DNA of 32,000 nucleotides. It comes from an uncultured bacterium (lineage in GTDB: Bacteria > Patescibacteriota > Gracilibacteria > UBA1369 > PNNO01). The notes below the pieces were generated by a model, which ran no database searches, was not told the origin of the DNA, and worked only from the letters and a program-made list of their open reading frames with translations. Below are positions 1 through 32,000 of this stretch, piece after piece. Positions within the stretch are counted from its first letter, which is position 1; every line of letters starts with the position of its first letter. A program made the position numbers and the translations under genes. The stretch covers positions 990,001 through 1,022,000 of the forward strand of contig OY969931.1 in assembly GCA_963704705.1 (NCBI GenBank). Reading direction: 5' to 3'.

Positions 1-994
1 GAACAATATTGCCTCCCTGCCGTATGTTTCCGTTTAATGCTTTTAAAAATCCTGAAATAATTTTTTCAACTTCAGCAAAATTATTATAGATTTCTTTATC
101 CGAGGGGAATTTAGATTGAGGCGGGCCCAAATAGACTTCCGACACAACAGCACCAGGTAAAATAGCCAGATCAATTGCCTCAATTTTCGTTGCGTCTTTA
201 ATAAAAAGATCATAATCATAAGTAATTTCAAAATTCTTTTTTAACCATTCAAGATTCGCTTCACTATCCTTGATTGCTTTTTCACTTATATCAGACCCTA
301 TTGCCTTATAACCCATTAATAACGCCTCCATTAATACTGTGCCGCTTCCGCAAAACGGATCATAAATAGTACAGCCAACTTCCCCTTCACAAGCAAGATT
401 AATCATCATTTGTGCAAGTTTTGGAGGCAGCATTCCGCTTTTTGAATCACGAGCAGGACGTTCATAATCTCTAATCGAATATTTTTTAAAATTCTGAACA
501 GCTATTGTATGACCAAGTAGATATCTATTTCCGGAAATCTTAACTATATTCAGATCAGCTTGATTTTTGTCGAGTTTTTCTTCAAAAATCACTACACTTT
601 TAAGGTTCTCATTTGGCTTATTTAAGAAGCGTGCGCCTCTTCCCTCTTGCTTAAGTCCTTGTTTTAAAAATTTTAGAATATTTTTATGATTTTTTAAGAA
701 TTCATTGCTAAAATTATACAAATTTAATGCAAAAACCACTTTTTGATTATCATGACTAGTCAAATGCTGTAAAAACTTATTCTCAAGCTTCTGAATACTA
801 TCCGATTCATCAAAAAATTTAATAATTTTAATTGTTCCGCCTATTATTTCTAAAATTTTCGGCTCCAATTCATTCTCAAATTCCGCAATCCAAATCTCAT
901 TCCCAATAATTTCACCATCCAAATTAAAAAACGATCTTAACTCGGCAACTGATAATCGCCACTGACGTCCTAATAAAAATCCATACTTATGCAT
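1..994 (-). CDS. SAM-dependent methyltransferase, UPF0020/Trm11-like (N2-guanine / N6-adenine class); C-terminus runs off the left edge
   Basis: Not in the ORF track because no stop lies inside the window. My own reverse-strand translation from the ATG at 994-992 stays open to position 2: MHKYGFLLGRQWRLSVAELRSFF...YERPARDSKSGMLPPKLAQMMINLA...TIYDPFCGSGTVLMEALLMGYKAIGSDIS...SEVYLGPP. DPFCGSGT is SAM-binding motif I. LGPP is a degenerate (D/N/S)PP(Y/F) motif IV. Confidence 0.6.
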   Translation of the reverse strand, partial: MHKYGFLLGRQWRLSVAELRSFFNLDGEIIGNEIWIAEFENELEPKILEIIGGTIKIIKFFDESDSIQKLENKFLQHLTSHDNQKVVFALNLYNFSNEFLKNHKNILKFLKQGLKQEGRGARFLNKPNENLKSVVIFEEKLDKNQADLNIVKISGNRYLLGHTIAVQNFKKYSIRDYERPARDSKSGMLPPKLAQMMINLACEGEVGCTIYDPFCGSGTVLMEALLMGYKAIGSDISEKAIKDSEANLEWLKKNFEITYDYDLFIKDATKIEAIDLAILPGAVVSEVYLGPPQSKFPSDKEIYNNFAEVEKIISGFLKALNGNIRQGGNIV

Positions 995-1248
995 ATAAAA
1001 CCGATTACAATTACTAAAAAACAATTAACAACAATTACTATAACAGGTCTTTCAATAATTGCATCCTTAATTTTTGGATATTTTTTCGGATACTTACACC
1101 ATTTATATATATATCGCGATAATATTGAGATGGTTGGAGAAATAAATCATTGCATCAAGGCAAATTAATATAGTAAACTTGTGCACACCAGAGCCGAGCA
1201 ATGCGAGGGTCTAGCGAGCGTAAGCGAACTCATCACCAAATGAATTGC

Positions 1249-1740
1249 ATGAAAAAGCACAAACATATTCTTGTATTACTTGTTGAGAACGAACCAGGCG
1301 TTTTAAATCGTATTAGTTCTCTTATAAGAAGGCGCAGGTTTAATATTGAAAGCATCTCAGCCGGACATACCGAAAAAAAAGGCCTTACGCGCATTACTCT
1401 TGTTGTTAATGCTGAAAATACAAATGTTGAACAGGTAAGGGAGCAGCTTTATAAAATAATTCCTGTTATTAAAATCCGTGATATAACTGAGGAAAATATA
1501 TTTGCAGCTGAAGTTGTACTCGTAAAAGTAAAGGCAGATTCACAAAAACGTGCTGATGTGCAACAAATAGCTGATTTATTTAAAGCAAAAATTATACATG
1601 TTGAAAAAGATATGATAATGATGATGGTAGCGGGCGAAGAAGACAAAGTAAGTTCATTTTTGGATATGATTAAACCCTTTGGTATAGTTGAAATGGTACG
1701 AACAGGTGTAACAGCAATGAATAAGGATAAAACTTTATAA
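1249..1740 (+). CDS. ilvH: Acetolactate synthase small (regulatory) subunit, ACT domain
   Basis: ILVLLVENEPGVLNRISSLIRRRRFNIESISAGHTEKKGLTRITLVV is the classic IlvH/IlvN N-terminal ACT signature. The start is moved from the track start 1201 to the ATG at 1249 (MKKHKHILV), which gives the usual length. Confidence 0.85.
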   Translation: MKKHKHILVLLVENEPGVLNRISSLIRRRRFNIESISAGHTEKKGLTRITLVVNAENTNVEQVREQLYKIIPVIKIRDITEENIFAAEVVLVKVKADSQKRADVQQIADLFKAKIIHVEKDMIMMMVAGEEDKVSSFLDMIKPFGIVEMVRTGVTAMNKDKTL

Positions 1741-1760
1741 ATAATTAACTTAAAAATACT

Positions 1761-2267
1761 ATGGCAATGTCATTGAATAAGGTTCAGTTAATCGGGAACC
1801 TCACACGCGATCCAGAGATGCGTCAAATTCCTGGAGGACAGGTTGTAGCTTCTTTCGGGCTTGCAACAAACTTATCTTGGACTGACCAATCAGGTCAAAG
1901 ACAAGACAAACCTGAATTTCACAATATTGTAGCATGGAGAAAACTTGCTGAAATTTGCGGACAATATCTAAAAAAAGGCAGTAAATGTTATATCGAAGGA
2001 AGAATTCAGACCCGAAACTGGGAAGCTGAAGACGGCAGCAAAAGATACCGAACTGAAATCGTTGCTGACAATATGATCATGCTTGACCGTAAAGGCGATT
2101 TTGCCGGTGATTCAGGAGCAAATATGCAATCTGATCATGCTGGTTTAGATCAGGGTCCATCTCCTGAACCTGATTATGACCAAACTCCTGCGCCGGAACA
2201 ATCTGCAGCACCTGCGGCAGCTCAGAGACAGGAAGACGAAGTAACAGTTGACGATCTTCCTTTCTAA
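1761..2267 (+). CDS. ssb: Single-stranded DNA-binding protein
   Basis: OB-fold N-terminus LNKVQLIGNLTRDPEMRQIPGG..VASFGLATN...FHNIVAWRKLAEICGQYLKKGSKCYIEGRIQTRNWE. This is followed by a Pro/Gln/Ala-rich linker and the acidic tip DDLPF typical of bacterial SSB. Confidence 0.9.
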   Translation: MAMSLNKVQLIGNLTRDPEMRQIPGGQVVASFGLATNLSWTDQSGQRQDKPEFHNIVAWRKLAEICGQYLKKGSKCYIEGRIQTRNWEAEDGSKRYRTEIVADNMIMLDRKGDFAGDSGANMQSDHAGLDQGPSPEPDYDQTPAPEQSAAPAAAQRQEDEVTVDDLPF

Positions 2268-2304
2268 CAGAGTCGAAGACAAAATATTTAACAAATCGCT
2301 CAAA

Positions 2305-3285
2305 ATGAAACTATATTATGATAATGATGCCGATTTATCAGTAATCAAAGGTAAAAAAATAGCTGTTATTGGTTATGGATCACAAGGCACGGCTCAGGCA
2401 TTAATGCTGCATGATTCGGGAATGGATGTTGTAGTTGGATTAAGAAAAGGCGGAAAGTCATGGAAAAACGCAGAAGCTGACGGTTTGAAGGTATTACCAA
2501 TTAGCGAGGCAGCTAAACAGGCTGACATTATTCATATTTTATTACCTGATGAAGTACAGGGAGCGGTTTATGAAAATGAAATAAAAGAACATGTAATAGG
2601 AGGAAAAACTTTATGCTGCTCTCATGGTTTTAATATTGTTTATAAACAAATTATACCGCCCGATGATGTTGATGTAATAATGGTTGCTCCTAAATCTCCT
2701 GGTTCCGAAGAAAGAAAAGCATATTTGGGAGGAGGAGGGGTACCTGCGTTAGTTGCGGTTAATCAAAACGCTTCAGGAGGTGCATTTGAAACAGGCTTGG
2801 CCTTGGCAAAAGCAATGCAATTTACCAAAGCAGGTGTTCTTGAATGCAGTTTTGAAGATGAAACATATGAAGATTTATTTGGTGAGCAGGCTGTGTTATG
2901 CGGCGGTGTTACTGAACTTGTAAAAAAAGGGTTCGAAGTATTGATTGAAGCCGGCTATCCGGCTGAAATGGCATATTTTGAATGCCTTCATGAACTTAAA
3001 TTAATTGTAGATTTAATTCAGAAAAAAGGTATAAGCGGAATGTATGCGGAAGTATCAAATACAGCAGAATATGGTGGTCAAACCAGAGGTGAAAGAATAA
3101 TTGATGACCGTGTAAAAGAAAATATGAAAAAATTATTAAAAGAAGTTGAAGACGGAACCTTCGCCAACGAATGGATTTCCGAATTTGGTGGTTGCATGGA
3201 AAAACTGCAAGAATTAAGGCAAAAATCCGAAATCCACCCGATAGAAATTGAAGGAAAAAAGATTCGAAATCTTTTCAATTTTTAA
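2305..3285 (+). CDS. ilvC: Ketol-acid reductoisomerase (class I KARI)
   Basis: KIAVIGYGSQGTAQALMLHDSGMDVVVGLR Rossmann motif, plus LFGEQAVLCGG and EYGGQTRG motifs. The start is moved from 2248 to the ATG at 2305 (MKLYYDNDADLSVIKGKK). The track start overlaps ssb and adds non-homologous residues. Confidence 0.92.
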   Translation: MKLYYDNDADLSVIKGKKIAVIGYGSQGTAQALMLHDSGMDVVVGLRKGGKSWKNAEADGLKVLPISEAAKQADIIHILLPDEVQGAVYENEIKEHVIGGKTLCCSHGFNIVYKQIIPPDDVDVIMVAPKSPGSEERKAYLGGGGVPALVAVNQNASGGAFETGLALAKAMQFTKAGVLECSFEDETYEDLFGEQAVLCGGVTELVKKGFEVLIEAGYPAEMAYFECLHELKLIVDLIQKKGISGMYAEVSNTAEYGGQTRGERIIDDRVKENMKKLLKEVEDGTFANEWISEFGGCMEKLQELRQKSEIHPIEIEGKKIRNLFNF

Positions 3286-3306
3286 TAAATATTTTTCTTA
3301 ACAAAA

Positions 3307-3335
3307 GTTTACTTGCGGTAAACAGTATTTTTGTT
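3307..3335 (+). terminator. Weak intrinsic-terminator candidate after ilvC
   Basis: Stem gtttac (3307-3312) pairs with gtaaac (3318-3323), loop ttgcg. A TTTTT run at 3328-3332 follows four nt later. The stem is only 6 bp and AT-rich. Confidence 0.3.
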
Positions 3336-3367
3336 ATATTTTACTTATTGGTAATAATCAAAATATT

Positions 3368-3817
3368 ATGAAGAAAATTTTAGTACTTTCTATTAGTGTA
3401 TTAATGCTAACCAGTTTTAATTCTTGTACTGCTGAACAAAATACCGAAGATTTACAAACAAATATAATGCAAATTAATACATATGAAATCACTGCTGCGG
3501 ATGTTAATGAAAAAATTAAAAATGCAGAAGACTTTCATTTAATCGATGTTCGCACACCAGAAGAAAACGCTGAATTGAAAATCCCAAATTCAAAATTAAT
3601 GGTTCTTAATGAACTTGCTGACACTATAATTAATGATGAAGAGATTGCTTTTAATGATGAAATAGTCGTTTACTGCAGATCAGGCAACAGAAGTAAAACT
3701 GCCTATGACATATTAACACAACTTGGCTATACAAATGTGAAAAGTATGTCAGGAGGTATTAATGAATGGGAAAATTTAGGATATAATACCTGCAGTGAGT
3801 TAAATAAAACTTGCTAA
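3368..3817 (+). CDS. Secreted (possibly lipoprotein) single-domain rhodanese sulfurtransferase
   Basis: Signal peptide MKKILVLSISVLMLTSFNSC with an imperfect lipobox. Rhodanese active-site loop VVYCRSGNRSKTAYDILTQLGYTNVKSMSGGINEW. Confidence 0.8.
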   Translation: MKKILVLSISVLMLTSFNSCTAEQNTEDLQTNIMQINTYEITAADVNEKIKNAEDFHLIDVRTPEENAELKIPNSKLMVLNELADTIINDEEIAFNDEIVVYCRSGNRSKTAYDILTQLGYTNVKSMSGGINEWENLGYNTCSELNKTC

Positions 3818-3820
3818 TAT

Positions 3821-4312
3821 ATGCTCAACTATTATAAACCAATTAAAAAATATTTAGCTGCATTAATTGTAGTGCTTATTGCCCTTATAATATATTTAAG
3901 TGCAATGATCTTTACGGAAGATAATTATGAGTGGTTTCTTAATTTAAAAAAACCCGCATATCAACCTGAAGCATGGGTATTTATGCTTGTTTGGGCCGTG
4001 CTTTTTGCCTTAATTGCTGCTTCAGCAATTATTATTTTATTCAGTAATAAACAAAATAGAAAAAAATGCAATTTTGTAATAATGCTTTTTATTATTAATG
4101 CATTATTGAATGCGATTTTTAATCTGGCAATGTTTGGGCTGCACAATTTATTAATGGCGATAATTATACTCCCGTTTTATTTAGCTTCAATATTCGTTCT
4201 TATTTATTGCTCATATAAAGTAAATAAAATAGCTGCATATTTACTTGTGCCTTATGCACTTTGGTCAATATATGCAACCATTTTAACGGTTTCATTTATG
4301 TTAATTAATTAG
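3821..4312 (+). CDS. tspO: TspO/MBR family tryptophan-rich sensory protein (5-TM)
   Basis: WFLNLKKPAYQPEAWVFMLVWAVLFALIA and C-terminal LLVPYALWSIYATILT match my memory of the TspO family signature. Five hydrophobic segments. Confidence 0.7.
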   Translation: MLNYYKPIKKYLAALIVVLIALIIYLSAMIFTEDNYEWFLNLKKPAYQPEAWVFMLVWAVLFALIAASAIIILFSNKQNRKKCNFVIMLFIINALLNAIFNLAMFGLHNLLMAIIILPFYLASIFVLIYCSYKVNKIAAYLLVPYALWSIYATILTVSFMLIN

Positions 4313-5423
4313 AATTCCCTTTTCTTTTCATTGCATCATCTTGCTTTTTAAAGTCTTTTATTTGTGCTAATAAACTATCTTGTTCAGTTGCAGAAAGTTC
4401 TGATCTTTTTATTAGCTTTTGCATTGTTTCGAATTCAGATTCTGTTATTTCACCATCTTCCATCATTTTAAACATCTCTTCTTTTAATGAAGAAGGCAGA
4501 CCTCCGAACTTTTCGTTAACAATCTGTTTTTGAATATCTATCATGTAGCCTTCAATTCTGTTCATTAATAACTGATATGCACTGTCATCGATTTTGCCGG
4601 ATTTAAGTTCGTTATCAACGATATCTTTTAATCTGTACAATTCAGCTTCGCAGCGTTTTGCTTTCATTTTATATTCACTGTAAGTGTCATCAATTTGATT
4701 CATGTATTTTGAAATAGATTTTTGCTTTCTTTTTGCGGCAAAAGTAAAGCCTGTAGCAGCAAGTATAACAGCGATAATTGTTAAAATTATTCCCAAATTA
4801 TTCCAAAGCCATGTTAAAAAGTTAAAAGGTTTAGCATTATTTTTAATTTGTTCATCAGTTAATGCTGGTTTTTCATTTAATGTGTCTTTAGGTTCTTCCA
4901 TTTGCATAGCTCGTTCTCTTTCCAGGTTATCGTAAAAAGCCTGAGGCATAAAATGACTAACTGTATTACTGCAACCTCTTCTGTTATCGGTTGTAATAAC
5001 ACAAACTCTCATAAAATTATCTCCAACTGGTAATGGTTCATCCCATACATAATGTGTTTTATTTTGATCTTCAAAATTCTCAATAAAGCCAAATTCAGGA
5101 TAATATAAATTCGGATCATCCTGGTCGTGTAATATCCTATAACTAAGAAAATCAGGTCCATTGTACTTGCTCCAAGTTAATTCAGGTCTGCCATCATCCA
5201 ATAAATTGAAATCTAAATTTACTTCAAGTGTTGCATCATCAGTATATGGGTCATCGGGGTTCAAAGGGATTGGCTCCAAAGGCATTGGTTGTATTTGCAG
5301 AGGCTCAAGAACAGGTTGTAATTCAATTGCCTGTTGTTCAAGAATTATATTCGGATCTTCAGCAAAAGCAGTATTGCTTAAAGCAATAAAACTTAGAATT
5401 AAAACTGATATTAATTTTTTCAT
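4305..5423 (-). CDS. Single-pass membrane protein: signal peptide, FN3-like ectodomain, TM helix, cytoplasmic coiled coil with two SHOCT-like motifs
   Basis: MKKLISVLILSFIALSNTAFA signal peptide. RPELTWSKYNGPDFLSYRILHD is an FN3-like strand pattern. The TM helix is FNFLTWLWNNLGIILTIIAVILAATGFTFAA. The tail carries LKSGKIDDSAYQLLMNRI and MEDGEITESEFETMQKLIKR, which resemble G-x-I-T-x-x-E-F SHOCT motifs. Confidence 0.6.
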   Translation of the reverse strand: MKKLISVLILSFIALSNTAFAEDPNIILEQQAIELQPVLEPLQIQPMPLEPIPLNPDDPYTDDATLEVNLDFNLLDDGRPELTWSKYNGPDFLSYRILHDQDDPNLYYPEFGFIENFEDQNKTHYVWDEPLPVGDNFMRVCVITTDNRRGCSNTVSHFMPQAFYDNLERERAMQMEEPKDTLNEKPALTDEQIKNNAKPFNFLTWLWNNLGIILTIIAVILAATGFTFAAKRKQKSISKYMNQIDDTYSEYKMKAKRCEAELYRLKDIVDNELKSGKIDDSAYQLLMNRIEGYMIDIQKQIVNEKFGGLPSSLKEEMFKMMEDGEITESEFETMQKLIKRSELSATEQDSLLAQIKDFKKQDDAMKRKGNSN

Positions 5424-5488
5424 AAATAGTGTATTAATTGTTGTCGGGTCTATTATAATGAAATAACTAAATAATTAAACGTTAAATT

Positions 5489-6631
5489 GTGAAAATCGGA
5501 CTGGCAATTACAGCAAAATCTACATTCACATTAATAAATAATTTATTTTGGTTCTATGTTCCTGTTTATTTAATAGATAAAGGATTTTCAGGATGGCATG
5601 TAGGAATTTTTGTAGGACTCGCAAGTTTGGTTTCAATAATAACAATATTACCTGCAGGTATTGCAAATGATAGGATTAAATCTAAAAAAATAATTATTTA
5701 TTCATTATTTTTTAGCATAATTTACTATTTAGGATTAATAACTACTGAAAATGTAATTTTATTGGGAGCTGCATTTATACTTGGAGGTCTTGGAAAAAAT
5801 ATTTTTAATGTTTCAATTGATGCTTTAACTTTTAAAATAATTGAAAAGAAAAAATCTTCAATTCAAATTGGAAAATATTTAGCCTGGAATACTTTTGGTG
5901 CAATTTTAGGATTTATTATTGGTGGATATGCGATTACAAATTTTGGTTATAATAGTACGTTAATTGGCATTCTAACTTTGCTTGTTATTTTAATTTTTGG
6001 GTCTTCATTTTTGCCAATTACTCAAACAATAAAAGTTAAATTGTTTAAATATCGTAAAGATTTATTTAATAAAGAAGTATTATTTTTTATATTTATTGTA
6101 TTTTTATTTACATTGCATTATGGAGCAGAAGCCACCTCTTATTCTTTATTTTTAAGAGAAAATTTTACATTAAATTTATATAATGTTGGATTATTTATTG
6201 CTGGAGCAAATATATTTTTAATAATAGGAAACTGGATTTTCGCAAATAAGGTTCAAAACGGATTTGATCCAAAAAAAGTTTTCTATTTTGCTTTGATTGT
6301 TAGTGGATTGGGTCATATTTTATTTTCGATTCAAAGTGATGTGTGGTGGTCATTTGCATTTAGATGCTTTCATGAACTTGGCGATGGAGCGATGATATTC
6401 AGTATTTATTATGGAATTGTCAGGATCTTTAATATTGAAAGAATAGGAGGCAATTCAAGCTTCATTACTTTAATTACTATAATATCAAGTTCTGTTGGTG
6501 CATTTATTTTTGGACCGTTAGGTGAAAAATTTGGATATTATTTACCTTTATTAATAACAGGAGGAACAAATTTGCTGGCATTTTTAATGCTTTTCTATTT
6601 CAGCAAAAAAGTGTTGCCGAATAGAGCATAA
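5489..6631 (+). CDS. MFS-type transporter (GTG start)
   Basis: About 10-12 hydrophobic helices over 380 aa. The loop LPAGIANDRIKSKK after TM2 resembles MFS motif A (G-x-x-x-D-R-x-G-R-K/R). Substrate unknown. Confidence 0.65.
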   Translation: MKIGLAITAKSTFTLINNLFWFYVPVYLIDKGFSGWHVGIFVGLASLVSIITILPAGIANDRIKSKKIIIYSLFFSIIYYLGLITTENVILLGAAFILGGLGKNIFNVSIDALTFKIIEKKKSSIQIGKYLAWNTFGAILGFIIGGYAITNFGYNSTLIGILTLLVILIFGSSFLPITQTIKVKLFKYRKDLFNKEVLFFIFIVFLFTLHYGAEATSYSLFLRENFTLNLYNVGLFIAGANIFLIIGNWIFANKVQNGFDPKKVFYFALIVSGLGHILFSIQSDVWWSFAFRCFHELGDGAMIFSIYYGIVRIFNIERIGGNSSFITLITIISSSVGAFIFGPLGEKFGYYLPLLITGGTNLLAFLMLFYFSKKVLPNRA

Positions 6632-6669
6632 AAGTACTACACTGCTTAAGTATTTAAAAGAAAAGGCTT

Positions 6670-7689
6670 ATGCATATTGGATTAACCGGATACCTTGCCT
6701 GCGGCAAAGGAGAACTTGCTAAAATTTTACAAAAAAATGGATTTGAATACATTTCGTTATCAGATGTTGTCCGTAAATCAGCAACTGATCAAGGTTTAGA
6801 ACATACGCGCGAAAATTTACAAAAAGTAGGCAATGAATTACGTGCAAAATTCGGAAGCGGCCACTTTTCACGTGAAGTTCGTAAAGAAATTGAAGCAAAT
6901 CCTGATAAAAAATATGTGATTGATGGAATCAGAAATCCAATGGAAGCAAAAGAGTTGCAGGCTTTACCTGATTTTTACTTAGTTGGAATTAGCGCAAAGC
7001 CCGAAACAATTGTAGAAAGAGTATTATCACGAAAAAGAGAAGGTGATAATTTAACTAAAGAAGATATTTTGGCGAAACTCGACATTGAAAAAGGAAAAAA
7101 TCAACCAACAGATGGTCAACAAGTGGCAAAATGTTTAGAAATGGTCAACTTTTTAATAATAAATGAAGGAAGTTTAGAAGAAGTTGAAAAAAAGATAGAA
7201 CACTTTTTAGGAATTCTTAATGGAACACAGCGTCCAACATTCGATGAAGTATTTATGGGCAATGCAGTTAACTGGTCTCAAAGATCAACATGTTTAAGAA
7301 GAAAAGTAGGTTCTGTAATTTCAAAAGATAATCAACAATTAACAGCCGGGTACAATGGTGCACCACGAACAATGAAGCATTGCGCTGAACTTGGTGGCTG
7401 TCTTCGCGAAAAACTTGGAATTCCTTCAGGTCAGCGCCACGAAATTTGCCGCGGAACACATGCAGAACAAAATGCGATTACCCAAGCTGCAAAATTCGGC
7501 ATTACAATCGAAGGCGGAACACTTTATTGCAACACTCACCCATGCAGTATTTGCACAAAAATGATTATTAACGCAGGAATAACTAAAGTAGTTTATGACT
7601 CTGACTACGATGATGCACTTTCAAAAGAAATGCTTGGTGAACAAACAGCATTGGAATTGGTGAGGTTTGAAGGATTAAGAAGCTTGTAA
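6670..7689 (+). CDS. Fusion protein: N-terminal UPF0200/adenylate-kinase-like P-loop domain plus C-terminal dCMP (deoxycytidylate) deaminase
   Basis: The N-terminal half has MHIGLTGYLACGKGELAKIL...YVIDGIRNPMEAKEL...VNFLIINEGSLEEVEKKIEHFL, a dephospho-CoA-kinase/UPF0200-like layout. The C-terminal half has the zinc deaminase motifs CRGTHAEQNAI and THPCSICTKMIINAGITKVVY (HAE...PCxxC, ComEB-type). Confidence 0.8.
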   Translation: MHIGLTGYLACGKGELAKILQKNGFEYISLSDVVRKSATDQGLEHTRENLQKVGNELRAKFGSGHFSREVRKEIEANPDKKYVIDGIRNPMEAKELQALPDFYLVGISAKPETIVERVLSRKREGDNLTKEDILAKLDIEKGKNQPTDGQQVAKCLEMVNFLIINEGSLEEVEKKIEHFLGILNGTQRPTFDEVFMGNAVNWSQRSTCLRRKVGSVISKDNQQLTAGYNGAPRTMKHCAELGGCLREKLGIPSGQRHEICRGTHAEQNAITQAAKFGITIEGGTLYCNTHPCSICTKMIINAGITKVVYDSDYDDALSKEMLGEQTALELVRFEGLRSL

Positions 7690-7690
7690 T

Positions 7691-8017
7691 TTAATATTTT
7701 CTTTTTAAATCTTTATATCTTCTTATTAAAGAAACAACTAAAGCAATATATAAAACAGTAAACAAAACTCCAACAAATATATTCAGACCACTCAAAGTTT
7801 TATTTTCAGAATTTGTAAAATCAATTATTGCATATACTAAAAAACCTATATAAATCAAATCTGCCAATATAAAAACCAGTAATAATCTAATGGGAGAGCC
7901 CGGCCATTTCAAATAATGCGGAACTCTTCCCCCGGTATAATACCCAGGTTCAAACTGATGTCTCTGCCATTCCTGATGGCCATCTATGTAATCCGGTTTA
8001 TTTTCTTCATTTTTCAT
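7691..8017 (-). CDS. Small two-TM membrane protein, unknown function
   Basis: 108-aa ORF with two hydrophobic helices (IRLLLVFILADLIYIGFLVYAII and LNIFVGVLFTVLYIALVVSLI). It lies 9 nt downstream of the helicase gene on the same strand. I recognise no family. Confidence 0.45.
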   Translation of the reverse strand: MKNEENKPDYIDGHQEWQRHQFEPGYYTGGRVPHYLKWPGSPIRLLLVFILADLIYIGFLVYAIIDFTNSENKTLSGLNIFVGVLFTVLYIALVVSLIRRYKDLKRKY

Positions 8018-8026
8018 AAATATATT

Positions 8027-10015
8027 TTACCACAAACTAACCTGTTCCTCCGGCACTTCAGGTTTTTTCTCGCGAATCACTCTTTCCTGTTCTTTTTTCT
8101 CAATTAATTCTTCGGGGATATCTTTTAAAAACCGTGACTCCTTCATTTCGTGTTTATCTCCGAAAAAATTACGTTCATTTGCATGAATTATATGAAGTTC
8201 TTCTTCGGCGCGTGTCATTCCAACATAAAAAAGTCTGCGTTCTTCTTCTTCATTAACTTCTTCTTCACTAAACTGGTAAGGTGTAAGCCCTTCTGATGCT
8301 CCGGCAATAAAAACAATCGGAAATTCAAGACCTTTTGAAGCGTGCATTGTTAATAATGTAACTGCATCTTTGCTTTGATCGTAAACATCTTTATCCTGCA
8401 TTAAGGCTGTTTCATCAATAAATTCTTTTAAACCTTCAAATAAAGGCATGTCATCAAACTGCAAACTAAATCCAATTAATTCAAACACATTATCCTGGCG
8501 ATTTTTATCTTTATAAATTTCAAAATAAGTAATTTTATGAAGAACAAATTTTATTAAATCAGAAAGTTTATTTTCGGCCGCGTATAGTCTAAAACTTTCA
8601 TGCATCTCAATAAACTCGCCCAATGATTTTTTTAAATCGTTAGTTAACGAAAGTGTATCCAGTTCAAGACATGACTGATAAAAAGGTATTCCATACACCT
8701 TTGAATAATTCATAATTTTTTCAATTGTTGTATCCCCCACTCCTTTTGCAAATTTTTTAATAGTTCTTTTCATTGAAGTTTCATCGTTCGGATCGTAAAT
8801 ACATCGTAAATAACTTAAAATATCCTTAATTTCAGTTCGTTCATAAAAAGGAATTGCTCCAATTGTCTGAAAAGGGATTCCGGCTCTAATAAAAGCATCT
8901 TCAATTGCCTTGCCTTGCAAATGCGTTCTGTATAAAACAGCAAAATCACTGAATTTTCGAAGCTCGTCATTATCTTCAATATTTTTTAAATCTTTTGACT
9001 GGCGCGACACTCCACCCATTTTCAAATCTATTGTTTGTAAAATATAATCAGTTTCAGCCCTGTCGTTGTTTGCTTCAACCACTTTAATTAAAGTTCCGTC
9101 CTGTTTTGTTGAATCCAATTCTCTTTGCATTCTCTCATCATTTCTTTCTATAACTTTATCAGATGCTTTAACAATTTGAGGTGTGCTGCGGTAATTTTTA
9201 TCGAGTTTAATTAATTTAACATTCTCAAAATCATCACCAAACTGTAAAAAGTTTTTAACATTAGCACCTCTAAATGCATAAATCGCCTGATCACTATCAC
9301 CTATTACGCAAATATTTTTATCACGCGCACTTAAAAGTTTAATTAATTCATATTGTGCTTTATTTGTATCCTGATATTCATCAACAGAAATATATTTAAA
9401 TGGCAAAGCATTTAAAACTTCTTCATGTTTTCGCAAAAGTTTTACTGTTTTTATAATTAAATCATCAAAATCTATCGCGTTCTTTGCACGCATTGCCCCT
9501 TCATAATTTCTAAACACTTCCTGGAGCTCAAGCGGAGCTTCCAAAGGTGAAATAAAATCATTTTTTAGCTTCGAAATTCTTTTGATTACGTCGCTTAACG
9601 CCTTCTTTTTTGCGTCTTTAATAATTTCCTGTAAAAGTTCAATCTGATCACTTGGATCATAAATCTTAAAATTCTTTTCAATACCAACTTTAAATGCAAA
9701 ATTTCTTAAAATTTTCAAACAAAGCGAATGGAAAGTTCCTACAAACGGTAATTCGTCACCTTCTATAAGTTCACTTAATCTCTTTTGCATTTCATCCGCT
9801 GCTTTTTTCGTAAAAGTAATTAATAAAATCTCACGCGGATCAATCCCCTGTTCATTAATCATGTATAAAGTTCGATAAATTAATGTTCGGGTCTTTCCGC
9901 TTCCAGGCCCTGCAGCTATAAGCACTGCTCCGCTTAAAATTTCAACTGCTTCGAGCTGTTTTGCATTTAAAATTTCAGAATAATTGCATTTGAGGCTTTG
10001 ATTCATATTTATCAT
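8027..10015 (-). CDS. SF1A DNA helicase, UvrD/PcrA/Rep family
   Basis: LNAKQLEAV...LIAAGPGSGKTRTLIYR (motif I), ISVDEYQDTNKAQYELI (motif II), NYRSTPQIV and TMHASKGLEFPIVFIAG (motifs IV-VI). Confidence 0.9.
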   Translation of the reverse strand: MINMNQSLKCNYSEILNAKQLEAVEILSGAVLIAAGPGSGKTRTLIYRTLYMINEQGIDPREILLITFTKKAADEMQKRLSELIEGDELPFVGTFHSLCLKILRNFAFKVGIEKNFKIYDPSDQIELLQEIIKDAKKKALSDVIKRISKLKNDFISPLEAPLELQEVFRNYEGAMRAKNAIDFDDLIIKTVKLLRKHEEVLNALPFKYISVDEYQDTNKAQYELIKLLSARDKNICVIGDSDQAIYAFRGANVKNFLQFGDDFENVKLIKLDKNYRSTPQIVKASDKVIERNDERMQRELDSTKQDGTLIKVVEANNDRAETDYILQTIDLKMGGVSRQSKDLKNIEDNDELRKFSDFAVLYRTHLQGKAIEDAFIRAGIPFQTIGAIPFYERTEIKDILSYLRCIYDPNDETSMKRTIKKFAKGVGDTTIEKIMNYSKVYGIPFYQSCLELDTLSLTNDLKKSLGEFIEMHESFRLYAAENKLSDLIKFVLHKITYFEIYKDKNRQDNVFELIGFSLQFDDMPLFEGLKEFIDETALMQDKDVYDQSKDAVTLLTMHASKGLEFPIVFIAGASEGLTPYQFSEEEVNEEEERRLFYVGMTRAEEELHIIHANERNFFGDKHEMKESRFLKDIPEELIEKKEQERVIREKKPEVPEEQVSLW

Positions 10016-11261
10016 TGTCTTTAAATATACTAATCACACCAAATTCACCATCATAACCCGGTTTTACATATACATTTCCTTCGCGAACTCTTTTTATCCC
10101 TTCAACTATAAATAAATCTGTTACTTTTTCAATATCTTTTAAGGGAGCTTCTAATAAAATATACAATTCATTACCTATTTTAGTAATTAGATTCATATAT
10201 TCGTTCATAACTCTTTTTGAATTGACTCCAACCTTAAATACTTCTGCAATAATCTCATATAAAGGAATTGTGTATCTGAAAGGAAATGCATGTTTTTGAT
10301 CACCACCTTTTTTGCGATCAGCCAAATCTAAAACTCTGTGCATTGTTCCCAAAATTAATTTTTTGCCGCATTCCGGGCATTTAAAATCATTCTTTTTTGC
10401 TTCTTCAGGGTCGCAACTGTATTCGCAAACTCTATGACCATCGTAATGGTACTTGCCTTCTTCCGGGAAAAACTCAATTGTCCCCAAAAACTTTTTATGA
10501 TCAGCATTTTTTAATGCATTAAACATTTCATCATAAGAAAGATCACAATCGAAAACATTAACTTCACGTGCAAGTTTTATTGGTGAATGTGCATCGGAAT
10601 TAGAAATTAAAGTTACATTATCAAGTTTGGATAGTCGCCAGTTCATTGGCGGATCGCTAGATAAGCCTGTTTCAACAGCAAAAATCTTATCGCTTAGCTC
10701 ATCAAAACATTCTTCAATAGAATCAAACCCTGATTTTGAACCAAGCATTGCAAAATGGGGAGTCCAAATATGTGCGGGAACCAAATAACATCTTTCACTT
10801 ACACCTGAAATAATTTCCAACAATTTTTTACTGTCCAATCCTAAAATCGGTCTGCCATCAGACTTCAAATTTCCGATTTTTTGAAGTTCACTGTTAATTT
10901 TTGATGCTTCTTTTAATGAAGGTGCGAAAACAATGTTATGAACCTTTCTGCATTTTTCATTTTTTGAATAAATAGAACTAATTTCAACAGAAAGCATAAA
11001 TCTAACTTCACCTTTGCATGATAAAGGCACCTCTTTATCGATTTCTTTAGCTATTTCATCCTTTAATTTATATAAACCGGGTTCGGCTTCCTCTAATTTC
11101 TCGCTAAGCTCATAAAACCACTGTGGATGAGTAAAGTCTCCGGTTCCAATTACAGTTATTCCTTTTAATTGAGCCCATTTATAAAGATTTTCAAGATCCA
11201 TTTGTTTACTTGTGGCCCTTGAATATTTTGAATGGATATGTAGATCAGCAAAAAAACGCAT
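9975..11261 (-). CDS. Endonuclease Q-like PHP-domain nuclease with Zn ribbon (COG1379 family)
   Basis: MRFFADLHIHSKYSRATS (PHP His motif), PAHIWTPHF, ETGLSSDPPMN, SNSDAHSPIKLAREVN, EEGKYHYDGH...KCPECGKKLILGTMHRVLDLADR. These align motif-for-motif with my memory of Pyrococcus EndoQ. The start is set at the ATG at 11261, one nt after the stop of the upstream gene. The track start 11339 adds an unsupported extension. Confidence 0.8.
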   Translation of the reverse strand: MRFFADLHIHSKYSRATSKQMDLENLYKWAQLKGITVIGTGDFTHPQWFYELSEKLEEAEPGLYKLKDEIAKEIDKEVPLSCKGEVRFMLSVEISSIYSKNEKCRKVHNIVFAPSLKEASKINSELQKIGNLKSDGRPILGLDSKKLLEIISGVSERCYLVPAHIWTPHFAMLGSKSGFDSIEECFDELSDKIFAVETGLSSDPPMNWRLSKLDNVTLISNSDAHSPIKLAREVNVFDCDLSYDEMFNALKNADHKKFLGTIEFFPEEGKYHYDGHRVCEYSCDPEEAKKNDFKCPECGKKLILGTMHRVLDLADRKKGGDQKHAFPFRYTIPLYEIIAEVFKVGVNSKRVMNEYMNLITKIGNELYILLEAPLKDIEKVTDLFIVEGIKRVREGNVYVKPGYDGEFGVISIFKDNDKYESKPQMQLF

Positions 11262-11262
11262 A

Positions 11263-11877
11263 TTATTTTTCAAAAATATTAATATATTTATATCTAACAG
11301 GCACAATTTCATTTGCATCATATTTAACTTCAACTTCATATAAAGAAAGATTGTGCATTTCTAATGCTCTAATTTGTGCTTCAGTATCATTTGTAAACCA
11401 TTTGCCTAATAAAACTCTCAAAACCATGCCATGGGCAACAACCAAAATTGGGTCTTCTTCTACTTCCATACAGATTTCATGAATTGCATTCTCAACTCTT
11501 CTAAATAAACCATATTTAGATTCTCCTCCCGGAGGCGGAGTCCCTTCTTCATAAAAAGGTCTTCTGAATTTATCCCATTCTTCAACTTTTGCCTGAGCAC
11601 TCCATGCTCCAAAATCCATTTCTCTCAAATCATTCTTTTCGAACATCGGTACATTACAATATTCGTTAATATACTGAGCTGTTTCTCGGGCTCTTGATAG
11701 AGGCGAATGAACAATATTTTTAAATCCATAAATTTTAAAACCAGGTGCATTTTCTTTAACTTGTTCACGGCCTTCTTTTGACAAAGGTGTATCTATGTCT
11801 CCCTGAATTATGCCGTTTTTATTAAATTCCGACTGTGCGTGCCTTAAAAGGTAGAGTTTCTTTTTTTCCATAATCAT
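11263..11877 (-). CDS. Histidine phosphatase superfamily protein (phosphoglycerate-mutase-like, GpmB/CobC type)
   Basis: LYLLRHAQSEFN (RHG catalytic motif), SPLSRARETA and VVAHGMVLRVLL (second catalytic His). Confidence 0.8.
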   Translation of the reverse strand: MIMEKKKLYLLRHAQSEFNKNGIIQGDIDTPLSKEGREQVKENAPGFKIYGFKNIVHSPLSRARETAQYINEYCNVPMFEKNDLREMDFGAWSAQAKVEEWDKFRRPFYEEGTPPPGGESKYGLFRRVENAIHEICMEVEEDPILVVAHGMVLRVLLGKWFTNDTEAQIRALEMHNLSLYEVEVKYDANEIVPVRYKYINIFEK

Positions 11878-11965
11878 TACGTGAGTAATTTATGCGCCAA
11901 AATATTAACACATATTGCATTATTATTCGATTTGAAGTATTTTAATTAACCAATAATTTATAAAT

Positions 11966-13945
11966 ATGTCAGAATTAAGTGATAGATTGGATGGCGAAGA
12001 CAGAGTCTCCATTAATAGTGCTTACGCTTTAGCTGAATTATGGTGGAAAAATCAACAAAATGAAGTGCCTGATAATTTACGTATGAGAGTTGAAACTGCA
12101 GCAATATTATGCAATCAACCAATCCCAACTGATACTAGAATTGGAATTGCAGGAACAATTAGAAGTTTTTTACAAAAAATTAGAACAGCTGAATTGGATC
12201 ACAGAAGAATTGAAATGCATTTAAATGCATTTGTTAAAGGAGAACTAAATTTATTTGATGTATTTCAATTTGAACTTGGCGAATTGGCTTCACAAAATTT
12301 AACTCAAAATCCTGAAGTATTGCAAACAGTACATGCCTTAAATCAAAATGTTTATCATCAGGTTAAAGGTGCTCTCGATGGGGATTTTAGAGCTGATGCA
12401 GCTTCCGCTCTTGATAAAGCTATTGATAAAACAAAAAAAATTAAACTGAAAAATCCAATTGATTCGGTTCTCAAAAAAATTGAAGAAATAATGAGCATAA
12501 TTTCCAGATTCAGAAATGTTAGACTTCTGTATTTTGATCCAAATCCTGACAATGATGATTTGCTTGCATTCAATTACCCAATGTCAAAAAGAGGTAAAAG
12601 AATTAGAAAAAATCCATATGCGGATGTTAAAGATTGGACCAGATATAAAGATGAACGCGGCGAATTGGAAGTTGAATATATTCAAATTCCTGCAGATAAC
12701 GGAGGTTGTAAATTAGTTTACAAACTAAGTTTTGGACAAGAAGAATTTGGTTATATTGAATATGAATTTGATGATCATGGAGTGCATAAATTAGTTAAAT
12801 CAAAATGTTCAAGTGTAAGTGAAATGATGGATACCTTCTTGAATGACAGATTACAGGAAGACATTAAAAAATTAATTGATACTAAAAAAAGAGAAAGTCA
12901 AAAAGGACGAAAGCCTCATCATTGGCCTGCTGTATTTGAGGAATTAAGTGAATTTTTAAGCAGAATTATTCAAAGACCATTTTTAATTACCTGCGATAGA
13001 AAACCTGGTGTTAATGAAACACCTCTGGTTATTGAAGTAAATGGAAAAGATACTCAAATTTTGAATGACGTGCATGAATCAGGAATTAAAGGAGAATCTT
13101 TTGAAATAAATTATGAAGCAGAAGAAGGTGTTGTCCAAGTAGGTAAAATAATTTTTGATCCTCTGGATGAAAATAGGGAAAGTATAATAAAAGAAGCTGT
13201 TTCATTTTTTGAAGGAATAGTTCAATGGAGAGAAAGCAGGCGCGAAGCACATATGTCGAGCGTAGGATTATTAGTGGCTGACTTAAAAAGTGATGATAAC
13301 CTGGAAGAAATTCCGACAGAACATGACTTCGGTGTACTTTATGCTGATATTGATGATTACAGCACAATAATGACTGAATTAGCTCAACAATACCCTGAAC
13401 ATCCCCTTTCAGAAATTATGGGTGAATTTTTTGCAGAATCAAGAATAATAATTGAAAGTGAATTTCATGTGGTATGTTGATAAATTTGTTGGAGACGAAA
13501 TAATAATTCTCATTGGTGCACCTTTTGATAAACAAGGAAGAGATGCCTTTGGCGATTCAGAACCTGATTTTGTTAAATATATTGAGACAAGTTATGCTGT
13601 TTCATTAAGACTTCAAAGATTTATTAGATGAAATATCACATAAAATTGAAACAAAAATTACATATTACTTTACCAAGACCTTTAAGATTTGCATGTGGTG
13701 CAGGATTATTATTTAATGCACCAATAGGTGTTTACGGAGGTTTGGATAAAAAAGGAGCCGGCGCCGATTATACAAGTATTTCACCTCAAATGAATTTGAT
13801 TGCAAGGGTGTTAAGTAATGCCGATGGTGGCGAATTACCTAAAGACCTTTGGAAACTTATGAAAGATACATTTCCCTAGGAGGTACCAAATTAAAAATGA
13901 TTGGAGAACCTTATGGAAGTTTATGCAAAAAGGTGCTGCCAATAA
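11966..13945 (+). pseudogene. Unknown ~440-aa N-terminal region fused to a disrupted class III nucleotidyl (adenylyl/guanylyl) cyclase-like catalytic domain
   Basis: The intact ORF 11966-13480 ends in FGVLYADIDDYSTIMTEL...ESEFHVVC*. The domain continues in the +1 frame as YVDKFVGDEIIILIGAPF...SLRLQRFIR* (to 13631). It then returns to the original frame (track ORF 13628-13879) with LRFACGAGLLFNAPIGVYGG...ADYTSISPQMNLIARVLSNADGGEL. After that, three in-frame stops (13877, 13892, 13898) precede ...LENLMEVYAKRCCQ* (stop 13943-13945). The motif order matches a cyclase homology domain. Confidence 0.55.
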
Positions 13946-13956
13946 TTGCACTATGG

Positions 13957-13985
13957 TTGTTAAAATAGCGGAAAAATGATATAAT
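13957..13985 (+). promoter_or_regulatory. Sigma70-type promoter candidate upstream of the DUF1622-like gene
   Basis: TTGTTA (13957-13962), a 17-nt spacer, then TATAAT (13980-13985). It sits 27 nt upstream of the ATG at 14012. Confidence 0.4.
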
Positions 13986-14011
13986 TAAGACGAAAATTAA
14001 AACAAAAATAA

Positions 14012-14369
14012 ATGGTTGAAACATTATTAAGTTATATAGTTATCGGTCTCGAATTTATTGGAGTAGCAATTATAGTTATTGGAGTTTTAAAAACTCTATG
14101 TTGTTTTTGGTAAATGTTTGCTTAAACGAATCGCAATCAGCCCTTTAATGACTGAAATAAGAATAGATCTGAGTAATTATTTGATTTTAAGTTTGGAAGT
14201 AATTATCGGCCGGGATATTATTGAAACTTTTTTAAGACCTACACTTGGAGATATTACAATACTCGCTGTATTGGTTGCCCTTCGTACTTTACTAGCATTT
14301 TTCCTTAATTACGAAATGAGTCATATGGCAAAACCAAGGCTTGAGAAAGCATTGGAAGAATCAAAATAA
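14012..14369 (+). pseudogene. DUF1622-like small membrane protein interrupted by a +1 frameshift in a T5 run
   Basis: ATG 14012 gives MVETLLSYIVIGLEFIGVAIIVIGVLKTLCCFW* (stop 14111-14113). The track ORF 14118-14369 continues in the next frame with ...LILSLEVIIGRDIIETFLRPTLGDITILAVLVALRTLLAFFLNYE, the LE..(a/g)(R)DII.T core that I recall for DUF1622. Removing one T from TTTTT (14104-14108) gives a single ~118-aa ORF. Confidence 0.6.
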
Positions 14370-14415
14370 TGTGTTATATTTCATAAATGGATAATTCTTA
14401 TTAATAATTTTAATT

Positions 14416-15399
14416 ATGAAAAAATTTTTATGTTTCATTTTCATGTTTGTTTTCTTTACTCAATCTGCATTCGCGGCATTTATTGATGTTCCGCAAACTC
14501 ACCCTAATTATCAGGCTATAAACTATATGCAAAGAAAAGGTATAATCCAGGGTTATGAAGACAATACCTTCAGACCGGATCAAAATGTTGTTAGAGCTGA
14601 AGCAGTTAAAATCATTTTAGCAGCACTGTATGATTCTTTTGACACAGTAAGTGAAAATCCATTTCCGGATGTATCAACAGATCAATGGTTTGCGCCATTT
14701 GTAAAAAAAGCAAAAGAACTTAATATAATAAGCGGAGACGGTGTTACCGGGAATTTTGAAGGAGCAAGAAACGTTAATTTAGCTGAGTTTTTAAAAATCC
14801 TTACTCTTGCATATAAAGTTGATTTAAGTCCTTATCAAAATCAAACAGAAGTTATTTTTGATGATGTACAGGATTTAAAACAATGGTTTATTCCTTATTT
14901 ATATTATGCAGCTTCAACAAACCTGATTCATGGTGATCAAAACAATTATATTTATGTTGGAGACCCGTTAACACGAGCTGAAGTAGCTGAAATCACTTTT
15001 AGACTAATTATTAATATTGAAGGCGGCGATGTTCAGCTTTATTTGAGTATGGCAGAAGCTGAAATGATAAAAATTCTACAATTTCTTGATAATAATGATA
15101 TAAATAATGCTGAAATTTCCGCTGCAAAAGCGGTTCAGTATTCAAATCAGGCAGTAAGTTTATCTCCGGATAAATCTATTGTTTTAGCTGCACAAAAAAT
15201 TGCACAGGCTTTTGATAAATTGGTTAAAGGTTATCGAAGCGGTTTAAATTTAGATTTCACTACAACTGCAAGTCTTGCAGGAGAAGCATGGAATCTTGCA
15301 AATGAAGCTGTTGTTATTGATGGATCAGTACAATCATTATCGGATACAATAAAAGAAATCGCGCACTCCATGGCTGAAGATGCGCGATCATCCAATTAA
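14416..15399 (+). CDS. Secreted protein with three N-terminal S-layer homology (SLH) domains and a helical C-terminal region
   Basis: Signal peptide MKKFLCFIFMFVFFTQSAFA. The three SLH repeats are FIDVPQTHPNYQAINYMQRKGIIQGYEDNTFRPDQNVVRAEAVKIIL, FPDVSTDQWFAPFVKKAKELNIISGD...VNLAEFLKILTLAY and FDDVQDLKQWFIPYLYYAASTNLIHGD...LTRAEVAEITFRLI. Confidence 0.85.
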   Translation: MKKFLCFIFMFVFFTQSAFAAFIDVPQTHPNYQAINYMQRKGIIQGYEDNTFRPDQNVVRAEAVKIILAALYDSFDTVSENPFPDVSTDQWFAPFVKKAKELNIISGDGVTGNFEGARNVNLAEFLKILTLAYKVDLSPYQNQTEVIFDDVQDLKQWFIPYLYYAASTNLIHGDQNNYIYVGDPLTRAEVAEITFRLIINIEGGDVQLYLSMAEAEMIKILQFLDNNDINNAEISAAKAVQYSNQAVSLSPDKSIVLAAQKIAQAFDKLVKGYRSGLNLDFTTTASLAGEAWNLANEAVVIDGSVQSLSDTIKEIAHSMAEDARSSN

Positions 15400-15412
15400 T
15401 TTATTAGGTTGT

Positions 15413-16633
15413 TTAGCTGCCTGTATTAAAGTTTAATACAAGACTACCAGCTTCTGCTCCTCCGTTTTTATCAGTGGCAAGTTTCACTGTTACTGTAAAC
15501 CAACCCCCTGCAGTCCAAGTTCCTCCTGTAATAGTCATGTTTGTTGACTCAACCCAGGTATTAGCAACTGAACTTGTAAGGCCGGTGTTGTTACTCATTG
15601 TTACAGCAGCATCTGCAGTATCCTGCATTGTAAGTGCCAATTGATTATCAGCAGCAGCTGTTGTATCAGTTCTGTATTTAAATTCAATCGGGTTTGTTTC
15701 CCAACTATTAAAGTTATCAGGAAGCTGAATTCTTACTTTAATATCATAATCCTGATCAGTAGTTTTTGTTGTTTGCCATCTATAAGAGTTTTCAATGTTA
15801 GTTGCGTCAAAATAATAAGTTAATTGACCTATATTATTACTTCCGTCACCATAATACGTTGAATTTGGATACAAAGGTGCAACAAATATTGAATTTGCTC
15901 CTGAAACATCCGCAAGAGCTACCCAGCTTGAACCATCATATACATAGAATGTATCAAGATCAGTTCTGTAAAAAACCTGACCTTCAACCGCTCCGCCAGG
16001 GAATGAAGTACCCTGATCAATTACCATTTCAACTGCTAAATTCTTATTAAAATCAATATCTCCATTTACTTCCAACGTTCCGTCAACATATAAATCATCA
16101 CTAATATTAAATCTTGTGTTTCCTGAATCCCAACTTATAACTTCTGCTAAGGTTGTACCAAATTGAATTGATATGTCTCCGCCAGTATCATTAGCATCCA
16201 ATAATAAATCTCCATCAGTATTAACACTTCCTGTATTATTTACATCACCAGTGATATTTAAATCATCTGATACAGTAAAATCATCAGTTGCATTATTATA
16301 TTGAATTGAACCAGCTCCATTATTGAAATCAACAGACGAATCAGCGCCTGTTCCATCAACATTGATGCTTAAATTTTCACCTTCCAAATCCAAATTACCT
16401 TCTATATATAAATCGTCTGTAAATTCAAAACGATTATTCGTAACATCATATCTCAATATTTGCCCGAGTGCGTCACCGAACTGAAGTTCAACGTCGGTTG
16501 TACCGTCTCCGTCATCAATAATGAAGAAAGATTCAGTATTAACAAGGTCACCGGTGGTTGCCGCATAGGCAGGCAAAGCCATAACCAGTGAAAGCGCTAA
16601 TAATAGCGGAAGTTTTAGTAATGTGTTTTTCAT
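15413..16633 (-). CDS. Secreted Asp/Gly/Thr/Asn-rich repeat protein (surface paralog A), unknown family
   Basis: Signal peptide MKNTLLKLPLLLALSLVMALPAYA. It has three ~50-aa repeats and a C-terminal domain shared with the upstream gene (DGSNNIGxL, ENxYxW, QDYDI, LPxxFxxWET, FxYR). Confidence 0.75.
   Translation of the reverse strand: MKNTLLKLPLLLALSLVMALPAYAATTGDLVNTESFFIIDDGDGTTDVELQFGDALGQILRYDVTNNRFEFTDDLYIEGNLDLEGENLSINVDGTGADSSVDFNNGAGSIQYNNATDDFTVSDDLNITGDVNNTGSVNTDGDLLLDANDTGGDISIQFGTTLAEVISWDSGNTRFNISDDLYVDGTLEVNGDIDFNKNLAVEMVIDQGTSFPGGAVEGQVFYRTDLDTFYVYDGSSWVALADVSGANSIFVAPLYPNSTYYGDGSNNIGQLTYYFDATNIENSYRWQTTKTTDQDYDIKVRIQLPDNFNSWETNPIEFKYRTDTTAAADNQLALTMQDTADAAVTMSNNTGLTSSVANTWVESTNMTITGGTWTAGGWFTVTVKLATDKNGGAEAGSLVLNFNTGS
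16061..16528 (-). repeat. Three tandem ~50-aa intragenic repeats in surface paralog A
   Basis: aa 36-85: FFIIDDGDGTTDVELQFGDALGQILRYDVTNNRFEFTDDLYIEGNLDLEG. aa 89-135: SINVDGTGADSSVDFNNGAGSIQYNNATDDFTVSDDLNITGDVNNTG. aa 143-191: LLLDANDTGGDISIQFGTTLAEVISWDSGNTRFNISDDLYVDGTLEVNG. A single copy occurs in paralog B: VFILDNDNTSITSIDLQFGNTLGKILSWDLVNGYFNFNDNVNIEGDLTLTG. Confidence 0.65.
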
Positions 16634-16676
16634 TTTTTTAGGTTTTAAATGATATTTTAATGAAATTAATTATATT

Positions 16677-16705
16677 ATTATACACTATTTTTATAAAATT
16701 GTAAA
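16677..16705 (-). promoter_or_regulatory. Internal sigma70-type promoter candidate between the two paralogs
   Basis: On the minus strand: TTTACA (16705-16700), a 17-nt spacer, then TATAAT (16682-16677). It lies 44 nt upstream of the ATG at 16633, within the 75-nt intergenic gap. Confidence 0.35.
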
Positions 16706-16708
16706 GCG

Positions 16709-18115
16709 TTAGCCTTGGTAATTTAGCTTAATTTCACCTAGATTTGCTGTTTCATTATCTTTAGCGTGAACTTTTATTACAATTATAAAGCTTTCACCAG
16801 CTGCAAAGATCGGGGTTCCGCTAAAATTAAGGCTTGTTTGAGCCCATGCCGTACTAGCTAAATTACTTGAAGAACCTGTTAAGGTGACGGGGTTTCCATT
16901 TGTATCATATACAAAAATATCTAATTTCGTATCATTTGTATCTGCGCTTGATGATCTATAATTAAACTGCCATGGATTTACAGTCTCCCATGCTGTAAAT
17001 GTTTTAGGAAGACCCACCTGAAGGACAATATCGTAATCCTGTAACGTGCTTTGTGAACTGGTCCATTCATAATAATTTTCTTTGGCTGTATTATCGTTAT
17101 CCAAATAAAGTCTACCAATATTATTTGATCCGTCAGCAATATAACTTGCGCCCTCAAATTGAGAATTTAGTATTATTGATCGATTAACCGGCCCTGTAGT
17201 TATACCTGCTATAGCCTGATCAATATCATCAATAGCCGTCTCTAAATCCCCTGCTGAATAGTAATTTCCGTCAGTTGCTTCTATATCAATCTCTGAAGCA
17301 TCATGTTTTGACGCTCCTCCATCCAAATGTCCATCAACTGTTGTGCCCAAATCACCTACATCAACACCATCAACAGTGCCTGTTAAAGTTAAATCCCCTT
17401 CAATATTTACATTGTCATTAAAATTAAAATAACCGTTTACCAAATCCCATGACAGAATTTTGCCCAAAGTATTACCAAACTGTAAATCAATTGATGTAAT
17501 TGAAGTATTATCATTATCTAAAATAAAAACATCCTCATTAGTTCCTCCTGGTATTGTTTGAAGAGGGAAAATTCCGCCGGTTCCAAGCAAAGCAATATCG
17601 CCGTCATTGAACCCAATGTCAGCATTATCAAGTGTGTCAGCATTTAAAGCATAGGGCACAGAACCTATTGGAGCTCTATCAACCAATGGATTCCCCGGGG
17701 CACGATCCAAAACTTCATATGAAGTATCTGGATCACCTGTTTTTTTAATTTCAACTTGAATATATAAATGATAAGCTGGATCAATTTGAGGTAATGGAGT
17801 AACTGTACCCAATTCAAATGTCACAAAGCCCTTTGTAGTTGGTAATGCAGTTTGAACTTCTTGCCATCCCGAATAATTTGGAGCACCAGTATTTATCGAC
17901 CCTGCTGCAATATCACCTACGTTAACAGGGCTTTGGCTCCAAAAACTAAATCTGAATGTGTGACTACTCGTTAACGGACTAGTTCCTGCAGAATCAAGAA
18001 GTCTGGCTTCATAAATCATGCGCTGAGGAGCTAAAGATACAGCGCTAACTGCACTAATATTTATTAGTAAGCAAAAAAGTACTGCTGCAATTTTAATTAA
18101 TCTTTTCTTTTGCAT
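16709..18115 (-). CDS. Secreted repeat protein (surface paralog B), unknown family
   Basis: Signal peptide MQKKRLIKIAAVLFCLLINISAVSA. It shares one copy of the LQFG..LG.IL.WD....F.F.D...IEG.L.L.G repeat and the ~150-aa C-terminal domain with 15413-16633. Its start overlaps the upstream gene by 19 nt. Confidence 0.75.
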   Translation of the reverse strand: MQKKRLIKIAAVLFCLLINISAVSAVSLAPQRMIYEARLLDSAGTSPLTSSHTFRFSFWSQSPVNVGDIAAGSINTGAPNYSGWQEVQTALPTTKGFVTFELGTVTPLPQIDPAYHLYIQVEIKKTGDPDTSYEVLDRAPGNPLVDRAPIGSVPYALNADTLDNADIGFNDGDIALLGTGGIFPLQTIPGGTNEDVFILDNDNTSITSIDLQFGNTLGKILSWDLVNGYFNFNDNVNIEGDLTLTGTVDGVDVGDLGTTVDGHLDGGASKHDASEIDIEATDGNYYSAGDLETAIDDIDQAIAGITTGPVNRSIILNSQFEGASYIADGSNNIGRLYLDNDNTAKENYYEWTSSQSTLQDYDIVLQVGLPKTFTAWETVNPWQFNYRSSSADTNDTKLDIFVYDTNGNPVTLTGSSSNLASTAWAQTSLNFSGTPIFAAGESFIIVIKVHAKDNETANLGEIKLNYQG

Positions 18116-19098
18116 AACGAATAAATAGCTGTTATTAAAATTAATATATAAATGAATGATAAATCAAAGCGAATACACGATTTTTTCACGTCAGCTAAAA
18201 TCATTTTTACATAAGCGATTCCATCAGCTATTTCAAACTCAAGTGTTTTATAATTTGTCTGAACTATTACATTCCCTTCATTTTTCAAAGCATAAATCAA
18301 TACAAAATATTTATCATCAGGTAAAATATCAATTGATTTTATTTTAAATTCACCGTTTTCATCAGCAACAGCATAAGATTTATTTATATGATCATTTTCA
18401 AACCAAATAGCAACAACTTCATAGCCGCTTCCTGTTTTTCCTTCAATAGCTACGTGGTTGTTATCGCTTTCCAGTACTTCTTCCGGGATATTTAATGTTA
18501 ATGGTTCTATATCATAGTCAGTCACCTGAATAAAATCATATTCATCATATTTTTTATCTAACTGATAATAAATAATCGGTTTATCTTCAGTAAAGATGAA
18601 GATGTTTTTATCTTCTTTAATCATTTCTTCCACTTCTTCAGGTGAAGGTTTTAAAATTTCAATTGGTTCCTGTTGTTCTGATATTTGAACAGGTTCTTCA
18701 GCTGCCTGCTCTTCAGATGAAATCAATTCTCTGCTTTCTTCAGCAGGTATTGTTGAAATTATCGGAATATCTGAATAAGCCAAAGGTCCGCCGCCACCGC
18801 CTGAGCCTGTATTTGAGACTCCGCCGCCAGTAGGTGGCGGGGTTGGTGGAGTTAAAGTTAAATCCAAATCACTATTTGCATCCACTAAAGTATAAGATCC
18901 AGATTTAGAGTATCTTTCAGTCCATGATATTGAACTTAAATCAAGAGAATAAGATAGACTTTCCATATATCCCTCGTTTGTTCCAAAATTTAAATTTTCA
19001 TCATCTACTTGATAAGTACTGCTTGCAGAAGCATAAGCAAAACCAGCACTTAAAATGAATATTACAAGAAATGAAACTATTTTTTGTTTTTCTGACAC
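18097..19098 (-). CDS. Secreted, C-terminally membrane-anchored protein with Pro/Gly linker, acidic region and Ig-like/CarboxypepD_reg-like beta domain (GTG start)
   Basis: N-terminal signal IVSFLVIFILSAGFAYASA. Linker PPTPPPTGGGVSNTGSGGGGGP, then an acidic stretch EESRELISSEEQAAEEPVQISEQQEP. The segment VAIEGKTGSGYEVVAIWFENDH...AVADENGEFKIKS has a beta-sandwich-like pattern. The C-terminal TM helix is FDLSFIYILILITAIYSL followed by CKRKD. Confidence 0.6.
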   Translation of the reverse strand: MSEKQKIVSFLVIFILSAGFAYASASSTYQVDDENLNFGTNEGYMESLSYSLDLSSISWTERYSKSGSYTLVDANSDLDLTLTPPTPPPTGGGVSNTGSGGGGGPLAYSDIPIISTIPAEESRELISSEEQAAEEPVQISEQQEPIEILKPSPEEVEEMIKEDKNIFIFTEDKPIIYYQLDKKYDEYDFIQVTDYDIEPLTLNIPEEVLESDNNHVAIEGKTGSGYEVVAIWFENDHINKSYAVADENGEFKIKSIDILPDDKYFVLIYALKNEGNVIVQTNYKTLEFEIADGIAYVKMILADVKKSCIRFDLSFIYILILITAIYSLCKRKD

Positions 19099-19129
19099 GT
19101 TTTTATTTTTTATTTTTTTGTTTCATAAA

Positions 19130-19158
19130 ATTATACCATAAAATTGCTAAACGTGCAA
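19130..19158 (-). promoter_or_regulatory. Near-consensus extended -10 sigma70-type promoter for the surface-protein operon
   Basis: On the minus strand: TTGCAC (19158-19153), a 17-nt spacer ending in TGG, then TATAAT (19135-19130), which forms TGnTATAAT. It lies 32 nt upstream of the GTG at 19098. Confidence 0.5.
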
Positions 19159-19180
19159 CATTAAGCTGTAAATCAAGCTG

Positions 19181-20095
19181 CTATATCTTCCATTCCTTAA
19201 GATTTTTTAAAGCTTCGTCCAATTTTGGCATACCCAAGCGACCACCGAGATATCTGCATTTCATTCCTGCGCAAACATTTGCAAACATCATATTCTTTTT
19301 AAAATCCCAACCTTTCAATAAACCATATAAAAATGCTCCGTGAAACACATCTCCGGCACCTGTTGTATCAACAACTGTGCCTATTTCGTATTCAGGAACA
19401 GAAGTACACATTTTATCCCCTTTTTGAAGACCGCATGAGCCATATTTACCAAGAGTAACAATTGCAATTTCAGCACCCATTGCAACAAAATCATTTAAAG
19501 CTTTTTCATAATCCTGTCCGTATTTTGCTTCAAGAAAACTTCGTGAAATAATTAAATAATCAGCATATTTAACGAAATCTTCTGAATGTGGAGTATGAGG
19601 TTCTGAATCAATACAAACTTTTACTCCCTGCTCTTTTGCAAACTTTACGAGTTTAAGGTTAGCATCAGGGAAATGCGCATCAGAATGCACTATTTTAGAA
19701 TTTTTGATTATATCATAAGTTTCATCACAAATAACAAAATCTTCCAAATGCCCTCTATCAGCAACAATCGTTCTGCTTCCATTTTCTTTTTCTATTATTA
19801 TTGAAGATAACGCAGGAGCTTTTCCTTTTTGCGCTTCAATGCAACCGGTATAAACCCCTTCTTCTTCGAGTGTATCAATTGCAAACTGGCCAATCGGCCC
19901 TTCACCCACAGTTCCAATCATAGCGGTTTTTGCTCCAAGTCTTGCCAAACACGCGATTGCATTAGCTGCCTGACCACCACCCTGAAGCGAAGATTCAATA
20001 GGCACAACTTTTGTGTCTTTTTCCGGAAATTGCTCAACTACATTTAGATGATCAACGGTGGCACCGCCAATCCCAACCACATCAAATTGTTTCAT
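19181..20095 (-). CDS. PfkB-family carbohydrate/nucleoside kinase (ribokinase-like)
   Basis: N-terminal FDVVGIGGATVDH...GGGQAANAIACLARLG and C-terminal VVDTTGAGDVFHGAFLYGL (PfkB signature 2). The substrate cannot be assigned from sequence. Confidence 0.85.
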   Translation of the reverse strand: MKQFDVVGIGGATVDHLNVVEQFPEKDTKVVPIESSLQGGGQAANAIACLARLGAKTAMIGTVGEGPIGQFAIDTLEEEGVYTGCIEAQKGKAPALSSIIIEKENGSRTIVADRGHLEDFVICDETYDIIKNSKIVHSDAHFPDANLKLVKFAKEQGVKVCIDSEPHTPHSEDFVKYADYLIISRSFLEAKYGQDYEKALNDFVAMGAEIAIVTLGKYGSCGLQKGDKMCTSVPEYEIGTVVDTTGAGDVFHGAFLYGLLKGWDFKKNMMFANVCAGMKCRYLGGRLGMPKLDEALKNLKEWKI

Positions 20096-20177
20096 ATTAT
20101 CAGTTTATATTAGAGTGGCATCGCATGCAACAATATGATATATTCGTGTGCGAAACCACCACTTAAGCCTCTATAAA

Positions 20178-20882
20178 ATGAATAATGATATTATATTTGT
20201 ACTGCAGGCACTTGCAGGATTATCCTTTATTCTAATTGCTTTTAGAGTAGGATTTCATTGGCTTCTTGCTTTAATTGCGGTTCAGGCAGTTTTAATGAAT
20301 GTTTTTGTTCTTAAAACCATGGATTTATTTGGTATGGGAGCTGTTACAGGCGGAAATGTGCTTTATGCTTCAATATTTTTGGGGACTGATATAATTTGTG
20401 AGCATTTGGGTGATAAAAAAGCACGCCAAGCAGTCTGGCTTGGATTTTTTGCCTCACTATTTTTTATTGTTATGAGTCAGTTCATTATATGGTATACACC
20501 AAGTGCATATCCTGAAAGCATTGCTATGCACGAAACCCTAACTACTATTTTTGAGCTTGCTCCAAGAATAATGTTTGCCTCGATGTTAGCTTACCTTGTT
20601 GCTCAAAATCTAGATATTTTAATTTTCAGATGGATTAAAAATCTAACAAAAGAAAAACATTTATGGCTCCGAAACAATGTTTCTACAATGGTTTCTCAAT
20701 TTGTTGATACTATAATATTTACTTTTGTAGGCTTATACGGAACAATCGCAACCCCTGATAATGTTTGGGCTATAATACTATTTACCTATATTATAAAAGT
20801 TATAGTAGCAGCATTAGACACTCCATTCATTTATCTATCAAAACTAAAAGCGTTTAAACCAAAAAAGGCTGAGATGGAATAA
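20178..20882 (+). CDS. yhhQ: YhhQ/DUF165-family queuosine-precursor (preQ0/preQ1) transporter
   Basis: GGNVLYASIFLGTDIICEHLGDKKARQAV and NVSTMVSQFVDTIIFTFVGLYG match my memory of YhhQ-family motifs. Six hydrophobic helices. The start is set at the ATG at 20178 rather than the track GTG at 20148. Confidence 0.7.
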   Translation: MNNDIIFVLQALAGLSFILIAFRVGFHWLLALIAVQAVLMNVFVLKTMDLFGMGAVTGGNVLYASIFLGTDIICEHLGDKKARQAVWLGFFASLFFIVMSQFIIWYTPSAYPESIAMHETLTTIFELAPRIMFASMLAYLVAQNLDILIFRWIKNLTKEKHLWLRNNVSTMVSQFVDTIIFTFVGLYGTIATPDNVWAIILFTYIIKVIVAALDTPFIYLSKLKAFKPKKAEME

Positions 20883-20884
20883 TA

Positions 20885-21079
20885 CTATTTCATCTGCTTT
20901 TTAAGTATTCTTAATCCATGAGCTGAAATTTTCATTTTTTCCCATTTGCCTGTTTGGGGATTGAAAATTCTTTTACTCACCATATTTGGAAGAAATCTTC
21001 GCTTTGTTTTGCGATTTGAATGACTCACATTATTGCCTGCAGTAGGCCCTTTTCCTGTAATTGTACAAACTTTAGACAT
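20885..21079 (-). CDS. rpmB: 50S ribosomal protein L28
   Basis: MSKVCTITGKGPTAGNNVSHSNRKTKRRFLPNMVSKRIF is the canonical bL28 N-terminus. The start is moved from 21118 to the ATG at 21079, giving the normal ~64-aa length. Confidence 0.9.
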   Translation of the reverse strand: MSKVCTITGKGPTAGNNVSHSNRKTKRRFLPNMVSKRIFNPQTGKWEKMKISAHGLRILKKQMK

Positions 21080-21104
21080 CGCTATTTTTTTAATATGCCC
21101 CTGT

Positions 21105-21132
21105 ATTTTACTTAACATTTAAAAAAATGCAA
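21105..21132 (-). promoter_or_regulatory. Sigma70-type promoter candidate for rpmB
   Basis: On the minus strand: TTGCAT (21132-21127), a 16-nt spacer, then TAAAAT (21110-21105). It lies 26 nt upstream of the ATG at 21079. Confidence 0.3.
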
Positions 21133-21140
21133 GCAAAGTG

Positions 21141-21169
21141 TTGAAAATAAAGGCAAATTGTGCTATTAT
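21141..21169 (+). promoter_or_regulatory. Extended -10 sigma70-type promoter candidate for the 21198 gene cluster (divergent from rpmB)
   Basis: TTGAAA (21141-21146), a 17-nt spacer ending in TGC, then TATTAT (21164-21169), which forms TGnTATTAT. It lies 29 nt upstream of the ATG at 21198. Confidence 0.4.
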
Positions 21170-21197
21170 TATATGAAACTTAAAACAAAAACCAATC

Positions 21198-21803
21198 ATG
21201 GCAGATACGGATACAAATATAGAAAATAAAACTTCAAAAGGACATCCAAAAGAAGCTCCTATGGAAGTTTTGCATCCTGAAGTTGTTAATACTCGGGAAG
21301 AAGTTAGAAAAGATGCTTTGACAGTATATGAAGCACCTGAATTAACTTTACCAGATAATCCAACAGAACTTGATAGGCTTAAAATAAGCATTATTGAAGC
21401 TGTAGAGGCCGGAGATATTAAAACAGCCATGAAACTTCAGGCACAAAAAAATAAAGTGGAAATTGCAATGGCAAATAATGTTAGAAAAGCTCACAATGCA
21501 GCAAGACAAAGATACGTTGAAACTCAAAAAGCTTTATCAGCTGACGACAGAGACAGAAACTGGGAAACAAGAAAAAAAGCAATGGCTGAATTTGCTGAAG
21601 GAGTAGGAAGTGGTACATGGAAACTTACAAAATTTCTTGCTAAAGCTGGATATTTTGCAGGAACAAAGACAGTAGATTTTACAAGATATTTATTAAGAAA
21701 TTCATTCGGTGCGTTAAGAGGTATCGCTACAGAAATACACAATGGAATTATTGATATGAATAAATACCGAAGAGAAAATACACCTAAAAACTATGACCTA
21801 TAA
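21198..21803 (+). CDS. Hypothetical protein (acidic disordered N-terminus, helical basic/amphipathic C-terminus)
   Basis: 201-aa ORF behind a good promoter candidate. The antisense track ORF 21119-21430 is low-complexity and judged spurious. I recognise no family. Confidence 0.55.
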   Translation: MADTDTNIENKTSKGHPKEAPMEVLHPEVVNTREEVRKDALTVYEAPELTLPDNPTELDRLKISIIEAVEAGDIKTAMKLQAQKNKVEIAMANNVRKAHNAARQRYVETQKALSADDRDRNWETRKKAMAEFAEGVGSGTWKLTKFLAKAGYFAGTKTVDFTRYLLRNSFGALRGIATEIHNGIIDMNKYRRENTPKNYDL

Positions 21804-21805
21804 AT

Positions 21806-22042
21806 ATGAATAAAAAAGAATTCTTACAATCAGAAATTAAACATTTAATTGAATTACTTCGCTTCTTTAAAGAAGAGGATAAAGCGCAGTACATCGACGC
21901 AATTGATAAAATGAAAGAGGAAGAGCTTGAAAACCTTTTAAAAATACTATATAAACTTGAGCAGGACTATTTTGAGTTATTAAAAAAGGATACTCAAACT
22001 ATGGACTCAATATCAGATAAACTAAACACTGCTCATGACTAA
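21806..22042 (+). CDS. Hypothetical small coiled-coil protein
   Basis: 78-aa ORF starting 2 nt after the previous stop. It has a Glu/Lys-rich heptad-like sequence. No family recognised. Confidence 0.45.
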   Translation: MNKKEFLQSEIKHLIELLRFFKEEDKAQYIDAIDKMKEEELENLLKILYKLEQDYFELLKKDTQTMDSISDKLNTAHD

Positions 22043-22172
22043 TAGAAGCTCTTCAAAACAACATGGTCTTCATACTGCTAATCAGCAAAGACCTAAAAGC
22101 AAACTTCGTAAACGCAGAAACAAAGCTAAAGCTCGTGAACGAAGAGTTGAACGTGAAGAATCAAAAAAATAA
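22035..22172 (+). CDS. Unlisted 45-codon ORF encoding a very basic peptide
   Basis: The ATG at 22035 overlaps the end of the previous gene by 8 nt (gctcATGacTAA). Translation: MTNRSSSKQHGLHTANQQRPKSKLRKRRNKAKARERRVEREESKK, stop 22170-22172. It falls below the 60-aa cutoff of the ORF track. Coupled geometry is the only support. Confidence 0.3.
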   Translation: MTNRSSSKQHGLHTANQQRPKSKLRKRRNKAKARERRVEREESKK

Positions 22173-22231
22173 CCTTTATAAATTAATAAAGGAGCGTTAA
22201 GATTAAAAAGCCTTATTTAAAGTATATTAAT

Positions 22232-23152
22232 ATGGCTTTTTTCAAACGAAAAAAAGGCAGAAGACGCGTAAAAGCTTCAAAAAACAGCAGAATTCAGGAG
22301 ATAAAATCACCTTACGCTCACAGAAGAATTAAATCTTCAAGAAAATTACCTAAAAAAGCTGCAAAAACTCGCTATTCAGGTGAAGTTAAAGTCAGATATA
22401 AGAATAATTTTCCTATAAAAAAATGGCTAATTATCGGAGGAGGTTCAATTCTGGTGCTTTTATTCCTTTACTTAACCGCTTTTACAAGTTTTTTTGAAAT
22501 TAAAGAATGGAAAGTTTATGGTGATGAAATTATTCAGGAAAATTCTAAATTCGAAGAATTCCTGGCTGTGCATAAAGGAAAAAATCTTATTTTTCTGGAT
22601 ACTGGAGAAATTGAAAAAAATATTCAAGACCAATATCCTGAAATTGAAACTCTACACATTAAAAAAGTTTACCCTTCAACACTTGTATTGGAATATGAAA
22701 ATTATCCCGAAAAAGCTAATTTGTTGAATATTTTTGATGGAGAAAACCAAAAAAAGTTTATTATCAATGAAGTTGGCTATTTGGTAGATCAGGATTATGA
22801 AAATCCGAATCTTCCTTTTATAAAAATAAGAACAGACAAAGCATTGGAATTAAATCAATATGCAATATCGCGTGAGAAACTTGAGTATGTTTTGGATGCT
22901 ATTTATGATTTTGAGGAAATATTCGGAATGAAGGTTCTGGATGCTGAATATAAACCAAAAGAAAGAGAAGTTTATATCAAAACTGAGCGGGAATTTACTA
23001 TTTGGCTTGATACATCTTTGACTATACAGGAACAATACAGCAAACTAAAAAGTGCCTTAAGTAAGCTGAATATTTATACTGAATCACTTGATTATATTGA
23101 TTTGAGAATTTCGAGTGTAAATGGTGAAAAAGTTATTTATAAAAGACGCTAA
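22232..23152 (+). CDS. ftsQ: Cell-division protein FtsQ/DivIB-like (basic tail, one TM, POTRA domain)
   Basis: Basic cytoplasmic tail, then TM WLIIGGGSILVLLFLYLTAFTSFF. A POTRA-like segment follows: EIKEWKVYGDEII...KGKNLIFLDTGEIEKNIQDQYPEIETLHIKKVYPSTLVLEYENYPEKA. It is followed by sbp, as in Bacillus divIB-sbp. Confidence 0.7.
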   Translation: MAFFKRKKGRRRVKASKNSRIQEIKSPYAHRRIKSSRKLPKKAAKTRYSGEVKVRYKNNFPIKKWLIIGGGSILVLLFLYLTAFTSFFEIKEWKVYGDEIIQENSKFEEFLAVHKGKNLIFLDTGEIEKNIQDQYPEIETLHIKKVYPSTLVLEYENYPEKANLLNIFDGENQKKFIINEVGYLVDQDYENPNLPFIKIRTDKALELNQYAISREKLEYVLDAIYDFEEIFGMKVLDAEYKPKEREVYIKTEREFTIWLDTSLTIQEQYSKLKSALSKLNIYTESLDYIDLRISSVNGEKVIYKRR

Positions 23153-23153
23153 T

Positions 23154-23182
23154 TTGACATTTTTGATTAAAAATATCAGAAT
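23154..23182 (+). promoter_or_regulatory. Promoter candidate upstream of sbp
   Basis: Perfect -35 TTGACA (23154-23159), a 17-nt spacer, then a weak -10 CAGAAT (23177-23182). Confidence 0.3.
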
Positions 23183-23208
23183 ATCAGTGCTTAAACATAA
23201 ATTAATAT

Positions 23209-23577
23209 ATGATCTGGGCAATAATAGGTGTTCTTGTAGGAGTAATCATAGGTTTAGCGGTTAATATACCGATTCCTATTGAGCTGACAAGATATACAGC
23301 TGTAGTTAGTATAGGTATTCTGGATGCGATTTTTGGCGCAATTAGAGCTGAAGTCACTAAAGATAACTATGATGCGATTATATTTTTAACCGGTCTGTTT
23401 TTTAATGTGGTTTTAGCTATTGCAATTACCTATTTAGGTGACAAACTGGGTCTTGATTTATATCTTGCGGCAACAGTTGTGTTCACATTCAGAATTTTCA
23501 CAAATGTAGGTATAACAAGGCGTTCTCTTTTACAAAATTTCATGCAAAAAAGAAAACAGAAAAAAGCATTTAAGTAG
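23209..23577 (+). CDS. sbp: Small basic protein Sbp (DUF1290), division-cluster membrane protein
   Basis: 122 aa. GLDLYLAATVVFTFRIFTNVGITRRSLL and ILDAIFGAIRAEV closely parallel my memory of B. subtilis Sbp (GVDLYLAGIFAFGVRLFQNIAVIRRNLL). It has a basic C-terminal tail, and the position after ftsQ/divIB is the same. Confidence 0.85.
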   Translation: MIWAIIGVLVGVIIGLAVNIPIPIELTRYTAVVSIGILDAIFGAIRAEVTKDNYDAIIFLTGLFFNVVLAIAITYLGDKLGLDLYLAATVVFTFRIFTNVGITRRSLLQNFMQKRKQKKAFK

Positions 23578-23627
23578 TAAGACAAATTTGATATAATAAA
23601 TACTCAATTAAATTTAACAAAAATAAA

Positions 23628-24203
23628 ATGGCAAAATCTTCCAAATTAGCGCTACTTCAGGATATGCTAGAGAATGCGGAATCAAGTATTCGTTCAGCTA
23701 AAGCACTTCTTCTTGATTTAGGGCTAAAAAAATCAGATCTAAAAGAACAATATGAAAAATCAGCAGAAGAATTAACTTCAACTGATTCTCCTGAAGGAAA
23801 AATCATTGAAGGTGTGTTTAATGGCCAGGAAATGATAGGACCAGATAAAAGAAACTATCCGGTACCAGCTAATTACGCGAGTAAATCAAAGCTTATTCCA
23901 GGCGATGTTCTTAAATTGACTATTCAAGATGACGGATCATTTATTTATAAGCAAATCGGACCTGCTGACAGAAAGAAAATTGTTGGTACTCTAACTTTAG
24001 AAGACGGACAATATAAAGTTTTGTGCAAAGGTAAAGCTTATAAAGTATTATTGGCTTCCGTTACTTATTTCAGAGCAGAAGTCGGTGATAAAGTTACACT
24101 CGTAGTGCCTAACATCGAAGACAGTGAATGGGGTGCAATTGAAAATGTATTACCACAAGATGAAGAGCATGAAGAAGGAGAAGTTGACCTTAATAAATTT
24201 TAG
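23628..24203 (+). CDS. Hypothetical protein (N-terminal helix plus two small beta-rich modules, acidic tail)
   Basis: 191-aa ORF sitting where ftsA would follow sbp in Firmicutes. No FtsA/actin-fold motifs. No family recognised. Confidence 0.55.
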   Translation: MAKSSKLALLQDMLENAESSIRSAKALLLDLGLKKSDLKEQYEKSAEELTSTDSPEGKIIEGVFNGQEMIGPDKRNYPVPANYASKSKLIPGDVLKLTIQDDGSFIYKQIGPADRKKIVGTLTLEDGQYKVLCKGKAYKVLLASVTYFRAEVGDKVTLVVPNIEDSEWGAIENVLPQDEEHEEGEVDLNKF

Positions 24204-24206
24204 TTT

Positions 24207-25175
24207 ATGGCTTTCTCATGGGATAAAGTAAAGAGGCCCATTCTTGCGCTTGCTCCAATGGAAGGCTATACGGACTCTGCTTTCAGGCAGCTTATTAAAA
24301 CTTACGCTCCTGATATAATTTGTTTTACTGAATTTACTTCAGCAGATGCTTTAAAATACAACAGTAAAAAATCCATTGGGAAAATTGGTTTTGATAAAAA
24401 AGAAAAACCGCTTATTGTACAGCTTTTTGGCAAACATCCTGATCATTTTATTGAGGCTATTAAATACGTGGAAAATATGGGTGCTGACGGTATAGATATC
24501 AATATGGGATGCCCTGCTAAAAATGTAATTAATTCTCAGCACGGTTCAGCTTTGCTTAAAAATCCTGAATTAGCTTGCGAAATAGTTAAAGCTGTTTCTT
24601 CAAATACCAAATTACCGGTTTCAGTTAAAATGAGAATCGGATTTAAAGAATACAATGAACAGGCGTTTATGGATTTTTGTCTTAATTTAGAGAAAAACGG
24701 AGCTAAAGCATTAACCATTCATGGCAGAACAACAAAACAGGGATATTCCGGAACAGCTGATTGGGATCCCATTTATAAATTGAAAGAAAAGGTAGGAATA
24801 ACAGTAATTGGAAACGGAGACGTAACTTCACCTGAAATCGCCTTAAAAAAACTTGAAAATCTTGATGGAGTAATGGTTGGAAGGGCAACTTTCGGCAATC
24901 CATTGATAATGAGAGAAATATACGAAGCTCTGCATCCAAAATCCAAAAAACTGAAAAAAATTCCAAATTGGTTTGAAATTGCAGAAAAACATATAAAATT
25001 AAGCATTGAAACAAAAGGTGAAAGGCTTGCAATGTTTGAAATGCGAAAGTATTTGGCCGCATACATAAAAGGCTTTCCTTATGCCGCAAATTATCGCTCA
25101 AGACTTGTACGGGTCGAAACTGAAAAAGAAGCAATGCAATTACTTAAAGAAATTAAAGAAAATTCCCTTAAATAA
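24207..25175 (+). CDS. dus: tRNA-dihydrouridine synthase
   Basis: LAPMEGYTDSAFRQL, GADGIDINMGCPAKNV (catalytic Cys) and ALTIHGRTTKQGYSGTADW are Dus family motifs. Confidence 0.9.
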   Translation: MAFSWDKVKRPILALAPMEGYTDSAFRQLIKTYAPDIICFTEFTSADALKYNSKKSIGKIGFDKKEKPLIVQLFGKHPDHFIEAIKYVENMGADGIDINMGCPAKNVINSQHGSALLKNPELACEIVKAVSSNTKLPVSVKMRIGFKEYNEQAFMDFCLNLEKNGAKALTIHGRTTKQGYSGTADWDPIYKLKEKVGITVIGNGDVTSPEIALKKLENLDGVMVGRATFGNPLIMREIYEALHPKSKKLKKIPNWFEIAEKHIKLSIETKGERLAMFEMRKYLAAYIKGFPYAANYRSRLVRVETEKEAMQLLKEIKENSLK

Positions 25176-25187
25176 GCCCTTAAATAG

Positions 25188-25216
25188 TTGATATTTTATA
25201 GATATTATGATATAAT
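25188..25216 (+). promoter_or_regulatory. Near-consensus sigma70-type promoter upstream of pilT
   Basis: TTGATA (25188-25193), a 17-nt spacer, then TATAAT (25211-25216). It lies 29 nt upstream of the ATG at 25245. Confidence 0.5.
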
Positions 25217-25244
25217 AATATGAATTTAATATAAAAAATCAAAA

Positions 25245-26309
25245 ATGGACTTAAAACTATCAAAAATATTCAGAACAGCAGTGCAATATAATGCCTCTGA
25301 TATCTATATAACAACCGGTTCAAAGCCGATACTTAGAATCAACGGTGATTTGGTAAGAATTCAGGAACATGAGCCGTTTTCAAAGAAAATGGCAGAAGAA
25401 TTTTTACTGGAAATAATGTCAGAAGAACAAAAAAGACATTTTGCAAAGAAACTTGATCTGGATTTTTCAATTGATATCGAATCTATCGGAAGATTCAGGG
25501 TTAATATGTTTGTTCAAAGAAAAGGTATAGGAGCTATTTTCAGGGTAATCCCGAACAAAATCTTTACAATGGATGAACTTAATCTACCTGAACAGCTTAA
25601 AAACATACCTAAATTCAAAAACGGGCTAGTTATAGTTACAGGTCCTACAAGTTCAGGTAAATCAACTACACTTTCAGCTATTGTTAATGAAATTAATGTT
25701 AAAGATGCAAAGCATATTATTACAATTGAAGATCCTATTGAGTTCATTCATGAATCTCAAAGCTCTGTTATTGATCAAAGAGAGGTTGGAACGCATACAT
25801 TAAGCTTTCAGCGCGCTTTAAAATCTTCTTTGCGTGAAGATCCGGATGTAATTTTAATCGGTGAAATGCGTGATCTTGAAACAATTTCGCTTGCTATTAC
25901 CGCTGCTGAAACAGGGCATCTTGTTCTTGCAACCCTGCATACGAGCGGTGCAGCAAAATCTATTGATCGTATTATTGATGCTTTCCCTAGTGAACAGCAA
26001 AATCAAATTAGAACGCAATTAGCAGAAGCTTTAAAAGCTGTGATTTGGCAAAATCTATTAAAAACAAAAGATAGAAAAGGCCGAATAGGAGCTTTTGAAA
26101 TATTATTTGGAAATCACGCGATTGCAAATATGATAAGAAAAGGAAACACACATCAAATTGATTCGGTACTTGAAACAAGCACTCATGAAGGCATGCAGAC
26201 AATGAAAAAATCATTGGAAGATTTGATGCAGGCAGACCTTGTTGATGAAGAAGAAGCACTTGCTTTTATGCCTAAAGAATTAGATGAAACAGAAGGAAAA
26301 ACCAACTAA
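25245..26309 (+). CDS. pilT: Type IV pilus retraction ATPase PilT family
   Basis: GLVIVTGPTSSGKSTTLSA (Walker A), DVILIGEMRDLETI (Walker B/Asp box), TGHLVLATLHT (His box) and HAIANMIRKGNTHQI (PilT-type AIxNxIRExK motif). Confidence 0.9.
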   Translation: MDLKLSKIFRTAVQYNASDIYITTGSKPILRINGDLVRIQEHEPFSKKMAEEFLLEIMSEEQKRHFAKKLDLDFSIDIESIGRFRVNMFVQRKGIGAIFRVIPNKIFTMDELNLPEQLKNIPKFKNGLVIVTGPTSSGKSTTLSAIVNEINVKDAKHIITIEDPIEFIHESQSSVIDQREVGTHTLSFQRALKSSLREDPDVILIGEMRDLETISLAITAAETGHLVLATLHTSGAAKSIDRIIDAFPSEQQNQIRTQLAEALKAVIWQNLLKTKDRKGRIGAFEILFGNHAIANMIRKGNTHQIDSVLETSTHEGMQTMKKSLEDLMQADLVDEEEALAFMPKELDETEGKTN

Positions 26310-26314
26310 CATAA

Positions 26315-27112
26315 ATGGAAATGATTGGAAATAAAAACAAAAATAAAAGTTGGATGATTAAAATATTGGCTCTGGCGATTATCGTTTTTTTTAATGGGAC
26401 GGTTTTTGGAGGGGTTGCGATGGCCAATCCTACGACTTGTAAAAACACATATGATGGAGCAGTTAAACAATGTGAAAAAGATGCAAATAATCAAGCAATT
26501 GAAAAATGTGGTGCATACGAACCAGGGACACCAACCAGGCAAGCATGTGAAGAAGATAATAGGATAGAAAAAACAAAAACAACTTGCCTCGAAACTGCAA
26601 AATCAACTTATAATGATTGTCTTACTGCAAGCGCAAATTGCGGAAATGGAATACCAGAACCAGGCGAAGAATGTGATGATGGAGAAGGTAAGGGTGATGA
26701 CGTAGATAAATATTTAGATGCAACAAAACCTGATAAAGAAAAACAATTGGATTCTTGTTTTGAATGCAAATATGTTGATGTTCCTTATGAATTTAATGTA
26801 ACAAAATATTTAAAAATTCCTGAAGGTCAGACTTACCTTGAAAAAAGCACAAATACTGATACTTCGGTAAGTTTAAAAAAAGGAGTTATTTATTTTATTG
26901 TTACAGGAATAGAATTCGCCACAAAAATAATTAGTGCGTTTGCATTATTATTTATAATTGTCGGCGGCATAGTTTTAATGGTTTCAAGTGGTAATTCGTC
27001 TCTTCAGCAAAAAGGTAAAAGGCTGATTTTATATTCGATATTGGGATTAGTTATTGCATTCATGTCATTAATAATCGTTACATCCGTTCAATCAATATTT
27101 TATACAACTTAA
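26315..27112 (+). CDS. Pilin-like hairpin protein 1: signal peptide, Cys-rich ectodomain with CGNG..GE.CDDG module, C-terminal VirB2/TrbC-like two-helix hairpin
   Basis: Signal MIKILALAIIVFFNGTVFGGVAMA. CGNGIPEPGEECDDGEG...SCFECKY lies at aa 109-151 (nt 26639-26767). The C-terminus is ISAFALLFIIVGGIVLMVSSGNSSLQQKGKRLILYSILGLVIAFMSLIIV. Confidence 0.7.
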   Translation: MEMIGNKNKNKSWMIKILALAIIVFFNGTVFGGVAMANPTTCKNTYDGAVKQCEKDANNQAIEKCGAYEPGTPTRQACEEDNRIEKTKTTCLETAKSTYNDCLTASANCGNGIPEPGEECDDGEGKGDDVDKYLDATKPDKEKQLDSCFECKYVDVPYEFNVTKYLKIPEGQTYLEKSTNTDTSVSLKKGVIYFIVTGIEFATKIISAFALLFIIVGGIVLMVSSGNSSLQQKGKRLILYSILGLVIAFMSLIIVTSVQSIFYTT

Positions 27113-27664
27113 ATGAAAAAATTACTGGCACTTACAATTTGTTTAATGATTTCAATTCCCCTTTTAAGTGGAGTTGCATTAGCCGCAGATCCAAAATTAA
27201 CACCAGAAACTGTTTGTCCGACTCTAAATACCGGACAGGATACTTCAGGAATCTTTGTGATTTTAGAAGAACCTTTGGGAGGGCCGGATGCTATTTATTG
27301 TTTTAGGGTATGTTCAAGAATAGTAAAAGAAAAAAATAATTGTAAAATAAAAGCAACATGTGACAAAACAGATAAAGATTTAGGACCTAATCCAACTTGT
27401 CAAAGAATACAAGTTATTAAAGCAACATCAGGTGTAAATTTGCTTAATCAATATGTTGGATTGATCTATTTGTGGTCTGCAGGAACAATAGGAATAATAG
27501 CAGTATTAACGATTGTAATAAGCGGAATACAAATAATGACTGCGGGTGGTTCAGGTAATATTGATACAGCTAAAAGCAGAATAGTTCAGGCAATATTCGG
27601 TTTAGTCGTATTGTTTTTGTCAGGCTTGATTCTTTATACAATTAACCCAACTTTCTTTGTTTAA
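27113..27664 (+). CDS. Pilin-like hairpin protein 2 (six-Cys ectodomain plus VirB2/TrbC-like hairpin)
   Basis: Signal MKKLLALTICLMISIPLLSGVALA. C-terminus GTIGIIAVLTIVISGIQIMTAGGSGNIDTAKSRIVQAIFGLVVLFLSGLILY. The start abuts the previous stop (TAAATG). Confidence 0.7.
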   Translation: MKKLLALTICLMISIPLLSGVALAADPKLTPETVCPTLNTGQDTSGIFVILEEPLGGPDAIYCFRVCSRIVKEKNNCKIKATCDKTDKDLGPNPTCQRIQVIKATSGVNLLNQYVGLIYLWSAGTIGIIAVLTIVISGIQIMTAGGSGNIDTAKSRIVQAIFGLVVLFLSGLILYTINPTFFV

Positions 27665-28460
27665 AAGTTTAAAACAATTAGGTGCGATTTTAATTTTAAG
27701 TTTAATACTTATTAGTTCAATTAATACAGTTTTTGCAGCTACTTCAACAACTTATGAAGAATGTATTCAGGCATTTAAATCTGATAATAATAATTATGCT
27801 GCTTGTGATGCTATGCAAAAAGATGCAGAAAAGTGTTTTACAGACGCCGAAGCAAGCTTTAAAGAAATCTGCAATAATAATGCTACATGTATTCAAAATC
27901 TTAAAAATGATCCTCAAAGTTTAGCATTATGTTTGCAAAAAGATGATGACGCTAAAAAATGTATAACTAAAGCGGATCAATCTTTTGAAGAAATTTGCCG
28001 CGCACAGTTCCCATCGAATACAACTTCAACCACAGGTTCTTCATCTTGCGGAAACGGAATTTTTGAAGAAGGTGAAGGATGCGATGATGGAAATTTAATG
28101 AGTGGAGACGGATGTGATTCAAAATGCATGACTGAAGAGACAGTTCCACCGGCAATACCTAATATCAAAACTCTTCCTGGCCCTAACGCGCCAACCGTAG
28201 GTAATGTAAGCCCTTATTTAATGTCTACTTTCTTGCCGCGAATAGCCAAAACTGTTATATCTTTTGCCATTGGTGCCGCTGTTTTAGGATTAATTATAAG
28301 TTCGATCGGGTTATTAACAGCCTATGGTAATGAAGAAAAATATGGTAACGCAAAAAAAGGATTATTATTTTCTATGATTGGACTTGTTATAAGTTTATTG
28401 GCATTTGCAATTGTACAATTGATATTCTTTACAGGATTTCAAATCGGTAATATTACATAA
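27657..28460 (+). CDS. Pilin-like hairpin protein 3: duplicated Cys-helix motif, CGNG..GEGCDDGN..GDGCDSKC module, C-terminal hairpin (TTG start)
   Basis: Signal LGAILILSLILISSINTVFA. CGNGIFEEGEGCDDGNLMSGDGCDSKC lies at aa 131-157 (nt 28047-28127). C-terminus FAIGAAVLGLIISSIGLLTAYGNEEKYGNAKKGLLFSMIGLVISLLAFAIV. It overlaps the previous gene by 8 nt, and there is no in-frame ATG near the signal peptide. Confidence 0.65.
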   Translation: MFKSLKQLGAILILSLILISSINTVFAATSTTYEECIQAFKSDNNNYAACDAMQKDAEKCFTDAEASFKEICNNNATCIQNLKNDPQSLALCLQKDDDAKKCITKADQSFEEICRAQFPSNTTSTTGSSSCGNGIFEEGEGCDDGNLMSGDGCDSKCMTEETVPPAIPNIKTLPGPNAPTVGNVSPYLMSTFLPRIAKTVISFAIGAAVLGLIISSIGLLTAYGNEEKYGNAKKGLLFSMIGLVISLLAFAIVQLIFFTGFQIGNIT

Positions 28461-28894
28461 TGAAAACAAAAAAATACTTAAAAACAGGAATTTCAATTGT
28501 GGTTTTAATATCCGCTCTGTTAATAAATGCTGTTTTTGTTCAGGCTGCGACAATACCTGAAAAAAAACCTAAAATTGAAGATCTTTTATATAAATATGAA
28601 TCAAGTTTTACTGCTAATCCTACAACGACTGATTACATTGCTTCGCTTCCTGAAGATACTTCTCCGGGTCAATTACTTTCACAATTGGTATTTTACTTAT
28701 TAATCGTATGCAACATACTCGCGTTTATTTCATTTTTAGCGGCTGGAGTTATGATGGTTATTTCACAAGGTAATGATGAAGAAATAACAAAAGCAAAACG
28801 AATATTTACTTATACATTAATTGCATTGGTTGTTTGCGCAACCGCACTCGCGCTGGTGACAGGTATAACAAAATTAAGATTTTTTAATCCGTAA
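28460..28894 (+). CDS. Pilin-like hairpin protein 4 (short Cys-free ectodomain plus hairpin)
   Basis: Signal ISIVVLISALLINAVFVQA. C-terminus CNILAFISFLAAGVMMVISQGNDEEITKAKRIFTYTLIALVVCATALALV. TAATG start/stop overlap with the previous gene. Confidence 0.7.
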   Translation: MKTKKYLKTGISIVVLISALLINAVFVQAATIPEKKPKIEDLLYKYESSFTANPTTTDYIASLPEDTSPGQLLSQLVFYLLIVCNILAFISFLAAGVMMVISQGNDEEITKAKRIFTYTLIALVVCATALALVTGITKLRFFNP

Positions 28895-28895
28895 A

Positions 28896-29432
28896 ATGAT
28901 AAAAAAATTACTGACAACAGGGCTTTTAACACTAATAATTATACTGACAATACCAGCTACATTTGCTCAGCGTGCAATTGACCCTTCACTTAAACCTGAA
29001 AATGCACCTGGTGTACCTTTAACCGGGCCAGGAGTAGTTGATTGTTTGAATGAATATAAACAAACACAATTAGCTGAAACAATAAAAAAAGAAATTGAAG
29101 GAAAATCTGCTGATGAACAGAAAACTATTCTGGAAAATCACAAAACAGAAATAGCAAAATACTGGGATGTTAATTCTTCTATGTGCAAAGGTCATGAAGA
29201 AGAACCAATTACCGCATTCATTCAAATAATTGCAGGTGCATTGCTAATGCTTACAGGTGGTATAGCGGTAATAGTCATAGCTGTTGGTGGCGTAATGTAT
29301 GTTGTTTCAGGCGGAAATCAGCAACAAATGGAATTCGCTAAAAACACCTTAAAATACGGCTTTATTGGTATGGCAGTAATAATATTTTCATATTATATAG
29401 TTCAGACTGTTCTTACTCTTATTATTGGGTAG
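28896..29432 (+). CDS. Pilin-like hairpin protein 5 (two-Cys ectodomain plus hairpin)
   Basis: Signal LLTTGLLTLIIILTIPATFA. C-terminus IAGALLMLTGGIAVIVIAVGGVMYVVSGGNQQQMEFAKNTLKYGFIGMAVIIFSYYIV. There is a 1-nt gap after the previous gene. Confidence 0.7.
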   Translation: MIKKLLTTGLLTLIIILTIPATFAQRAIDPSLKPENAPGVPLTGPGVVDCLNEYKQTQLAETIKKEIEGKSADEQKTILENHKTEIAKYWDVNSSMCKGHEEEPITAFIQIIAGALLMLTGGIAVIVIAVGGVMYVVSGGNQQQMEFAKNTLKYGFIGMAVIIFSYYIVQTVLTLIIG

Positions 29433-30942
29433 GTTCGAGGCGAGGGAATAATTGATCACATTCTTTTATTTTTTCTCCTGATTTTAAAGTCCCCCATTCT
29501 TCAACCAATTTAAAATTTTCTTCTAATGGTTTTTTGCCAAATGATTTAAGAATCTTTTCAGATGTTTCCGGAATAAAAGGATAAAGCGCGTAAGCTATGT
29601 GCCTTAATACCTCCAATAAATGATATAAAACATCTCCTAAAGCTTTTTCGTCTTCTTTTGCGAGTACCCATGGTTTTTTATCTTCAATATATTTATTTGC
29701 ATCATCAATTCGTGCTAAAACTTCTTCCACTGCTTTTTTTAGATCAAATTTATTAATTAATTCATGATAGTTTTCCCACATTAGTTCAACTTTTTTAATA
29801 AATCCTTCATCCGGAGTTGAGACTTCAGGAACTTTTCCGTCGAAATATCTTTCAGTCATTTTTGTTACTCTGTTCATTAAATTACCCAGGTTGTTTGCAA
29901 GTTCACTATTATAAAGTTCTTCAAATCTTTCATAAGTAAAATCACCGTCTTCAGTTGTTGGAATCTCACGTAAAAGGAAATAACGCAAAGGGTCGGTTCC
30001 GTATTTTTCAACAACATCAAAAGGTGAAATAACATTGTTTAAAGATTTGCTCATTTTGTGTCCCCCGCTTGAAATAAATCCGTGAATCGGAATAGATTTT
30101 GGAGTCTGAAGACCTGCAGAAAGCAAAATTCCAATCCAAATCCCCGCATGAAATCTAATAATGTCTTTTCCAATTACATGAGCATCACAAGGCCAGTATT
30201 TTTCGAATAATTCTCCGTCGTTTTCATAATCCAAAGCAGTAATATAGTTTGATAAAGCATCGCACCATACATACATTGTATGATCGGGATCATTAGGTAC
30301 TTCGATGCCCCAGCTTAATTTATCTTTTGGACGTGAAAAGCTGACATCCCGGAGTCCTTCTTTTGCAACATTCAAAAATTCACGTTTTCGATAGTTCGGC
30401 TCAATTTTTATCTCATCTTTTTCAATTAATTCCGCAATTTTATCTGAATATTTTGAAAGTCTAAAGTAATAATTTTCTTCACTAAATTTTTCCACTTCTT
30501 TTTTATGGATTGGACACTTTCCGTCTTCCAAATCTTTCTCTGTCACATAAGCTTCGCATCCTTTGCAGTAAAATCCTTCATATTTATCTTTATATATATC
30601 CCCTGCTTCAAAAAGTTTCATCCATAATTTTTGTGCGCCGCGCTTGTGCCTGTCAGATGTTGTACGGATAAAATCATCATAAGATAAATTCAATAATTTT
30701 TTTAATTTCTTATTTTGATTCGCAATATCATCAACATGCTCCTGCGGAGTAATACCAAGCTCTTTGGCAGTATCGTGAATCTTCATTCCATGCTCATCAG
30801 TGCCTGTTAAAAAATAAACATCTTCGCCAAGCAACCGATGATAGCGCGCCAAACAATCAGCTTCAATTGCCTCCATTGCGAAACCAATGTGCGGAGCAGC
30901 GTTTGCATAAGGAATACTCGTTGTCACATAAAATTTACTCAT
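29422..30942 (-). CDS. metG: Methionyl-tRNA synthetase (short form without C-terminal tRNA-binding appendix)
   Basis: FYVTTSIPYANAAPHIGF (HIGH-type motif), a Zn knuckle CKGCEAYV...GKCPIHK, and HKMSKSLNNV (KMSKS). Confidence 0.93.
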   Translation of the reverse strand: MSKFYVTTSIPYANAAPHIGFAMEAIEADCLARYHRLLGEDVYFLTGTDEHGMKIHDTAKELGITPQEHVDDIANQNKKLKKLLNLSYDDFIRTTSDRHKRGAQKLWMKLFEAGDIYKDKYEGFYCKGCEAYVTEKDLEDGKCPIHKKEVEKFSEENYYFRLSKYSDKIAELIEKDEIKIEPNYRKREFLNVAKEGLRDVSFSRPKDKLSWGIEVPNDPDHTMYVWCDALSNYITALDYENDGELFEKYWPCDAHVIGKDIIRFHAGIWIGILLSAGLQTPKSIPIHGFISSGGHKMSKSLNNVISPFDVVEKYGTDPLRYFLLREIPTTEDGDFTYERFEELYNSELANNLGNLMNRVTKMTERYFDGKVPEVSTPDEGFIKKVELMWENYHELINKFDLKKAVEEVLARIDDANKYIEDKKPWVLAKEDEKALGDVLYHLLEVLRHIAYALYPFIPETSEKILKSFGKKPLEENFKLVEEWGTLKSGEKIKECDQLFPRLEPTQ

Positions 30943-30957
30943 GACTCTATTTAACCC

Positions 30958-32000
30958 TTATTCAGAAGGTTTTTCAAGGTAACCTTCAGGGTTCTGTTTA
31001 TCGCCTTCTCCCCCAACCTGAGTTCTATAGAGTGAAAAATTGAATACCGGCATGAAAGTATTAGGCTTTATAAAGGCCTCAATTTGTTTTCGTAATTTCT
31101 GGAAAGTGCCTGTTGAATCAATTTTTGCATAATCTCTGATTGTATATTCACCATCATCAGGAATTAATATTCTGTAATAAATTCGTGCTCTTTTTCTTTT
31201 TTCAAAATCAGAACCACCCTGTAAAAGTTCAGGATTAAATATATTTGAAAGACTTAAATAATTAGAATCATGACAATCCAAAAACTCTTTAATTGTCACT
31301 GGATTTGAAGTGTCTTCAGTATATTTTACTGTTCGTGCCTCGCCATTTGAATCTAGCTGATATACAAAAGCTTCACGTGCCCACTGCCACAAATACGCGC
31401 AATTTTCATTATATTGAATCCCGTTTCGATCATCAGTAAAGCCGGCTGAAGTTGTTCCGAAACAAGAAGGCCAGTCCTCATTTGAACCAATCCATACCGG
31501 AAGATAATCTCCGATAAATTCAGTGGTAAGTTTATCAGGATTAGGGTCAAAATATTTACTGCAAACCGAACCAACCTGTGCCCCGCTGTTAATACCTGTA
31601 ATTTTCCATCTAAGCATATCAAGAACACCTTTTTGTAATGCTTCATTCAATTCAGGAACAGCATCAATAAAAAACTCAACTCTAAAATCACTCACATTTT
31701 TTACAGAAACATCTTCATTTTGAACAAATAATGGAACTGTTAATGTATCATTCAAATCAAGATATCCATAAAGGTAAGTTTTTGGATCATCCTGAGCAAG
31801 TTCTTTGTTAATTATTTCTGTGTCAACAAAAGGCATGGACTTGGCTTTATTGCCGATTGAATATTCAAAACTCAAATCTTCACCAATATTATAAGAATCA
31901 CCATTCACAATAAGTTCTCCTTTTATCATTTTATCTTCTTTTTCAAATCCAGGTAATTTTTGATGCAAATCCAAAAGCGCACTTTCAATACCTGACTCAG
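30958..32000 (-). CDS. Hypothetical protein, N-terminus probably beyond the right edge
   Basis: The track ORF 30958-31974 starts at a TTG. The frame remains open upstream to the window edge (..ESGIESALLDLHQK), so the true start is likely outside the window, or possibly the internal ATG at 31929. No family recognised. Confidence 0.55.
   Translation of the reverse strand, partial: ESGIESALLDLHQKLPGFEKEDKMIKGELIVNGDSYNIGEDLSFEYSIGNKAKSMPFVDTEIINKELAQDDPKTYLYGYLDLNDTLTVPLFVQNEDVSVKNVSDFRVEFFIDAVPELNEALQKGVLDMLRWKITGINSGAQVGSVCSKYFDPNPDKLTTEFIGDYLPVWIGSNEDWPSCFGTTSAGFTDDRNGIQYNENCAYLWQWAREAFVYQLDSNGEARTVKYTEDTSNPVTIKEFLDCHDSNYLSLSNIFNPELLQGGSDFEKRKRARIYYRILIPDDGEYTIRDYAKIDSTGTFQKLRKQIEAFIKPNTFMPVFNFSLYRTQVGGEGDKQNPEGYLEKPSE

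Follow-up and report, generated by a model that had tools for sequence, protein, structure and literature searches.

To our knowledge, of the devices by which CPR/Patescibacteria might hold on to their hosts, only type IV pili have good support. On the wall of other cells, SLH scaffoldins (the cellulosome anchoring proteins) hold proteins that carry no SLH motifs. For the mosaic adhesive trimer (MAT) fibres of Bdellovibrio bacteriovorus, we know of no cell-side partner of the base domain. These fibres are the closest described system to the locus analyzed here (Caulton et al. 2024, PMC10769870). Judged by its predicted architecture, the locus is like them: a conserved, beta-rich base domain (about 130-140 aa) sits directly behind the signal peptide, and a repeat stalk and an exchangeable tip of beta-sandwich or lectin type come next. 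They also share a mosaic family structure, an overall fold that resembles phage tail fibres, and a host that lives on other bacteria; this class of CPR bacteria includes predatory epibionts (PMC8080830).

The locus is a four-gene module in a window of 32,000 nucleotides (the whole stretch of DNA analyzed) from an ultrasmall, monoderm CPR bacterium of the Peregrinibacteria type. Gene 1, paralog B, and paralog A lie on the minus strand and converge with an SLH gene on the plus strand (Table 1). We consider it reasonably probable that the module encodes wall- and membrane-anchored, glycan-binding fibre adhesins that resemble phage tail fibres, with attachment to the surface of a host or partner cell as their likely role. 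A and B would be Sec-exported fibre subunits, each ending in a glycan-binding jelly-roll tip, and B would begin with a base domain related to the MAT N-terminal domain. The module differs from MAT in several ways. A and B, at about 45 kDa, are half the length or less of MAT fibres (about 1000 aa) and have no S74 chaperone domain; the organism is monoderm; and the base domain of B comes with a hairpin-linked stalk protein and a dedicated SLH anchor. MAT fibres are intertwined trimers of beta-prism or beta-helix type; for A and B, modelled as monomers, trimers are putative. The gene set, the domain folds, co-inheritance, and fusion are observed, and oligomeric state, binding partners, ligand, and role belong to the interpretation. 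Our literature search found no paper describing such a host-attachment device in this group.

Table 1. Features of the module, in window coordinates (residues refer to the encoded protein).
Feature	Residues	Window position	Strand	Basis
SLH gene		14416-15399	+	ORF call, 327 aa
SLH protein, three SLH motifs	~22-195	14479-15000	+	Pfam PF00395
SLH protein C-domain, 132 aa	196-327	15001-15396	+	genome-unique, helical-looking from sequence alone
Terminator-like hairpin and U-tract for operon		15348..15389	-	folding energy
Paralog A		15413-16633	-	ORF call, 406 aa, predicted secreted fibre protein
A, CBM-like jelly roll	~245-406	15416-15901	-	AF2 and Foldseek
A, tail-fibre-type motif	~205-245	15899-16021	-	phrog_8309 match
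A, LQFG units (three)	34-86, 87-135 (degenerate), 140-192	16058-16534	-	HMM census
Internal promoter candidate before A, TTTACA-17 nt-TATAAT		16677..16705	-	11/12 consensus match
Paralog B		16709-18115	-	ORF call, 468 aa, predicted secreted fibre protein
B, CBM-like jelly roll	~305-468	16712-17203	-	AF2 and Foldseek
B, spacer, poorly modelled	between LQFG unit and jelly roll		-	AF2
B, LQFG unit (single)	~192-250	17366-17542	-	HMM census
B, MAT_N-like base domain	26-170	17606-18040	-	AF2, Bdello_MAT_N matches
Gene 1		18097-19098	-	ORF call, 333 aa, GTG start, predicted membrane-anchored stalk protein
Gene 1, TM, then basic tail	~309-328	18115-18174	-	hydropathy
Gene 1, beta domain	~205-300		-	ortholog alignment
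Gene 1, linker: Pro/Gly, then acidic	between N-module and beta domain		-	ortholog alignment
Gene 1, conserved N-module	24-80	18859-19029	-	ortholog alignment
Gene 1, signal peptide	1-23		-	rule and hydropathy
Operon promoter candidate, TTGCAC-17 nt-TGgTATAAT (extended -10)		19130..19158	-	read directly

The ORF coordinates confirm the layout given in the earlier note: four reading frames, a 19-nt overlap between gene 1 and B, and 13 nt between the stop codons of A and the SLH gene. That note had made its interpretation depend on conservation of the three-gene arrangement and on the presence of signal peptides. The order gene 1-B-A, together with the SLH gene, is kept in every relative locus examined. 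All four proteins carry predicted secretion or anchoring signals, with Sec signal peptides and AxA-type sites (by rule and hydropathy only) on the operon products and a signal peptide, by the same means, on the SLH protein. The cluster lies between housekeeping genes, pfkB/Vut_1 and DUF1622, in a synteny conserved in relatives; neither a conserved enzyme gene in the cluster nor other phage genes nearby were found at the window locus or the relative loci examined. Every module protein carries the annotation "hypothetical."

The N-terminal ~140 aa of B is probably a remote relative of the MAT base domain. NCBIfam model NF053851 (Bdello_MAT_N) is matched at E < 0.1 by 31 of the 51 B-family members, and any other model by at most three. 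The best matches run co-linear with nearly the full model, as in the top one (E 9.5e-6), where aa 27-169 align with model positions 9-148 of 162. Sequence similarity is a further difference from MAT, as all scores are sub-threshold: the best is 25.5 bits where the curated cut-off is 60, B from the window itself reaches 13 bits, and a six-frame search of its genome with this model gave zero matches. Position and size agree with the base domain as published, a ~130-aa beta-rich domain right after the signal peptide (PMC10769870). Both end domains of B (base and jelly roll) were modelled by AF2 at a pLDDT of about 90.

A and B are paralogs, as had been proposed, with 32% identity across 281 aa (E 7e-31) and a separate repeat match at E 1e-10 (both BLASTP). 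The LQFG repeat is indeed common to both, with its count now corrected to three units in A, the middle one degenerate, and one in B. These units (~50 aa) would probably build an oligomeric stalk or docking element; the AF2 monomer models give pLDDT values of 60-87 for the repeat regions. Weak beta-solenoid (Bactofilin) matches occur in 16 of 47 A-family members (best family-wide E 1.6e-6). Among individually scanned homologs the top Bactofilin score is 25.7 bits, under the cut-off, and A itself was rejected as a Bactofilin (PF04519) at 12.2 bits against a gathering threshold of 27.9. After the repeats, aa 192-243 of A match phrog_8309 (E 1.1e-6). A tail-fibre-type motif is also carried by relatives of A, and one homolog has a weak DUF2793 match. 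A second PHROG match is to tail fibre phrog_32829 (E 2e-4); both are weak.

The C-terminal domains of A and B (~160 aa), restricted within this genome to these two proteins in an HMM census, are modelled at a pLDDT above 90 as CBM/galactose-binding-like jelly rolls of the kind found at the ends of Klebsiella phage tailspikes. Foldseek searches of the PDB matched them to CBM61, CBM6, CBM35, CBM11, CBM22, BT0996-C, and Eph ligand-binding domains, and to the C-terminal domains of the K2-2 tailspike (PDB 8iq9) and Kp7 gp52 (PDB 7xyc), the best structural matches (E about 1e-5, target TM about 0.5). The jelly-roll matches have a probability of 1.00, E values of 1e-5 to 1e-3, and target TM of 0.45-0.62; they are generic, with sequence identity of about 10-14% at a target TM of about 0.5, and no Pfam CBM family matched either domain. 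Among viral models (Foldseek BFVD) there were 118 matches at E <= 1e-3, mostly to tail fibres, tailspikes, host-specificity proteins, and collagen/S74 proteins. The tips most likely bind a glycan. Of the earlier suggestion of "beta-helix or fibre material," the fibre part stands, and beta-helix gives way to jelly roll for the C-domain. That no named family was recognizable needs qualifying: the N-domain of B has a probable remote relative in MAT_N, below its cut-off, and the shared C-domain has a CBM-like fold.

Since C-terminal domains from depolymerase tailspikes are among the best fold matches, A and/or B might be secreted, glycan-degrading enzymes of this type. We regard this as very unlikely, as the match is limited to the non-catalytic jelly-roll domain and a catalytic beta-helix would not fit into the short repeat region. 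Sequence searches of Pfam, NCBIfam, and the PDB matched neither protein to an enzyme, and the enzyme homology that would have spoken against the earlier interpretation was thus not found. It is extremely unlikely that the module is a phage tail-fibre remnant or a tailocin-type element. The weak PHROG matches and the many viral fold matches would fit such an origin, but the proteins all have Sec signal peptides, chromosomal synteny is conserved without further phage genes nearby, and the protein family shows a vertical distribution across many families of the class. A and B likewise differ from phage tailspikes in being chromosomal and Sec-secreted, without a catalytic beta-helix or adjacent virion genes.

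The module is present in about a third of the sampled class genomes. Within the order it is patchy, as most families have no detected module, even in genomes that are 95-100% complete. In relatives, extra LQFG-headed proteins of 400-950 aa lie between B/A and the SLH gene, and paralog number varies. C-terminal tips are exchangeable across the family: the jelly roll is kept in 100 of 142 representatives, the remainder have other C-termini, and the long LQFG-headed members terminate in F5/8 type C, LVIVD, or DUF7402 domains.

This distribution bears on the proposal that A and B are S-layer or outer-sheath subunits, with the SLH protein as wall adaptor and gene 1 as membrane tie. Mature A and B share with S-layer proteins an acidic pI (about 4.05), the lack of Cys (as the earlier note had it), and a place beside an SLH gene; they also abound in Thr, Asp, Asn, and Gly. 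In addition, a near-consensus promoter of its own precedes A, an SLH partner dedicated to the module and CsaB are encoded in the genome, orthologs have conserved tips, and related CPR cells bear a thick fibrous coat (PMC8080830). However, the module went undetected in most families of its order, and its family is mosaic, with swapped C-terminal domains, both of which speak against this proposal. Neither A nor B bears the signature of a lattice-forming family or any SLH motif. The fold matches of both are tail fibres, tailspikes, and CBMs rather than known S-layer proteins, and searches of Pfam, NCBIfam, PDB sequences, and Foldseek gave no S-layer family or structure match. We therefore consider S-layer subunits unlikely. 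The earlier summary, "an anchor plus two fibre or S-layer-type subunits," is sharpened in its anchor and fibre part and loses its S-layer part. Overall, the S-layer, enzyme, and prophage explanations are weaker than that of a fibre adhesin.

The anchor begins with gene 1. Its architecture is conserved in the ortholog alignment, and hydropathy supports the C-terminal TM anchor proposed previously, followed by a basic tail. The product would be a type I membrane protein, its N-module carried on a long Pro/Gly/acidic spacer and its beta domain membrane-proximal, before the TM helix. The beta domain also recurs close to the C-termini of two giant ORFs of the same genome. Gene 1 and B are fused into a single ORF at loci L013, L029, and L032 and, among representative proteins, in 89 of 142, and a hydrophobic hairpin always precedes the base domain in the fused proteins. 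Wherever the two genes are split, they overlap by 4-28 nt; three loci from one sister family showed no gene 1-like ORF ahead of B. Gene 1 would thus be co-produced with B, through the overlap here and as a single polypeptide in most relatives, where a TM/basic loop/signal-peptide-like hairpin would join the two. It may serve as a membrane tether or as an assembly platform for the fibre base.

The second anchor is the SLH protein, in which Pfam PF00395 confirms the three SLH motifs (E 1.2e-29, 102.4 bits against a cut-off of 20.8, in three stretches). Its C-domain has no paralog among the about 32 SLH ORFs of the genome. The SLH gene had been described as convergent with the operon; comparative data mark it as more than a neighbor, namely, a dedicated, co-inherited component of the module. 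The SLH-C gene adjoins the operon in 7/7 loci, even where flanks and orientation differ. In the 61 genomes of the order, SLH-C occurs in 12, in each case together with B on one contig, and in 0 of 47 B-negative genomes; in the 201 genomes of the class, 65 have both, 6 have B only, 17 have SLH-C only, and 113 have neither, counts that span related genomes and hence are not independent. In class genomes, the two are usually within a few kb of each other. A CsaB-type pyruvyl transferase, whose co-occurrence had been proposed as a check, is present in the genome (PF04230, E 1.9e-48, position 598181-599068). Three SLH motifs plus such an enzyme are also features of the SLH-anchored proteins SpaA/SlhA of Paenibacillus alvei (PMC6081394). 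The SLH protein would bind pyruvylated wall polymer via its motifs, and its unique C-domain may hold the fibres at the wall. A small SLH protein as putative wall adaptor for SLH-less partners recalls the SLH scaffoldins. In contrast to these, the C-domain belongs to no known family, there are no cohesin/dockerin-type modules, and we infer the partner interaction from co-inheritance only.

As the A and B tips are conserved among orthologs and not hypervariable, they are just as compatible with a role in binding the polymer of the cell's own wall. On this view, the module would serve as an envelope scaffold or a wall-remodelling accessory, not as an adhesin for other cells, in keeping with the CBM-like fold, the well-conserved C-domain, and the tight link to a wall-binding SLH protein. 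This is quite unlikely in our view: B would be fixed at both ends, by its membrane-tethered base domain and by its tip; relatives swap the tip for domains that are usual in outward-facing adhesins, among them discoidin and LVIVD; and the cluster has no conserved enzyme gene.

As an outward-facing fibre adhesin, the module offers a second candidate attachment device beside pili, consisting of fibres that would bind glycans and for which a membrane tether and a wall anchor can be identified. It also points to counterparts, among ultrasmall monoderm bacteria, of the tail-fibre-like MAT adhesins so far described in the predator Bdellovibrio. For the MAT-like base domain, candidate anchoring partners emerge from co-inheritance and gene fusion. 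A more specific scenario, which we offer tentatively and hold to be rather doubtful, is that Peregrinibacteria/Gracilibacteria-class CPR bacteria attach to hosts by miniature MAT-type trimeric fibres, the base of which would be made as the second half of a gene 1-B hairpin pre-protein, along with the membrane stalk, released by signal peptidase, and docked to the SLH adaptor through the LQFG or base domain. In that case, a MAT-type base domain would have, in the gene 1 and SLH-C proteins, its first identified receptors on the cell side.

With regard to expression, the operon was earlier called "strongly promoted." The promoter itself is present (TTGCAC at 19158-19153, -10 hexamer at 19135-19130), and a TGnTATAAT element likewise precedes gene 1 in L006, L008, L009, and L011, at least four of six related loci. 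"Strongly" is an overstatement, since the -35 agrees with the consensus at only 3/6 positions, for which reason a consensus scan omitted this promoter, and since the best sigma-70-like match in 14000-19600 is the internal one before A. The latter is kept only in L006, the closest relative examined. At the other end of the operon, a terminator-like hairpin (stem 15358-15389, -18.1 kcal/mol) with a U-rich tract behind it lies antisense within the final 50 nt of the SLH coding sequence, and the 131-nt region has a folding z of -4.1 compared to shuffled sequences.

The four genes at this locus, a minus-strand operon of three (gene 1 followed by the paralogs B and A) and a convergent SLH gene, probably encode a module of fibre adhesins anchored in both wall and membrane. 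All four reading frames claimed in the earlier note were recovered, as were the 19-nt overlap between gene 1 and B, with the ATG of B inside the end of gene 1, and the 13 nt separating the stop codons of A and the SLH gene. A hydrophobic N-terminal segment with an AxA-type site was recognized on all four proteins by sequence rules and hydropathy. The candidate promoter of the operon was missed by a consensus scan because its -35 element matches just three of six consensus positions; of six related loci, at least four also carry a TGnTATAAT element in front of gene 1. The candidate internal promoter, situated in the 75-nt spacer before A, is common only to the window and the closest relative examined. 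Downstream of the A stop, a strong hairpin with a U-tract lies antisense within the final 50 nt of the SLH gene's coding sequence, so that the two transcription units must overlap or run into each other at their 3' ends.

Features of the module and related elements (window positions unless another sequence is named)
Feature	Position	Strand	Description
SLH gene	14416-15399	+	ORF, 327 aa
Paralog A	15413-16633	-	ORF, 406 aa
Paralog B	16709-18115	-	ORF, 468 aa
Gene 1	18097-19098	-	ORF, 333 aa, GTG start
Operon promoter candidate	19158-19130	-	TTGCAC, 17 nt, TGgTATAAT; read in the sequence
Internal promoter candidate	16705-16677	-	TTTACA, 17 nt, TATAAT; top sigma-70-like match of the region
Terminator-like hairpin and U-tract	15348-15389	-	stem 15358-15389, -18.1 kcal/mol
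Third LQFG protein (L003)	G000:C1:1058976-1060592	-	outside window; signal peptide and two LQFG units
CsaB-type pyruvyl transferase	G000:598181-599068		single copy in the genome
Sortase gene	G000:450660-451091		
DUF1622 region	14012-14369		open only as an 83-aa ORF (14118-14369)
HTH_28/HTH_32 gene	L013:2992-3567		homeodomain-like
LamG/TIG protein	L011/L012:8129-13938		~2300 aa, Peribacteraceae relative

A and B are 32% identical over 281 aa (E 7e-31) and match separately in their repeats, which bears out their paralogy. A domain census, in which HMMs built from alignments of the two paralog families were run on the whole 1.37-Mb genome, placed three copies of the ~50-aa LQFG unit in A, the middle one degenerate, and one in B. 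The C-terminal ~160-aa domain is present only in A and B, and the N-terminal domain in B alone. The genome encodes a third LQFG protein, secreted and 536 aa long, about 52 kb from the operon, in which each of two LQFG units is followed by a tail-fibre-type motif (G-R-x-Y-x-N-T-T-D ... C-N-G-x-x-W) and a ~150-aa beta-rich domain, the two halves being separated by a collagen-like G-x-Y stretch; no partner resembling gene 1 or SLH-C, the 132-aa C-domain of the SLH protein, was found nearby. Neither Pfam, NCBIfam, PHROGs, nor PDB yielded a match above threshold to A, B, or gene 1 in direct sequence searches, and A- and B-family profiles found none in PDB. Part of the A/B family may already have a DUF entry, as three homologs of A (P0030, P0031, and P0058) carry precomputed Pfam matches to PF26696 and PF28542.

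AlphaFold2 models built with family alignments were confident for the N-domain of B (pLDDT about 90) and for the C-domains of A and B (pLDDT >90 each), with lower confidence in the repeat and spacer regions. In Foldseek searches against PDB, the C-domain groups with galactose-binding-like jelly rolls, matching CBM61, CBM6, CBM35, CBM11, CBM22, Eph ligand-binding domains, and Cry toxin domain III, together with the C-terminal domains of the Klebsiella phage K2-2 tailspike and Kp7 gp52 (E about 1e-5, target TM about 0.5). It is very improbable that A and B are enzymes, and binding of the jelly-roll domains to the cell's own wall also seems unlikely. Against viral models, B gave 118 matches at E <= 1e-3, mostly to tail fibres, tailspikes, and host-specificity, collagen, or S74-domain proteins; we give almost no credence to the operon being a prophage remnant. 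Thus, of the earlier suggestion of beta-helix or fibre material, the fibre part is supported by the PDB and viral matches, and the beta-helix part gives way to a lectin-like tip as the shared domain. Weak beta-solenoid (Bactofilin) matches do occur in the repeat region of 16 of 47 A-family members, below the cut-off wherever scores were read.

The base domain of B points to a known fibre system, the mosaic adhesive trimer (MAT) fibres of Bdellovibrio. The NCBIfam model of the MAT base domain (NF053851, Bdello_MAT_N) is matched by 31 of 51 B-family members, and every other model by three at most. The best matches run co-linearly along nearly all of the model, one example spanning aa 27-169 and model positions 9-148 of 162 (E 9.5e-6). 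No score reaches the curated cut-off of 60 bits, B of the window itself reaches only 13 bits, and a six-frame search of its genome gave no match to the model; we therefore propose a probable remote relationship, judged from sequence profiles, and do not claim membership. In Bdellovibrio, the MAT base domain is thought to lie adjacent to the cell surface and to bind an unidentified surface element, and family members exchange their C-terminal adhesive tips (Caulton et al. 2024, PMC10769870). B has the same layout on a smaller scale.

Gene 1 evolves rapidly, yet the ortholog alignment reveals a single constant architecture: a signal peptide, a ~55-aa N-module of three S-x-S-Y/F-type strands, a Pro/Gly linker, an acidic linker, a beta domain, a TM helix, and a basic C-terminal tail. 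Two giant ORFs of the genome have this beta domain as well, near their C-termini. Sortase anchoring was rejected, as no conserved LPXTG-like motif precedes the TM helix, though the genome has one sortase. The tie between gene 1 and B is close: the two overlap by 4-28 nt in every locus where they are split and form one ORF in three others (L013, L029, and L032). In these joined ORFs, a short basic loop links the gene 1 TM helix to the signal-peptide-like segment of B to give a membrane hairpin, and because these elements are retained we rejected a classic soluble domain fusion. A profile of the B base domain, searched against 1.84 billion representatives, retrieved 763 proteins at E <= 1e-3. 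Among 142 newly retrieved top hits, the base domain is internal in 89, preceded every time by a hydrophobic hairpin, so that the joined form is the commoner state and gene 1 and B are split in the lineage of the window. The LQFG unit is present in 138 of these 142 proteins and the jelly-roll tip in 100.

The adjacency of an SLH gene means little by itself, because SLH proteins are abundant in this genome (75 motifs in about 32 ORFs, including one frame of about 4965 aa). The cell surface of this organism is unusually rich in SLH. Coincidence was accordingly considered first, and was rejected on the uniqueness, conservation, and co-occurrence of SLH-C. No paralog of this domain was found within the genome. 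It is conserved, with identities between 82% and 28%, in the operon-adjoining SLH gene of all seven loci examined, and is retained at L010 despite different flanks and at L011/L012 and L013, where the SLH gene has been relocated to the opposite side in divergent orientation. Among 61 genomes of the order, SLH-C occurs in 12, all within the 14 that encode B and always no more than about 14 kb from it on one contig, and in none of the 47 B-negative genomes. Among 201 genomes of the class, 65 have both, 6 have B only, 17 have SLH-C only, and 113 have neither; the patterns agree family by family, and most pairs are 1-15 kb apart. This co-occurrence extends across more than a dozen GTDB families, counted across related, non-independent genomes and without phylogenetic correction. 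The SLH gene is a dedicated component of the module. A CsaB-type pyruvyl transferase, needed for making the SLH ligand, is also encoded in the genome.

Homologs are annotated only as hypothetical, in bins assigned to Patescibacteria, Peregrinibacteria, Peribacteraceae, and Gracilibacteria. A related-locus search with a single sequence recovered five close relatives, labelled Peregrinibacteria, Gracilibacteria, or Patescibacteria. Gene order in the nearest relatives is kept as Vut_1, PfkB, gene 1, B, A, and then, convergently, SLH and DUF1622. Elsewhere in the order, the cluster is larger and comprises B, an A-like protein, two to three extra LQFG-headed proteins (400-950 aa), and one to two SLH-C genes; long LQFG-headed members carry C-terminal F5/8 type C, LVIVD, or DUF7402 domains. 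All sampled genomes of two families of the order, that of the window and a sister family, carry the module. Most remaining families of the order gave no match, in genomes 95-100% complete, and this patchy presence favours an accessory over a core role in the envelope. Outside the order, the module is common in several orders of the class, among them genomes in which the match is interrupted by 12-18 TGA codons (alternative genetic code). Some relatives read TGA as a sense codon. In mature form, the two paralogs are acidic, with a pI of about 4.05, and contain no Cys, compared to 1.0% genome-wide. This composition would fit an S-layer or sheath, whereas the patchy, mosaic family and the fold matches do not, and we consider such a role for A and B rather unlikely.

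For the fibre adhesin that we favour, the analysis shows the gene set, the fusion, the co-inheritance, and the folds, and we infer oligomeric state, contacts, ligand, and role as follows. B would form the fibre that bears the base, with A as a second subunit, possibly produced in larger amounts off its own promoter, both presenting glycan-binding jelly-roll tips. Gene 1 would tether or assemble the fibre base at the membrane, and the SLH protein would fix the assembly through its unique C-domain, its SLH part resting on pyruvylated wall polymer. A literature search found no paper that connects fibres of the MAT type with CPR bacteria. The genome paper on Peribacteria goes no further than large, Cys-rich exported proteins and, in general terms, S-layer genes (PMC4736985), and the fibrous coat of Vampirococcus, of the same class, was attributed to giant proteins (PMC8080830). 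On this reading, the module would be a tail-fibre-like adhesin with SLH anchoring, in which the hairpin-linked membrane stalk and the dedicated SLH adaptor appear to be new.

Several neighbouring genes deserve mention. In Peribacteraceae-like relatives, an HTH_28/HTH_32 gene, which may be a dedicated regulator or IS derived, lies directly upstream of, or in frame with, the fibre ORF (L013 and the proteins P0219, P0272, and P0064). At L011/L012, the fibre genes are followed by a large protein of LamG (Laminin_G_3) and TIG repeats. The DUF1622 gene after the SLH gene is a single ORF of 117-144 aa in four related loci, and its shortened form in the window fits the frameshift that the author of the earlier note saw in a separate observation.

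Follow-up and report, generated by a model that had tools for sequence, protein, structure and literature searches.

The window analysed here, a stretch of 32,000 nucleotides, belongs to a genome of the Candidatus Peregrinibacteria/Peribacteria, a group of ultrasmall bacteria of the CPR. On its forward strand, pilT (25245-26309), which encodes a type IV pilus retraction ATPase of 354 aa, has on its 3' side an array of five tandem, tightly packed genes. We call their positions slots 1 to 5, and they correspond to ORFs 26315-27112, 27113-27664, 27657-28460 (with a TTG start), 28460-28894 and 28896-29432. Going on from pilT, the first junction leaves 5 nt between the genes and the second none; the third and fourth are overlaps of 8 nt and 1 nt, and the last leaves 1 nt. 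An ORF check of the window reproduced exactly every coordinate that an earlier note on this DNA had given for these genes and junctions. The upstream boundary is dus, a tRNA dihydrouridine synthase gene on the same strand (24207-25175; PF01207 Dus in locus L001 and relatives). Downstream, the methionyl-tRNA synthetase gene metG (29422-30942, reverse strand, with tRNA-synt_1g and Anticodon domains) is convergent with the array and shares 11 nt at its 3' end with the end of slot 5.

A sigma-70-type promoter lies on the forward strand between dus and pilT (25188-25216; TTGATA, a 17-nt spacer with TG, and TATAAT). It matches 11 of the 12 consensus positions and is the top-scoring site within 24000-31000. 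Both the -35 TTGATA and the extended -10 TGnTATAAT were kept in six of seven orthologous dus-pilT spacers, in which the sequence between genes has otherwise diverged; the spacer of locus L084 has a weaker -35. This confirms the near-consensus promoter described in the earlier note. In the seven orthologous loci the distance from pilT to the first gene of the array ranges from -11 to 27 nt, and there is no room for a second promoter. These short gaps, together with the conserved promoter, make it likely that pilT and the array are co-transcribed, as had been proposed.

The assignment of pilT was also borne out. The protein scores 452 bits against TIGR01420 (cut-off 319), matches PF00437, and has intact Walker A (GPTSSGKS), Asp box (IITIED), Walker B (ILIGEMRD), His box (HLVLATLHT) and AIRNLIRE-like (AIANMIRK) motifs. 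Scores against the models of the related ATPases DotB (155 bits, cut-off 463) and TraJ (154 bits, cut-off 368) were far lower. Judging from its sequence, this is a genuine, orthodox PilT.

All five proteins of the array reach the gathering score of the T4SS_pilin family PF18895 (26.6 bits), with 27.4 to 34.7 bits and E-values of 1.8e-8 to 3.5e-6, which confirms their suspected membership of this CPR family. Every one of them shows exactly three hydrophobic stretches. The first is the N-terminal signal peptide; the other two are helices at the C-terminus, connected through a basic loop, so that the helix, basic loop, helix architecture recognised earlier is present in all five. The signals are of Sec type, as had been stated; their ends, read by eye, are AMA|N, ALA|A, VFA|A, VQA|A and TFA|Q for slots 1 to 5, and the class III prepilin motif was found in none of the ORFs of the window.

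The proteins differ in what lies between signal peptide and hairpin. Slot 1 (265 aa, PF18895 27.7 bits) has a Cys-rich ectodomain with 10 Cys, weakly similar to the myxo_disulf repeat TIGR02232 (18.2 bits, under the 20.8 cut-off), ahead of its VirB2-like hairpin; its orthologs range from 152 to 496 aa. In slot 2 (183 aa, 27.4 bits), which has an ortholog in all clade loci, the ectodomain carries 7 Cys. The Cys-rich ectodomain of slot 3 (267 aa, 28.7 bits; orthologs of 154 to 357 aa) contains 12 Cys and a DUF4215/myxo_disulf repeat, matching DUF4215 at 24.2 bits and TIGR02232 at 42.1 bits (cut-off 20.8). Slot 4 (144 aa, 34.7 bits) is the shortest paralog, with a linker of only about 40 aa; in its AlphaFold2 model, helices are predicted at 69-101 and 106-136 with pLDDT above 90. 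Slot 5 (178 aa, 34.4 bits) has an ectodomain of about 80 aa.

The earlier note had suggested a resemblance to VirB2/TrbC pilins. Among 104 homologs, 103 matched PF18895 and 54 also matched TrbC/VirB2 (PF04956; best E 5.4e-8), but none of the five window proteins reached the PF04956 threshold, the best being slot 2 with 14.1 bits against 27.9. Profiles were also compared by hhalign with a set of eight genuine VirB2/TrbC proteins. With the broad family profile, the hairpin aligned in register over its entire length (P 3.3e-4, 67 columns), and so it did with the clade profile (P 0.013, 61 columns); P for the controls was 0.14 to 0.63. A Foldseek search for solved VirB2/TraA pilins returned generic hairpins only, with E 1.3 or worse.

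Across the clade, the five slots are strictly orthologous and their order is fixed, while identity between slots is only about 16 to 25%. This contradicts the idea of five interchangeable subunits; the slots are ancient paralogs. Hairpins are conserved better than ectodomains and constitute the best-conserved part of the proteins (55 to 96% identity), which suggests that they have a role beyond anchoring.

The linkage between pilT and the array was found in 11 contigs, all from one collinear Peregrinibacteria clade in which PilT is 77 to 91% identical, and the operon is specific to that clade. Outside the clade, the linkage was not found in two more distant relatives with 60 to 64% PilT identity. 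Locus L007 retains the ftsQ-like gene, dus and pilT and has no array; dus-pilT adjacency is more deeply conserved than pilT-array adjacency and is the older of the two. Such a hairpin gene is missing from all 154 PilT loci taken from lineages outside the clade (1.98 Mb), whereas every complete clade locus carries exactly five, and the association is therefore more than chance. The surrounding region of about 20 kb (pfkB, Vut_1, L28, the ftsQ-like gene, DUF1290, dus and so on) is collinear in the clade genomes, apart from local gains: L082, L084, L089 and L091 have one more gene ahead of dus, and L090 has an acyltransferase gene after metG.

Some 1.5 kb beyond the array, where the window ends, a type IV pilus cluster begins. 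It is separated from the array by metG, which occupies the same place in all clade loci. Taken literally, it is correct that no type IV pilin lies in the window, but the last ORF of the window (30958-31974, reverse strand; feature 30958-32000) is the C-terminal part of a PilX_N-like pilin protein, with a weak PilX_N match, which runs off the window end. In full this protein has 400 aa, its N-terminus lying beyond base 32000. The complete gene and the cluster that follows it, namely three N_methyl pilins, PilC (T2SSF), PilO and a gene of about 190 aa, are present in L001 and L002. A canonical type IV pilus cluster next door accounts for PilT. None of the clade loci has a gene for VirB4, VirB6, PrgI or a TraC-like protein within 10 kb, and the window has none either. 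In three Saccharimonadia-type loci (L086, L087 and L088), by contrast, arrays lie beside genes for TrbL_3/VirB6-like, PrgI and TraC-like proteins and a VirB4-type ATPase, with no PilT. VirB4 was present in 2,417 of 3,035 Patescibacteria assemblies, and in the class Gracilibacteria T4SS genes are reported to be unusually dispersed.

The explanation we consider probable is a lineage-specific operon in which pilT is joined to a five-slot VirB2-like array, so that two surface-appendage systems are expressed together without forming a physical hybrid machine. Once exported by Sec and freed of its signal peptide, each array protein would hold its hairpin in the membrane in the manner of VirB2/TrbC, the basic loop facing the cytoplasm and both termini lying outside. 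These proteins would then be used as subunits by a Patescibacterial MPF-FATA-like T4SS (VirB4, TrsD, PrgI/VirB3) encoded elsewhere, and the product may be a short pilus or a surface structure displaying the ectodomains. In such a structure the short slot 4 could be the bulk subunit, and the Cys-rich slots 1 and 3 the host-contact subunits. PilT would serve the neighbouring type IV pilus genes, and co-transcription would result in co-regulation of two host-interaction appendages. Some observations count against this reading. No T4SS core gene lies within 10 kb in the clade loci, and in 11 contigs the pilT-array junction has outlasted gain and loss of neighbours, as might also be expected if a functional link were under selection. 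As for a VirB2-type pilus, the fold search gave generic hairpins only, no such pilus has been seen in Patescibacteria, and a helical filament would be crowded by ectodomains of 150 to 190 aa carried by each subunit.

Alternatively, the hairpin could be a mere membrane anchor in a static surface display, the ectodomains binding host cells or S-layer with no secretion ATPase. Large ectodomains of variable length, as in slots 1 and 3, compared with the approximately 70 aa of a mature VirB2, would suit this explanation, as would the Cys-rich extracellular TIGR02232/DUF4215 repeat, the many exported Cys-rich proteins noted in Peribacteria genomes, the absence of any observed pilus in Patescibacteria and the non-specific fold search. 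We nevertheless hold it to be rather unlikely: the family is homologous in sequence to TrbC/VirB2, such arrays consistently accompany T4SS cores in other Patescibacteria, and the hairpin is conserved better than a mere anchor would suggest. A true hybrid machine, as envisaged in the earlier note, seems more doubtful still. Here the type IV pilus apparatus would handle VirB2-like hairpin proteins, replacing the link with VirB4; the hairpins would be extracted or retracted by PilT, acting by itself or together with PilC/PilO, or they would be accessory type IV pilus subunits. The fused operon under one conserved promoter, the position of the array between pilT and a minor-pilin/PilC/PilO cluster, its retention in 11 contigs and the lack of a nearby T4SS core gene could all be read in this sense, and the DotB and TraJ models, which represent a precedent, do match the window PilT weakly. 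Yet collinearity extends over some 20 kb throughout the clade, so that conservation of the junction is not specific; the linkage is lost at 60 to 64% PilT identity, though L007 retains dus-pilT, and does not recur in the 154 other PilT loci. Moreover, the L086-L088 arrays accompany VirB4 without PilT, the canonical type IV pilus cluster adjoins the locus, the window PilT scores as an ordinary one, far under the DotB and TraJ cut-offs, and the hairpin proteins have neither the class III signal nor the N-terminal helix by which the type IV pilus machinery recognises its substrates. About equally improbable is an adjacency devoid of functional meaning, the array having landed 3' of pilT in a compact genome of 1.37 Mb where read-through was tolerated and not selected. 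Unrelated housekeeping neighbours (dus and metG) in a collinear block, the restriction to one clade and the greater age of dus-pilT are compatible with this. However, type IV pilus genes flank the array on both sides, which makes a random landing site unlikely, and the junction was retained despite the gene gains in L082, L084, L089, L091 and L090.

The PilT-like ATPases DotB (Dot/Icm) and TraJ (IncI plasmids) work inside type IVB secretion systems. With IncI R64, whose type IV pilus assists a T4SS and which is cited together with the Sulfolobales Ced system in review text, they form a precedent for cooperation of a T4SS with an ATPase of the PilT superfamily or with a type IV pilus. Unlike DotB and TraJ, the window PilT is orthodox by model scores and has no T4SS core adjacent. 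Classical TrbC/VirB2 proteins (PF04956; Agrobacterium VirB2 and MPF_T plasmid homologs) share with the window proteins a signal peptide, two hydrophobic helices and a short polar or basic loop. The loop of the window proteins is about 7 residues longer, however, and the mature proteins have 115 to 240 aa with real ectodomains, compared to about 70 aa for classical VirB2. In addition, virB1/virB3 flank all eight plasmid VirB2/TrbC examples and not the window array, and the host, unlike those of the classical systems, is apparently monoderm. The Mbov_0395/MMCAP2_0565 pilin-like conjugal transfer protein of Mycoplasma ICEs (NF045849) also has a monoderm context, of MPF-FATA type, which fits the proposed ancestry of the Patescibacterial T4SS. 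All five window proteins match it weakly across the 80-residue model (E 5e-6 to 0.7), every score being under the 40-bit cut-off and the best, that of slot 5, reaching 26 bits; the Mycoplasma proteins are single genes in mobile elements, whereas the window holds a chromosomal array.

The closest counterparts are found in the Patescibacteria themselves, where 441 arrays of 2 to 11 VirB2-like genes with about 25% identity have been published (Quinonero-Coronel et al. 2025, PMC12102498), so that the array as such is not new. That work also covers the array of Ca. Southlakia epibionticum ML1, which has six pilins and is essential, and the 'Sec-secreted array' of VirB2-like pilins of Nanosynbacter lyticus TM7x. 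A pilus of VirB2-like type has not been seen in any Patescibacterium, and reviews call it a possibility. Of the locus, only the pilT-array linkage appears to be undescribed so far ('PilT' occurs zero times in the survey, PMC12102498). Like the reported arrays, the window array consists of tandem same-strand genes whose products reach the PF18895 gathering score and carry Sec signal peptides, the conserved hairpin being preceded by an N-terminal extension whose length varies. Its five genes compare with the 2 to 11 reported, and the roughly 16 to 25% identity of its paralogs with a reported mean of 25%. The L086-L088 arrays are divergent from the T4SS core. In contrast to Patescibacterial arrays located beside virB4/virB6/prgI, the window array belongs to a pilT operon and abuts a type IV pilus cluster.

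The six open reading frames lie on the plus strand where the earlier note had placed them: pilT at 25245-26309, followed by five hairpin genes, here called slots 1 to 5, at 26315-27112, 27113-27664, 27657-28460, 28460-28894 and 28896-29432. pilT and slot 1 are separated by 5 nt, slots 1 and 2 abut directly (0 nt), slots 2 and 3 overlap by 8 nt, slots 3 and 4 overlap by 1 nt (TAATG), and slots 4 and 5 are 1 nt apart. The near-consensus promoter proposed upstream of pilT was also recovered, as TTGATA-17-TATAAT with a TG extension (25188-25216); it agrees with the consensus at 11 of 12 positions, better than any other site of the region. A terminator scan gave no terminator-like site anywhere within the operon, the junction of pilT and slot 1 included, or downstream of slot 5. 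The distance between pilT and slot 1 was -11 to 27 nt in seven loci, and the -35 and extended -10 elements were kept in six of seven, with a spacer that varies. Because of these short distances and of the retained promoter elements, co-transcription of pilT and the array is structurally well supported, and the six genes are treated below as one putative transcription unit. Upstream of pilT and of each of the five array genes (25176-29432), no Shine-Dalgarno sequence could be recognised, and several array starts are coupled to the preceding stop, by the TAATG or the 8-nt overlap. Taken together, these two features suggest that translational coupling or leaderless-like initiation may be used in this lineage.

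The first gene of the unit encodes an orthodox PilT, in keeping with its initial identification. Its product scored 452.2 bits over residues 5-343 with TIGR01420 (PilT/PilU type IVa pilus ATPase, cut-off 319.1), and its motifs are intact: Walker A GPTSSGKS, Asp box IITIED, Walker B ILIGEMRD, His box HLVLATLHT, and AIANMIRK, which is AIRNLIRE-like. A motif of the AIRNLIRE type is the mark of PilT rather than PilU. The possibility of a disguised VirB11, DotB or TraJ was rejected, scores on those models being far below the cut-offs (DotB TIGR02524, 155 bits for a cut-off of 463; TraJ TIGR02525, 154 bits for a cut-off of 368); PilT was likewise far under the cut-offs of the PilB, GspE and VirB11 models.

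The five proteins encoded by the array all pass the gathering threshold (26.6 bits) of T4SS_pilin (Pfam PF18895), the CPR family of VirB2-like pilins to which they had been tentatively assigned, with 27.7, 27.4, 28.7, 34.7 and 34.4 bits for slots 1 to 5. Each contains three hydrophobic segments, of which the first is the signal peptide and the other two are C-terminal helices with a basic loop between them; the loops are of the form GN-x(6)-AK, with one to three K/R. The predicted signal-peptide sites, where cleavage was read by eye from the N-terminal sequences, obey the -3/-1 rule. Sec-type signal peptides and a helix, basic loop, helix architecture are thus present in all five, as claimed at the outset. 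For slot 4, the shortest paralog, AlphaFold2 predicted helices at residues 69-101 and 106-136 with pLDDT >90. Slots 1 to 5 also gave weak, sub-threshold matches (26 bits at best) with NF045849, the Mbov_0395 pilin-like conjugal transfer protein of Mycoplasma ICEs, a hint that monoderm MPF-FATA-type systems may own VirB2-like hairpin proteins after all.

The five adjacent genes form a tandem array of divergent paralogs, an arrangement known from published arrays. Within the hairpin module, the paralogs are mutually identical at about 16-25% of positions only, and the five slots are positional orthologs in each genome of the clade. It follows from these two facts that the array consists of five long-established, non-redundant genes and is not a series of interchangeable recent copies, which contradicts the suggestion of five interchangeable subunits. 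More generally, this strict five-slot orthology disfavours simple antigenic-variation or interchangeable-subunit models for arrays. Between genomes, the hairpins are 55-96% identical and the ectodomains are less conserved, the length of the ectodomain-bearing slots ranging from 152 to 496 aa for slot 1 and from 154 to 357 aa for slot 3. A Cys-rich extracellular repeat (TIGR02232/DUF4215) is present in slot 3, and slot 1 matches this repeat more weakly, below threshold. Their expanded orthologs in two relatives (L083 6961-8451 and L085 466-1539) contain Cys-rich 'CGNG...CDDG' repeats of this type (TIGR02232/DUF4215). The evolution of slots 1 and 3 looks as if an extracellular repeat had been gained and lost in modular fashion, the hairpin staying fixed.

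We then asked how far the linkage between pilT and the array extends. A profile of the hairpin module was built and scanned over all fetched loci, and the contexts of the homologs that it found were also examined. Among reference genomes, the closest PilT relatives belong to Candidatus Peribacteria/Peregrinibacteria MAGs and one single-cell genome (83-90% identity); two relatives at 64% and 60% come next, and beyond these, PilT proteins come from unrelated phyla and are about 50% identical. The same block, made up of dus, pilT, the five hairpin genes, the convergent metG and a type IV pilus cluster, was found in eleven contigs (the window with its identical contig L001, and L002, L004, L082, L083, L084, L085, L089, L090, L091 and L100), in which PilT is 77-91% identical. 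The contig of L085 begins inside the array, so that dus and pilT fall outside, and for L004, L089, L091 and L100 the pilus cluster is not in the stretch read. At the two more distant loci, no hairpin gene lies within 10 kb: in L007 (PilT 60%), the ftsQ-like gene, dus and pilT are kept, with genes for a sigma-factor-like protein and an ABC exporter next in line, and in L006 (PilT 64%), pilT is located between genes for a giant SLH protein and a methyltransferase. Hairpin genes were likewise missing from all 154 PilT loci of other lineages that were scanned, which cover 1.98 Mb. A metagenome motif scan for close PilT relatives gave, among the matches listed, PilT proteins of at most 53% identity, and their loci were reused as negative controls. 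Adjacency of pilT and the array is therefore conserved in the eleven contigs of one clade, and is absent from L006, L007 and the 154 loci of other lineages. Even within the clade, conservation of the junction is not specific, since the whole surrounding region of about 20 kb is collinear (pfkB, Vut_1, L28, ftsQ-like, DUF1290, dus and others). Some local indels were seen in this region: in L090 (6394-7137), metG and the PilX-like gene are separated by an inserted acyltransferase gene (HGSNAT_cat/Acyl_transf_3), and in L082, L084, L089, L091 and L100 an extra gene of 133-238 aa stands ahead of dus. These indels left the junction intact.

The end of the window falls inside the type IV pilus cluster, the remainder of which could be read from the identical 14.2-kb contig L001 and from relatives. 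The cluster lies on the minus strand past the convergent metG (29422-30942), at 30958-32000 in the window, 11088-14195 in L001 and 8177-13399 in L002. Its first gene encodes a 400-aa PilX_N-like protein, whose C-terminal part corresponds to window positions 30958-32000. Next come, on the same strand, three N_methyl prepilins of 228, 208 and 194 aa with class III signals of the GFTLIE type, and then PilC (T2SSF), PilO and a gene of about 190 aa, in that order. The PilX_N-like protein, three N_methyl pilins, PilC and PilO were found past metG in L001, L002, L082-L085 and L090. PilB, PilM, PilD and a major pilin were seen neither in the cluster nor in the stretches examined, which indicates that the pilus genes of this clade are probably split over several loci.

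The earlier note had also reported that PilB, PilC, VirB4 and VirB6 are absent from the window, and they remained undetected there with relaxed thresholds or phmmer. Pfam searches of the unannotated window ORFs at E values up to 1 gave no T4SS or T4P component. Using phmmer with VirB4, TraC-like, PrgI and TrbL_3 queries from the T4SS core of Saccharimonadia (the VirB4 queries being 80% identical to each other), no match was obtained in the window or the clade loci. The typical context of such arrays, near virB4 or other T4SS core genes, was thus not found in the window or the clade loci. It was found in three distant Saccharimonadia-type genomes, where arrays of three to seven hairpin genes, without PilT, are divergent from adjoining genes for TrbL_3/VirB6-like, PrgI and TraC-like proteins, a VirB4-type ATPase and a cell-wall hydrolase.

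The remainder of the window is of a housekeeping nature (ilvN, ssb, ilvC, rhodanese, TspO, MFS transporter, UvrD, SLH protein, PfkB, Vut_1, FtsQ-like, DUF1290, Dus), and the proteins of the whole window are also encoded on a 1.37-Mb contig, presumably a complete genome. Rfam and tRNA scans of the whole 32 kb gave no tRNA gene and no Rfam family at gathering score. At 1201-3285, ssb lies between ilvN (acetolactate synthase small subunit) and ilvC (ketol-acid reductoisomerase), the latter with a TTG start and a 20-nt overlap with ssb; genes of branched-chain amino-acid biosynthesis are unusual among CPR bacteria. Three consecutive minus-strand ORFs of 406, 468 and 333 aa (15413-19098) belong to no Pfam family; models of invasin, alpha-2-macroglobulin and bactofilin-like proteins matched them only faintly. 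They adjoin a gene for a protein with three SLH domains (14416-15399), homologous unannotated genes are present upstream of pfkB in relatives, and they may encode cell-surface proteins. Another minus-strand ORF without family (372 aa, 4305-5423) matched TrbC/VirB2 at 13 bits (E 0.12, residues 201-234); this probably reflects chance similarity of a transmembrane segment, because the hairpin profiles do not detect the ORF.

With the type IV pilus cluster beyond metG, PilT has conventional partners about 1.5-7 kb away. The most economical reading, which we consider probable, is a lineage-specific operon co-expressing two host-interaction systems: PilT would act for the neighbouring type IV pilus; the five hairpin proteins, exported by Sec, would work for a VirB4-based system whose genes lie elsewhere, and would expose their ectodomains at the cell surface or along a short pilus. 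In VirB2/TraA structures, the termini are outside and the loop is in the cytoplasm, later facing the lumen; by analogy, and from the positive-inside loop, the hairpins may adopt the same topology. Alternatively, they may be mere anchors for static surface-display proteins. The variable ectodomains on a fixed hairpin could be understood in this way; the hairpins are also the better conserved part and belong to a pilin family, and we regard static display as rather unlikely. Meaningless read-through in a compact genome would be compatible with the non-specific conservation of the junction; the junction was kept despite local indels, and this explanation seems improbable to us.

Equally doubtful is a real hybrid machine of PilT and hairpin proteins, which putative co-transcription would fit; the conventional pilus genes past metG account for PilT. 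Least probable of all, in our estimation, is that the type IV pilus system captured VirB2-like hairpins; expressed together with PilT, and with PilT or PilC/PilO acting on them physically, these would form a retractable or PilT-controlled structure of conjugative-type pilins, possibly in VirB4-less genomes. If true, this would be a chimeric appendage between two filament superfamilies thought unrelated. Of the initial interpretation, then, the gene identities, the pilin family and a probable operon stand, and the linkage does not establish a new machine. As for co-expression of two systems, type IV pili and a T4SS with a VirB2-like array are both essential for epibiotic life in the one genetically tractable Patescibacterium. 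An array putatively fused at the level of transcription to pilT, beside a cluster of minor pilins, PilC and PilO, would be natural evidence for joint expression of both. The linkage raises the hypothesis of T4P-T4SS co-regulation, and the clade is a convenient place to seek crosstalk between them.

The class Gracilibacteria (GTDB) includes Peribacterales. In this class, T4SS components are unusually dispersed or undetectable, according to a survey of 3,035 Patescibacteria genomes made with the same Pfam model as here (Quinonero-Coronel et al. 2025, PMC12102498). It reports 1,948 assemblies with both VirB2-like pilins and VirB4, and in 1,135 of these the pilin gene is close to virB4; nearness is therefore typical, not obligatory. 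The survey describes 441 arrays of 2-11 genes (mean identity 25%), among them one that is essential in Southlakia epibionticum and the 'Sec-secreted array' of TM7x, and never mentions PilT (PMC12102498). A 2025 review calls the arrays remarkable and treats a pilus in a monoderm as speculation, a possibility only. Our searches found no paper describing a pilT-array operon and no literature pairing Peregrinibacteria with VirB4. The array belongs to an already described class, of which it is otherwise an ordinary member; its linkage to pilT is modest, clade-restricted and apparently unreported.

Sequence comparison points to a tentative relation between the family and classical VirB2/TrbC pilins. 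With TrbC (PF04956, gathering threshold 27.9), the other family put forward for these proteins, none reached threshold, and slot 2 alone gave a weak match (14.1 bits, E 0.056). Among 104 homologs of the family, 103 match PF18895 and 54 also match PF04956. A PDB sequence search with the 104-member profile returned only chance matches on transmembrane segments, such as MacB. As for similarity of fold to solved conjugative pilins (VirB2, TraA), a Foldseek search gave generic hairpins only, at E 1.3 or worse. We aligned the profiles by hhalign with eight VirB2/TrbC genes taken from MPF_T plasmids, all of them genuine and annotated as lying between virB1 and virB3. The helix, loop and helix were in register, with P = 3.3e-4 for the 104-member profile and P = 0.013 for the clade profile, the probability being only 3-38%; controls (reversed sequence and ATP-synthase-c) gave P = 0.14-0.63. 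Classical VirB2 is about 70 aa long when mature and is encoded between virB1 and virB3, whereas the mature proteins of the window are about 115-240 aa long, and the neighbours of their genes are pilT and metG.

Follow-up and report, generated by a model that had tools for sequence, protein, structure and literature searches.

The pilin-type array behind pilT

The locus described here bears on how ultra-small, host-dependent Patescibacteria recognise and hold their partner cells, and it appears to join pilin-type proteins to variable extracellular domains. VirB2-like pilin arrays occur widely in Patescibacteria, and in Southlakia, the sole genetically tested system, the array is essential (PMC12102498, PMC10633639, PMC12857230). 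About 40% of the pilin-bearing Patescibacteria assemblies have no linkage to T4SS machinery (PMC12102498). An earlier note on this DNA, made from the sequence alone, had proposed that one conserved membrane or polymerisation hairpin is combined here with swappable, disulfide-rich heads. We analysed the window (32,000 nt of contig OY969931.1; all coordinates in nt refer to this stretch), the remainder of the genome and related contigs.

Five tandem genes on the + strand (26315-29432), contiguous or overlapping, encode T4SS_pilin-type (PF18895) membrane proteins, which we call proteins 1 to 5. A pilT-family ATPase gene (25245..26309, + strand; TIGR01420, 452 bits) ends 5 nt before the start of protein 1. 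The sole strong promoter candidate ahead of the array lies upstream of pilT (25188..25216, + strand), a TTGATA-17-TATAAT site with a TG extension and 11 of 12 matches, promoter-like by consensus match only. A search for terminator-like sites on the + strand from pilT to protein 5 found none, and the five genes are probably co-transcribed with pilT.

Protein 1 (26315..27112, + strand; 265 aa) comprises a signal peptide, a variable Cys-helix cassette, a degenerate Cys-rich repeat, a conserved stalk and a PF18895 hairpin. Protein 2 (27113..27664, + strand; 183 aa) has a head of constant length with six Cys, followed by the hairpin. Protein 3 (27657..28460, + strand; 267 aa) starts with TTG, overlaps protein 2 by 8 nt, and consists of a signal peptide, a duplicated Cys-helix cassette, one TIGR02232 repeat, a conserved Pro-rich linker and the hairpin. 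Protein 4 (28460..28894, + strand; 144 aa), the shortest of the five, has a 39-aa head without Cys and is a candidate for the core subunit, while protein 5 (28896..29432, + strand; 178 aa) carries a 79-aa head with two Cys before its hairpin and overlaps the convergent metG gene by 11 nt. The six, zero and two Cys that had been counted for the ectodomains of proteins 2, 4 and 5 agree with our own counts.

Hydropathy windows revealed in each protein a signal peptide followed by two hydrophobic helices with a short basic loop between them. All five pass the Pfam gathering cut-off of 26.6 bits for PF18895 (T4SS_pilin), with 27.7, 27.4, 28.7, 34.7 and 34.4 bits for proteins 1 to 5, respectively. 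Identity of the paralogous hairpins to that of protein 1 is 18-27%, and the loop residues G41 and K50 (the G..K motif) are invariant across the five. A search with the hairpin profile against PDB sequences returned no VirB2 or TraA pilin (best E 0.11, unrelated), and matches to TrbC were sub-threshold and restricted to protein 2 (E 0.056). As far as sequence comparison goes, homology of the array hairpins to true conjugative pilins would rest on the name of the Pfam family. A gene for a VirB4-like ATPase separates gyrB from gyrA at about 855 kb, some 160 kb away from the array (1016-1019 kb), and the only TrbL-like match in the genome, at 293 kb, scored below the cut-off (18.9 bits). Since the array lies next to pilT and the operon of a type IV pilus, and VirB4 is distant, the gene neighbourhood gives a T4SS link no support here, and linkage of the array with T4SS machinery (VirB4, VirB3, VirB6) was not found.

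This neighbourhood, and the failure of the hairpin profile to match a solved pilin, may indicate that the hairpin serves only to anchor the protein in the membrane by two helices, or else belongs to the type IV pilus/PilT machinery, and forms no VirB2-type filament, in which case proteins 1 and 3 would be ordinary membrane-anchored proteins with their heads at the cell surface and co-assembly would be unneeded. Other uses of the hairpin point the same way, as the same genome fuses a PF18895 hairpin to a 1483-aa PKD-repeat protein and has two genes with three hairpins strung together in each, and in other lineages different Cys-rich domains are placed after the hairpin instead of before it. The invariance of the G..K loop motif in the paralogues argues against an anchor of this kind, as does the essentiality of pilin arrays in Southlakia (PMC10633639). 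About 12% of the PF18895 frames listed from a 60-genome sample of the phylum were at least 240 aa long. Large extra domains on these hairpins are therefore a minority in the phylum and not a rarity, which tempers the earlier view that a folded N-terminal domain would be unusual for a VirB2-like pilin.

Cysteine-rich heads of proteins 1 and 3

The head of protein 3 begins with a variable cassette containing 8 Cys (aa 28-130; 27738..28046, + strand), predicted to form a helical bundle. A 33-aa Cys-helix module is present twice in this cassette, at aa 40-72 and again at aa 82-114 with a 42-aa period, and the duplication is visible in the DNA with a 126-nt period. The Smith-Waterman score of the two copies was 78 compared to 25.4 +/- 5.4 for shuffled sequences, and 0 of 2000 shuffles scored as high, in agreement with the internal duplication noted earlier. 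All four Cys-helix strings on which that proposal was based were found, at 27801-27872 and 27927-27998 in protein 3 and at 26435-26509 and 26543-26620 in protein 1. The pair in protein 1, however, which had been regarded as analogous, is similar at chance level only (365 of 2000 shuffles).

An HMM of the protein 3 module detected one or two copies in position-3 orthologues only, and no copy when it was run on the position-1 proteins. The helical cassettes of protein 1 and protein 3 resemble each other no more than expected by chance (522 of 2000 shuffles scored as high), and their homology was rejected. AlphaFold2 predicted confident helices for the protein 3 head (pLDDT 83-91), and a Foldseek search of this model against PDB returned generic helical hairpins and no match with an E value under 0.8. 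A phmmer search with the cassette against 1.84 billion representatives retrieved an orthologue, two cytoplasmic TPR_12 proteins and nothing else. Pfam TPR models gave no match, and kinship of protein 3 to TPR proteins was rejected, with the TPR_12 matches taken as an effect of repeats and composition.

The cassette of protein 3 is followed by a canonical Cys-rich acidic repeat (aa 131-157; 28047..28127, + strand), exactly where the earlier note had placed it. Its four Cys show the canonical spacing, C131-x10-C142-x10-C153-x3-C157, around a DDGN..GDG core. The repeat scored 42.1 bits on TIGR02232 (E 5.6e-11, cut-off 20.8), and the proposed family assignment is supported by this model though not by PF13948, where its score of 24.2 bits is under the cut-off of 27. 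Identity with repeats of other large genes in the same genome is 55-72%. TIGR02232 has 86 matches in the genome, where the repeat is used about 85 times in large surface proteins, and multi-copy arrays with several to dozens of repeats are found elsewhere in the genome; proteins 1 and 3 carry one copy each, and not a tandem array within a large secreted protein. In an alignment of 16 protein 3 orthologues, invariant columns lie mostly in the linker and the PF18895 hairpin (28239..28460, + strand), for which dN/dS was 0.06-0.11.

In protein 1, the hypervariable cassette (aa 38-108; 26426..26638, + strand) contains 6 Cys and predicted helices at residues 39-65, 73-81 and 84-105, and AlphaFold2 modelled the head as confidently helical (pLDDT 77-85). 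The degenerate TIGR02232-type module that follows (C109, C120, C148, C151; 26639..26773, + strand) starts with the peptide CGNGIPEPGEECDDGEG (aa 109-125, 26639-26689), as previously located, and includes SCFECKY (aa 147-153, 26753-26773), for which an end at 26767 had wrongly been given. The spacing C109-x10-C120-DDG is kept, then x27 and C148-x2-C151 follow, so that the canonical spacing is present in part, and the GDGC turn is replaced by an insertion of about 24 residues. Using hmmscan, only the first half of the TIGR02232 repeat was matched, with 18.2 bits against the cut-off of 20.8; a six-frame search of the genome gave a borderline 20.6 bits, or 21.5 bits with neighbours. The protein 1 sequence by itself thus falls short of the assignment to this family, which holds through orthology only. 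The L001 orthologue has a canonical TIGR02232 repeat (44.0 bits) at the homologous site in the orthologue alignment, and therefore the protein 1 module is homologous to a real repeat of this family. The motif CGN..E.EECDD is kept in 7 of 7 protein 1 orthologues, and the module shares 71% DNA identity over 65 nt with the protein 3 repeat. The hairpin of protein 1 (26885..27112, + strand) shares 96-99% identity with its counterparts in three close relatives (L006, L007 and L008), with dN/dS of 0.02-0.03.

Predicted export and disulfide formation

Signal peptides with AxA signal-peptidase sites, as read in the sequences, precede the heads. The number of ectodomain Cys is even in 27 of 28 head-bearing orthologues, the odd one being on a 1.5-kb contig, and the genome encodes a VKOR protein (86.5 bits). 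CPR bacteria show an enrichment of MdbA/VKOR families (PMC6744442). Taken together, the AxA signal peptides, the basic loop between the hairpin helices, the even Cys numbers and the presence of VKOR predict that the heads are non-cytoplasmic, and a cytoplasmic Cys-rich part, which would have spoken against the earlier interpretation, is not what these features predict. The heads of proteins 1 and 3 probably contain disulfides, judging from these sequence features. AlphaFold2 confidence was low in the repeat and linkers of both proteins. In the F pilus, both pilin termini lie on the outside of the filament, and an N-terminal head would therefore be expected to point outwards.

Position-specific turnover of the heads

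Nine related Peregrinibacteria contigs (L001, L003, L005, L006, L007, L008, L009, L017 and L018) have the same five-position array between pilT and the convergent metG gene, in the order ftsQ, sbp, a 191-aa protein, dus, pilT, the five genes, metG and the type IV pilus operon. The L005 locus, cut by the contig end, is present from gene 2; pilT is upstream of the array in all nine related loci. Reciprocal best hits agreed position by position across the related arrays. Recent tandem duplication of the five genes was rejected, since orthologues specific to every position are found even in genomes with only 75% PilT+Dus identity. By sequence, the five genes are ancient position-specific paralogues, and with 18-27% hairpin identity to protein 1 they are too old for the DNA-level dating of duplications that had been suggested. 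Hairpins of orthologues have a mean identity of 79% and dN/dS values of 0.00-0.11, compared to 0.04-0.05 for pilT; conservation of the five hairpins matches that of PilT. That five paralogues, each tied to its position, are kept as a fixed set over deep divergence under purifying selection of the level seen in PilT is more than a passive anchor requires, and we consider the anchor reading rather unlikely.

The heads behaved differently according to their position. Those at positions 2, 4 and 5 are of constant length with 51-67% identity, whereas mean identity is 25% at position 1 (length 139-387 aa) and 27% at position 3 (length 157-251 aa). In L017 and L018, the proteins at positions 1 and 3 are headless (144-159 aa, no ectodomain Cys), and in the PilT+Dus tree these two split from the seven head-bearing genomes with a support of 100/99. 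Thus, a conserved hairpin with swappable disulfide-rich heads is strongly supported between orthologues of different strains, though not among the five paralogues of the array.

Against L006, with a background of about 90% DNA identity, only the protein 1 cassette (26435-26638) is unalignable, with 7-37% DNA identity. At the amino acid level, identity with L006 is 83% in the signal peptide, 21% in the cassette, 91% in the repeat and stalk and 99% in the hairpin; cassette identity is 14% with L008 and 7% with L007. The protein 3 cassette has 35-57% DNA identity with L008 against a background of about 88%. Even in sister genomes with 94-96% identical PilT+Dus, the cassettes are already unalignable. 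For the protein 1 cassette, pN (0.60) and pS (0.52) are both saturated and pN/pS is about 1, not clearly above it, so that positive selection is indistinguishable from allele replacement or from misaligned non-homologous sequence.

Two sources of new cassettes were considered and rejected. When the whole genome was searched for both cassettes by tblastn and blastn, only self matches and chance matches of 25 nt or less came up, and thus no silent donor cassettes of the Neisseria kind. One reverse transcriptase is encoded in the genome (514.7-515.3 kb). A diversity-generating retroelement does not fit, as there is no cassette-like template repeat in the genome and the changes are indels and complete replacement, and not adenine-specific substitutions.

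An artefact of assembly or gene calling, considered because the source is a metagenome-type genome, has next to no probability as an explanation of the fusion or its variability, and we found nothing in its support. The genome forms a single closed-looking contig of 1.37 Mb with a completeness of 99.4%, reading frames are intact, and starts and overlaps are conserved. The fusion recurs in at least seven independent assemblies, and independent assemblies from JGI, ENA, NCBI and Logan all contain it, which disposes of the assembly chimera that the earlier note had allowed for.

Rapid change of the heads could reflect low constraint. The heads may then have a structural role as spacers or stalks, lifting the assembly through the wall or S-layer or bracing it there, with weak constraint on everything except the disulfide scaffold. 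Such a role would be compatible with the retention of Cys parity and helical character only, with free variation in head length, with the dispensability of heads in L017 and L018, with a cassette pN/pS that does not clearly exceed 1 at saturation, and with the SLH-domain envelope proteins encoded in the genome. However, the change falls mainly on two of the five positions, with sharp borders, and the cassettes of otherwise very similar sister genomes can no longer be aligned. The constant length and much higher identity of the heads at positions 2, 4 and 5 indicate position-specific pressure and not general drift. We therefore regard a spacer function as improbable.

A model for the array

We consider it moderately likely that proteins 1 and 3 provide exported, disulfide-stapled variable heads on two subunits of a conserved VirB2-like hetero-oligomer with a role in contact with a host or surface. 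According to this model, a conserved operon in a Peregrinibacteria/Peribacteria genome would encode five VirB2-like (PF18895) two-helix membrane proteins, each exported by Sec and cleaved by signal peptidase I after the AxA site. The C-terminal hairpin would serve as the membrane anchor, oriented so that the two protein ends face outwards and the basic GN..(A/G)K loop lies on the inner side. Between the signal peptide and the conserved pre-hairpin stalk, proteins 1 and 3 carry a lineage-specific insertion, formed by a helical Cys-stapled cassette and then one TIGR02232-type Cys-rich acidic repeat, with disulfides that would be introduced by a VKOR-based oxidation system. The five hairpins may join in a single hetero-oligomer that takes the form of a pilus-like filament or of a ring embedded in the membrane. 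The heads of subunits 1 and 3 would be exposed on the outside of this assembly and provide contact with, or specificity for, a host cell or surface. Turnover of the heads could occur by gain and loss of modules and by replacement of cassettes, for which the conserved signal-peptide and repeat/stalk sequences on either side could act as homology arms.

A more specific version, which we hold to be doubtful, is that of a VirB2-type hetero-oligomeric filament that is co-expressed with PilT and perhaps retracted by it, in which heads 1 and 3 are exchangeable receptor binders, swapped by transformation and homologous recombination at the signal-peptide and repeat/stalk flanks, and set the host range. 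Heads of 150-390 aa on all subunits would crowd the surface of a filament, which counts against a filament in either version. For the hetero-oligomer in general, it is plausible that the heads of proteins 1 and 3 are host- or surface-recognition parts, and they may act in adhesion, host recognition or receptor binding. What the earlier note had observed is largely confirmed, with the duplication in protein 1 and its repeat score falling short, and its interpretation as adhesin or receptor-binding diversification is partly supported.

The locus represents a natural experiment, in which two members of a fixed five-subunit set have gained disulfide-rich heads, predicted to face outwards, and arrays of a sister lineage are headless. 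With wholesale replacement of heads between genomes whose PilT and Dus are 94-96% identical, the two cassettes (26426-26638 in protein 1 and 27738-28046 in protein 3) stand out as concrete candidate specificity determinants. Known until now from giant surface proteins, the Cys-rich acidic repeat is reused here as a single module on a pilin-type anchor.

Comparison with known systems

All five hairpins show weak similarity to the Mbov_0395/ICE_MMCAP2_0565 pilin-like protein of Mycoplasma ICEs (NF045849), the best being protein 5 (26 bits, E 5e-6), and both groups come from monoderm lineages. However, all scores are below the 40-bit cut-off, and the array has no ICE context.

The heads resemble Cys-rich acidic repeat proteins (TIGR02232 myxo_disulf_rpt/PF13948 DUF4215) in the repeat C-x10-C-DDGN-x-GDGC-x3-C and its exported context. 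Those proteins have long tandem arrays within 600-1500 aa, whereas here protein 3 has one copy, and protein 1 one degenerate copy, joined to a pilin-type hairpin in proteins of about 265 aa. The large Cys-rich extracellular proteins of Peribacteria are likewise strain-variable and belong to the same bacterial group (PMC4736985).

A conserved polymerising or membrane core with an exposed, disulfide-containing and fast-changing part, and allele replacement between close strains, are features shared with Neisseria pilins and the VirB2 proteins of Bartonella and Anaplasma. Neisseria type IV pilins have a disulfide-bounded hypervariable region and pilE/pilS cassettes. Unlike Neisseria, the present genome lacks silent donor cassettes and template repeats, as searched genome-wide. 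VirB2 paralogue variation is known in Bartonella and Anaplasma (as cited in PMC12102498). In contrast to all three, folded domains of 70-300 aa, and not short loops, are gained, lost and replaced here, and the hosts are presumably other microbes and not an immune system.

Both the pilin arrays (PMC12102498) and the Cys-rich proteins of Peribacteria (PMC4736985) have been described before, and our literature search found no paper on a fusion of Cys-rich head and pilin hairpin or on position-specific turnover. The available portions of PMC12102498 and PMC10633639 describe sequence-divergent pilins, and we found no added ectodomains or position-specific turnover in them. The closest relatives of the locus are the VirB2-like pilin arrays of Patescibacteria (Pfam PF18895/PF04956), including the essential array of Southlakia epibionticum ML1 (PMC12102498, PMC10633639). 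Both consist of tandem genes for a signal peptide and hairpin in monoderm ultra-small lineages, and the five tandem members with low mutual identity fall within the 2-11 reported, with 18-27% identity to protein 1 here compared to a reported mean of 25% (PMC12102498). The present array differs in following pilT beside the type IV pilus operon, and not near virB4, and in carrying Cys-rich heads, including the TIGR02232 repeat, at two fixed positions.

Organisation and genomic context of the array

Five tandem genes are encoded on the forward strand, for protein 1 (26315-27112), protein 2 (27113-27664), protein 3 (27657-28460), protein 4 (28460-28894) and protein 5 (28896-29432), and neighbouring genes abut or overlap throughout. 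The gene for an ATPase of the pilT family (TIGR01420, 452 bits) ends 5 nt upstream of the array, and the 3' end of the array overlaps the convergent metG by 11 nt. All five proteins passed the Pfam cut-off for PF18895 (T4SS_pilin), and each contains an N-terminal hydrophobic signal segment that terminates in an AxA-type site, an ectodomain (the head) and two C-terminal hydrophobic helices (the hairpin), joined by a short loop in which a G and a K are invariant. Upstream of pilT, at 25188-25216, lies a strong promoter-like site with a TG and 11 of 12 consensus matches, and a scan of the + strand from this site up to the array end revealed no terminator-like site. These observations fit a single transcript that starts with pilT and extends through protein 5, the promoter being no more than a consensus match. 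Wherever pilT is included in the related loci, which is the case for nine, it lies directly 5' of five pilin-like genes, either separated from them by 5-70 nt or slightly overlapping. Together with the single strong promoter-like site, this suggests that a retraction-type ATPase may be co-expressed with VirB2-like proteins (25188-25216 and 25245-29432).

The only VirB4-like ATPase of the genome (779 aa; TraG P-loop, AAA_10 and weak TraC matches) is encoded on the minus strand at G000:C1:~854800-857200 (L014:6835-9174), flanked by gyrB and gyrA, ~160 kb from the array, and no pilin genes were found near it. By gene neighbourhood, the array is therefore associated with pilT and with the type IV pilus operon, and not with T4SS genes. 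Also adjacent to the VirB4-like gene are a gene of 909 aa that lacks annotation and an SLH/PDZ/S41 protease.

The hairpins of the five proteins are proposed to co-assemble. A main rival to this view is that the hairpin may be a plain membrane anchor or a type IV pilus accessory. The genome encodes 15 PF18895 hairpins in 11 genes, and the hairpin serves as a general module in it. Outside the window, within G000:C1:537777-544355 (L015:4778-11356), two genes (371 and 315 aa) each encode three hairpins. The next gene encodes a protein of 1483 aa in which a signal peptide, a single hairpin and many PKD domains are combined with a hydrophobic segment at the C-terminus; a PKD protein of 775 aa comes after it.

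The array is conserved and the heads vary at two positions

The common gene order, ftsQ, sbp, a 191-aa gene, dus, pilT, five PF18895 genes, convergent metG and the type IV pilus operon, was seen in L001, L003, L005 (partial), L006, L007, L008 and L009. L017 and L018, which are more distant, have it as well. Labels on related contigs read Candidatus Peribacteria, Candidatus Peregrinibacteria or Patescibacteria group. The five-subunit set is thus conserved. For each array gene of the relatives the best match in the window was the gene at the same position, indicating that the five paralogues are old and position-specific.

Lineage-specific heads occur at two positions only, 1 and 3. Mean head identity was 25% at position 1 (head length 139-387 aa) and 27% at position 3 (157-251 aa), with a mean hairpin identity of 79% at both; at positions 2, 4 and 5 mean head identity was 51-67% with constant head length, and mean hairpin identity was 72-78%. 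L017 and L018 encode short proteins of 144-159 aa at positions 1 and 3; their ectodomains lack Cys, and a Thr/Pro-rich linker connects the signal peptide directly to the conserved pre-hairpin motif. These two headless genomes split from the seven head-bearing ones in a PilT+Dus tree (support 100/99), so that one gain or one loss suffices to explain the pattern, although the tree is unrooted and does not settle the direction. In the wider orthologue set, head-bearing members have ectodomains of 107-356 aa, and 27 of the 28 contain an even number of Cys, the single exception being on a 1.5-kb contig. Cys parity is therefore kept, and an oxidation system is encoded in the genome: VKOR was detected (86.5 bits), and a search of the same genome for DsbB found none. 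CPR bacteria are enriched in MdbA-like and VKOR families (PMC6744442). The heads would thus be extracytoplasmic and disulfide-bonded.

The Cys-rich repeat and the internal duplications

An earlier note had proposed Cys-rich repeats of the Myxococcus type in proteins 1 and 3, and every peptide quoted there was correctly placed. The CGNG...C module of protein 3 (28047-28127) is a true Cys-rich acidic repeat, scoring 42.1 bits with TIGR02232 (cut-off 20.8) and 24.2 bits with PF13948, slightly below the cut-off of 27. For protein 1 the proposal held in part: only the first half of the repeat is recognisable (18.2 bits, TIGR02232), but orthologues establish its homology to the real repeat. CGN..E.EECDD is invariant in an alignment of seven position-1 orthologues, which shows the module of protein 1 to be derived from a real repeat; L001 has a canonical repeat at the same site (44.0 bits), and in the window lineage ~24 residues are inserted between the DDG core and the final two Cys. 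At the DNA level, the repeat of protein 1 matches that of protein 3 with 71% identity across 65 nt.

The proposed internal duplication of protein 3 is significant: its score of 78 compares with 25.4 +/- 5.4 in shuffles, none of 2000 reaching it. The period of 42 residues can be seen in the DNA too, and the duplication is common to position-3 orthologues. The analogous pair suggested for protein 1 was at chance level (365/2000 shuffles), and no relation was detectable between its helical part and that of protein 3 (522/2000). The Cys counts of 6, 0 and 2 reported for the ectodomains of proteins 2, 4 and 5 are right.

The genome contains 86 TIGR02232 matches, mostly in giant genes at ~601-607 kb, so that this lineage makes heavy use of the repeat found on proteins 1 and 3. 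Open frames of 1460 and 549 aa and a 190-aa piece at G000:C1:601100-607100 consist almost entirely of back-to-back repeats and hold ~60 of these matches. Large, strain-variable, Cys-rich extracellular proteins weakly similar to the Myxococcus repeat have been described in Peribacteria (Anantharaman et al., PMC4736985).

AlphaFold2, run with orthologue alignments, predicted helical heads for residues 31-120 of protein 3 (pLDDT 83-91) and 39-105 of protein 1 (pLDDT 77-85), with moderate confidence for the hairpin and low confidence for the repeat and linkers. Foldseek found no solved structural relative. Among 1.84 billion representative proteins, the only non-orthologous matches to the protein 3 cassette, the variable Cys-helix part of its head (27738-28046), were two cytoplasmic TPR_12 proteins. 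In one of them 12 stretches matched (E 1.4e-10), and the cassette and the TPR_12 repeats have the 42-residue period in common. Since Pfam TPR models did not match protein 3, we consider these matches spurious, and they probably reflect repeats and composition.

Heads are replaced locally between close relatives

The heads are replaced wholesale and locally between close relatives. The window and L006 are ~90% identical in DNA over dus, pilT and the array, and identity collapses solely at 26435-26638 (7-37%, ~270 gap columns), within the protein 1 cassette (26426-26638). In amino acids, protein 1 is 83% identical to its L006 counterpart in the signal peptide, 21% in the cassette, 91% in the repeat and stalk and 99% in the hairpin. 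In the comparison with L008, where the background is ~88%, identity collapses in the protein 1 cassette and also in the protein 3 head (27789-28227). The window lies within a single 1.37-Mb contig (99.4% complete); an assembly artefact as the source of the fusion or the variability was considered and excluded.

The other main rival is that the heads may be a structural spacer under weak constraint. Cassette pN was ~0.60 and pS ~0.52, with pS of 0.15-0.30 in the flanks, and hairpin dN/dS (0.00-0.11) was comparable to that of pilT (0.04-0.05). The pN/pS pattern fits replacement of the cassette, either with a highly diverged allele or with sequence of no homology to it, and is no proof of positive selection. 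Alleles from other contigs (P0064, 47%; P0070, 42%; P0068, 37%) are closer to the protein 1 cassette of the window than that of the near-sister L006 (19% in this comparison), which hints at allele exchange. Such exchange could proceed via homologous recombination at the conserved flanks. The heads may point outwards and mediate contact or specificity.

Directly beside the unalignable cassette, in the 3' half of protein 1 (26787-27086), DNA identity to L006 rises to 95-96% from a background of ~90%, a pattern consistent with this segment having recently been exchanged or swept. No donor cassette or template repeat for the cassettes was found in the whole genome. Its only reverse transcriptase (RVT_1, 62 bits; 427-aa frame) is on the minus strand at G000:C1:514716-515348, and within ~2 kb of it the cassettes have three very short DNA matches, no better than expected by chance.

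Comparison with known arrays

Of 61 genomes sampled from the phylum, 59 contain PF18895, mostly in frames of 95-220 aa; ~12% of the 150 matches listed were in frames of at least 240 aa. Twelve such long-frame regions from other lineages were examined. Several have Cys-rich domains of an unrelated kind, with 6-25 Cys, on the N- or C-terminal side of the hairpin (L019, L020, L024, L025, L027 and L029, in genomes G050, G052, G015 and G053). In L019, for example, 20 Cys are N-terminal of the hairpin, and L024 has 25 and 22 Cys C-terminal of it. None of the twelve contains the CGNG-type repeat. Published surveys, in their searchable text, cover arrays and their divergence and do not describe added ectodomains. 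The locus provides specific, testable candidate specificity modules. Patescibacteria VirB2-like pilin arrays are a known array type; the variant here combines such an array with the Cys-rich acidic repeat family.
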